Virus record (IMG/VR): IMGVR_UViG_3300020402_000137 | Location: 1 to 43,460 of that record | Reading direction: 5' to 3' (one strand) | Length of the DNA stretch: 43,460 nucleotides | Origin: a virus | Lineage: Duplodnaviria > Caudoviricetes | In this document: positions 1 to 43,460 of the stretch, piece after piece | Layout of the letters: every line of letters begins with the position of its first letter | How positions within the stretch are numbered: position 1 is the first letter of the stretch | Translations under genes and position numbers: made by a program | Notes under the pieces: generated by a model | Told to the model about the DNA's origin: nothing | The model's database searches: none | Seen by the model: the letters and a program-made list of their open reading frames with translations, nothing else

Positions 1-302
1 GCTAACGAATGTTTCCTTTGTCTCGGATCGAGGAAACGACTCGTGACCAAAGTGTCAAATATTTTTTCTCTTTTGATTTTGGCATTGGTAAGTTTAGTGA
101 TAACTGGGTAGTCGAAGTTGAGTCCGTTGTGCATAACCAACCTGTCAGCTTCTTCCATAATTTTAATACCTTCGGATAAAGGTGGGTAATCCAAACTATC
201 TGCATATACAATTACATCTCCTTCCGTATCACCTATAGCGATACAATGAATTACTGACGCATCAATGTCGTCTGTTTCTATATCTACAATTTTAGTGTTC
301 AT
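1..302 (-). CDS. DNA polymerase family A, N-terminal 3'-5' exonuclease part (runs off the window edge; not in ORF track)
   Basis: Hand translation from ATG at 302: MNTKIVDIETDDIDASVIHCIAIGDTEGDVIVYADSLDYPPLSEGIKIMEEADRLVMHNGLNFDYPVITKLTNAKIKREKIFDTLVTSRFLDPRQRKHSL. Contains Exo I (DIET), Exo II (HNGxxFD) and the DTLVxSR...HSL motifs of T7 gp5-like polymerases. Confidence 0.92.
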   Translation of the reverse strand, partial: MNTKIVDIETDDIDASVIHCIAIGDTEGDVIVYADSLDYPPLSEGIKIMEEADRLVMHNGLNFDYPVITKLTNAKIKREKIFDTLVTSRFLDPRQRKHSL

Positions 303-585
303 CAAAATAGCCTTTCTCTTTGTTTGCGTGTACCGATCGATGACAATTACTACAAAGTAAAGAACACTTGTTAGCTTCATCAACTAAGTTGTTCCAACTT
401 GTCGCCGACATAGTTACTTTAGTTAATTTAAATTTTTTTGTTTTGGGATTACGATGGTGAAAATCAAAAGCTTCAGTAGGGAAAGTAAAACCGCAACGCT
501 CACAACGAGCGCCTTTCATTTCGACAAGCGCAGCTCGGCGCTTGGCGCGGAACTTTCTCCTACTATCTTTTGTCCATCCATTCAT
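292..585 (-). CDS. HNH endonuclease
   Basis: CERCG, FDFHHRNP and LLCSNCHRSVH give the Zn/HNH signature. Sits between primase/helicase and DNA polymerase. Confidence 0.85.
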   Translation of the reverse strand: MNGWTKDSRRKFRAKRRAALVEMKGARCERCGFTFPTEAFDFHHRNPKTKKFKLTKVTMSATSWNNLVDEANKCSLLCSNCHRSVHANKEKGYFDEH

Positions 586-2141
586 AATGGTAGTTCCGCA
601 TCATCAAATTCAGTTTCGGCTTCTAACAAACCTGTCGCTGAATTATAATTTAAGGAACATACATCTCCCGTTATGCCCGCGTGTCTATTCTTTAGACAAC
701 GAACTTTAATTTTGTTTTCACCCTCACTAGCGTTTCGAGAAACAGATAGTACAGAGTCTGATAGCTGACTTATAGATTGACTTCCTCGTAAAGAAGATAG
801 TGATGGTTCAAGTCCATCTTCAAATCCTTTGTCGCTTGTTGTTGGTCTTCGTAAATGACAAACTAAAAACAAAGAAACATTTGTTTGTTCTGTAAATGAT
901 CTAAGCTTAGTCATTACATAATCAATTTGTTTTCTTTCGTCACCACCGACAACCATAAACTCAGCGCCTGATAACAAGATACTTAAATGATCTAAGAATA
1001 AATATTGGACTCCACATCCAATAACCATATACTTTAATTTGTTTAATAAATTATCTGAATCTAAAGATCCAAAGTGATCATACAAATAAAAGTTTTCAGT
1101 TCCTAAAGTTTTATCAAACGCTAATCTTTTTTGCGCTTCGGACACTTCTTCCGAAAGATGCAAAGGCTTTTTGATAGCCATCGACATAAAGCGCAAACCT
1201 GTTCTTCCAAGAGATTCTTCCAAAGCCACATAGCCGACTTTTCGATTATGTCGTATAGCGCAATCATAAGCGATCTGAGCAACGAGAGTAGATTTTCCAA
1301 CACCACTTCCAGCCGTAATAGTGCATATTTCGCGCGCTCTAATACCATATAGTATTCTGTTAAAATCTTGAAACGGATATTCGATACCCTTCTCCATAGG
1401 TTTTCTAACATCTTCCCATATCTCCTTTCCATTTATTATGCCGTCAGGTCGTAACGGCTTTGCATTATAAACAGAGTTGACCAACTCCTTCACTCTATTC
1501 TGTTTTACCATTTCATTAATATCTTTCAATGGTAGAGCAACATTACTTGCTTTACCTGGTGAAAGTATTTCGCAACAATCTTTCGCAGCTTTCTGTCCTT
1601 GAGGATCATTATCAAATATAAATGTAACTTCCTCGAAGGACTCTAAAAAATCAATGTTTCTAGCAATAGCAGTTTTAGCTGATGGAGCGCCGTTAGGTAT
1701 ACTAACGACAGGCCAAGTAGGATTTACTTCATTATATGATAAGGCATCTATCTCACCTTCACATACAACAACACGCTTACCGCCTTCTTTCCATAGTTGT
1801 TGACCAAACAAACTTATGTCTTTGAAGTCTCCACGAGTTTCAAAATGTTTATTTGGAAATCTTAATTTCTGTCCTACCATCTTGCCGTCTTTATAATACG
1901 GCGCAATATGACAGGCTTTGCCTTTTACTTTTGATACCTTGTACCCAAATTTCTTACAGGTTGTTTCCGATATCTTTCTTTCTGTTAACGCGTGGAATTC
2001 TCCACCCTTAATTAAATCTGTTGGCATCACTACATCCTTGTTTGTTTTATATGTTTCACAGGAAAAACAAAAAGTGTGATCTCCGTAATCCGTTAGTGCA
2101 TCGCTTGATTCACAATCAGGACAAGGTAAATGTGTCTTCAT
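582..2141 (-). CDS. DNA primase/helicase (T7 gp4-like)
   Basis: N-terminal Zn finger CPDC...CFSC, TOPRIM EGEIDALS and FDND, Walker A GSGVGKST, FLDHL, LRGSQSISQLSD, KNRHAG. Confidence 0.97.
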   Translation of the reverse strand: MKTHLPCPDCESSDALTDYGDHTFCFSCETYKTNKDVVMPTDLIKGGEFHALTERKISETTCKKFGYKVSKVKGKACHIAPYYKDGKMVGQKLRFPNKHFETRGDFKDISLFGQQLWKEGGKRVVVCEGEIDALSYNEVNPTWPVVSIPNGAPSAKTAIARNIDFLESFEEVTFIFDNDPQGQKAAKDCCEILSPGKASNVALPLKDINEMVKQNRVKELVNSVYNAKPLRPDGIINGKEIWEDVRKPMEKGIEYPFQDFNRILYGIRAREICTITAGSGVGKSTLVAQIAYDCAIRHNRKVGYVALEESLGRTGLRFMSMAIKKPLHLSEEVSEAQKRLAFDKTLGTENFYLYDHFGSLDSDNLLNKLKYMVIGCGVQYLFLDHLSILLSGAEFMVVGGDERKQIDYVMTKLRSFTEQTNVSLFLVCHLRRPTTSDKGFEDGLEPSLSSLRGSQSISQLSDSVLSVSRNASEGENKIKVRCLKNRHAGITGDVCSLNYNSATGLLEAETEFDDAELPL

Positions 2142-2596
2142 ACTTTAGTCATCTCCTTATAGGTTATTATTATTTTTGGCTGCTCATTGTCTTCAACGAA
2201 CCGCTTGACTACTTCGAGTAAAACAATTTGATCATCGTCTCCCCAAAAAGACCCTTGGCTTGTAAGACAATCCAATGGCCCTTTCGCGAAGTTATCTACA
2301 TCGCCACGAGGGAATAATCTTTCGATAGTTTTAGGTCGAGGACAAATAATCTCTACCAAGGCAATTATCGGGCCAAACAATTTTTTTCCCTTGTGACTAT
2401 GTATTTCGTTTCGGACATCCCTACGAAATCTTTCGTAGTTCTTTCCGTAATATGTTCCCCACTTAGTCACCCGTGGGCGAGACGCGGGAACAGGATTAAC
2501 ATTAATCACAAATTCATTCGCGCCTTCGCCCATCAGTTTTTTAAAACTCGATATAAATTTAGATGTTGATATCGAAGTCTTTGTCTTTTTGGTCAT
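2138..2596 (-). CDS. RusA-family Holliday junction resolvase
   Basis: PVPASRPR, GDVDNFAKGPLD and DDDQIV motifs. Occupies the position of T7 gp3 endonuclease. Start uncertain. Confidence 0.85.
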   Translation of the reverse strand: MTKKTKTSISTSKFISSFKKLMGEGANEFVINVNPVPASRPRVTKWGTYYGKNYERFRRDVRNEIHSHKGKKLFGPIIALVEIICPRPKTIERLFPRGDVDNFAKGPLDCLTSQGSFWGDDDQIVLLEVVKRFVEDNEQPKIIITYKEMTKV

Positions 2597-3119
2597 CGTG
2601 ATCTTCCTTTACTTCTACATCATTGAAGTCGTTGGAAGGACTACCGCCGAAGTTACGCTTTTCAACAAGCATAACATTTCTTAGTTGAGCAGTCACACCA
2701 CGATTACCCCCCGCATTATACGGAACGAGAGCAAACGAAGCTTTAATAAGGTCTCCCGACGCGGGAAATTCTTCTTCGCCTAGCGCTTGCTTTTTAGCAT
2801 CAACAAATCCAGGTTGATACTTCGTCTTTGCAGTAATCATAACTTTGTCTGCAAATTCTTCTTTGTCAGTATCGTTACCATCTTTAAAACAATAACGAAT
2901 ATTCTTTGGAAGTTTATCCCATTCGGACTCGGCTGCCTTCTTGGATTTCGCTCTAACATTTTCAATGAAATCCGAAACGCCTTCTTGTTTAGGATCAAGC
3001 ACAAGTGTTACCTTATACTTTCCGTCTGAAAATTCCTGTCCTTCATCAGGTTTTGCTAACCAAGCGTAAGCTGCGGTTGCCGTCGGTGAGACTACTATAT
3101 CTCTTTGTACTTTTGCCAT
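2559..3119 (-). CDS. Single-stranded DNA-binding protein (gp2.5-like)
   Basis: YAWLAKPD...GKYKVTL and GVTAQLRNV motifs, acidic C-terminal tail, canonical position after RNAP. Confidence 0.88.
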   Translation of the reverse strand: MAKVQRDIVVSPTATAAYAWLAKPDEGQEFSDGKYKVTLVLDPKQEGVSDFIENVRAKSKKAAESEWDKLPKNIRYCFKDGNDTDKEEFADKVMITAKTKYQPGFVDAKKQALGEEEFPASGDLIKASFALVPYNAGGNRGVTAQLRNVMLVEKRNFGGSPSNDFNDVEVKEDHDDQKDKDFDINI

Positions 3120-3136
3120 ACTATGTTTTCTCCTTG

Positions 3137-3334
3137 TTAGTGTATAGTTTCATTACAGGGTAAATGATAAAGCATCTCATCCATAAGATGATCAACATCA
3201 ATACCCTCACTTTGTAGTTTAATTGTCTTATCTACTGACAAGACACCCAACCTTGAGAATTCTTTGAACGCATCAAGGATTAACATTTCTAAAGCCAACG
3301 AGTGTTCTACATTGAATTTAGATGTCTTGGGCAT
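3137..3334 (-). CDS. Hypothetical protein
   Basis: 65-aa ORF filling the RNAP-SSB gap. Its ATG lies inside the repeated 24-bp motif, so the start is uncertain. Confidence 0.6.
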   Translation of the reverse strand: MPKTSKFNVEHSLALEMLILDAFKEFSRLGVLSVDKTIKLQSEGIDVDHLMDEMLYHLPCNETIH

Positions 3335-3351
3335 AAGGATGCTCTAAATAA
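3328..3351 (-). promoter_or_regulatory. Putative phage RNAP promoter TTATTTAGAGCATCCTTATGCCCA
   Basis: Exact 24-bp copy of 7235-7258, placed immediately after the RNAP stop codon like T7 phi1.1. Confidence 0.7.
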
Positions 3352-5850
3352 TTACGCGAAAAAATACTCTGCATTTCTTACCTCGTTAATATCAAACTCA
3401 CCTTGTTTTGGTGGGTCAGGTAATTCTACTTTACCATTTGCAAAAGAACTTTCAACAAATGGATGAAATTCATCTCGTAACCAATCACCCTTAAACATCT
3501 CAACCGCCGTTTCTCTAATAGTATCTCGCAGTATATCCACATAACAAGGATGCACTCCGAAACTATCGTGTACCGCAGCGATATATTGAATTCCTTTTTT
3601 ATTTAATTTACAGACAACGGATTGTAATAGACTTGCGTCTAATGAATGTATGACATTCGGCGAACTAGATAACATTTGTTTTCTAGAATTTAATCCACCG
3701 CCTACAGGATTTTCATCCCACATAAAATAAGACCCCATAACCGTCTTTACATCAGACTTTGCTATGTTCCAATAAGATTGTTGAACAAGACTTCCCGTTG
3801 GTGTTTTCCATTGTAACGGATAGTCAAACTCTGCAAGAGCCGTGGCGACATCTTGAAAGTATTGCATTATAGGTCTCGATGCTACGACGGTTTTTTCAAG
3901 AGCAATAATTAATTTGTCTCTCAAGTATGCAGCATTTTCTAAACGCGTACCGCCTTTTAACTTATCAACAAAGCCATCACTAATAAGTTGATCTTGTATA
4001 CCACGCGGAGTCACACCATAACTTGTAGTCATCGTGGCTCTCTTTGCAGTTTTACGATTGATGTTACCAACCCAACGCTTTGCCTGTGTTAGATTCTTAC
4101 CATTCTTTATATCTTCATTGACTAATTCTTTTACAACTTCAGCAACATTTGTATATATGTCGTAGCGTTGTGGATCAGAACTACAATTAGTTAACCTTGC
4201 GCCTACAGGATCTCGACCAATAAGACTTAAAATTTGTAAACCATTGTTACTGCCGTCTTGGTGTACAATTATATTAGACATATACTTTTCAGGATTATCG
4301 ACATTGATTGCGTTTCGATATTCCTGACAAGCCTGTAAAAATTCTAATTCTTTATCAGCAGTTGCCCAAAATTTATTGCCGTCAAAAGGTTGAGCTGCAC
4401 TATCAAGTATCTCTTCCTTGTTATCTTTTACCCACACTTGCATATCTTCAAATGTACCTTTGTCATATCCATAAGTGTTTGCAAGTTTAACACCAAGCCA
4501 AAACAACCCGCGCTCTCCAAGTGGATATCTATCTGCAAATCTCATCGTACCTCTACCGAGACTATCAGATTGCGGATTCCAATCAGGCGTCACATAATAC
4601 ATTCTTGTCCTGGAATCACACTTGATAACATTGTAGACCGCCTTGTCACCAATGTGATCCATTAGTTTTATTTTTCTGATAACGGCTTCACGCTTTGACA
4701 TCTCTTGTGCATTGCGTCCGTGTATCTTTGATAAATTGTATTTGTATTCTGCCCGTTGCACCTTATCCATTTTCTCCCACACATCGTCACTTAGTTTTGG
4801 TGGTAGTTTTTCTGCGTTAGGTGAAGGCATACATTCAACTAAATTTAAATCATTATCGTAAACTTCACGCGCAACTTCTTTGATGTCCGTGTCCACAATG
4901 AATGGCACTTGTCCTAAGTAGTTTGCTGCGGTGATTGTAGTTTTCGATAATGGGTCATCAAGTGACGCCGTGTGTTTGTGTAAACCACCACGAATAAAAT
5001 CAATTGGTATCATATAATAACCGCCGTCATATCTTTTGTTTTCTTTATGCCAATACCAATGTCTCGGCGGTATAATCATTGGTCGCAATGTAGGACTATT
5101 GTATCCAATATCATTATTAATATCTTCAATCATTTTTCTACATTCAGGCGACAAGAATATTTGTCGTTCAGTTTTATTTCTTATTTGTACATAACGCATC
5201 TCAAAGAAACCGCCTGACTCTTCGATCAGGATAGACAATAACTTAGATCCTATGTGCATCTTTGTATCTCGACGCCAATCTAAAGTTTCAATTGCTTTTA
5301 ACTTTCGTGTCCAATTACCCCATTGCCTTTGATTAAAATTTTTAGCCGTTCTAATTAGTCTAGCTGCAACATCAGGCGTACCTGTAGTTTTACTTTGTTG
5401 CTTACTTTCTCGTAACCACTTCTCGAATTCCATTTGTTGTTTGGTTGCCAATCCAATGTTCAAACATATTGTACGCGCGGGTCTGCCAAGGCCATTGTCA
5501 GACATACGAATAGACAATAAATTTTTGATAGCAAGATAGGCAAGCTTGTCAGCTTCTACTTGTGGTAAATACCACCACCAAACAGGGCGCACTCCGCGCC
5601 CCGCATTGGCGATACCTTCAATTGCAATCTCTTGTTCTCTTTTGATTGCGGGTATCAGGAGCGACATCTGTTCTTTAAATATCTCTCGACCAACCCCTGT
5701 ATCGACTAGCCTTGTTTCTTTATCAACCAACAAGCGTCTAAACTTTTCGACGCCTTCGTTGATTGCAGCCATTTCAAACTTTACCTGTTCTTTTTCATCG
5801 GTCATTACCTCGGAAAGAACTTTTGTTAATTGAGTTTGCATATCTGACAT
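3352..5850 (-). CDS. Single-subunit DNA-directed RNA polymerase (T7 gp1-like)
   Basis: Motif A HQDGSNNGLQ, motif B RKTAKRATMTTSYG, PNVIHSLDA, motif C VHDSFG, C-terminal YFFA. Confidence 0.98.
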   Translation of the reverse strand: MSDMQTQLTKVLSEVMTDEKEQVKFEMAAINEGVEKFRRLLVDKETRLVDTGVGREIFKEQMSLLIPAIKREQEIAIEGIANAGRGVRPVWWWYLPQVEADKLAYLAIKNLLSIRMSDNGLGRPARTICLNIGLATKQQMEFEKWLRESKQQSKTTGTPDVAARLIRTAKNFNQRQWGNWTRKLKAIETLDWRRDTKMHIGSKLLSILIEESGGFFEMRYVQIRNKTERQIFLSPECRKMIEDINNDIGYNSPTLRPMIIPPRHWYWHKENKRYDGGYYMIPIDFIRGGLHKHTASLDDPLSKTTITAANYLGQVPFIVDTDIKEVAREVYDNDLNLVECMPSPNAEKLPPKLSDDVWEKMDKVQRAEYKYNLSKIHGRNAQEMSKREAVIRKIKLMDHIGDKAVYNVIKCDSRTRMYYVTPDWNPQSDSLGRGTMRFADRYPLGERGLFWLGVKLANTYGYDKGTFEDMQVWVKDNKEEILDSAAQPFDGNKFWATADKELEFLQACQEYRNAINVDNPEKYMSNIIVHQDGSNNGLQILSLIGRDPVGARLTNCSSDPQRYDIYTNVAEVVKELVNEDIKNGKNLTQAKRWVGNINRKTAKRATMTTSYGVTPRGIQDQLISDGFVDKLKGGTRLENAAYLRDKLIIALEKTVVASRPIMQYFQDVATALAEFDYPLQWKTPTGSLVQQSYWNIAKSDVKTVMGSYFMWDENPVGGGLNSRKQMLSSSPNVIHSLDASLLQSVVCKLNKKGIQYIAAVHDSFGVHPCYVDILRDTIRETAVEMFKGDWLRDEFHPFVESSFANGKVELPDPPKQGEFDINEVRNAEYFFA

Positions 5851-6086
5851 TACTTTCTCCCTCGTTCTAGCGTTGCTTGGATTAGCTGACGAATATCATT
5901 TGACGATTGTTGATATTGTTTCTTCCAATTTCTAGATCGAAAATAAAAAAATAAAATTAATCCAGGCTGAATGATAATAAACAACCACACATTAATTTCT
6001 TCGTATGAAAGACCTGTCATTGCTGACAGATCGCGCAGCAATTGGATACACCAATTACACACGCTAACCATTATCTCTTGATACAT
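5850..6086 (-). CDS. Small predicted membrane protein
   Basis: Hydrophobic segment INVWLFIIIQPGLILFFYF. Overlaps both the integrase and RNAP genes (TAATG coupling with RNAP). Confidence 0.7.
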   Translation of the reverse strand: MYQEIMVSVCNWCIQLLRDLSAMTGLSYEEINVWLFIIIQPGLILFFYFRSRNWKKQYQQSSNDIRQLIQATLERGRK

Positions 6087-7140
6087 TCGCGCTCCTTTGA
6101 TTTAAGATTTCAGTTGCCTTTCGTGACTCAACAGACGGCACTAAATGTGCATATCGTTGAGACATCTGTTCGTTCTTGTGACCAAGTAATTTACTGACAG
6201 AATATAAAGACATACCACCTTGCACCAATCGTGATGCAAAAGTATGTCTGAATGAATGACAGGTAAATTTCCCGTATCGATCAACAAGAGTTTTTTCGTT
6301 TAATCCTGAAGCTTCGATCGCATTCTTAATTACCCGTGTTGAATAACCACGAGGATTGCCGATCGTTCTCGAAGGAAAAACAAAACCGCTGCACTTATTG
6401 TCAAATCGTTTTGTCAGTATTTTTCTGACTCGTTCAGTACAATATATGATACCTTCGTTTGCCACTTTCGATCTATATAAATTGATCCATTGGAATTCCT
6501 TATCAACAGAATTCCAGGGCAAACTAGCAATCTCATTGTACCTTGCGCCTGTATCAATCAAAAAGACAACCAAGTCTTTTGAATCACCTTCAGGCAGATT
6601 AGACAATAACCTTTCCTCTTCGCCTTCTAAAAGATATCTAGTCTTTTGTTCGACGAAAAGTTTTAAGTCTTTAAAGTTTTCGTTTGGCACATTGCAGTTA
6701 TAATCGTTCCGTGCCTTATTGTATACACATATCCAAAAAGTTATTTCATTGTTAATAGTCGAATGTTTTAACCCCTCGAATAGTCTTTTGTTTTTCAGCG
6801 TCAATAACCACATACGATTTAACCTTGATATCGGTTGGTCTCCGTCGTTGTGATTTAATTTGTTTAAATAAACTTGATAGTCTTTGCCCGCCGACTTACC
6901 GAGCGCAATAGTGTCTTCAATGTATTGTCTTGCTGCGCCCGCAATAGTCATACTTTTGTAGTTTTTTAGTTGAACTTCATCCAACTTCTGTTTGTTCTGT
7001 TGTCTGAACACAGACAAAGCTTCAGACTTCACTCGTCTCTTTGTACTCTGTTTGTGATATCTGACGATATTCCCTCTGTCATCAACTACAGGCAATGACA
7101 TCCAATAGTACGGACTATCGTTTCTCTTATATACTGACAT
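6064..7140 (-). CDS. int: Tyrosine integrase/recombinase
   Basis: Catalytic residues in TGARYNE, SKV, HSFRH and LLGH...MSQRYAH. N-terminal arm-binding-like YKRNDSPYYW. Confidence 0.95.
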   Translation of the reverse strand: MSVYKRNDSPYYWMSLPVVDDRGNIVRYHKQSTKRRVKSEALSVFRQQNKQKLDEVQLKNYKSMTIAGAARQYIEDTIALGKSAGKDYQVYLNKLNHNDGDQPISRLNRMWLLTLKNKRLFEGLKHSTINNEITFWICVYNKARNDYNCNVPNENFKDLKLFVEQKTRYLLEGEEERLLSNLPEGDSKDLVVFLIDTGARYNEIASLPWNSVDKEFQWINLYRSKVANEGIIYCTERVRKILTKRFDNKCSGFVFPSRTIGNPRGYSTRVIKNAIEASGLNEKTLVDRYGKFTCHSFRHTFASRLVQGGMSLYSVSKLLGHKNEQMSQRYAHLVPSVESRKATEILNQRSANVSRDNG

Positions 7141-7171
7141 TCGTTTGTCCTTTCGTTTGCTTAATGTAAAA

Positions 7172-7245
7172 CCTTATGTCCAATGGTGAGACCATAGGTA
7201 TACTATAAGTCTATAGTACACTATAGCCCCCCAATGGGCATAAGG
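7172..7245 (-). other. Long imperfect hairpin in the integrase leader (candidate RNase III site or attP-related structure)
   Basis: The minus-strand sequence CCUUAUGCCCAUUGGGGGGCUAUAGUGUACUAUA-GACU-UAUAGUAUACCUAUGGUCUCACCAUUGGACAUAAGG pairs over roughly 32 bp, with G.U wobbles and two single-base bulges. Confidence 0.75.
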
Positions 7246-7258
7246 ATGCTCTAAATAA
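7235..7258 (-). promoter_or_regulatory. Putative phage RNAP promoter (identical to 3328-3351)
   Basis: Exact 24-bp direct repeat upstream of int and RNAP. Confidence 0.65.
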
Positions 7259-7382
7259 CCACGAGAAGTGTTGCAAAAATGCAACAGACCAGGAATACAT
7301 AACGCCATTCAAAAATTGGATACAATGGCATTCTGTAGTGAAGCTTCTCGTGGAATCTTTTGTATAGATTATTATTATCCAT
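7251..7382 (-). CDS. 43-aa small membrane protein (not in ORF track)
   Basis: MDNNNLYKRFHEKLHYRMPLYPIFEWRYVFLVCCIFATLLVVI. AGGAG RBS 6 nt before ATG and a hydrophobic C-terminus. Confidence 0.7.
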   Translation of the reverse strand: MDNNNLYKRFHEKLHYRMPLYPIFEWRYVFLVCCIFATLLVVI

Positions 7383-7402
7383 ATCGACTCCTGTTTATTC
7401 CG

Positions 7403-7594
7403 TTAACCTTCGAGAATTCGTTTCCAAGCTGCGCGTACTCGCTCTTGTTCGTCATCAGCATTTGACGGCAAACATTCGGCAGTTGCATCACAAAATTCTT
7501 CGACGACTTTTGAGATTATTTTGACCGCTTGTTGCCATTCCATACGCTCGCTTGAACCCTTCCCAAAGCGGACAGGGTTTCCGCTATCTTTCAT
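7403..7594 (-). CDS. Hypothetical early protein
   Basis: ORF track 7403..7609. The ATG at 7594 follows a GAGGTG RBS, so it is the more likely start. Confidence 0.7.
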   Translation of the reverse strand: MKDSGNPVRFGKGSSERMEWQQAVKIISKVVEEFCDATAECLPSNADDEQERVRAAWKRILEG

Positions 7595-7622
7595 TACCAA
7601 TAAAATCACCTCGCTTTCGGTT

Positions 7623-7679
7623 AGTTACGGACGCGGACTTTCGCCCGCGTTTCGTCCTTATGGACTCGTCAGCGTAACC
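7623..7679 (-). ncRNA. Type I hammerhead ribozyme (HH3)
   Basis: GGUUACG-CUGACGA-GUCC(AUAA)GGAC-GAAA-CGCGGGC(GAAA)GUCCGCG-UC-CGUAACU. All core nucleotides and all three stems are intact. Predicted cleavage after GUC, between 7630 and 7629. Confidence 0.93.
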
Positions 7680-7846
7680 TTTTGATCGACTACATCGACC
7701 GCCTTTTTGTTCATCAAAATTTGATTACAAAGAAAGGCTAAAAGTTTGTCAGACTCTGACCAATGTTTAGTCTCCTGAATCTTGGTTTGTGTAATATCCA
7801 AGTCTAGCAGGATTCTTAGCTTTACTTTTTTCTTAGTCGAACTCAT
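7658..7846 (-). CDS. Hypothetical early protein
   Basis: 62 aa with a GAGGTG RBS. Last codons and stop lie inside hammerhead HH3. Confidence 0.7.
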   Translation of the reverse strand: MSSTKKKVKLRILLDLDITQTKIQETKHWSESDKLLAFLCNQILMNKKAVDVVDQKVTLTSP

Positions 7847-8009
7847 CCGTAATCACCTCGCTTTCTTCCATTTCGTCTTCGGGTTGTCCGTTCTTTTCGT
7901 CTTCCGTTTCGTCTAACTTTTTACGGAAAAATTTTAAGGTCTCTTCGACATCGATAACTACTCTATCGTTGTCGTCGAGACCCCAAAATACTCGTTGTTT
8001 TATGTGCAT
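7833..8009 (-). CDS. 58-aa highly acidic early protein (not in ORF track)
   Basis: MHIKQRVFWGLDDNDRVVIDVEETLKFFRKKLDETEDEKNGQPEDEMEESEVITDEFD. GAAGGAG RBS; fills the gap between the methyltransferase and the next ORF. Confidence 0.75.
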   Translation of the reverse strand: MHIKQRVFWGLDDNDRVVIDVEETLKFFRKKLDETEDEKNGQPEDEMEESEVITDEFD

Positions 8010-9103
8010 TTAACTCCTTCCATTATTTGTTTGATTATTCCGATAGTCCACCCATTGCCGAGCATTCTATATCTTTGTGTTTTGCTGACATAATTAGTGT
8101 AATTATCGGGAACATTCTGCAACCTTTCGCATTCAACAGGTGTAAGCTTTCGCCAACTATATTTGTCGGTTTCCTGTAAAATTAAATGATTGTCAGATTG
8201 AACGCTTGTAAGCGCGTTTGATTTATCGTCAAAACGCATTTCGTATTGTTGATTGTATTTAGTCTCATTAGCCTTTTTACGACCTCTGAGAGCGCCTATA
8301 CCGATTTTAGGTTCAGTATTACCGCCCATACAAGCGTTGAGCGTTGGCGACTTGCCTTCGACGGAATAAACACGCTTTAAGATATCGTGTCCGTTAATAT
8401 CGGACGCCATACCTATCTTTTTTAATCCGTCTTTTGATGTTTTTGGATTATCAATTAAAACCATTGTTCGTTGGTTTCGCTCGATAGAATTCCAATACAC
8501 CGCGCCTTGATATCTAGCCGTCAAACAATGCGCCTTGCCGTTGTTTGTCATTGCCTTATGACTAGTGCCATTTTCTAGGATATCGCATAGCATTATGCCT
8601 TTATCCTCGAAATTTTTATTAAATGGAATATTAGTCCAATATAAACGCTTTCGATGTTGCGCGCTTACAAGTGAACTATTTATCTCCACGGGTTCAACGC
8701 CAAGATATTTACTAATAATATCCTGACTCTCTTTTTTCATTTTGACATTTTCCAAAAGAAAATATTTCGGTTTTAACTCGTTGAGAATTTCAACAAAGTT
8801 AAAAAATAGTTTCGATCTTGGATCTTCAAAATTTAATTGTTTACCCGCATAGCTGAACCCCTGACAAGGTGACCCGCCAAGAAGTAAATCTATTTTTGGA
8901 AATTTGTTATCTCTCCAAAATTTTAATACACCTCGAACATCGCCGAGGTGCATTGTATTTGGAAAATTTTCTTGAGCAACTTTGATAGCGTATTTATCAA
9001 TCTCACTCGCGAAATAATTTTTAACAGGAATCCGCGCTTGTTTTAGTGCAAGCTGACCGCAAGACATCCCGTCAAATAAAGATAAAACATTTAAACCTTC
9101 CAT
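8000..9103 (-). CDS. C5 cytosine DNA methyltransferase
   Basis: Motif I LFDGMSCG, catalytic GGSPCQGFS, ENV, QHRKRLYW, LTPVECERLQ, LGNGW. Confidence 0.95.
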   Translation of the reverse strand: MEGLNVLSLFDGMSCGQLALKQARIPVKNYFASEIDKYAIKVAQENFPNTMHLGDVRGVLKFWRDNKFPKIDLLLGGSPCQGFSYAGKQLNFEDPRSKLFFNFVEILNELKPKYFLLENVKMKKESQDIISKYLGVEPVEINSSLVSAQHRKRLYWTNIPFNKNFEDKGIMLCDILENGTSHKAMTNNGKAHCLTARYQGAVYWNSIERNQRTMVLIDNPKTSKDGLKKIGMASDINGHDILKRVYSVEGKSPTLNACMGGNTEPKIGIGALRGRKKANETKYNQQYEMRFDDKSNALTSVQSDNHLILQETDKYSWRKLTPVECERLQNVPDNYTNYVSKTQRYRMLGNGWTIGIIKQIMEGVKCT

Positions 9104-9306
9104 TGTTTTACCTTTCCATTATCAGTTAAATAAACGGCGGTCGTCACACTTTGTAGATTTCCCTTTTTATTCTTATATTGAATATTTACGGGAATTTTTG
9201 GAAATTTACTAGCAATCTTCCTAAGACATTTTTTATAGGAATTTTCACTAATAACTTCTGTTTGTTCCGCTGACGGAACTTTGCTAATTGTGTAGTCGTA
9301 TCGCAT
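9091..9306 (-). CDS. Hypothetical early protein
   Basis: 71 aa with an AGAAAGG RBS, directly downstream of hammerhead HH2. Confidence 0.72.
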   Translation of the reverse strand: MRYDYTISKVPSAEQTEVISENSYKKCLRKIASKFPKIPVNIQYKNKKGNLQSVTTAVYLTDNGKVKQWKV

Positions 9307-9344
9307 TTTTTAGCCTTTCTTTTGTTAATATTCTGATAAATAAA

Positions 9345-9404
9345 AAACCTCATCAGCGCCCGCAACACGGACGGACGCGGGCAAAAATACCCGCGTTTCG
9401 GTTT
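9345..9404 (-). ncRNA. Type II hammerhead ribozyme (HH2)
   Basis: AAACC-GAAA-CGCGGG(UAUUUUUG)CCCGCG-UC-CGUCCG(UGUUG)CGGGCG-CUGAUGA-GGUUU. Predicted cleavage between 9374 and 9373. Confidence 0.93.
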
Positions 9405-9876
9405 AGCCTGTTATTTGTTCGGTCGTTGTTTTTCTATCAAGATAAACGCGTAAATTTTTAGATTTAGAAATTGGTTGTCCGTGATAGGTGCAACCTGTTT
9501 TTCTAAATTCGTCTTTTACATTTTGACCTTTTACACGCATTTTATATCCGTCTTTATTTAGATAGATTTTTAAAAGTTTTATAAATTGCTTTCCAAAATC
9601 ATCATTCGGGATTTTTTCAAAAGCCATTTCATAACCTACATTGTAAGTTTTATATTTTGGCGCAAGTCTATCGTAAAACGATTTAGACATTAGAGTTTTT
9701 TTAACTATTCGTAAAAGGTGGACTAATTCCATATCAAGAATATTTATATATTCCTGTTTGCTTTCCGAAAAGTATTTTAAACCCTCGTCGTTAAAATCTT
9801 GTAAATCACACGGGAAAGCGCGCCCGTCGTTATCGTGAATTACTTTATCGATTTCTAAAAGTTTTCTTATTTGCAT
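9403..9876 (-). CDS. Hypothetical early protein
   Basis: 157-aa ORF with an AGAAAGG RBS, flanked on both sides by hammerheads. Confidence 0.8.
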   Translation of the reverse strand: MQIRKLLEIDKVIHDNDGRAFPCDLQDFNDEGLKYFSESKQEYINILDMELVHLLRIVKKTLMSKSFYDRLAPKYKTYNVGYEMAFEKIPNDDFGKQFIKLLKIYLNKDGYKMRVKGQNVKDEFRKTGCTYHGQPISKSKNLRVYLDRKTTTEQITG

Positions 9877-9911
9877 TTTATAGCCTTTCTTTTGTTTGTT
9901 CTAACTCGGTT

Positions 9912-9967
9912 ATCCTCGTCAGCGCCGACATAATCGACGGACGCGAGCAATTGCCCGCGTTTCGGAT
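9912..9967 (-). ncRNA. Type II hammerhead ribozyme (HH1)
   Basis: AUCC-GAAA-CGCGGGC(AAUU)GCUCGCG-UC-CGUCGA(UUAUG)UCGGCG-CUGACGA-GGAU. Predicted cleavage between 9940 and 9939. Confidence 0.93.
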
Positions 9968-9969
9968 TT

Positions 9970-10758
9970 TTATATAGCGTCAACAACAAAACCGCTTTTG
10001 TCGCCTATCGCGTCGCCTTTAGCGTATAAACCGACAACAACGCCTTGTTCATCGTAAAACCTAACATCGGTTTCGTCGCCGTTTATTACACGCATATTTA
10101 AAAAAGTTTTTGGCAAAATTTTATCACGAAAAACAACCGCAATTCTCATTCCGTTTTTAATCGCAATTTTTATTTGATCTTGAAACAATGTCTCTATTCC
10201 TGAATAACTAAAAGTTAAATCGTAAATTTCAGGATTAGGAATTTTTCTATTTGCAAGTTTTGTATAGTCGTAAAATTTAACATTATATTCGTTATATAAT
10301 TCGACCATATCCGCCCAAAAGTAATTTTCAATTCTGATATCGCTAGTACCATTAAAACGCACCGCAAATTGATATCCTTGCGCTTGCGCTTTTTTACTTT
10401 CTTTTATTATTTCATATTTTAATTGGGTTAAGAATTCGTCGCGTCTATCTATCCAATAAAGCGTTTTTCTAATTCTTGATAATTGTACGCTTGTAAACTT
10501 TCCACGCCCCGCCGAATACAAACAAGCTTTTTCGCAACCCGCCAATTTTGCCATTGGGCAAGTATTATAGAAATTTAAAGTATTAGACGGCGTAAGATAT
10601 ATAATACCTGTTTTAACTTTAAGCTTGTCGCCTTTTATTGTCTTAGCGTCGCCGTCAATTGTCATTAACTTAGCGGGCAATTTTTGAAACAATTGCGCGT
10701 TTTCATTAATCGCTTTTAAGATGTTTGGATTAGTTATTTTTGAGATTGATTTAAACAT
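9970..10758 (-). CDS. Gp88-like phage protein (Cys-cluster)
   Basis: TCPMAKLAGCEKACLYSAGRG, VRFNGTSDI, FYDYTK, NGDETDVRFYD and GVVVGLYAKG motifs, recalled from GP88-family phage proteins. First gene of the early region. Confidence 0.72.
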   Translation of the reverse strand: MFKSISKITNPNILKAINENAQLFQKLPAKLMTIDGDAKTIKGDKLKVKTGIIYLTPSNTLNFYNTCPMAKLAGCEKACLYSAGRGKFTSVQLSRIRKTLYWIDRRDEFLTQLKYEIIKESKKAQAQGYQFAVRFNGTSDIRIENYFWADMVELYNEYNVKFYDYTKLANRKIPNPEIYDLTFSYSGIETLFQDQIKIAIKNGMRIAVVFRDKILPKTFLNMRVINGDETDVRFYDEQGVVVGLYAKGDAIGDKSGFVVDAI

Positions 10759-10797
10759 TCGTTTTGCCTTTCGTTTAGTTACATTTTGTTAATTCTG

Positions 10798-10827
10798 ATT
10801 ATATGCATATTTTTTAAAAAAAGACAA
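10798..10827 (-). promoter_or_regulatory. Host sigma70-type early promoter
   Basis: TTGTCT-18 nt-TATAAT about 40 nt upstream of the first early gene. Confidence 0.72.
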
Positions 10828-10871
10828 ACACTTTAAGAAAAAAATAGTGTTACAGGGGTGCGCGTCCGTGC

Positions 10872-10912
10872 CGTGATAAATATATCACAACCGCTGTTGC
10901 AAAAATACAACA
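10872..10912. promoter_or_regulatory. Two tandem 18-bp imperfect palindromes (operator-like)
   Basis: CGTGATAAATATATCACA (10872-10889) and TGTTGCAAAAATACAACA (10895-10912). A near-identical TGTTGCAAAAATGCAACA occurs at 7269-7286. Confidence 0.5.
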
Positions 10913-11002
10913 CTCACGATTTACCCAATAACACTAAATAACAGGAATATCTTTTATATAACAATATGAACAACCGCCGATAATTTAAGCATATCAACAA
11001 GT

Positions 11003-11221
11003 TTATTTTTGCCCGCCGTCAATCGTAACAATAACGGGATTGCTTTTTGTTTTCTGACAGGTTTTTTTGAAGCTTCGACCTGGACGCCTGGCAGCCAGGG
11101 TCACGGGGGTTCGCCAAAGTGTGTCGGGGAAAATATGACCACACGAATTTTTGGCATTTTTTGAAAACGGCTCTCTAGGAAGACGAGGGAGTACATATGT
11201 TGCTATCAAATGACCAAACAT
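11003..11221 (-). CDS. Possible small ORF in the terminal region
   Basis: Strong AGGAGG RBS 9 nt before ATG, but atypical composition and it spans hairpin-rich DNA. Confidence 0.3.
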   Translation of the reverse strand: MFGHLIATYVLPRLPREPFSKNAKNSCGHIFPDTLWRTPVTLAARRPGRSFKKTCQKTKSNPVIVTIDGGQK

Positions 11222-11233
11222 ACCTGAAACCTC

Positions 11234-11395
11234 CTAATCCTTCTGTATGACGCTTATATCGCCATTAAACGCCATTCGCCCTTTTCGGCTATAAATTTTC
11301 TTATTTTTAACTATCTTCTGACGGAACTTCGGTGTCCGAAGGTCTTTCGCCAATGGATTCGCTTTCCTCTTCGGGCGTTTTGGATTCTTCGACAT
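11234..11395 (-). CDS. Small basic protein resembling ArfA (alternative ribosome rescue factor A)
   Basis: MSKNPKRPKRKANPLAKDLRTPKFRQKIVKNKKIYSRKGR matches the ArfA pattern N-x4-L-x2-P-x-FRQ-x3-KNKK...Y-x-RKG, without the GKGS insert. Confidence 0.6.
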   Translation of the reverse strand: MSKNPKRPKRKANPLAKDLRTPKFRQKIVKNKKIYSRKGRMAFNGDISVIQKD

Positions 11396-11768
11396 ACTCG
11401 TTCCACGAAAGTTGAAAATGTGGTGCATCTTTAAAAGTCTCCCAATCTCCACCCCATTCAATAGTAATACCTTTATTAGATCCTATAGCTTTAATTAAGT
11501 TAGCAACAGGAATATATTCATCGAACTCCCATACTGCTTTCTTATCTTTATATATAAATATATCTACGGCGTGACCTGTAAGATGTCTTGAATTCATAGT
11601 TTGAGATTTACCTTCTCTGACTAATTCTCTTTGTCTCTCTTTAGTTCTTAAACCTTCAGATATACCAAAGTCTACAGGTGAAACAGATATTGCTTCTACC
11701 ATTATAGATACTAAATCTTCGTGTACGCCTTTAAGTTTACTCATAGATGTTTTTCCAAAAGTATACAT
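11307..11768 (-). CDS. Endolysin, M15-family (L-Ala-D-Glu) peptidase
   Basis: EGLRTKERQ, SRHLTGHAVD and WGGDW...DAPHFQL motifs. Confidence 0.92.
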   Translation of the reverse strand: MYTFGKTSMSKLKGVHEDLVSIMVEAISVSPVDFGISEGLRTKERQRELVREGKSQTMNSRHLTGHAVDIFIYKDKKAVWEFDEYIPVANLIKAIGSNKGITIEWGGDWETFKDAPHFQLSWNEYVEESKTPEEESESIGERPSDTEVPSEDS

Positions 11769-11778
11769 AACTATCCCC

Positions 11779-12072
11779 TTATATTTTAATTTTAGTTAGT
11801 TTAATAACATTCTTAGTTGGTATTGTAGTAACACCACCAATGTCACCTAATGTACCATCGTCATTAAAATTGTAATCACTTGCAATCCTATGACAATGAT
11901 TGTTTGTTGATATTAACCAACCTGTTGATAAACATATCGTAGGTTTGGTTGTCTTTGCTTTATCTTGTGTCAGCCAGCTTGCATCACTATTGATATCAAG
12001 CCACCAACAAAAATAATAATCAGCTATGTCAGGTATATCAGGTAATACTAAAGCTTTCTTTTTTTTCGCCAT
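11779..12072 (-). CDS. Hypothetical phage protein
   Basis: 97-aa ORF with a WLDI...W, STGWL, TTIP pattern, overlapping the terminase end. Confidence 0.75.
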   Translation of the reverse strand: MAKKKKALVLPDIPDIADYYFCWWLDINSDASWLTQDKAKTTKPTICLSTGWLISTNNHCHRIASDYNFNDDGTLGDIGGVTTIPTKNVIKLTKIKI

Positions 12073-13928
12073 TGTTCCCCCTTTCTATCTGACATCCATA
12101 CTTCAGTTCGTTGCCCACCACGCTTAACCCCACGGATCAATTTTGCACCGCCTTCCATAAACTCTAAGAAATCTTCGATCTCTTCGTCCATTCTTTGTTG
12201 TAGCACACCTTGAGCAGCTTGGTTGACATCTTGTTCCATCGATCGCTGATAGTGTGCTACTGCGCCCGCTAGGGCGTCTAATCGGTCGTCGTGTTTCAAC
12301 GACCCTCTGTCTCTTGTTATATGTGTCAACTGATATAACAAAGAGAATCGATGGTCTTCTGCACGAGCCTCGGCACGCGCTAAATCTTCATCTATCACTA
12401 ATCGGTGTTGTGCTAATACGGGTTCAAGCGTATCTATAATTCTTAATTCTTTTTGACCTTTCGCCCATTCGGACTCACAGACCGTACAACCGCCAGGCCA
12501 CACTTTTGATAATACAGGTTGGAATGCAGCAAGCCACATCCCTTGTCCAAAGTTAGGTTCAACCTCAATGGTTTGCACATCGTATTTCTTTGCGTCTATG
12601 GCTATCTGTGTCATAGCATCAGACGGATCTCCGTGTGTTCCACCAATGTGTAAACAATACATAATACCATTAAGAACACCTACGATTGCCCAGGCAGTTT
12701 CGTCCGCTCCTCTTCCTGAAGGATCGACAAATAAAACCTTAGACTCTAAAGTTTCCCATTCTTTATCTATAAACAATGGTCGCAAAAAGTGATCACCTGA
12801 GAAACCTAAGTTAGGTATATCTTTTATGTAATTACCTTTATCATTATCTCTTCCCCATTGTACCGTCAGCGGTGCTTTCATAGGGTTGATAGCCATTGTA
12901 ATCAAATTGAATTGTCTTAATGGATATCTTTCGGCATCTGATAAAGATGTATCTAACATATATTGTAAAGCAAACGATGCTCTACCTTTAGACTCAATCT
13001 TTATTAATTCTTCTTCACCAAACCTTTTATCTGTAATATCACCTGACTTCATTTTCTTTGTAGCGTATCTTGCTAAAAGATAAGGTGCTAATATGTTTAC
13101 CTCTGTTCCTTTGTTGTTATCTGTTAACAAATAGTTTTTAAGTTTGTCGGTAGTCGGAAACCTTACAGGAATTGTAAAACAATTAAATCCCATCTCTGTG
13201 ACTAGTTTATTATAAACAGACTCTTCTGTCTGAGGAGTACCCAATAATATTATGTCTCCCTTTCCGTGTTCTGTTTTTGTAATCGGTACAAAGTCAGATT
13301 GGATAATTCGTACAATTCTTTGTCTAGCTTCTTCCGTAAGGCTATTACGCTCAACTTCTATATCGTCAGCAATTAAGATAGTCGCACGACTACCTGTTAT
13401 CTGACCTGTAATACCACGCGCAGCAACACTATACGATTGCGATAGTGATGCTCCCGCTACATCAAATTGATCAGCCATATCTCTTCGAGCTGCACCTGAC
13501 TCACGATTACCTTCGAGTAACCATTGAACTAAGTCCATTGACTCTAGGATACCTTTAGTTTGTGCAACGAATTCTTTTGCCTTAGATCCTGTAGCTGAGA
13601 CTACAAGTATCTTTTCGTCTCTAGGGTTTCTCATTAAACGCCATATAGCATACGCAGAAGTAATGTAAGATTTACCCAATGATCTAAAGCATCGTATAAT
13701 ATCTTCGCGCGGGCCACTTACAGATATTCCTTGCGAAAGTTCTGTAGTATCAACGCCGTGTTGGAGACGATGTGCAATTTCATATTGAGCGGCGGTAGGT
13801 TCAGGCAGACCTAAGTGTTGCCACACAATAAATAAAAAGTTTCTAAAATCTGTATATGCTCCCCACACATCATCAGGAAATGTAGTTTCCCAATGCGGTC
13901 TATCCTCAAGCATTAGGGGATTGAGCAT
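12048..13928 (-). CDS. Terminase large subunit (gp19-like)
   Basis: FRSLGKSYIT Walker A, ITGSRATILIADDIE, LGTPQ, FALQYMLD, VDPSGRGADET, HDDRLDALAGAV. Confidence 0.97.
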   Translation of the reverse strand: MLNPLMLEDRPHWETTFPDDVWGAYTDFRNFLFIVWQHLGLPEPTAAQYEIAHRLQHGVDTTELSQGISVSGPREDIIRCFRSLGKSYITSAYAIWRLMRNPRDEKILVVSATGSKAKEFVAQTKGILESMDLVQWLLEGNRESGAARRDMADQFDVAGASLSQSYSVAARGITGQITGSRATILIADDIEVERNSLTEEARQRIVRIIQSDFVPITKTEHGKGDIILLGTPQTEESVYNKLVTEMGFNCFTIPVRFPTTDKLKNYLLTDNNKGTEVNILAPYLLARYATKKMKSGDITDKRFGEEELIKIESKGRASFALQYMLDTSLSDAERYPLRQFNLITMAINPMKAPLTVQWGRDNDKGNYIKDIPNLGFSGDHFLRPLFIDKEWETLESKVLFVDPSGRGADETAWAIVGVLNGIMYCLHIGGTHGDPSDAMTQIAIDAKKYDVQTIEVEPNFGQGMWLAAFQPVLSKVWPGGCTVCESEWAKGQKELRIIDTLEPVLAQHRLVIDEDLARAEARAEDHRFSLLYQLTHITRDRGSLKHDDRLDALAGAVAHYQRSMEQDVNQAAQGVLQQRMDEEIEDFLEFMEGGAKLIRGVKRGGQRTEVWMSDRKGEQWRKKRKL

Positions 13929-14239
13929 TAGGTTCTCCTTTTATATGATCGTTTATTAATTCTTAGATATCCATCGATGAATGCACTAACACCATTGATT
14001 GCTCCTGGAACACCTTCAGTTCCATCTTTAACACCTTCGAGCAATTGCATTTCTTTGTTAGGACTATACCCAACTTTAGGTGCTTTAGATTTTCTTTTGT
14101 TAGCATCTTCAAGCAATGGATTTTTAACTTGTTGTGTCTTTGGTGTCATATTAGTCCGCATCTGATTTTGTGTCGGTGACATAATCTGTAAAGGTGCGGG
14201 TCTATATTGACTTGACGCTAGTCCTGATTTAACTGCCAT
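13928..14239 (-). CDS. Hypothetical protein between the terminase subunits
   Basis: 103 aa with an AAGGAG RBS; TAATG coupling to the large subunit. Confidence 0.7.
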   Translation of the reverse strand: MAVKSGLASSQYRPAPLQIMSPTQNQMRTNMTPKTQQVKNPLLEDANKRKSKAPKVGYSPNKEMQLLEGVKDGTEGVPGAINGVSAFIDGYLRINKRSYKRRT

Positions 14240-14465
14240 ATTCCTTCTCCTTGTTTAAATCAAAAGGCATTGTTGCCTTATACTTTGATAAAGAAGAAGC
14301 TATCTTTTTTGCGGTAGGTAAATCCTCAAGTTCTTGTGCGGGTGGAAACGCTTTAAGAAAGTTAACTATAGCAGAAACCATTGCGGGTTGTAGTTCCTCT
14401 TCGGTTTCTACAATACCAGATAGTCTGACTAATAGTTTATCTTTTAACTCTTTAGTATCTGCCAT
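14229..14465 (-). CDS. Probable terminase small subunit (gp18-like)
   Basis: Size, position and the PAMVSAIVNFLK motif resemble T7 gp18. Confidence 0.6.
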   Translation of the reverse strand: MADTKELKDKLLVRLSGIVETEEELQPAMVSAIVNFLKAFPPAQELEDLPTAKKIASSLSKYKATMPFDLNKEKEYGS

Positions 14466-14474
14466 AGTAACTCC

Positions 14475-14624
14475 TTATTTTTTCTTTTTCTTCTTAGGAA
14501 AACCCGCTTTCATATTTGCATAGGCTTTCTTAGTTATTGTACTTTTGGATTTCGGACGCGAAATACCAAGACGCTTCCTACGATTTATATTGGCGTAGAG
14601 ACCAGGTTTTTTCTTCGTAGCCAT
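14475..14624 (-). CDS. 49-aa basic protein (not in ORF track)
   Basis: MATKKKPGLYANINRRKRLGISRPKSKSTITKKAYANMKAGFPKKKKKK; tiles exactly between its neighbours. Confidence 0.8.
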   Translation of the reverse strand: MATKKKPGLYANINRRKRLGISRPKSKSTITKKAYANMKAGFPKKKKKK

Positions 14625-14625
14625 A

Positions 14626-14751
14626 TTACTTCATCTTCTTTGGTGAACGACCACGATAAGTAATTTTCTTACCTGATTTTTTAGCTGCGGCTTTGGCTTT
14701 CTTCATTCCACCTCTGCTATAGCTATAAGATTTGTTTCCAACTTTTGGCAT
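14626..14751 (-). CDS. 41-aa basic protein (not in ORF track)
   Basis: MPKVGNKSYSYSRGGMKKAKAAAKKSGKKITYRGRSPKKMK with an AAGGAG RBS. Confidence 0.8.
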   Translation of the reverse strand: MPKVGNKSYSYSRGGMKKAKAAAKKSGKKITYRGRSPKKMK

Positions 14752-14781
14752 AATTATTTCTCCTTATTTGTTAAGTTGATA

Positions 14782-15030
14782 TTATCTTGACTTTGTGCCA
14801 CTACATCTCCAACGCTTTCGAGATAGTCTCAAAGGTGAGTTGGGATTTCTTGCTGCTTTTGGGTTACGCTTCATTTGGCCCGCGCTACGAGCGCAATATG
14901 AATTTCCTTTCTTAGTGCCTGGACGAACTCTTGGGCCACCACCTTTGGCTTTGCCCGCTTGTCCATAAGAAACTTTTTTACCTGATGCCGTTATTTTAAC
15001 TTTGGCTTTTCCTTTTCTAGGTTTTGTCAT
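14782..15030 (-). CDS. Basic hypothetical protein
   Basis: Lys/Arg-rich, with SYGQAG, SYCARSAG and SPLRLSRKRWRC. Confidence 0.8.
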   Translation of the reverse strand: MTKPRKGKAKVKITASGKKVSYGQAGKAKGGGPRVRPGTKKGNSYCARSAGQMKRNPKAARNPNSPLRLSRKRWRCSGTKSR

Positions 15031-15428
15031 TTTGTAGTTCCCTTCATCTTGTCGTAGCTTCTAAGTCCAGCAAGACCGAGCATCGCAAATACGAGTTCTA
15101 GCAAAATGTCTGTATTAATGGAGGGTAGTATGGTATCGTTGCCGACCAATACAAGTATCCATTGCAAAATTGGTTGTAGTATAAAAGTGTACGCGAAACC
15201 CGCGCTGCACGCCCATCCGAGACTCGGACGCCATCCTGAAGTCCATACGGATCTATGACCCGCTTCAATTTGATTTGTTTTGATTTGTTCAACATTTATT
15301 TGTGCCGCGTTAGCAATTAACATTTTTTCTATTTCAGATTTAGTTTTTGCGTTTAGATTTTTATCAGGCACAACTCTATCTAAAACTTCGCCGACCATTG
15401 GTAGCAATGTGTTAATTATTGGTAACAT
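15027..15428 (-). CDS. Holin (3TM / GTA-type)
   Basis: EAGHRSVWTSGWRPSLGW and MLGLAGLRSYDK motifs with transmembrane segments. Confidence 0.82.
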   Translation of the reverse strand: MLPIINTLLPMVGEVLDRVVPDKNLNAKTKSEIEKMLIANAAQINVEQIKTNQIEAGHRSVWTSGWRPSLGWACSAGFAYTFILQPILQWILVLVGNDTILPSINTDILLELVFAMLGLAGLRSYDKMKGTTK

Positions 15429-15437
15429 AATAACTCC

Positions 15438-15623
15438 TTAATATTTCATAAACTTATCAATAAAGTTATACACCCTACCGAATTGTTTATCTATGTTTAG
15501 TAATTCTTGGTTCATCATACTGACCGTCGATTTTAACTCAACGATCTCTATTAAGACCCAAGTGCTTAGACCCATCAAGATAATACCTAATAAAGCTATT
15601 AATTGTTGTTGAAACTTTTTCAT
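15438..15623 (-). CDS. Small membrane/coiled-coil protein
   Basis: N-terminal hydrophobic helix followed by a coiled coil; GGAG RBS. Confidence 0.7.
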   Translation of the reverse strand: MKKFQQQLIALLGIILMGLSTWVLIEIVELKSTVSMMNQELLNIDKQFGRVYNFIDKFMKY

Positions 15624-15635
15624 AAATCTCCGTTG

Positions 15636-16085
15636 TTATAGGCTTTTAAGAAACCAAATTTCTAATGCTATCGCTCCTATCGCTAGTATAACACCACCGA
15701 TAACAAGCATAACATTAATTGTTTGACGCCTTTTTTCTGCCATCTTTTTTAAATAGTCTGCGCGTTCTTTACGAACAGACGCTATTTCAGCTTGTAACCT
15801 TTCCCATTGTCCTGGCGCACCATACAATAGAAATAAACTACGGAGTTCATCACGCTTCTGTCTAAGTTCTTCTTTTTTAAAATGTCGTTCAATTGCTTTA
15901 TCTTCAGTAAAAGAAAATCTTGATGCTTTCTTTTTAGACTCGCCGAATTGTAAATCAGCTTCAGCCGTTGCGTACTTAGCAATTTGATGTCCAAGAGAGT
16001 TTAAATCACGCCCCGCTTTAACTGCCCTACTAATAGCAGATGCAGCGGTGGACACGGCGCTAAATGCCGTGATTGGATCAATCAT
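15636..16085 (-). CDS. Hypothetical protein with a C-terminal TM helix
   Basis: MIDPITA start, coiled coil and hydrophobic C-terminus. Confidence 0.8.
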   Translation of the reverse strand: MIDPITAFSAVSTAASAISRAVKAGRDLNSLGHQIAKYATAEADLQFGESKKKASRFSFTEDKAIERHFKKEELRQKRDELRSLFLLYGAPGQWERLQAEIASVRKERADYLKKMAEKRRQTINVMLVIGGVILAIGAIALEIWFLKSL

Positions 16086-16110
16086 TTTCCTTCCCCGTAA
16101 AAGATTATTA

Positions 16111-16305
16111 TTAAATTATTTTATTTATAAACATCATTATAAATCCTATAAGTGATATAGTTGAAATCATTACCATAGCTTCAATTCGCCAAATTCTTTT
16201 GTGTAAACCTTCAAGCTTTTCTAAAACATATTTATATCTAATAGCACACTCGGCTTCGTGTTTTTCTAACTCCGCCTGTGTTGTCTCAATGGTTTTTCTT
16301 GGCAT
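16111..16305 (-). CDS. Hypothetical membrane-anchored protein
   Basis: HEAECAIRY motif, C-terminal TM segment, AGGAG RBS. Confidence 0.75.
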   Translation of the reverse strand: MPRKTIETTQAELEKHEAECAIRYKYVLEKLEGLHKRIWRIEAMVMISTISLIGFIMMFINKII

Positions 16306-16314
16306 ATCTATCTC

Positions 16315-18855
16315 CTAAAACAATACTAATTTAGGCGTATAGAAACTATGACCATCGTCTTCAGGAATAGCGTAAGAACCACCATATCCCCACATAAAGA
16401 GTTGACCATCTTCTAGCAATGCAGCCCAACCACCTTCACTTGATTGTCCGTGTTGAGAAATCTGTATTACTTTGCCTGGTAATCCATAAACTTCGTAGAA
16501 CACTTGGTAGTTATTACCTGTTTGTCCTACACCGACTTGACCGTTTCCATTATAACCACAAACCCAAACCTTACCTTCTGAAGTTAGTACCGCAGAAGTT
16601 TGATATTGTGTTCCGCCCGCAAACATAGCTTGAGTGACGGTAAATGGATAACTAGCTGCTGATAGTGTTTGGTTAGCATAAGTTCCGTCGTTTTGTAGTA
16701 AACGGAATTTCATTTCTGTATATGTGTTTAATGCAGTTGTGTTACCTTGACCTAATTGTCCATAGCCATTGTAACCCGCAGCCCAAACGCTTCCATCAGT
16801 TTTAATAATCATTGTTGAATTATAGTTATCAGTACAATGTGTAACTGCTACTTTAGATACATCACTCATAACATTTGTTGGGTTATAGTAATTACCCGCA
16901 GTACCACCACGACCAAAGTAACCATTGTTATCATAACCCCAATTCCAAAGATTGTTGGCAGTATCAATAACAAAGACACCTTTGTGACTTACCGCAGCAA
17001 TTCTATCAATTACATTACCACCATTAGTCGGGCCAACCACAGGAACAATAGTCGGTGTTGTGTGGTTAGTCGTGTTATTTTCTCCGTGTTGGTAGTAACC
17101 TGTATATCCAACAGAATATACATCTCCGTTTTCTGTAAGAACTATTAGTGTTGGATTAGACGCACTACTAATTTCAATTTGTTTAGCTTTGTAAGCAGAA
17201 ACACCACCTACACCAAATGTAGGATATTGTTTAAACTGATATTGAGCCGAAGTATTACCTTGACCCATAACGCCGTGGCCATTGTAACCTGATCCGTAAA
17301 CGAATCCATCTTCGTCTCGAACAACAATTGCGCCGTTGTTTCCGTCAGTTGCGTGTGGTGTTGCTAGTTCAACAATTTTCTTTCTTGACGAAGGTACTGA
17401 TGTACTACCAATACCACCTGTATAGTTAGTTCTTGTAGAAATATTTACAGGTACACCTCTTCGTCCTTCAAAAGTTCCACCCCCAGTATTATTTTGAATA
17501 CCCATTTCGCCGTAGTTATTATTACCCCAAGTCCAAAGATGTTTGTTTTTATCAATACAAGCACCAAAAGAGTTGTAGTTTTGCATAAAGTTTCCTTCAA
17601 CTTGTGTGTCAATACCTGGAAACTCTTGCGGAAACGCTACAGGAATAGGTTGTGATCTGTTATTTGTAGTATATCCGATACCACCTTTGTAATTTCCGTT
17701 GTTACCCCACCATCTTAGTGAGCCATCTTGCATAAGAACCATTTGTGATCGGTAACTTCCCGCCATATCAACTTTTAATTTAGCAACTTTTGTACCTGAT
17801 CGTACACTTTCTTGTTCCCAAACAGGCATAAGTGTAGATTCGTCAATTTTTAAGACTTGATTTTCTGCACCAACAGGTAATGTTTGTAGTTGTGTGCCAT
17901 CATAGTACAATAAATCACCTTCAACACTTCCTGTCGAGTCTACACCCGTAGCAAATGTTGCCCAATTGGAAGAATTAACGGTCACCGACACCGATGCTTT
18001 TGCAGTTGGTAGCGAACCGCCCATTCCAGAATGGAAATGACAATAATAGTAGAGATTTGGGGCATCTACAGGTACTTGAATTTGTACATACCTTGTAGTT
18101 GCGTTGGTGTAAGCGCTAGAAGTGTAAGCAGCTAGACCATCACCAAGAGAATTGACCGTTAGTACAATATCAGTTGTACCTGTACCAACAATGCTTGATG
18201 CAGCAATAGTAATTGTGTCGTTGACGGCGTAACCTGTACCACTATCTTTTTTAACAATAGTCGCGTTACCACTTCCATCAATTTGTACATCGCAAATAAA
18301 ACCCGTTCCTGAACCACTTGAAGTAGTAGCAACATTAGAGTTAATGTTTGCGGTTCTTCCCGCATCATATCCACCTGAAGTTAGAGTAAATGCTCCAACA
18401 ACATTCTTATCTTGTGCCGCAGCACCATCTAGGTAATAACTTACGCCTGACGAATAGTTAGTTCCCGCACTAGGAGAGGTAGTGTGAGTTCCATCTGAAG
18501 TCGCGCTAAATAGGAGAGGATGATTAGCGTTAGACGAATCGTTTTGGTAGAACTTGTAAGTGTTACCTTCAATTAATTTAAGATATTTTTGTTTTACATA
18601 AGTACCAGAGCCATCAGTTACATCGATGTAAAAATAATTAGAGCCACCATCAGATTGTACTTTTGCGTAGTATTCTTCAGTAGCCGTACCTAAGTTTGTA
18701 GAGACCGTTGCGGGTACTACATTATTTGTACCATCTTGTGTACAAATATAAGTCGTACCATTAAAGGCCGCTATATCTTGTTCGTTGTAAGTTGCCGTGT
18801 TGGAATAATTTCCTCTCCACGAAAACTTAACCTTTCCTAATGAAATTGTCGTCAT
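16315..18855 (-). CDS. Tail fibre/receptor-binding protein with RCC1-like beta-propeller repeats and a cupredoxin-like motif
   Basis: Repeated DGxVWxxGYNGxGQLG units; NHPLLFS...YYYCHFHSGMG. Confidence 0.8.
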   Translation of the reverse strand: MTTISLGKVKFSWRGNYSNTATYNEQDIAAFNGTTYICTQDGTNNVVPATVSTNLGTATEEYYAKVQSDGGSNYFYIDVTDGSGTYVKQKYLKLIEGNTYKFYQNDSSNANHPLLFSATSDGTHTTSPSAGTNYSSGVSYYLDGAAAQDKNVVGAFTLTSGGYDAGRTANINSNVATTSSGSGTGFICDVQIDGSGNATIVKKDSGTGYAVNDTITIAASSIVGTGTTDIVLTVNSLGDGLAAYTSSAYTNATTRYVQIQVPVDAPNLYYYCHFHSGMGGSLPTAKASVSVTVNSSNWATFATGVDSTGSVEGDLLYYDGTQLQTLPVGAENQVLKIDESTLMPVWEQESVRSGTKVAKLKVDMAGSYRSQMVLMQDGSLRWWGNNGNYKGGIGYTTNNRSQPIPVAFPQEFPGIDTQVEGNFMQNYNSFGACIDKNKHLWTWGNNNYGEMGIQNNTGGGTFEGRRGVPVNISTRTNYTGGIGSTSVPSSRKKIVELATPHATDGNNGAIVVRDEDGFVYGSGYNGHGVMGQGNTSAQYQFKQYPTFGVGGVSAYKAKQIEISSASNPTLIVLTENGDVYSVGYTGYYQHGENNTTNHTTPTIVPVVGPTNGGNVIDRIAAVSHKGVFVIDTANNLWNWGYDNNGYFGRGGTAGNYYNPTNVMSDVSKVAVTHCTDNYNSTMIIKTDGSVWAAGYNGYGQLGQGNTTALNTYTEMKFRLLQNDGTYANQTLSAASYPFTVTQAMFAGGTQYQTSAVLTSEGKVWVCGYNGNGQVGVGQTGNNYQVFYEVYGLPGKVIQISQHGQSSEGGWAALLEDGQLFMWGYGGSYAIPEDDGHSFYTPKLVLF

Positions 18856-18870
18856 TATATTCTCTCCTTG

Positions 18871-20742
18871 TTAAAATATTACCTTTTTAGGTGTACTGAT
18901 GTTGATGTCATCATCGTTAGCATTTAATTGGCGACTACCCCAACCGACCGTGTACACATCTCCGTTTTCACCGAGCAAACACCAATTGCTTGCGCCAGTT
19001 GCGTCGCTTATATATCCCGCAACTTCGTAATCAATAATTTTATCGTTTACTTGTGCTGAAGGAATTCCGTCTGATTGAAAGTTATATGGATGTATGTTAC
19101 CGCTAGTTCCTGTGCCGTCTCCACCTTGGTTGTTATAACCCCAAGAGAAGAAGTAACCATCCGTTGTTAAACTTGCAAACACCCTTCCGTATCGTCCGTG
19201 GTGTGAATAAAATTTTGATTTATCGTAAACATTGGTACCAGGATGAATGTGTTTATATGTTTGATCTTTTCCATCTTCAGTTCTAAATCTTATTCTATTC
19301 CATCCACCGCCTGTGCCTGTACCTGTTGAATTATATTTGGAGTTTCCATTATATGCTCCGCCGACACTATATCCGACTTGCCATATAGAACCATTACCCA
19401 TTAATGCTGCATAAGATTCATAACCGCCCGCATTACCATAGGCGTCTATAACACCCCCAACATTAACGCCTGATGCGTTACCGCCGTAGGCAGAAGCACC
19501 CCCGAAGATCGTTTGTCCGTCGTTAGATGTTAGTTGTGAAGCTCCGCCGATTATTGGTGGAGTCCAACCAGGGTGTGAACTATACGCTGAAACTTGTCCT
19601 GTACTATTACCTAATCCCCACAGACGACCATTAGCGTCACCTACGACAATAGTTTCATAATATTGAGTACCATTCGCCCAATGTCCGTCAGATCCCGCAC
19701 TTCTCATAAAAGTAAAACTAGGGTTAGATACGCCTGTATATTCTACGAAACCTTCATATAAATTTGATGAATGTAAATTTCTACTTTGATAACCACAAAT
19801 ATATAATTTTCCGTTAGTATCTATTAGTGTTGTTGTAGCGTAGTTACCTGAGTTTAAAAATATTGCTTTATTTCTAATTGGTGGCATTGCCGTACCATTA
19901 GCAAGTGTTGTAACTTTAGTTGGTTTTCGTTGTGGACTAGTTGTACCCCCATAGCCACATTGACCATCTGAGTTAAATCCCCACGAATAAACACCACCTT
20001 CGTCGTCTTGCGCCCACATACAAGTGTGACCTTGACCAACATTGTAATCTCTATCGGTAATAAACCACACGATTTTCTTACCTTCCATATCAGTACCTTC
20101 ACTAATATTTACAAATCGGTATTGCGCTTGGTTTGAGCCATTTCCGTGATTAGGTTTCCAAGACCAACCACCCCACTCACTATTACTACCACACGCCCAA
20201 AGTTGATGATCTTGATCAAGACAAAATATATTGTTTTCCATTTGAAACGCATCAATGATCATTCGATCGCCTGGTAACGCAACACGAGTTGGATTCATAG
20301 ATGAAATATCACCCATATTACCTGTACCCGCTTTACTATTTCTTAGGTCTCCCCAAACTCTAAGAGATCCGTCTGTCATAATTGCGCCGTGTACATATCC
20401 GTGTTGATAAGACGAACTTGTTTTCTTTTTACGCATTAATTTAACGGCTCTAGTTCCTGGTCTTTCACCTGGAAATCTAAACTCGACCGTTCCGTTTTGT
20501 GAATGTAAATAAGTATTCTTTGCGCCTGTTGCTCCGCCTGTTAAAGAGGTAGTTACTAATTGTCCTTTTGTAGTTGCGTGTTGTTGACCTTTAGCAAACT
20601 CAATCCACGCACCATTATAATAGTAGTAAACTTCTCCATCTTTTCGTACAACATCATAGTTTATATAAGTAGAACTAGCGTTGAAGATACCTTTCCATCG
20701 ATAGCCAAGTTTTGTATAATCTATAAATTGTGTACTAGTCAT
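18871..20742 (-). CDS. Second tail fibre/receptor-binding protein with RCC1-like repeats
   Basis: DGSLRVWG, GGVYSWGFNSDGQCG and NGDVYTVGWG repeats; paralogous to 16315..18855. Confidence 0.78.
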   Translation of the reverse strand: MTSTQFIDYTKLGYRWKGIFNASSTYINYDVVRKDGEVYYYYNGAWIEFAKGQQHATTKGQLVTTSLTGGATGAKNTYLHSQNGTVEFRFPGERPGTRAVKLMRKKKTSSSYQHGYVHGAIMTDGSLRVWGDLRNSKAGTGNMGDISSMNPTRVALPGDRMIIDAFQMENNIFCLDQDHQLWACGSNSEWGGWSWKPNHGNGSNQAQYRFVNISEGTDMEGKKIVWFITDRDYNVGQGHTCMWAQDDEGGVYSWGFNSDGQCGYGGTTSPQRKPTKVTTLANGTAMPPIRNKAIFLNSGNYATTTLIDTNGKLYICGYQSRNLHSSNLYEGFVEYTGVSNPSFTFMRSAGSDGHWANGTQYYETIVVGDANGRLWGLGNSTGQVSAYSSHPGWTPPIIGGASQLTSNDGQTIFGGASAYGGNASGVNVGGVIDAYGNAGGYESYAALMGNGSIWQVGYSVGGAYNGNSKYNSTGTGTGGGWNRIRFRTEDGKDQTYKHIHPGTNVYDKSKFYSHHGRYGRVFASLTTDGYFFSWGYNNQGGDGTGTSGNIHPYNFQSDGIPSAQVNDKIIDYEVAGYISDATGASNWCLLGENGDVYTVGWGSRQLNANDDDINISTPKKVIF

Positions 20743-20752
20743 TATTTTCTCC

Positions 20753-21673
20753 TTATAGCGTTATCTGTAAATCGTTATTATTAATAGAAATTGTTATATT
20801 TTCAGACAACAACCAATTATCAAAATCTTTTACTGCTACATTTGCAGTTCTTGTGGATGTTAAATCTAAACTACCACCATTAATTTTAAGTCCATAGAAT
20901 ACAGGAGCTGCAACAGAGGATACTAAGTTATATGCAGTACCCGCCGTGTTTACCTGTAAGAATTTATTACCTTGTCCTGATAAAGTGCTTGGTATGTTTG
21001 CAGCATTAAGTGCAGCTATAGATGATGCTAAAGCGCTTTCAGCATCTGTCTTAGCAGTTTCAGCGTCGGTCTTTGCACTATTTGCATCGTTTCTATAACC
21101 TAAAGCATCTTGTCTATAACCTAAAGCTAATGCGGCGTCGGCTGATGCGGCCTGTTCTGCATTTTGTGCTTGACCCGCAGCCGTTTGTGCGGCCGTAACT
21201 GCGCCACCTGTAATCGCCGCAACAGATTGTTTATTAACCGCGTCGGTATTATTTACTGCATCAGCAACATTAACAATTCTTGAATTTAGTGCATCCCAAT
21301 TGTTTGAGTTATCTCTAGCAAGTGCCACTTCTTTAATATCGTTAGCTTCTTGTGCTAGAAAGAAACCTTGTAGTGAGTCTTGGTCTAAGATTTCTTCTGA
21401 TAAAACTGATCCTGTTTGATAATCAACAAGTCTAGCTGAAGGTGATGTTTCACGAGTAATAACAATTTTATCACCAATGACTATATTATGTGTTGCACCT
21501 TGTAGTCTTATATTAGATGCATCAATAAAATCATAAGCCGTAGTGTCTACACCATTTACGGCAACCTTAATATGACTCTTAGCAATGTAAGGAAAAGTAA
21601 TTGGGTAGTCTAAATTACCAGTGCCATATTGGTTATTTGAACTAGGTTCATATACTTCTCTTGCAAAAGCCAT
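20753..21673 (-). CDS. Tail fibre adaptor (T7 gp17 N-terminal domain)
   Basis: ITFPYIAKSHIKVAVNG, ITRET...LVDYQTGSVLSEEILD, WDALNSRIVNVADAVNNTDAVNK, then an Ala-rich coiled coil. Confidence 0.9.
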   Translation of the reverse strand: MAFAREVYEPSSNNQYGTGNLDYPITFPYIAKSHIKVAVNGVDTTAYDFIDASNIRLQGATHNIVIGDKIVITRETSPSARLVDYQTGSVLSEEILDQDSLQGFFLAQEANDIKEVALARDNSNNWDALNSRIVNVADAVNNTDAVNKQSVAAITGGAVTAAQTAAGQAQNAEQAASADAALALGYRQDALGYRNDANSAKTDAETAKTDAESALASSIAALNAANIPSTLSGQGNKFLQVNTAGTAYNLVSSVAAPVFYGLKINGGSLDLTSTRTANVAVKDFDNWLLSENITISINNNDLQITL

Positions 21674-24600
21674 TATTTATCTCCTATTGTAACATCATAT
21701 ATTTGTTTATAAATTTTAAATGGTAACAACTTATTACCTATTTGTTGAATTCGATCTGTATCGCCGTCTCGTATTGCGCCTGACAAATCTAATCCGTCTT
21801 CGACAAGACCCGCAGTTGGGCCAAGTAGTAAACTCCATCTGTTTTTCTCTGCGGAATATCTTGAAGGTTGTTCAAACACTCCAACAAATTTACCCGCTTC
21901 AGCAAGCGGAACAGACAACATCATTAAGAAACCCGCACGATCCATAACATCGTAACCCCATTGTGTAAGGTCTCGATCTTTTATTTCACCTTGGTATCTT
22001 AAATCAGAAAGCATTACGATACCTGTACCTAATGCTCCCGCTAATGTTAATGAACCAAACGCTTCCATATCTCCGTATCGTGCCATACGCTGAAACGCGG
22101 GTATCATATATTTTGTCATTGAAATAAATCCATATGTCCAAAACTGAAGGATGGATTTCCAAATACCATTAGACATAAAGTAAGGTAAGTCACCTTTACC
22201 AGGCGTCATAATTGAACGCGTCGCTACATTTTCAAAAGCAGTACGCATATCGTGATATGCTCGGATACCTTCTGCGCCTTCGTCTAACCAACGACCCATT
22301 TCTAATTCCCACGGAGCGCCAGGTTCTGATTTTGTAGGCGGATGTTTTTTAATTAATTTAAGTATTCTAGCAATTTGTTCTTTACCCAAACCAAGACTTG
22401 CAGCCTTTGCCACATCTCTAGCAAACTTACTATTAGGTTGGGCAGAAGCCTTTTCTATAAGCTTTGGATATTTTCGTAAAAATTCAACAAAGTTGTGTTG
22501 CATTTCCAACATTACCAAAGACTTCATTCTAGTGTTCCACCACCCCATAAAGCTAAGTGTGTTTGTTGCTCGACTAAGACCATCAAGAACTTTGTCTGTA
22601 TTAGATGTTAGATAATGTTTGATCGTTCCTGGCGCTCCAACTCCTGTCATTTCTCTAGTAGTTTCAGCGCCCGCCATTTTCATAGTACGGCTATTTGATA
22701 ATATTCGTTCAGATGCAATAGCAAGTCTAATGACCTCTTGGTTATTTAGACCGCTAAGTGCTTTTCTTAATTGTGAACTTTTTTTACTAAATAGATTCAT
22801 ATAACTAAATGAACCCCAACCTGAAGTAAAAACCACATTGGCTAGGTCAGCTAGTGAAGGTAAAAGAAATCCTGAACCATAACGAATGTAATTTAATGAT
22901 CGAGCCGCCTGACCCGCCCAAGCTAGTCCGTATAGTCCATTTGTGTTCGCATTTCCTAAAAGTCCTAAATGTCGTCTAAATCCTAGTTCAACATCTAATT
23001 TTGCATTATTAAGTTCTTTTTCTAATTTTCTAATAAAGCTTTTTGATTTACCCGCTTTTTCTGCTGCATTAATTAATCGTGTATAATCGTCAGTAATTTC
23101 ATTAATAAGCTTATCTAGTATTTTTTGCTCACTACCAAGCGCTTCACCATTAGCGTTAAACACTTTTCTTAGTGCAATACGCGCAGATAAATCTTCAAAA
23201 GATTTCATCATTACTCCGTAAAGGTCGTCTCTAAGAAAACCTAACTCTTCAGCTTCTCTTCGCATAGCGTTGCTTAATTTAAACTGACGCATTTTAGTAC
23301 GACCTGATTGTGCAATCTCGCCGTCTAAACCACCAACTCGCATATTACCTCTAGTCGGACTTGATAATGCAAGATACAAATCATCAATGTATTCTTGTAT
23401 AGAAGGTTTACTGCTAGTCTTTTTAAGAATTCTTTTAGCTTTTTTAATACCTCGTTTAGCTTTTCTAGCTTCAGTACCAAATTCTTTTTTAGCCGCATTA
23501 AGTATTTTTCTTTTTGCTCTTGCGTCTAATTTAGCTTTATTTGCTATTTTTATTTCTTCTATAACAGGCGCAAGTTTCTTACTATGTCTTGTAATATGTT
23601 TTTGCAAAAAGTTTGCTTCTTTGATAAGCTGATTAATTGTGCCTTCTAAACGACCTGTACGAGTGTTGTGAACTTTTTTATTCTTTAGTTTCTCAACAGA
23701 TTCATTTAACGCGTCTTCACCCGCTTTTGCGTAATTGTTATCTGCTTTAGTTAAATTTTCTCTAGCAAAGTTTAAATCATCTAAATCTTTAATTTCACCT
23801 TTACTAAGATTAGCAAGTCTAGCTTCAGCATTCTTTTCAGCTAATTTTAAAAGTTCTTCTGCTTCAGCAACTTCAGTTATTCTTTCCTTTTGTAGTTGTT
23901 TAGTTCTACCGCCAACATCGTGATATGCGTTGTCTCTTATAGAATCTTCTTCTAGTTTCTTTTTAAGTTTTAATTTTAACTCTTGTATTTGTAGTTTCTT
24001 TTTTCGTAGTTCAGCAATCCTAAGTTCTTGATCTCTAATTCTAGCCTCAACTACTTTTTGTGCTTCAGCGACGGTCGCATCTTTTATTTCAGTATCTGTT
24101 TTACGAAGTTCTCTTGCTGCAAGAACCGCTTTTTGTCTTGACGATTTTTCGTGTGCAATTGCTAAGTCTAAGTCTACTTCGGCTCTAGCAACAGCGTTGT
24201 TCTTTAATTCTCCTGACCAATCTTCAAATATTTCTTGTTTGATAGACATACCTTCATTAGTTTTATAAGTAGTTCCGTCTGTCGTAGTAACATCCTTAAC
24301 GCCTAAATCATCGAATTGTTTTTTAGTCATACCATAAGTATCAGCCAACCAATCATCAGGAATATCATCAAGCAACAATCTATAGAAAAAATCTTTAGCC
24401 TCTCTTGGACTCATTGCTAAAGCTTCAGATACCCAAAGTTGTGCTTTACCATATTGACGACCCATAGCCTCACTAGGTCTAATCATACCTGTTTCAATCA
24501 TCAGGTCTTCCATAATTTTATTAGCGTCGTGTATTAAATCAGCTTGCTCTCTGACGGTTTTTACAATTAATTCTGCACCCTCATCTCCAAATCTTTCTTT

Positions 24601-26067
24601 TAGATTTTTAATTTCGTCAGGGGAAATATCATCGTACAACGCTTTGTTTGTTAGATCAGTAAACTCAAACTCATCTAAATTACCTGTTTTATTGGTGGTT
24701 GTTTTGTTAATTTTACTTGGGCCTTTTAAAACATTCTTACCAAAGTCCATAACATTTTGTTGTATATCTTCTACAACTAAACCAATTTCTTTTTGTGTCT
24801 TACCCGCCATTTCAGCAAGTTTAATTCTTAAATCTACAAACCTTTGTATAGCGTCAGGGAACACACCCTCATCAAATATTTTTCTAATGTTATTAGCTTC
24901 GCTTTCTACATTTCTTACATAAATACCCGCTTCATTAGCTTTAGTTAAAATACCACCTGTATCAAACAACATTTCTCCAATTCTAGCAGCTCGGTCACTT
25001 ACGCTAGTTAATAGTCGATATATTGGAGATCCTACAATTCTTGTTTTAGCAATTTTATCTAGACCTTTCATTCCTACTTTACCAATAGTAGAAACAACGC
25101 CTTTCGCGCCTGTTTTAAATCCTGTAGCTATTGTTCCTGAATATTGTTTTACGGCCGCAGCTCCCGCCGATGTTGGAATTCCTGATGCTTGCCAAGTGTC
25201 GTCTACTGCTTCGTAAGTTCGTTTGCCCGCTTTAATAATAGGTTTAAAAACTACACTATTTGCTAGACCTCGACCCATATCACCAATTGCAAGGTAAACA
25301 GGATTGTCGGCTCTAAATGGATTGTTTGGATGACTATGGTGTAAAATACTACCTTTAAAACTCGCCGATGAAAACGCCCCGATACCACCACCAAGAACAA
25401 TAACACCGCCTAAGTTAAACATAGACTCTTCGAGTGTTCGCAACTCTTGTCTTAAATGTAACGATGCTTCTTGCGCGCCAACATAAATTGCACCACCTAA
25501 AGCATAACGACCTATAGTAGCTGCGGTCTTACCTTTTTTATATAAACCCGCAACAGGTATTAAAGTTGATATATCACCAAAAGTTGCAATACCACCAACT
25601 AACATTCCGAAGAAATTACCATTTGCTAATTCATTACGATAACCTTCTAGTTTTCTTAATCTATTAGCACGATCAATAAATTGTTCTTCAGTTTTAATAT
25701 CATCAAAGAAACCTTGCCTAATGTTTAAATCTTGATCGCCATAAGAATCTAAACGATCCATATAATATTTGTATGGATTAAATTTATAATTAGGATCATA
25801 TTCGTAGTTTGATGCATATTTATCTTTTGCACCAAAACCTTGTAGAGTCATATCTGCTAATGATCTGTCAGGATCATTTATTGTTGGAATAAGACCATAT
25901 CTAATAGAATCACCAATGATAGTTTCTTGCATATACATCTCACCGACCGTATCCCAAAATCCTAGACCTTCGTGTTGATAAGGCGTTTTATGATAATCAG
26001 GATTGTTTAAAGCTTTCATCGTGTTGCTAAAAACAATAGCTTGATTGGTGGTTATATTAGTTTTCAC
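21673..26067 (-). CDS. Internal virion protein (gp16-like)
   Basis: 1464 aa in the canonical position before the tail fibre; C-terminal TPGKGDLP...LQFWTY and LLGPT patterns. Confidence 0.75.
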   Translation of the reverse strand: MKTNITTNQAIVFSNTMKALNNPDYHKTPYQHEGLGFWDTVGEMYMQETIIGDSIRYGLIPTINDPDRSLADMTLQGFGAKDKYASNYEYDPNYKFNPYKYYMDRLDSYGDQDLNIRQGFFDDIKTEEQFIDRANRLRKLEGYRNELANGNFFGMLVGGIATFGDISTLIPVAGLYKKGKTAATIGRYALGGAIYVGAQEASLHLRQELRTLEESMFNLGGVIVLGGGIGAFSSASFKGSILHHSHPNNPFRADNPVYLAIGDMGRGLANSVVFKPIIKAGKRTYEAVDDTWQASGIPTSAGAAAVKQYSGTIATGFKTGAKGVVSTIGKVGMKGLDKIAKTRIVGSPIYRLLTSVSDRAARIGEMLFDTGGILTKANEAGIYVRNVESEANNIRKIFDEGVFPDAIQRFVDLRIKLAEMAGKTQKEIGLVVEDIQQNVMDFGKNVLKGPSKINKTTTNKTGNLDEFEFTDLTNKALYDDISPDEIKNLKERFGDEGAELIVKTVREQADLIHDANKIMEDLMIETGMIRPSEAMGRQYGKAQLWVSEALAMSPREAKDFFYRLLLDDIPDDWLADTYGMTKKQFDDLGVKDVTTTDGTTYKTNEGMSIKQEIFEDWSGELKNNAVARAEVDLDLAIAHEKSSRQKAVLAARELRKTDTEIKDATVAEAQKVVEARIRDQELRIAELRKKKLQIQELKLKLKKKLEEDSIRDNAYHDVGGRTKQLQKERITEVAEAEELLKLAEKNAEARLANLSKGEIKDLDDLNFARENLTKADNNYAKAGEDALNESVEKLKNKKVHNTRTGRLEGTINQLIKEANFLQKHITRHSKKLAPVIEEIKIANKAKLDARAKRKILNAAKKEFGTEARKAKRGIKKAKRILKKTSSKPSIQEYIDDLYLALSSPTRGNMRVGGLDGEIAQSGRTKMRQFKLSNAMRREAEELGFLRDDLYGVMMKSFEDLSARIALRKVFNANGEALGSEQKILDKLINEITDDYTRLINAAEKAGKSKSFIRKLEKELNNAKLDVELGFRRHLGLLGNANTNGLYGLAWAGQAARSLNYIRYGSGFLLPSLADLANVVFTSGWGSFSYMNLFSKKSSQLRKALSGLNNQEVIRLAIASERILSNSRTMKMAGAETTREMTGVGAPGTIKHYLTSNTDKVLDGLSRATNTLSFMGWWNTRMKSLVMLEMQHNFVEFLRKYPKLIEKASAQPNSKFARDVAKAASLGLGKEQIARILKLIKKHPPTKSEPGAPWELEMGRWLDEGAEGIRAYHDMRTAFENVATRSIMTPGKGDLPYFMSNGIWKSILQFWTYGFISMTKYMIPAFQRMARYGDMEAFGSLTLAGALGTGIVMLSDLRYQGEIKDRDLTQWGYDVMDRAGFLMMLSVPLAEAGKFVGVFEQPSRYSAEKNRWSLLLGPTAGLVEDGLDLSGAIRDGDTDRIQQIGNKLLPFKIYKQIYDVTIGDK

Positions 26068-27767
26068 AATAATACTCCTAAATTAATTACAAATTTAAAT
26101 GGATCTGCTTTACCTCTTGTATCTTGTTTTGATCTTAATTTATCGTAATTACCTGTGTCTGCTTTATGTCCTGTAAAGTTGTAAGTGTCTGTTATTATTA
26201 ATTCACCTTTGTCATTTCGTTTCCAACTAAATCGACCTAACACTAAACCTAAAGTTAGTGCCTGACTATCTTGTGATGCAAAAGCGAGATTAGCGTAGCT
26301 TGAATATTTATCAATTCTGTTTGAACCAAACATATTTTCAATATAACCCGCTGCATTTACGGCTATGCTTTTTGGTGCAAACGCGTCTTCTTGTAATGCA
26401 ATGTGGTATGGTACATCTTTAAGTACATATTTTTTACCATCCCAAACTTTTGTTTTAGTTACACTATAACTAATACCTCTGTCCTCTGCGGGTACATTTT
26501 TAGTAACCCACTCAATACCATCTTTAGAACCTACAATTTCACTAAGAAATAAACCATTTTTATTAATTCCAAAGAACTCATCATAGTCTTGATATTGTAT
26601 GCTTGTTTTACCATTAGATTCTGCCCACTTAATTAGCGCGCCTAAAGCTTGTAAACTTTCTTCAGAAAAATATTTGTTACCATCAATGACTTCAGTTTTA
26701 GCGTCACTTCCTGTAAGACCTAATTCTTCTCCTTTATATCTAACAAATGTTTGAGCGGACTTTGGTAAAATTTCTAAAAGACTATTTGCAAAGTCTTGAT
26801 ACCAAGTTGTTTGATCTTGTGCTTCATATTTACCTTGATCTGCTAAATTAACCGCAGCTTTAGAAATTAGATAATTAGGTTCAGAATTATTATTAATGAT
26901 TGCACCATTAGTTGCGGGTTGGTGTTCAGCCGCAGCAACAGGTGAAATTACGGCGTCTTTAACTACATTCAAAGCTTTTAAAAATATATTATCTCCACCC
27001 TGTTCTAAATCATTGTATGTATCCCCTACTTTTTTAGCCATCATATTTTCATCACCTGAGAAAAACATATCGTGTTCCATTTTTCTTCGGTAGTCTAAAC
27101 CTTTTAATTTATTAGCGTTTGATTTATTTAATATTTCGTCAGAGATACTAGCCATATCTCCATTAAGAATTGCTTTAGTAATGTTAGGGCCAATCAAAGC
27201 GGGCGCGTTGTAAGCCATAGAAGTAAGTGCTATTCGTTGATCAGCATTAAGTGGAACTTGACCAAAACGATCAACTAACATTTTATCTGCTTCTTGAATT
27301 AAACTTTCACTTAAAAGTCTTGCTTGGTTTTTACTGATAGCTTTTTTACCATCCATTAGATCCTTCATATCAGCATCATTAAATCTTAGTTTTTGTTTAA
27401 CTAAATCTTTATGAATTTCTAAATTAACACCATAGCCAATATGTTTGACACCATTTACATAATGCATACTTGGTTCATATCCGCCTTCTAAATTAGCAAT
27501 AAAATCAAATCGTCTATTTATGTAATCATCGTCGTAATGACCTGGGCCACTATTAGTTAAAACATCTGTCATATTCTGTAGTGAAAAGTCACCCGCGTCT
27601 AAACTTCCTGTGTGTGTTAAGTTTTTCATACTAGGCTTACTGCCATTAACGGCTTGAGTATTAACTCGTATTTGAGAAAAGATATCAGACTTTAATTTGT
27701 TAGCGTCAGTTTCATATGCAAGACTTGATGTATCTATATTAAAATCAGTTTGATCAAATTTGCTCAT
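26064..27767 (-). CDS. Internal virion protein with a lysozyme-like (GH24-type) domain
   Basis: LEGG...HIGYGVNL, ALTSMAYN and GLDYRRKME resemble phage lysozyme motifs. Confidence 0.7.
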   Translation of the reverse strand: MSKFDQTDFNIDTSSLAYETDANKLKSDIFSQIRVNTQAVNGSKPSMKNLTHTGSLDAGDFSLQNMTDVLTNSGPGHYDDDYINRRFDFIANLEGGYEPSMHYVNGVKHIGYGVNLEIHKDLVKQKLRFNDADMKDLMDGKKAISKNQARLLSESLIQEADKMLVDRFGQVPLNADQRIALTSMAYNAPALIGPNITKAILNGDMASISDEILNKSNANKLKGLDYRRKMEHDMFFSGDENMMAKKVGDTYNDLEQGGDNIFLKALNVVKDAVISPVAAAEHQPATNGAIINNNSEPNYLISKAAVNLADQGKYEAQDQTTWYQDFANSLLEILPKSAQTFVRYKGEELGLTGSDAKTEVIDGNKYFSEESLQALGALIKWAESNGKTSIQYQDYDEFFGINKNGLFLSEIVGSKDGIEWVTKNVPAEDRGISYSVTKTKVWDGKKYVLKDVPYHIALQEDAFAPKSIAVNAAGYIENMFGSNRIDKYSSYANLAFASQDSQALTLGLVLGRFSWKRNDKGELIITDTYNFTGHKADTGNYDKLRSKQDTRGKADPFKFVINLGVLL

Positions 27768-30430
27768 TGTGCTAACTCCTTTAATTTTTCGTGAGTCATA
27801 TATTTATCTGATGTTTCTTTAAAGAAAGGTTTAACGACAACATAATATCCTTGAATAGGAACTTTTACTCCTGTGTCGTCTTTCTCACCAGGTATCAAAT
27901 ATGTTTGACCCTCGTCTAGTTTAGTTGTTGGTATGATATCCATTGCTGGGTGCGCCCATTTTTTAAAAGCGATTCTGTCTTTTTCATAGTCACCCGTAAA
28001 ATGAAAACTTTCAGTATCGTCGGTTGTAAACCAACCTGTCTCTCGACCTGGCGTTATAATCTTTTCGCCTTTTTTATTAAACATTAAAATGTCATCACCC
28101 TCGTTAACTTCATAGTTAACATCAAATTTATTTTGCTCACCAATTCCTAAAATAAGGTCTCTACCTAAACCTTCTTTATGTTGAATTGTGGCATAACCAA
28201 ATTGACTTGCTTGAGGATTTGCAAAATTAATTCTAAAGCTACCATTAGTAAATTTATTAAAATATTGCTCAATATTATCTACAAGTTCTACTGCATTAGC
28301 ATAAGTATTTTCTTTTGTTTCTGTTAATGGGTTTCTAACCTTAACACCAAAATATTGACCATTTACAGGTTGCGTGTTGGAAAGTTCTAAACGCCCTGAT
28401 GCGTGATTAAACCATAAAGCATCTGACTCACTTATTAAGTCATTTAAAGCTTTACCAATATTTTCGGCGTTTACTTCGTTACCTAGTGCTTGTTGTTTAA
28501 TTGCAAGATTAGCAACAAGATTAAAAATCATAGGATGTGCAGCCGTATCAACATTATCCCATTCTAAATTAAATCCTAATATCTTTCCAAAGAACCCCGC
28601 TTTAGGATCATTAAATTCAGACATCATATTATCAAGAAATTTCTTTTGCCATTTTCCATATTCTTTATTGTCTTTCACACCATCATTAAAAAATATTGTG
28701 TGAATACCTTGCATTATATTTGAACCATTTTTAGGATCTTGAAGTTGTGCGTGTATTGCAGAAAAGTTTTCATCAGTATTCATTTGACCAAATACGCTCT
28801 GCGTTATTTCAGGTGTGGTTGCAGCCGACAACGCTTGATTAAATTTTCGTAAAGCCAAAGGATGATCTTTTAATATTTCTTGTCCTTGCGCTCCTGTTTT
28901 ATCAATACCTTGTAAAGCCTGAAAAACTGCTGAATTTAGTTGGGTGTCATTAGATAATAACGCATCAGCAAACTTACCTTTTACTTCATCGTTAAACGCA
29001 GCTACACCATATTTTTGATATGCTTTATTGATAAACATTGAGGTTGTAGTTAAGTTGTCAGGATGGAATGCGCTTTTACCTGTTGCTGATTCTACCGATG
29101 ATAAATATTGTCCGCCGTGTTTTGTTAAAGTATCAAGCGAAACATCAGTTGTACTACCTGGAACTGAGTATGCTGCAATTTTATTTACACCTACAATTTC
29201 AGTTGTTACCTTATTAAATTCTTCTGATATCTTATTTTTAACTCCTTGAAATTGTAAACCACTCACGCCGTATTGATTATACAATTCATTAATAGATGGA
29301 ATGGTTACTTCTTGACCTGATGTATCTGTATAAGTGTAAGATTTTCCGGAAATCAAAGCGCTATATGCTTTTATTTTTTCATTAAAGTCAGTTCCAATAG
29401 TTGCCACTAAAGTATCAAATTTAGAGTTCCATTTACTTACTGCGGTACTTCCCGCTATTGTAGAAAACTTTTGATGTCTTTCCATTAACTTTTGTGTAAT
29501 TGGAACAACCTCATTTGGAAAAAGTTCAACCATCGAATAAAGAGTTGCGCCAGGTACACCTTTTTCTCCTTCTCTTTGAAACAAGTCTTTATTAAGAAAA
29601 GTTGATAGTTTCATCATATCGTCAGGAGTATTTGCGTGAGAAAGTAAAATAGATAAAGCTTGTGTTCTAACATTGCCGTCTTGCAGACTACTATTTAAGA
29701 ATGGAAATTGTGTTTTTAGTTTTTGATAAATTTCAGCATACCCGCCTTTTAAATCGTTATTAGCAAAATACACTTTAGCGTTTTGCATTATCTGATTTAG
29801 TTTATCTGAGTTTTGTAATTTGACGGTTTCTAGTTTTGCTTTTAACGAAGCTTCGTGTAGATTACTTTGAAAAGAATGTTGAGTTGCAGTATCTACAAGA
29901 ACATCGCCTGTACCATTTGCCCAATTCTTTTGCCACCACTCTGCTGCAAACTGATCAAATTTTTCAGATGGTTGATTTACGGCTTCGGCACTAAAGTCAT
30001 TCCACATAGTAAAGCCTAAATTTTTTCCTAAAGCACTTTTATAACTATCAATATAATGTGTGTTCTTTTCAGGATTATTTTGTAAAGCCGTAGTTACATA
30101 ATTAGACATATTGTCTTTAGTCATTGGCTTTTCTTTTGAATAACTATAAGCATCAACTTTAGCTTTATCTCTCATTTTGTTTGCATATTTTTCAGCTTCC
30201 ATTTTTTCAACTGCCCAATATGCACTATTAACATTACCTATAGAGTCTTGAATTTTACCAAAGAAATTATTAAAGGCTTGAGTAAGGTCGCCCGCTTGTA
30301 CATTAATACCTTCCATCGAAGAAACCGCTTTTGGTACGGCATTATTAAATCGTTGATTTTTAATTTGCGCGAGTCCAGCGTTAGGGTTGTTAGGTAGTGT
30401 ATTACCTGAACCTTTTCTATATCTTGCCAT
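27764..30430 (-). CDS. Internal virion protein (gp15-like)
   Basis: 888 aa; assigned by position within the internal protein block. Confidence 0.65.
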   Translation of the reverse strand: MARYRKGSGNTLPNNPNAGLAQIKNQRFNNAVPKAVSSMEGINVQAGDLTQAFNNFFGKIQDSIGNVNSAYWAVEKMEAEKYANKMRDKAKVDAYSYSKEKPMTKDNMSNYVTTALQNNPEKNTHYIDSYKSALGKNLGFTMWNDFSAEAVNQPSEKFDQFAAEWWQKNWANGTGDVLVDTATQHSFQSNLHEASLKAKLETVKLQNSDKLNQIMQNAKVYFANNDLKGGYAEIYQKLKTQFPFLNSSLQDGNVRTQALSILLSHANTPDDMMKLSTFLNKDLFQREGEKGVPGATLYSMVELFPNEVVPITQKLMERHQKFSTIAGSTAVSKWNSKFDTLVATIGTDFNEKIKAYSALISGKSYTYTDTSGQEVTIPSINELYNQYGVSGLQFQGVKNKISEEFNKVTTEIVGVNKIAAYSVPGSTTDVSLDTLTKHGGQYLSSVESATGKSAFHPDNLTTTSMFINKAYQKYGVAAFNDEVKGKFADALLSNDTQLNSAVFQALQGIDKTGAQGQEILKDHPLALRKFNQALSAATTPEITQSVFGQMNTDENFSAIHAQLQDPKNGSNIMQGIHTIFFNDGVKDNKEYGKWQKKFLDNMMSEFNDPKAGFFGKILGFNLEWDNVDTAAHPMIFNLVANLAIKQQALGNEVNAENIGKALNDLISESDALWFNHASGRLELSNTQPVNGQYFGVKVRNPLTETKENTYANAVELVDNIEQYFNKFTNGSFRINFANPQASQFGYATIQHKEGLGRDLILGIGEQNKFDVNYEVNEGDDILMFNKKGEKIITPGRETGWFTTDDTESFHFTGDYEKDRIAFKKWAHPAMDIIPTTKLDEGQTYLIPGEKDDTGVKVPIQGYYVVVKPFFKETSDKYMTHEKLKELAQ

Positions 30431-30440
30431 AATCTACTCC

Positions 30441-31028
30441 TTAATTTTTCTTTGGCTTTGGGCCACCGCGTATCGCGTCTGTTAATGTTTTGTTTTGATA
30501 GTAACCTGTACCGATTTGTAAACCACTTCCTACAAATCCTAAAATAGCGTCTGTTTTTCTTGCGTTAGCTTCTTGCATATAATTGTCAGCTTGGTTTTGT
30601 GCCATTTGTACTTCATTTATATAATTCATTTCTGCCGCATACTTGTTAGACTCAAAGGATGCAATTTCTCTTTTTGCGTTTCTATCTAAACGAATATAAT
30701 TTAATGAATCACCATAGGCTTCCTCGAAGACAAGAGACATAAATGTTCCGTCAGATAAATTATTATCAGCGGCCATAAATGTTCCCATTGCTTCGTTAGC
30801 AGCTCTAACACGATCGGATTGTTCATCCATTGTGTCTAAAGCTTTTTCTGCAATCTTTCTATTTTCTTCTGCGTATTGTGCAAGTGCGTTTCTTTCAGAA
30901 GCTTCGTACTGCGCTCTAGCTTGGGCCGCAGCCCTTTGCTCCATTCTTCTAGCCTGTTGCATCTGCATTTGCATTTGTACTGCCGATGCTGCGAGAGACG
31001 CCGCAGTTAGAATAACTCCTGTACACAT
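30441..31028 (-). CDS. Internal virion protein (gp14-like)
   Basis: MC start, Ala/Gln-rich, 195 aa, follows tail tube B. Confidence 0.72.
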   Translation of the reverse strand: MCTGVILTAASLAASAVQMQMQMQQARRMEQRAAAQARAQYEASERNALAQYAEENRKIAEKALDTMDEQSDRVRAANEAMGTFMAADNNLSDGTFMSLVFEEAYGDSLNYIRLDRNAKREIASFESNKYAAEMNYINEVQMAQNQADNYMQEANARKTDAILGFVGSGLQIGTGYYQNKTLTDAIRGGPKPKKN

Positions 31029-31032
31029 AATA

Positions 31033-33408
31033 TTACCCCTGTCTTGTTATTTCATTATAATATCCAACATAATCAATTGATGTTATGTTCATTGGTTTTT
31101 CTGTATCATTAAACAATCTAATCTTTGCACTTTTACCATTAGATTTTACAGGCACTTTAAAACCACCTAAAGGCGCGATTGCAGCAAGACCAATCTTACT
31201 TGCACCTGAACCAACAATACGACCTGTAAACGCAAAGGTGCTTGATGTTCTAAATTCAGGTGTAACCTCGACTCTAAAGAAACCTGTATCTTTAAAATTA
31301 AAAGTAATGTTTCTTAATTGGAAACGACCACTTGTAATTGTTTTTCTTAAATTTTGTGGATCTCTAGGAAACAATTTAGAAAAAGTTACTGATGAGGTAA
31401 ATATCTCACCAAGAATAGCTTCACCTGTGTTTGTACCCGTAGTGGTACGATAGTCTCCTGGAGTCTGAATTGTAGTGGAAGTTGGGTAAGTAACTTTAAG
31501 AACTTCACCAACTTTACCCGCTGGAAAATCTGTAGACAAAACAACACTTGTTTTATTGTTATGTGGATAAGGTGTAGTCCAAGTTGTGTGATCATTAACA
31601 GAATCATATACACCTGTGGCTCTAACAATTCTATCCATTGATACCTGATAAGGATGTTTTTCTTCTGATAGTTCGTATCTTAAAAAAGTCTTTTCAAAGA
31701 ACACTTGTCCGTCTCTAGATAGAACCATATAAAGTTCACCATCAATAACTTCCATCCATTTAATTTTTGCGTTTGAACCATAAGTCCATTTAGACCAAGC
31801 TGATTGTGCCTTAGTTTCACCATCAATATACATTTTATAAATATATAAAGCTGAACGATCATTATCTGATAAACACATAATAGTATCGTTTGTAGGGTCA
31901 CCCGTCATTCTAAACAATGGTGCGGGTATATAAGATAATGCGTGTAGTGTAATATCTTGCGCCACATTAGATAGCGTATCATCATCGAATGTATATTCAA
32001 ATACAATAGCGTCTCGACCTGATTTAGCAGCAAAGTATAGAGTATTACCAAGTGTGATTGGCTTACATCTAGCTTCAGTTAAATAAGTTGTGGATAAATC
32101 AATAGATGCATTGGTAGGTGTCAATGATCCCGCACTTGAAGTTGCTACTTCAAATTGCGCTTTGTTACTTGTTAAGAAAAGAGATTTACGGAAACCGACG
32201 GCGTGTTTCAGATCATTGACGGTCGAAGAGGATGCCGTCAAACCAAAAGAATCACTATCTAAACTTTGTGTGGCAAAGTCAGGCCAAAAGGTAAAGTAAT
32301 AACCCGCCTGAGAAAAATTAATATTTTCACCTGATACAAACGCTAATCTGTTTCTGTGAAACACAACGGCAGTTATTTGTTTTCCTACAAAGTCAGGATC
32401 AGGCGTAGTAGTTTCGTCGCCCGCAATTCTATCTTTATATTCGTCACCTTTTCTAAATGTAAAAGTTCCGTTAGCTTCTCTTACTAGAAAATGTGGCATT
32501 GTTGTTTTTTCAAATTCATTATTTATGCTTGGATTTGCCGCTTCAATCCAACCACCATTACCCGTATCAAACTTTGCCCAATAACCAAATTGTTCTCCAT
32601 CGATGTTTTGTCCAACTCTAATGTAATAATCACTAGGCGCAGACGCGGGTAGATACTGACGATCAGGCACATTGTCGGTCATTGTGTATGGCCCGTAAGT
32701 TGCGTCTGATCCTGTGTGTTCAATAGTAAAAGCTTGACTACCTGTTATAACAACGGTCTCGCCAATTTGTTGTGTTGTGTAAGTTCCACTCATTCCTGAA
32801 AATGAAATGTTATTCATAATATTAGACGCCACCGCAGTATTACTTAAAGCATTAGTAGCACTATATGTCCAAACTTGATGACTAACACCTGTAGCAGTTT
32901 CTTTAATATTTATAGAATAAGCGGTTGATGTATTTGTAGTTCGACAATTAACCAACGCTCTATGCGGTCGTGAGTATGTGCTTGTCGCCATAGTGACCGT
33001 TTTGTTGTTGTTAGCAATAATTGTAAAATCTGCAATTGTAACAAAACTAAAACTTGTTTCGTCAGTTGTTCCTGTAGGTGTATTTAAATAAGTTTTACCA
33101 TCAGGAAAATTAACGGTCTGTTGTACACCATCTAAATCATAAACTTCTAAGTCACCATTATTTATAATAATCATATATTGTTCAATAGCGTCTCTACTAT
33201 ACGCGTAGATAGCGGGCGTATCAGAGTCTGCTATAGATGTTAGATTTGTAATATGTCTTGATGCGGGTCTACTTTCAAAACCACCTGTCACCACAGATAC
33301 TAAAATGTTATCAGCTTCTTCTACTTGACCAGGCAATCTAACAGGATCAGGTTGTCTTGAAACTCCCTGATATAAAGTTTTTATAGATTGTTCGATCAAA
33401 GTTCCCAT
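31033..33408 (-). CDS. Tail tubular protein B (gp12-like)
   Basis: GVSRQPD, TIADFTIIAN, PDFVG...FHRNRLAF, QSAWSKW, GRFQLR. Confidence 0.94.
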   Translation of the reverse strand: MGTLIEQSIKTLYQGVSRQPDPVRLPGQVEEADNILVSVVTGGFESRPASRHITNLTSIADSDTPAIYAYSRDAIEQYMIIINNGDLEVYDLDGVQQTVNFPDGKTYLNTPTGTTDETSFSFVTIADFTIIANNNKTVTMATSTYSRPHRALVNCRTTNTSTAYSINIKETATGVSHQVWTYSATNALSNTAVASNIMNNISFSGMSGTYTTQQIGETVVITGSQAFTIEHTGSDATYGPYTMTDNVPDRQYLPASAPSDYYIRVGQNIDGEQFGYWAKFDTGNGGWIEAANPSINNEFEKTTMPHFLVREANGTFTFRKGDEYKDRIAGDETTTPDPDFVGKQITAVVFHRNRLAFVSGENINFSQAGYYFTFWPDFATQSLDSDSFGLTASSSTVNDLKHAVGFRKSLFLTSNKAQFEVATSSAGSLTPTNASIDLSTTYLTEARCKPITLGNTLYFAAKSGRDAIVFEYTFDDDTLSNVAQDITLHALSYIPAPLFRMTGDPTNDTIMCLSDNDRSALYIYKMYIDGETKAQSAWSKWTYGSNAKIKWMEVIDGELYMVLSRDGQVFFEKTFLRYELSEEKHPYQVSMDRIVRATGVYDSVNDHTTWTTPYPHNNKTSVVLSTDFPAGKVGEVLKVTYPTSTTIQTPGDYRTTTGTNTGEAILGEIFTSSVTFSKLFPRDPQNLRKTITSGRFQLRNITFNFKDTGFFRVEVTPEFRTSSTFAFTGRIVGSGASKIGLAAIAPLGGFKVPVKSNGKSAKIRLFNDTEKPMNITSIDYVGYYNEITRQG

Positions 33409-33418
33409 TTAATTTCTC

Positions 33419-34015
33419 CTAAATTCCACTAAGTACATTATATCTTCGAGTTGCTCTATGACAATGTGTACTTTGTTGTAATATATTATTATCTTCAACC
33501 TCGGCTTCAGAATCCATCAACGCGGCATAGGCTTCGGCTTCTGACCTGACGGTAAAACTATCTAAGGCCGCTGAACCCATAGCTGATTCTTGAAATGATC
33601 TTGCAGCTTTTCTAGCAATATATAATTGCATTGAGGGTGTAAGTTCTGCGAATGGTAGTTTAATAATAACATCAACATATAAATCTTTATCAAAGATGTA
33701 AGTTTGTTCTTTAATGTTAAATAAGTAACGAACATTATTATCTGTTCTTATAGTAACATTAATATCTTTGTGTTCGCCGACCGTATCTAGTCTAATGTAG
33801 TTACTTGGTATCACAATTTTATTTAAATAATTTCTCATAGCTTTGACACCATAGTTAGTATTTTGATGCCAACCTTTAGCTAAAACTTCCGTTGTGACTT
33901 CATCTAGCTTTGCTTCCGCCGATTCAGCGTCAGGTAGTCCTGATGTTAAAGATGAAACGGGAGTCTCGCCTATACTATCAAGGACAATGTTTACTGCTTC
34001 TAATTTTGTAAGCAT
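33419..34015 (-). CDS. Tail tubular protein A (gp11-like)
   Basis: LEAVNIVLDSIGETPVSSL, KGWHQN and YIARKAAR motifs. Confidence 0.94.
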   Translation of the reverse strand: MLTKLEAVNIVLDSIGETPVSSLTSGLPDAESAEAKLDEVTTEVLAKGWHQNTNYGVKAMRNYLNKIVIPSNYIRLDTVGEHKDINVTIRTDNNVRYLFNIKEQTYIFDKDLYVDVIIKLPFAELTPSMQLYIARKAARSFQESAMGSAALDSFTVRSEAEAYAALMDSEAEVEDNNILQQSTHCHRATRRYNVLSGI

Positions 34016-34034
34016 TTGATTCTCCTTATAAGAT

Positions 34035-34066
34035 AAAAAAATAGGGCGACGCGTTAACGCCGCCCA
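34035..34066 (-). terminator. Intrinsic terminator after the major capsid gene (Tphi-like)
   Basis: GGGCGGCG-TTAACG-CGTCGCCC followed by TATTTTTTT. Confidence 0.85.
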
Positions 34067-34077
34067 TATGGTTAGTT

Positions 34078-35073
34078 TTACGAAGTTTTAAATTCAACTG
34101 CCATTTCAGGTCTCATTGTGCCGTGACCGACAAACATTTTAGAAACCATAAAGTCTTCAAGTCGTCTTACATCTCTCTCTGTTTCGAGTGAAATGTCCAT
34201 TAACTTGACGGTAGCAACTGATTGTGGACACCACATAACACCGACCGTTGTCGAGTAGTTTCCTCTGTATTTAGAGAATACACCCGATGCTGATGATTCG
34301 TCAGTAGACGGAATGTTCTTTGACTTGCATATAATTACGCCGTCAATGTTCATTGTTTCCGCTCTGTTGTCGATACCACCCGCAGCCGTTGCGTGTTGGA
34401 AATCCCTGTTTAATACTAGATAGTTACCATTAGTATCTTTTGCGTATTTGATTGCGTCAAATACTTCAGTAGTAACGGCAAGATATCTTTGCATATCTTC
34501 AGGAACATCTTGGTTGTACAATTTAATGTTCGCTTCTCTTATTGCATCAATCCAATCTGTACCACTATAAACACCCGCAGTTGCAGCCAAAGCCGAGTCA
34601 GTAATATTATTACCGCCTGGGAATGGTGATGCAGCAGAAGTTCTAGAAGCTAGGATTAGTTGTCTGAACACATTCTGATCGAACACTTTTGCAAGCGCTT
34701 TTCCCATTTCCGCAGAAATGATTGAACGCATATCGAAGTGAGATAGAATACGATCTAGGTCAGCAATCGCGTAGTGCGATACTAAGATGTCGTCAACATT
34801 AATTGTTAACTCTGATGTATCAAAATCATTTCCTAACATTTCTTGTCCAGGTGTGTGGTATTCCGCACTAGCTTTCCAAGTTTTAGGGAAACGATATGAT
34901 TTTGCTCCACCGCTTAATGATTTGACGGTGTGCTTGTCTAAAGTGACCGTTGCGTTGTCAAAAGCCGTCAACACCTCACCACCGAATACATCTAGAAATA
35001 GACTTCGGTTATCTGTAGGATTCGACGCACCTTTACCAAAACGAACGGGCGCTGAATTATCGCCAAAAGCCAT
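34078..35073 (-). CDS. Major capsid protein (gp10-like)
   Basis: LFLDVFGGEVLTAF, GAKSYRFP, INVDDIL, EMGKALAKVFDQ, GHGTMRPE. Confidence 0.96.
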   Translation of the reverse strand: MAFGDNSAPVRFGKGASNPTDNRSLFLDVFGGEVLTAFDNATVTLDKHTVKSLSGGAKSYRFPKTWKASAEYHTPGQEMLGNDFDTSELTINVDDILVSHYAIADLDRILSHFDMRSIISAEMGKALAKVFDQNVFRQLILASRTSAASPFPGGNNITDSALAATAGVYSGTDWIDAIREANIKLYNQDVPEDMQRYLAVTTEVFDAIKYAKDTNGNYLVLNRDFQHATAAGGIDNRAETMNIDGVIICKSKNIPSTDESSASGVFSKYRGNYSTTVGVMWCPQSVATVKLMDISLETERDVRRLEDFMVSKMFVGHGTMRPEMAVEFKTS

Positions 35074-35203
35074 AATTGTTCTCCTTTGTTTTGTTGGTTT
35101 GTTTAGTTACAGATTTACGAGGATTAAATGTTGTTTCACGATTAGATTGTCTTCCTTAGAAGGTCTACCTTACTTCTCCAAATATTATCGTAAATAACCC
35201 TAA

Positions 35204-35227
35204 TGGGCAGAAGCGCCCTTAAAAACG
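35204..35227 (-). promoter_or_regulatory. Putative late phage promoter upstream of the capsid gene
   Basis: CGTTTTTAAGGGCGCTTCTGCCCA shares the ...CTTMTGCCCA end with the 24-bp repeat and lies just downstream of a terminator. Confidence 0.55.
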
Positions 35228-35228
35228 C

Positions 35229-35257
35229 AAAAAACAGGATGCCTTTCGACACCCTGT
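35229..35257 (-). terminator. Intrinsic terminator after the scaffold gene
   Basis: ACAGGGTGTC-GAAA-GGCATCCTGT followed by a T-tract. Confidence 0.85.
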
Positions 35258-35274
35258 AATTTGAGAGGAAAACT

Positions 35275-36111
35275 TTATTCGTCGTTATCCCAAGTTGCAG
35301 ATTGCATTTTACGCATTACTTCTTTTCTGAAACTTGGATCTGATTGATATTTAGGATTAGACATATCAGCTTTCATTTCTGACTTACTTTTATATCCATA
35401 AGTCGTACCTGGAAGTTGATTACCTGTAGTCATTTTAGGTTCAAATGTATTAGATCCCATTCTAACTTTCATAGCATCTACACCAATCTTCCATTGGTCA
35501 CTTGCTAATAGTTCATTAAATTTAGATATTTCTTCTTGAGGTAAATTATCAACCGCCCATTGATTCATATTACGCCAAGCGTCTTCACCACCTACATATT
35601 CTAAAGCATCGCTGACCGTTCTGTCTCTACGAAATTTTATATTCTCTACATAAGTTTCTACGATATCTTTTGGAATTCCTACTTTTTGTAAAGCTTCATA
35701 AGTAGGCTCATCGAAATCACCATTATTTTCTAATTGTGATCTAAGGTTATCGTTTTGTAATCCCGCTCTAGCAATGATGGAGTCAACGGCTTGTTGTTCC
35801 GTTTCTGTCTCATTCTTTGTTTCCGCATTTTGTTGTGGTTGTTGTTCGGGAGTATTTTGTTGATTGGATTGATCAATTTTATATTGCAGTTCTTTCGCGT
35901 GATTTTTCCAATCATACTCACCTGTCTCCTTATTATAAAACTTATCGTGTCCACCTTCAGGCATTCCTTGAACAGGAACTTCCTCTTGCGTTGGTTGTTC
36001 TTCTGATTGTGTATGTCCTTGCTGAAACTTTTCAGCCATTTCTTTATTATATTCTTCTGAACCTGGTTTAACTTCAGTTTGTTCAGAAGGTTGAGTAGCT
36101 TGATCACTCAT
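35275..36111 (-). CDS. Capsid scaffolding protein (gp9-like)
   Basis: Acidic; VGGEDAWRNMNQWA, GYKSKSEMKADMSNPKYQSDPSFR. Confidence 0.92.
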   Translation of the reverse strand: MSDQATQPSEQTEVKPGSEEYNKEMAEKFQQGHTQSEEQPTQEEVPVQGMPEGGHDKFYNKETGEYDWKNHAKELQYKIDQSNQQNTPEQQPQQNAETKNETETEQQAVDSIIARAGLQNDNLRSQLENNGDFDEPTYEALQKVGIPKDIVETYVENIKFRRDRTVSDALEYVGGEDAWRNMNQWAVDNLPQEEISKFNELLASDQWKIGVDAMKVRMGSNTFEPKMTTGNQLPGTTYGYKSKSEMKADMSNPKYQSDPSFRKEVMRKMQSATWDNDE

Positions 36112-37654
36112 TAGTCATTTCTCCTTGTTGGGTTTGCGTTGCTTGAGCCATAACCGCTTCAGCGCCTGCCGCGCCCGCAGTTTGAGCTGCGGTCTGACCC
36201 GCCGCCATAGCCATTTGTTGTTGCATTTGTTGTTGTTGCATTTCTTGAACTTCTGCCTGACTTCTTACTGCATCAGGTAAGTCCAATCCATTGAATGCTT
36301 TAGATAACAACGAATCAAATTTAACATATGGAAGAATTTCAGGTGGCATACCTGATAAAAATTGTAAAGCAATTTGTACCTTGTTTACCGCCTGTTCCCT
36401 TCCCAACGCTTCCATACCACTTAATATTACAGGCTCAACTAAATCTTCAGGCCAATCAGGTAACTGACCATTTCGTTTCATCTGTAAAATTAATCTTGTT
36501 AATCTAGCTTGTTGCATATCTTGGTTTAATTGTGAGTACACACCACCAAGCGTAGATTCTAATTCTTCTGTCATTCGTCTAACTTCAAAAGCGGTTGTAC
36601 GCTCTGAGTCTCTGACCGTCGCTGCACCCATAAGAAATGCTTGTGAAACCTCTCGTGATTGTCTTTCTAGTTCGGCCGCACACAATTGCATTCCATTATT
36701 ATTTTGGAATTGCAACATAGTTATATCTTCAGGGTTACCAACTATAATGTCACCATTGTCAGCTTTAGCAAACTTTCTACGCAAGTTTAAACCACCCGCT
36801 GCGTTAGGTCTAATCATAGTTACATTTCTTGACGCCATTGCAGCGCCATCAATTAAAGATTTAGACAATGCATCTAAACATCTAAAGTCAGGTAAGTGTT
36901 CTTCTATTTTACCTCGACCATAATCTTCACCGATAACCGCAGTATATCTTAATGCATTATATGGTAGTGTTTCAAACTCACCACGACTATCAGGAATTTT
37001 CTTTCCGTTTATTTCCTGATAAACATCGAAAGTTCCTTTATCATTAATTTTTATATGCGTATACAAAGGTACACGATTTTGACTAAAATCATCTTCGTTA
37101 ACAAATTCTCTAGCATTACTAGGTAGTTGTTCAGGTGATAAATATTCTTCAGTAATAATTTCTTTTATCTCACCTTGCATATCTCTAGACACACAATATT
37201 GGTCTAGTCTAAATAATCTAATAGTATTGTCAGGTTGCATTACTTCTAAGCAATTACCTGTTACCAATAAATATTGTAAACACATATTAGTTGAACGACG
37301 CCATTGTGATCTTTCTATTTCTTGGTGTATTAAACCTTCCGAAAGAACTAGACCTTGTTCTACTTCGTTTGCAAGTGATAGACTTCCTGATTGCATTTTC
37401 TGTTCAGGTGGTACATCTAGTTTGAAACTAGGTTTACCAGGCGGATACATAGCAATCATCAAACGCGACGCCAAACTAACGGTCGCTCTAGCGCCTAGAC
37501 CTTGATAAGGTTCAGGCAATGTTGCGAATTCGTTATGACCTTCAGGTGGCATTAGTGCGGGAATAGTTAACTCCGCGCACTCACGCCCTCTAGTTAGGTA
37601 GGGGTCACGCTTTCGTTTCATAGTCTCATAACGAGCGCGAGCAGTTTCTGCCAT
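36104..37654 (-). CDS. Portal / head-tail connector (gp8-like)
   Basis: LTIPAL, PYQGLGAR, LLVTGN, GEDYGRG, RDSERTTAFEVR, LGGVYS, EALGR. Confidence 0.96.
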   Translation of the reverse strand: MAETARARYETMKRKRDPYLTRGRECAELTIPALMPPEGHNEFATLPEPYQGLGARATVSLASRLMIAMYPPGKPSFKLDVPPEQKMQSGSLSLANEVEQGLVLSEGLIHQEIERSQWRRSTNMCLQYLLVTGNCLEVMQPDNTIRLFRLDQYCVSRDMQGEIKEIITEEYLSPEQLPSNAREFVNEDDFSQNRVPLYTHIKINDKGTFDVYQEINGKKIPDSRGEFETLPYNALRYTAVIGEDYGRGKIEEHLPDFRCLDALSKSLIDGAAMASRNVTMIRPNAAGGLNLRRKFAKADNGDIIVGNPEDITMLQFQNNNGMQLCAAELERQSREVSQAFLMGAATVRDSERTTAFEVRRMTEELESTLGGVYSQLNQDMQQARLTRLILQMKRNGQLPDWPEDLVEPVILSGMEALGREQAVNKVQIALQFLSGMPPEILPYVKFDSLLSKAFNGLDLPDAVRSQAEVQEMQQQQMQQQMAMAAGQTAAQTAGAAGAEAVMAQATQTQQGEMTNE

Positions 37655-37669
37655 AATTGACCCCTTTCA

Positions 37670-37894
37670 TTATTGATTAGTATTGATCCCTGTTCCGACG
37701 GATGATCCACCGCCTGATCCAAGTTCAATTTGTAAGTTTTTACGCATCCCCTTCTTCTTACCTTTCTTCAACGCTTCCGTATAAGCTTGCGAATCAGGCA
37801 AGTTAGATGCACTCGGCGCTGGTGGCGTAGGTGCTGGAGGCGGTGGAGGAGGTGGTGGAGGTGGCGGAGGCGCAGCTGGTCTACTAAAACACAT
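37670..37894 (-). CDS. Small virion protein (gp7.3-like), proline-rich
   Basis: MC start, poly-Pro tract, KKG...LQI motif, position before the portal. Confidence 0.7.
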   Translation of the reverse strand: MCFSRPAAPPPPPPPPPPPPAPTPPAPSASNLPDSQAYTEALKKGKKKGMRKNLQIELGSGGGSSVGTGINTNQ

Positions 37895-38350
37895 TTACTT
37901 TCTCCTTTTTCTTAGAAATGTTCCACCTATCTCATATCCCATTTTCTGAAACAACGATAGATTTTTGTTTGTATTTATATCAGTTGAAGTACCAATATGA
38001 ATTTCCGCAGCTCCCGCCATATTTGCCCATTGTTCATAGGCTTTAAGTAATCTAAGTGCAGCGGAAGATCCTCTGAACTCTTTGATTACATATAACGCAA
38101 GATCACAAGATATCTTATCAGTACCAAACCAATGTTCGTGAATTACCCCGACATAAAAACCAACAAGCTTTCCGTCTACATTTTCAGCTACTAAGGCGCA
38201 GTAGATTGGTTGTGTCTTAATTAATTCCCATAGTTGCCAAAGCTTTTTTTCTGAAAAGTTAAAATGTTTAAAGTAACTTTCCTCGTGCATTTGTTGACCA
38301 TACGATATAATTGTAGGCACATCTTCTTCTGTCATTTTTCTTATTTTCAT
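37895..38350 (-). CDS. GNAT-family acetyltransferase
   Basis: KIRKMTEEDV, LYVIKEFRGSSAALRLLKAYEQWA, FQKMGY. Confidence 0.85.
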   Translation of the reverse strand: MKIRKMTEEDVPTIISYGQQMHEESYFKHFNFSEKKLWQLWELIKTQPIYCALVAENVDGKLVGFYVGVIHEHWFGTDKISCDLALYVIKEFRGSSAALRLLKAYEQWANMAGAAEIHIGTSTDINTNKNLSLFQKMGYEIGGTFLRKRRK

Positions 38351-38553
38351 AAATCACCTTCCTCGTGTTCTTTTTTCATAGAAAGGAGTTCATCAATAAG
38401 TTCCCTTTTGCTTGCATACCATTGAGCTTCCATAATAGTGTCAGTTTTACTAACACATTTGTGAGGATAAGCCTTATCTAATTGATCTATCAAATCGACG
38501 GATCTCTCAGGAAGTACCTTTTCCTCTATTATTTTGTCAGTTTTTGTAGCCAT
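38347..38553 (-). CDS. Hypothetical protein
   Basis: 68 aa with LIDQLDKAYP; first gene of the structural block. Confidence 0.75.
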   Translation of the reverse strand: MATKTDKIIEEKVLPERSVDLIDQLDKAYPHKCVSKTDTIMEAQWYASKRELIDELLSMKKEHEEGDL

Positions 38554-38577
38554 CGGGCAGAAACCCCCTTTATAAGG
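38554..38577 (-). promoter_or_regulatory. Putative late phage promoter at the start of the structural module
   Basis: CCTTATAAAGGGGGTTTCTGCCCG resembles the 35204-35227 motif. The G-run may double as the RBS. Confidence 0.45.
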
Positions 38578-38584
38578 TTATAAT

Positions 38585-40576
38585 TTATCGAACAGGACAC
38601 GCTCCTGTTTGACACTCTTCGTCATCGAGGTCATCAAAATCAGTAATTCCAATGTCATCGTTGAGTTCTATTTCATCGAGAGTTTTGACATATGCTTGGT
38701 ATTCTTCTTCTGTTACCACTTCCTGTGGTAGATAAAGATAACCAAGGTCTTTGGCAGTTTTAGTTGGATCATTTCTTAAAATAAAAGAAACACCTACATA
38801 AACATCCCAATTATTTATAAGCCAATCAATAATGTCAGGAACTTCATCAGGACTATAACTTATTGTAATAGAACAATTTTGTTCGACATAATTATTCATT
38901 AGCATTTTATATCGTTCAAGCTGATCAATAGCTGACTCTTGGTTTACATACTTCCCGTCAACCACATCAAAGTCTACATCTTTGTATTCAACAGGAAATG
39001 TAACAAGTACCGCTTCAGCATCCATCGGGTTTTCAATAAGCCTGTATCCCGCTTCTTTTAATTTTTTAAGCGTTGGATCGTGCTTACTAAAGTTAACATT
39101 ATTAAATATGTATTTACCTAATGGTTTATGACAACCTTCTGTGGTGTCCATAATCTTACTCATAGTACCACTTGGTTTAATCGTTGTTACATTTTTAGGT
39201 CTTGGTAAATGTAACTCATCTGCCATTTTATATGCGGCCTGAACAATAATATTCTTTAATGTTTTGTAGTCATAAGGTGATAGTTTACTCTTTACTATAC
39301 CTGTTAGACCTACACCACATAATCGTAAGAATTCGTTATTCTGATGCCATTGTGTTTGCAACACGCCGTCATTAAAATTAACACAAGTTTGTCTGTAATT
39401 AGCGCGAGCAATTAGTTGAGCTGCGCGGTGTAACTCATTGATGTCATTGCCAAATTTAGCAACATCTATTTCAACCAAGTTACAAACAGACTTACTCGAT
39501 AGTAAAATTTCTGCACACGGATTGACTCCCGCAAACCAAGGCGCACGACCTTTGGCTGCAACACCATTAATAAATCCAGGTTCAGATCCACCCGCTTCTA
39601 ACATAATCGTAAATATTTCTTCTAGTTGTTGTCTCGAAGGTCGATGATTAAACAACAAAGAATTATTTGATTGCGCTCTTTGTGGGTTATCTTTCCAATA
39701 TTCTTTTTTAGCTTGTGCAAATTCTTTCCATTCAGGATCACCATATTCTAACAAAGCAATCTCGGCGGATCGACGACTCGACAAAATAGTACCGAGCCAA
39801 TTTACGATATCAAGAATATCAATAGCAGTTAAAAGTTGACCCGCTCGTAAAGACAACAAATGTGCAATAGCAACAAACGCTTTACATATTGCATCGTCTC
39901 CCGCACTTATCCAACCATATCCCGCAAGTCTAGAACCTGAAGGTCTTATCTCTGAAAAATCTAAATGTAATTCACGCGCGGGATATTTGCCCGCAATAAG
40001 TTTACCTACAGATTTTGCCCAAGCTTCGGCAGAGTCGCCAACTTTAATTGTCCACACACCACCTGAATTGTGTATGTCACCTGGATCGATCTTGTCATCA
40101 AGAACAAAATTCTCAACATTTTTTTCAAGACCGCCTTTGTCTTTTCTTTCAGTTCTAGTAACTCGTATGTTTCTAATTGGTTTTAAAAATCCTGACAGGT
40201 TTCCTGTGCGTGGTCTAAAGCCAACACCACAACCATTTAACAACAACCATAAAGAATCGACCATATCAGAGACCGATCCAATTTCTAAAAACGAACAATT
40301 GAATTGACTAATCTCTCTTCGCTTAGATACTTCTGTACCACCTAACCAAAGAGTTCTTCCCGCAACAGAAACCTTGCGATCAATAATTAGTTCTCTTAAA
40401 TCTTTAAGTTCTTTTTTTTCTTTGTTGCTTAACTTACTTCCCTTGGCGCGCTCCCACAACCAAGTTTGGTGTTCTATAATTCGACTAATAGTTTCACTCC
40501 AAGTTTCAAACTTGTCACCTTCAATTGGTCGATTATATGTTCTTCGTGTAATAACTTTTGCTCGTGTACTAACCAT
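38585..40576 (-). CDS. nrdJ: Class II (adenosylcobalamin-dependent) ribonucleotide reductase
   Basis: RRTYNR, FNCSF, GVNPCAEI, TTIKPSGT, C-terminal CQTGACPVR; no beta-subunit gene present. Confidence 0.9.
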   Translation of the reverse strand: MVSTRAKVITRRTYNRPIEGDKFETWSETISRIIEHQTWLWERAKGSKLSNKEKKELKDLRELIIDRKVSVAGRTLWLGGTEVSKRREISQFNCSFLEIGSVSDMVDSLWLLLNGCGVGFRPRTGNLSGFLKPIRNIRVTRTERKDKGGLEKNVENFVLDDKIDPGDIHNSGGVWTIKVGDSAEAWAKSVGKLIAGKYPARELHLDFSEIRPSGSRLAGYGWISAGDDAICKAFVAIAHLLSLRAGQLLTAIDILDIVNWLGTILSSRRSAEIALLEYGDPEWKEFAQAKKEYWKDNPQRAQSNNSLLFNHRPSRQQLEEIFTIMLEAGGSEPGFINGVAAKGRAPWFAGVNPCAEILLSSKSVCNLVEIDVAKFGNDINELHRAAQLIARANYRQTCVNFNDGVLQTQWHQNNEFLRLCGVGLTGIVKSKLSPYDYKTLKNIIVQAAYKMADELHLPRPKNVTTIKPSGTMSKIMDTTEGCHKPLGKYIFNNVNFSKHDPTLKKLKEAGYRLIENPMDAEAVLVTFPVEYKDVDFDVVDGKYVNQESAIDQLERYKMLMNNYVEQNCSITISYSPDEVPDIIDWLINNWDVYVGVSFILRNDPTKTAKDLGYLYLPQEVVTEEEYQAYVKTLDEIELNDDIGITDFDDLDDEECQTGACPVR

Positions 40577-40991
40577 CTACTAAATCCTTTAAATTAGGTT
40601 CTTTATAATTTGGGCCTTTTAAAATCTTACCTGTAGTAGGATCTCTAGTTACTCCCTTCTCTACTTTAGTCATATTTGATTTATGTATTCTGTCGAATAC
40701 TTCTTGTAAATTAATACCAAATACAACTGCCATTCGTGATACTACATATTGTAAATCACCTAACTCTTTCAAAAGATTAGTCTTTTGCTCGGTAGTAATT
40801 TCTTTTTGGTTTGTAAAATTTGATGAGATATCAAGCGCTATCTCTTGCAGCTCAATAAACTCTTCTTTAATAAGACGCAAAGAAAGTCTCAAGTCTTCCA
40901 AGTTTAATTTAACATTGATTGGATGTTTGGCTATCTTATTAAAGTCAATAATTTTTTGCTCTCTGTCTGACACATTATTCTCCTTCCTCAA
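40569..40991 (-). CDS. MazG-like nucleoside triphosphate pyrophosphohydrolase
   Basis: LIKEEFIEL, KELGDLQYV, IHKSNMTK, GKILKGPNYKEP. Confidence 0.85.
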   Translation of the reverse strand: MRKENNVSDREQKIIDFNKIAKHPINVKLNLEDLRLSLRLIKEEFIELQEIALDISSNFTNQKEITTEQKTNLLKELGDLQYVVSRMAVVFGINLQEVFDRIHKSNMTKVEKGVTRDPTTGKILKGPNYKEPNLKDLVDG

Positions 40992-41232
40992 GTTTTTTAA
41001 TTATTCTTTGACAATACCAGATTGCTTTTTCGATGTCTTTCTTTTGGTTTTCTTTTGTGTTGTTTTTTCTTCTGTATCTACTGATGTACTTGATTGCGTT
41101 TGCGACGCTTGGTGCTTCTTTACCTGGGATTCCTTCACAGACGCTTTCGATGTAGTCGATCGCTTCGATACCTTTGCCGTACTTGTAGTGTTGTGGGTTG
41201 ATGCTATCCACTTTTCTTCTTTTGGATGCCAT
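40975..41232 (-). CDS. DUF3310 / gp1.7-like protein
   Basis: INPQHY...IEAIDYI...NAIKYISRY...DIEKAIWY; AAGGAG RBS. Confidence 0.88.
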   Translation of the reverse strand: MASKRRKVDSINPQHYKYGKGIEAIDYIESVCEGIPGKEAPSVANAIKYISRYRRKNNTKENQKKDIEKAIWYCQRIIKKLEEGE

Positions 41233-41945
41233 AGTTTTATCTCCTTGTTTTCTACATTGTAGTCTCCATACCTTAGAATTCTCGCTAGTTGTACCATTTG
41301 GATAGCGTACTCTTCGGAGAGATGATTGTTAATAAAAGCTTGGAGTGTTGCACCCCAAGGGTCTCGTAAATTTTCTTCAACAATTGCGTTAGCTTTCTTT
41401 GTGCCTATGCCTGGAATACCTTTAAAGTTATCTGCACTATCACCAATCATCGCTTGCTTAAACATATTTAAATCAGCTACTCGTTGGTTAATTCTAACCG
41501 CTCTGGTAAATTTATCAGGATTATAAAACTTACACGGAACGGTCAGTAAATCTTTATCAATTGAAATTACAACAGGATCAGGAACATTAGGGTCAGTACC
41601 CATAAGTCCTAACAAGTCGTCAGCTTCTAATCCTTCGCGGACAACATTTGTATATTTCTTTTTAAGATATTCTAAAATGTGTGGTAGTAGTTCAGGACGA
41701 ACAACATCTTTTCTATTGGCTTTATATTCAGGATAAATTTTATGCCTGAAATATTTTCTTGATGGGTCACTAAAACACAAAATAATTTTATGTGGTTTAA
41801 TTCTTTTTACCCAACCATCAATCATAATATCTGCATACTTCTCAGCATTCTCAGGTATTACAGGTGATAGTTCGTCTTTGCCGTCTACAACTGCAACGGC
41901 TGACTTAAACGCTACGATGTCTCCATCAATTAAAGCTAGTGTCAT
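41001..41945 (-). CDS. 5'-3' exonuclease (T7 gp6-like)
   Basis: LIDGD, YKANRK, LEADD, SIDKD, GDSADNFKGIPGIG, ARILR; C-terminal low-complexity extension. Confidence 0.94.
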   Translation of the reverse strand: MTLALIDGDIVAFKSAVAVVDGKDELSPVIPENAEKYADIMIDGWVKRIKPHKIILCFSDPSRKYFRHKIYPEYKANRKDVVRPELLPHILEYLKKKYTNVVREGLEADDLLGLMGTDPNVPDPVVISIDKDLLTVPCKFYNPDKFTRAVRINQRVADLNMFKQAMIGDSADNFKGIPGIGTKKANAIVEENLRDPWGATLQAFINNHLSEEYAIQMVQLARILRYGDYNVENKEIKLWHPKEEKWIASTHNTTSTAKVSKRSTTSKASVKESQVKKHQASQTQSSTSVDTEEKTTQKKTKRKTSKKQSGIVKE

Positions 41946-41949
41946 ATTA

Positions 41950-42162
41950 TTATGTCCTTATCTCATCTGTTCTTTTAGTCTCACTCACACATCGCAATTG
42001 ATATGTTATAGGAAACGGAATCATCTGATTCATTTCTTGTTCCATAACTACCAATCGTTCTTTGCATTGTTCGATTGTTTTGTATGGCCCATACATATCC
42101 TCAAGTACAATACAATTCGGTGATGCTAGAATTGAACATACGAGGATCGCAGCTTTGAACAT
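41950..42162 (-). CDS. Hypothetical protein
   Basis: Likely start MFKAAILVC at 42162 (AAGGAG RBS, TAATG coupling to the polymerase stop); contains GPYKTIEQC. Confidence 0.72.
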   Translation of the reverse strand: MFKAAILVCSILASPNCIVLEDMYGPYKTIEQCKERLVVMEQEMNQMIPFPITYQLRCVSETKRTDEIRT

Positions 42163-43460
42163 TAGTGTGTCTCCTTCCAATTATCTCCAATGTCATAACT
42201 TCCCGACAATGGGCATTTTAATTCCAAACGCTCACCCGCTAATCTAATAGCGTCGGCAAACATTTGACCTATTTGTTCAGCGTGATCAGGCTCACAAGTA
42301 AGTTGAACCTCATCGTGTACATTCGCACAATAGTTAAAATGTACAGGCTGATCATCAACGACATAACCTTTAGCGGGTGCTAGTTCATAATGAAATATAA
42401 CTAATGCCCACTTCATACAAATTGCTCCCATCGATTGTAATAAAAAATTTAATACAGAATGATCAGACACAATTGGTATTCGCCTACCGCCGTCAACTCC
42501 TATAAGATATCCTCGGTCAACTTTCTTCTTTAATATTTCTTGAAGTATACCAAGACCAACAATACCTTTGTTCATTCGCTCTCTAATAATTTTACCATTA
42601 TGATTAGGAGCATTACCTTCCCTTAAAATTTGAGATAGTTTTCTATCACTCGCACCATATAAATATGCGTATGTAATTCTCTTAACTATATCTCTGTTAT
42701 CTATACCGACGACCTTACCTGTTCTACTATGAACATCAGTTCCGTTTTCTTTACTGCCTTCAAGTAAAGCCTTGGCGTATTCACCTTTATCAAAGTGTCC
42801 AAGCATTGCAGCTAACATTCGTAACTCCAACGCGTCGGCGTCGATGCCTACTAGTTTATGTCCTTCGTCAGGTAACCACACCTGTCTCATTCGTAAATCT
42901 CTTTTACTTATCTGAGCCATATTAGGTGAAAAGTGTGAACACCTAAATGTGTTTGTACCTATAGTATTTACCTTGCCGTGAACATAATTGTCTTTCACCT
43001 TTTTAAGCCAACCCGCTTCTCCTTCGCTTATCTGCGATAATTGTTTTTGACAATAGAAGTAGCGGGCAAGCAATTTTGCTTCGGGATATTTAAGTTCATT
43101 AAGAACTTTCTCGTCGATCTGAGGAGCGCCTTGAGGTGTGAACTTAGTAGGTTTCCACCCGTACTTTTCAATAAGGCGCTCCCCGATCTGTTTGCGAGAG
43201 CCAGGATTAAAAACTTCAATTTTGTCTTTAAGCCTTTTACCCGTCTTGTCGGAATATCTTTCAATTACAAGGGGAAGGAAAATAGATTGTAATTGCTTTT
43301 CAATGTCCGACATATCCTGACGCATTTCTGCATCAAGATCCTGTGCCGCCTTAACATCAAGGCGAAACCCGTGTCGTTCCTGTATGCCCATTACATATGC
43401 AAAATCAAATTCACAACGCAATGCTTTTGCCATTTCAGGTTCGATCTGTTTTTTTAAATG
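42162..43460 (-). CDS. DNA polymerase family A, polymerase domain (frame open to the window edge)
   Basis: FNPGSRKQI, motif A GIDADALELR, motif B RDIVKRITYAYLYG, NFLLQSMGA, motif C NVHDEVQ, end NWKETH. Frame continues upstream as HLKKQIEPEM. Confidence 0.96.
   Translation of the reverse strand, partial: HLKKQIEPEMAKALRCEFDFAYVMGIQERHGFRLDVKAAQDLDAEMRQDMSDIEKQLQSIFLPLVIERYSDKTGKRLKDKIEVFNPGSRKQIGERLIEKYGWKPTKFTPQGAPQIDEKVLNELKYPEAKLLARYFYCQKQLSQISEGEAGWLKKVKDNYVHGKVNTIGTNTFRCSHFSPNMAQISKRDLRMRQVWLPDEGHKLVGIDADALELRMLAAMLGHFDKGEYAKALLEGSKENGTDVHSRTGKVVGIDNRDIVKRITYAYLYGASDRKLSQILREGNAPNHNGKIIRERMNKGIVGLGILQEILKKKVDRGYLIGVDGGRRIPIVSDHSVLNFLLQSMGAICMKWALVIFHYELAPAKGYVVDDQPVHFNYCANVHDEVQLTCEPDHAEQIGQMFADAIRLAGERLELKCPLSGSYDIGDNWKETH

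Follow-up and report, generated by a model that had tools for sequence, protein, structure and literature searches.

The early region of a T7-like phage genome with a tyrosine integrase holds three hammerhead ribozymes at gene junctions, which raises the question of what these elements do to the transcript that contains them. The genome, IMG/VR record IMGVR_UViG_3300020402_000137, was analysed at its full length of 43,460 nt, hereafter the window. T7-like phages serve as the standard example of a host enzyme processing early mRNA, which makes ribozymes at such junctions, with RNase III-like hairpins at the corresponding place in some relatives, a natural comparison; the role of phage and bacterial hammerheads is stated as open in the available text of two reviews (PMC6765202, PMC6155905). 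Judged from sequence, the three elements are likely active, built-in sites at which a long early transcript would be cut into shorter messages, a reading to which a probability of about 0.6 is given.

The early region and its three hammerheads

On one strand, the window carries a single-subunit RNA polymerase (phrog_414) together with T7-type genes, the combination that marks Autographiviridae: SSB, primase/helicase, DNA polymerase, head-tail adaptor, capsid, tail and terminase. The RNA polymerase is only ~28% identical to those of named phages, GTDB genomes yielded no relative for the polymerase alignment, and no tRNA genes were found in the window. A 59%-identical terminase occurs in an alphaproteobacterial MAG, too distant for naming a host, and no hammerhead was found in its neighbouring region. 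The search for sigma-70-type promoters returned 14 sites against 19.9 expected by chance, and the candidate in Table 1 was chosen by position only. RNA from one run covered a small share of the region, with six short contigs over 3000-14000; the contig 7428-7613 ends 16 nt from cut C, at a depth below 5 and as a single contig of a single study, which cannot show an RNA end. Two further RNA runs, X6 and X7, yielded no usable sequence.

Table 1. Features of the early region, in the order of transcription (positions in the window)
Feature	Positions	Strand	Remarks
Candidate host (sigma-70-type) early promoter	10798..10827	-	10/12 matches; 40 nt 5' of first early gene; weak evidence
First early gene, GP88 family (PF17338; phrog_1617)	9970..10758	-	Family search; no assigned function
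Hammerhead A, type II	9912..9967	-	Predicted cut 9940/9939; starts 3 nt after stop of first early gene
Alternative hairpin, catalytic core strand of A with downstream sequence	9901..9922	-	p = 0.005 against 200 tail shuffles
157-aa ORF between hammerheads A and B	9403..9876	-	No family; homologue in sister genome, 44% identical
Hammerhead B, type II	9345..9404	-	Predicted cut 9374/9373; stem II overlaps upstream stop codon
Alternative 8-pair hairpin, core strand of B with downstream sequence	9333..9356	-	p = 0.035 (tail shuffles)
71-aa ORF immediately 3' of hammerhead B	9091..9306	-	No family
C5-cytosine DNA methyltransferase (PF00145)	8000..9103	-	Within B-to-C block
Two small ORFs (7833-8009 and 7658-7846)	7658..8009	-	7658-7846 terminates inside hammerhead C
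Long unbranched hairpin	7932..7988	-	-29 kcal/mol, z -9.4; starts 12 nt after methyltransferase stop, within ORF 7833-8009; only its shape is RNase III-like
Hammerhead C, type I	7623..7679	-	Predicted cut 7630/7629; upstream stop codon in loop II
Small ORF immediately 3' of hammerhead C	7403..7609	-	Homologue after third hammerhead of sister genome, E 2.5e-8
Long hairpin before integrase	7181..7236	-	z -8.7; kept with sequence changes in sister (z -8.6); RNase III-like by shape only
Tyrosine integrase	6064..7140	-	483 nt after hammerhead C
Single-subunit T7-type RNA polymerase	3352..5850	-

A preliminary description had placed the three hammerheads on the coding (minus) strand, and this was confirmed by Rfam and by a descriptor scan. 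The latter, which covered both strands of the window, found exactly these three cores, with cuts after 9940, 9374 and 7630, and no match in 40 third-order Markov control sequences. All three elements have the canonical core (CUGANGA, GAAA, UH) with GUC at the cut, and their stems I/II/III contain 7/4/8, 7/5/8 and 7/4/7 pairs. The Rfam models (RF00163 and RF02276) gave these elements as the sole window matches at E<=1, all of them below the curated cut-offs, by 0.1, 8 and 9.4 bits: Hammerhead_1 at 7678-7624 with 33.9 bits and E 8e-5 (cut-off 34), and Hammerhead_II at 9967-9906 with 29 bits and E 0.058 and at 9401-9349 with 27.6 bits and E 0.14 (cut-off 37), the E-values being computed against all 4227 families. 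Identical copies in genome G004 reached per-genome E-values of 6.5e-6, 1.5e-5 and 8.9e-9, and copies at homologous sites exceed the Rfam cut-off in 10 of 35 related records. The folding z-scores of the three hammerheads are -2.97, -2.39 and -2.47.

A single 20-base pattern, located around stem III, fits all three elements, and a 37-nt stretch of A and B is 78% alike. The preliminary description had pointed to loops and stems that differ with pairing kept; the window copies are paralogues and not independent designs, and the real covariation is that among relatives. The placement at or over the upstream stop codon was borne out at all three junctions (Table 1), and as the stop upstream of C (7660-7658) falls within loop II, the ORF's final codons are part of the ribozyme sequence. 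The stated distance of about 35-70 nt from cut to next start holds for A (63 nt) and B (67 nt); that of C varies with the start chosen, being 20, 29 or 35 nt for GTG 7609, TTG 7600 or ATG 7594, respectively. An A-rich spacer and a ribosome site follow downstream of the hammerheads.

Hammerheads among relatives and cultured phages

Type II matches were found in 12 of the 35 related records (three of six near-complete ones), and all 21 are found in the early region and on its coding strand, mostly in the order stop codon, ribozyme, ribosome site. Of 18 type II copies, 15 have the nearest upstream stop ending 2-6 nt ahead of the core, 15 have a stop codon within or next to the 5' strand of stem II, and all 18 have the cut 47-69 nt before a start; hairpins stand on both new ends throughout (from -9 to -18 kcal/mol for stem III and from -6 to -14 kcal/mol for stem I), and every copy is then followed by its own ribosome site. 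The type II core is invariant across the 21 copies except at position 7 and for one inserted U. Pairs 2 and 3 of stem II, counted from the core outwards and not used for setting the register, are paired in 21/21 copies with three pair types each, while stem III pairs 2-4, II.1 and I.1 are paired by construction in this count. A MAFFT alignment of 14 copies was dropped, the cut triplet being out of register.

A sister genome, with an RNA polymerase 85% identical to that of the window, has three hammerheads at matching places. Its third site is type II and that of the window type I, between homologous ORFs, which indicates that the cut site is kept and not the sequence. The methyltransferase block is flanked by two hammerheads in the window and in G017, G012, G015 and G018, and the genes between hammerheads vary among relatives, with G001 containing a further ORF of 62 aa between GP88 and hammerhead A. 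No type II hammerhead was found in G002 and G003 (66% polymerase identity, 96-98% complete) or in G020, and hammerheads are patchy across a quick polymerase tree, from which no direction of gain or loss is claimed.

Three cultured T7-like phages, Pelagibacter phage HTVC168P and Rhizobium phages RHEph01 and TRX32-1, carry type II hammerheads, so that the question can be tested in infection; the other 16 of 19 hand-picked GenBank records, T7 among them, gave no type II match. Cuts are predicted after 665, 2107 and 2633 in RHEph01 and after 545 and 1259 in HTVC168P. In the 19 named records the Rfam type I model found none, whereas the descriptor found type I copies in three, and Rfam-based absences are therefore weak. 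BLASTN of hammerhead B against named phages returned one chance match only. In hammerhead-free relatives, no other ribozyme class was found in 10 loci at Rfam cut-offs, in a scan that likewise overlooked the second hammerhead in each of L026 and L027, nor in 6 loci at E<=1. In unrelated phages there is one copy per gene, with up to 20 Rfam matches in 13 kb.

Competing folds and long hairpins

In the pseudoknotted type II subtype, loop I pairs with the tail directly after stem II. A and B have 3 and 1 possible pairs of this kind, against a mean of 4 in the other 12 copies, and are not filed under this subtype; the loop I pseudoknot is found in most other relatives (sum 49 versus 38.8 permuted, p = 0.005). 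A minimal tertiary contact is that of a U at position 1.7 with an A located before stem II; as a discriminator it was rejected, fitting five of six window-type copies but also 4 of the 12 others.

What A and B have is a predicted hairpin in which the core strand pairs with downstream sequence (Table 1). Between the window and G001, the hairpin at 9901..9922 differs by six substitutions in 22 nt, all of which keep or add pairs and one of which covaries three ways with stem II; this putative pairing with the core of A and B, with its compensatory changes, is new here. Among the 18 clade copies it is significant in 5, one lineage supplying four of these, and among 41 copies in unrelated phages it is significant in none. 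In a nearest-neighbour model, which ignores tertiary contacts and magnesium, the core-pairing fold is more stable than the catalytic fold by 5.4 kcal/mol for both A and B and by 2.6-3.1 for three pseudoknotted relatives. Since the loop I pseudoknot is missing and the catalytic fold is less stable in the model, A and B could be slow or partly inactive.

The early region of the window also holds three strong unbranched hairpins (8965-8912, 7988-7932 and 7236-7181), two of which, one inside the gene, fall in the methyltransferase block. The strict scan counted 3 in 3.8 kb of early, 4 in 7.1 kb of middle and 8 in 32 kb of late sequence; it replaced a first scan that was too loose, with 70 matches in the late region. 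By shape and place, the hairpins at 7988-7932 and 7236-7181 may be RNase III sites, and terminator or other roles are possible. When hammerheads and RNase III stems were surveyed across relatives, as the preliminary description had suggested, a long hairpin starting at the stop codon was found in five of seven ribozyme-free stretches versus one of six ribozyme-bearing genomes. Long RNase III-like hairpins are thus often present at such junctions of ribozyme-free relatives, which is new here. In the ribozyme-free G003 and G028, a hairpin of at least 22 pairs starts at the GP88 stop, and in Lo5R7ANS, also ribozyme-free, a long one lies ~30 nt after it; at five other GP88 junctions without a hammerhead, no strong hairpin was found in G020, L040, HTVC134P and CRP-143, and that of S42-C7 is weak. 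The three hammerheads themselves are three-way junctions and not the long double-stranded hairpins that characterise T7 RNase III signals, which they resemble in function at most.

Probable cutting of the early transcript and its alternatives

Hammerheads at early-gene junctions of this phage and its relatives are most simply read as putative cutting sites of the early transcript. Host RNA polymerase would start near 10790, and each ribozyme would fold and cut during or shortly after transcription, giving pieces of ~850 nt (GP88 gene), 566 nt (one ORF) and 1744 nt (methyltransferase block, four ORFs) and a remainder with integrase and RNA polymerase. Cutting at a type II site would leave the stem III hairpin and a cyclic phosphate at the end of the upstream piece, and a 5'-OH with the stem I hairpin at the start of the downstream one; the core strand left over would subsequently form pairs with downstream sequence, by which the upstream piece would be released, re-ligation prevented and the ribosome site kept open. 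The likely effect would be that downstream messages are insulated and stabilised, as with the engineered RiboJ, and should the core-pairing hairpin prove functional, it would represent a natural insulator or switch based on a ribozyme. Ribozymes and RNase III-like hairpins may coexist in the window, the former acting alongside and not instead of the latter, and doing at these junctions what host RNase III does in T7.

Two stronger claims of the preliminary description, host-independent segmentation and separate tuning of each early gene, are unsupported, since hammerheads occupy only three of the seven junctions from the first early gene to the integrase, so that the pieces would hold one, one, four and several genes, and RNase III-like hairpins persist in the early region of the window. 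Protection of the new 5' ends is structurally tenable for A and B, where a hairpin is flush with the end, but not for C, after which the piece has a nearly unstructured start (-3.9 kcal/mol, z 0.16). RNase J, the nuclease that degrades the glmS product, is present in alphaproteobacteria. This degradation of a cleavage product indicates that a 5'-OH is not always protective (PMC6765202). Points against transcript cutting are the sub-cut-off Rfam scores, the ribozyme-free close relatives, the missing pseudoknot in A and B and the bare 5' end after C.

The processing idea is not novel and has a precedent. According to the available text of Perreault et al. (2011, PMC3088659), triple hammerheads flank genes in prophages of Agrobacterium tumefaciens, Azorhizobium caulinodans and Clostridium scindens; processing into operon- or single-gene mRNAs was proposed, and three triple arrangements were cleaved in vitro, one also in E. 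coli. The window likewise has three mixed-type copies within 2.3 kb near an integrase, where they flank single genes or short blocks on one strand, and the flanked genes differ among relatives; an anti-restriction gene (ardA) is flanked in one prophage cluster, a DNA methyltransferase block here (PMC3088659). Unlike in those clusters, the carrier is T7-like with its own RNA polymerase, activity is predicted and not shown, and A and B lack the usual pseudoknot and have the core-pairing downstream hairpin. The T7-like setting of clustered hammerheads is new here, the basic layout and the processing idea dating from 2011. Hammerheads in free phage genomes are described for haloviruses HF1/HF2 (HHphage) and for Pseudomonas phages PaP3 and LUZ24. 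HHphage precedes an early gene and agrees with a 5' end mapped for a halovirus early transcript, which lies within 3 nt of the hammerhead; these are single or variant-core and belong to other virus groups, whereas the window cores are canonical (PMC3088659).

The T7 early transcript is cut at five RNase III sites, and the present case is similar in that an early message made by host polymerase, with the phage RNA polymerase gene at its end, would be cut at gene junctions into short mRNAs (PMC4858673). Unlike with RNase III, the RNA itself would cut here, leaving 5'-OH and cyclic phosphate and not 5'-phosphate and 3'-OH ends. RiboJ, which raises mRNA ~twofold and protein two- to tenfold, shares with this locus a hammerhead followed by a hairpin ahead of the ribosome site and a defined, hairpin-bearing 5' end; it is engineered and placed after a promoter, whereas the elements here are natural, lie between genes and form the second hairpin with the core strand (PMC6206723).

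The core-pairing hairpin could also make the type II copies two-state, ribosome-gated switches. A ribosome finishing the upstream gene would block stem II, the core would pair downstream and the transcript would stay whole, and when translation lags the ribozyme would fold and cut; early-message cutting would then depend on the upstream gene's translation. This agrees with the stop codons in or beside stem II (in loop II for C), with a hairpin stronger than shuffled tails and favoured over the catalytic fold, and with the pair-preserving substitutions and covariation relative to G001. However, the hairpin was noticed post hoc and is significant in few clade copies and no unrelated ones, refolding after the cut explains it equally well, and a compact genome would be expected to have stop and ribozyme closely packed, all of which leaves gating by ribosomes unlikely. 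Similarly doubtful is the composite proposal that RNase III hairpins and ribozymes were exchanged at the same T7-like junctions and that this lineage turned its type II hammerheads into ribosome-gated switches with a selected core-locking hairpin. It is improbable, too, that the cuts limit expression by opening the early message to decay and uncoupling its translation, so that GP88, the methyltransferase and their neighbours are made only briefly; the glmS precedent of cleavage followed by degradation (PMC6765202), the two long hairpins of the methyltransferase block and the piece after C without a 5' hairpin fit such an effect, which is opposed by the hairpins on both new ends and the ribosome site downstream of all 18 type II copies.

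That the hammerheads are selfish or neutral passengers without a phage role would suit their patchiness on the quick tree and their absence from most of the hand-picked GenBank records, but is highly improbable, as the cores do not vary, the stem changes are compensatory, the spacing is fixed and the elements are confined to the early coding strand, with no flanking mobile element seen. Excision and circularisation of single-gene RNAs by ribozyme pairs, a possibility raised in PMC3088659, would be permitted by an open stem II that allows mixed pairing between copies; mixed A/B stem II amounts to 2 pairs in the window and a single pair in G001, the core-pairing hairpin would work against ligation, and the available text of that study reports that no circles were found (PMC3088659), so that this reading can hardly be upheld. 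A role mainly in gene exchange, repeats allowing small early genes to be swapped as cassettes with their own ribozyme, ribosome site and 5' end, would account for the extra ORF in G001, the differing inter-hammerhead genes and the one-copy-per-gene pattern of unrelated phages. It is nevertheless very unlikely, given that the sequence shared between window copies is short (37 nt, 78%) and that the third site switched topology while both neighbours remained homologous, and it would be compatible with the cutting of the early transcript.

Hammerheads in the early region

The window is a whole virus record of 43,460 bases. All of its genes that have a family match are encoded on the minus strand; they form a T7-like set, including SSB, primase/helicase, DNA polymerase, head-tail adaptor, capsid, tail and terminase (all family matches) besides the genes tabulated below, with an RNA polymerase only about 28% identical to those of named phages. 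The early region runs from the GP88-family gene through small ORFs and the C5 DNA methyltransferase to the integrase. A preliminary description had placed three hammerheads on the sense strand here, and this was borne out: a Rfam scan of the window (E<=1) returned exactly three matches, all of them minus-strand hammerheads, scoring slightly or clearly below the curated cut-off, and an independent descriptor (a motif scan for core and stems), applied to both strands, recovered the same three cores and no others, with no matches in 40 Markov controls. The predicted cuts after 9940, 9374 and 7630 also agree. Because the sequence around stem III is common to A, B and C, the three copies are likely descendants of one ancestor, as judged from sequence, and C would have arisen by permutation. 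They occupy three of the seven early junctions, and the predicted pieces measure about 850, 566 and 1744 nt plus a remainder, the first length depending on a weak promoter candidate.

Two other elements of the window were observed. The region 16315-20742, adjoining the tail fibre gene, encodes two large late proteins that contain RCC1-like repeats (phrog_4219). In addition, a 33-nt direct repeat (91%) is found at the RNA polymerase gene end (3328-3360) and directly before the pre-integrase hairpin (7235-7267); both copies are recognisable in the sister genome G017, no third copy was found in the window, and the repeat may serve as a promoter or regulator site of the phage.

Features of the window and of cultured carriers (L numbers denote loci searched)
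Feature	Position	Strand	Remarks
Single-subunit RNA polymerase	3352-5850	minus	family match
Tyrosine integrase	6064-7140	minus	just before polymerase; family match
Strong unbranched hairpin	7181-7236	minus	before integrase; conserved in G017
Hammerhead C	7679-7623	minus	type I; Rfam and descriptor
Strong unbranched hairpin	7932-7988	minus	early region
C5 DNA methyltransferase	8000-9103	minus	early region
Strong unbranched hairpin	8912-8965	minus	inside methyltransferase gene
Hammerhead B	9404-9345	minus	type II; Rfam and descriptor
Hammerhead A	9967-9912	minus	type II; Rfam and descriptor
GP88-family gene	9970-10758	minus	start of early region
TRX32-1 hammerheads, unannotated	MW023914.1 (L131:2598-2669, 3328-3392)		early region
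RHEph01 hammerheads, unannotated	JX483873.1/NC_047738.1 (L152), predicted cuts after 665, 2107, 2633		early region
HTVC168P hammerheads, unannotated	OR420735.1 (L151), predicted cuts after 545, 1259		early region

Distribution in relatives and other phages

Polymerase searches of viral contigs yielded 19 and 47 loci. The Rfam type II model, run on 34 records from these searches and one other, short fragments being left out, matched 12 of the 35 (3/6 near-complete; over the cut-off in 10/35) and none of 14 control genomes, two of the 12 carriers being in effect members of the window's own lineage and two further pairs being near-duplicates. With this model no hammerhead was detected in the near-complete relatives G002, G003 and G020, and a quick polymerase tree showed three carrier sublineages with non-carriers between them. 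All 21 matches lie in the early region on the coding strand. Measured from the closest upstream stop of an ORF of 40 aa or more (some such ORFs may be spurious), the gap to the core is 2-6 nt in 15 of the 18 non-redundant type II copies and 11, 19 and 20 nt in the remaining three; a start with a ribosome site follows 47-69 nt past the cut in all 18. In stem II, pairs 2 and 3 are formed in 21/21 copies, each by three types of pair. The window hammerheads are real and conserved, and likely functional.

In the sister genome (G017 together with the metagenome contigs matching it), whose polymerase is 85% identical to the window's, there are likewise three hammerheads. One follows GP88 and another precedes the methyltransferase. 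The third, flanked by homologues of ORFs 7658-7846 and 7403-7609, is of type II, and its stems are unrelated to those of the type I copy found there in the window. Two hammerheads flank the methyltransferase block in the window, G017 and three further relatives (G012, G015, G018).

Among 19 hand-picked GenBank records, 18 labelled Autographiviridae, type II matches (E<=0.01, none above the cut-off) were obtained in three, Rhizobium phages TRX32-1 and RHEph01 and Pelagibacter phage HTVC168P, and no match in T7, HTVC019P, HTVC011P or P-SSP7. With the descriptor, each of the three gains a type I copy, and RHEph01 a type III as well, descriptor copies with only two stem III pairs being less sure. 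Their place is always the early region, ahead of the integrase or polymerase.

Clusters of hammerheads that flank prophage genes were described by Perreault 2011, who also listed hammerheads in phages PaP3, LUZ24, HF1 and HF2, reported cleavage for three triple arrangements and proposed processing into operon- or single-gene mRNAs (PMC3088659); the function is regarded as open in two reviews (PMC6765202, PMC6155905). A literature search for hammerheads in T7-like early regions found no paper on them, most subscription papers, including the twister/pistol gene-association lists, being outside its scope. Hammerheads of this kind have been known since 2011, and what is new is the T7-like setting, which includes three cultured phages, and one unexplained structural twist.

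Several minor observations concern this distribution. Core position 9 and stem II are separated by one additional nucleotide in 5/21 clade-set copies and most of the G036 array (carriers: G012, G014, G015, G018, TRX32-1, RHEph01, G036). That array, on an unrelated 112-kb phage contig (G036:C1:874-13935; L078, L097), comprises 20 Rfam type II matches within 13 kb, or 23 according to the descriptor, at roughly one per gene and all on one strand, among genes including an ArdC anti-restriction protein and a Ku homologue. Other unrelated contigs, namely G037 (L094, L098), G038 (L082), G039 (L095, L099), L109, L114, L117 and L129, hold 2-6 type II hammerheads in the layout stop, ribozyme, ribosome site, as in the window clade. 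In the near-identical strain G001 (L002:5699-5887), an extra 62-aa hydrophobic ORF separates GP88 from hammerhead A, and the ribozyme again begins at a stop codon, here that of the extra ORF. Finally, L015:4139-4200, between a small gene past the integrase and the RNA polymerase gene, reads as a reverse-complement tRNA 3' half, presumably of tRNA-Met, and is a possible attachment site.

Probable processing of the early message

The hammerheads are probably processing sites splitting the early message (probability about 0.6). RNA with a 5'-OH end can evade the RNase E decay that a 5'-monophosphate assists. In type II geometry, cleavage would give each new end a hairpin (stem III -9 to -18 and stem I -6 to -14 kcal/mol across type II copies), so that the pieces would be insulated and stabilised, for which RiboJ, an engineered hammerhead-plus-hairpin insulator, offers an analogue as described (PMC6206723). 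No such protection applies to the piece that follows C. Among the other readings, a ribosome-gated switch is rather doubtful, a role in shortening expression is unlikely and one as gene-exchange cassettes quite improbable; that the elements are passengers seems very unlikely, and that they serve to form circles is scarcely credible.

When long unbranched hairpins were filtered strictly, 5/7 hammerhead-free early stretches showed one that begins no more than 7 nt from a stop codon, versus 1/6 hammerhead-bearing genomes, a small sample compared after looking, with RNase III cleavage inferred from shape only. The sole hammerhead-bearing exception is the window, whose hairpin (7988-7932) lies 12 nt past the methyltransferase stop. 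A long hairpin of this sort begins at the GP88 stop, the site of hammerhead A, in the relatives G003 and G028, and about 30 nt past it in Lo5R7ANS, but was absent or weak at five other GP88 junctions checked. Given this pattern, an exchange of hammerheads and RNase III-type hairpins at junctions is plausible; since the window keeps long hairpins, however, its phage probably employs both kinds of signal.

A core-pairing hairpin in A and B

The loop I pseudoknot of type II hammerheads can form in most relatives' copies (49 pairs in sum versus 38.8 for permuted partners, p=0.005). It cannot form in A and B, whose core strand pairs instead with sequence 11-13 nt downstream. With their own tails, A and B form a stronger hairpin than with shuffled ones (p=0.005 and 0.035, respectively); the hairpin is significant in 5/18 clade copies, four of them of the window's lineage, and in 0/41 copies from unrelated phages. 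The window and G001 differ by six substitutions within the hairpin's 22 nt, with two pairs altered on both sides, one wobble turned into a standard pair and one mismatch into a wobble, and one substituted position also covaries with the stem II 5' strand. Model energy puts the hairpin 5.4 kcal/mol ahead of the catalytic fold. Most simply it would represent the refolded cut product, a switch being a less likely reading. A core complement also lies just downstream in the unrelated contigs L109, L125 and L129.
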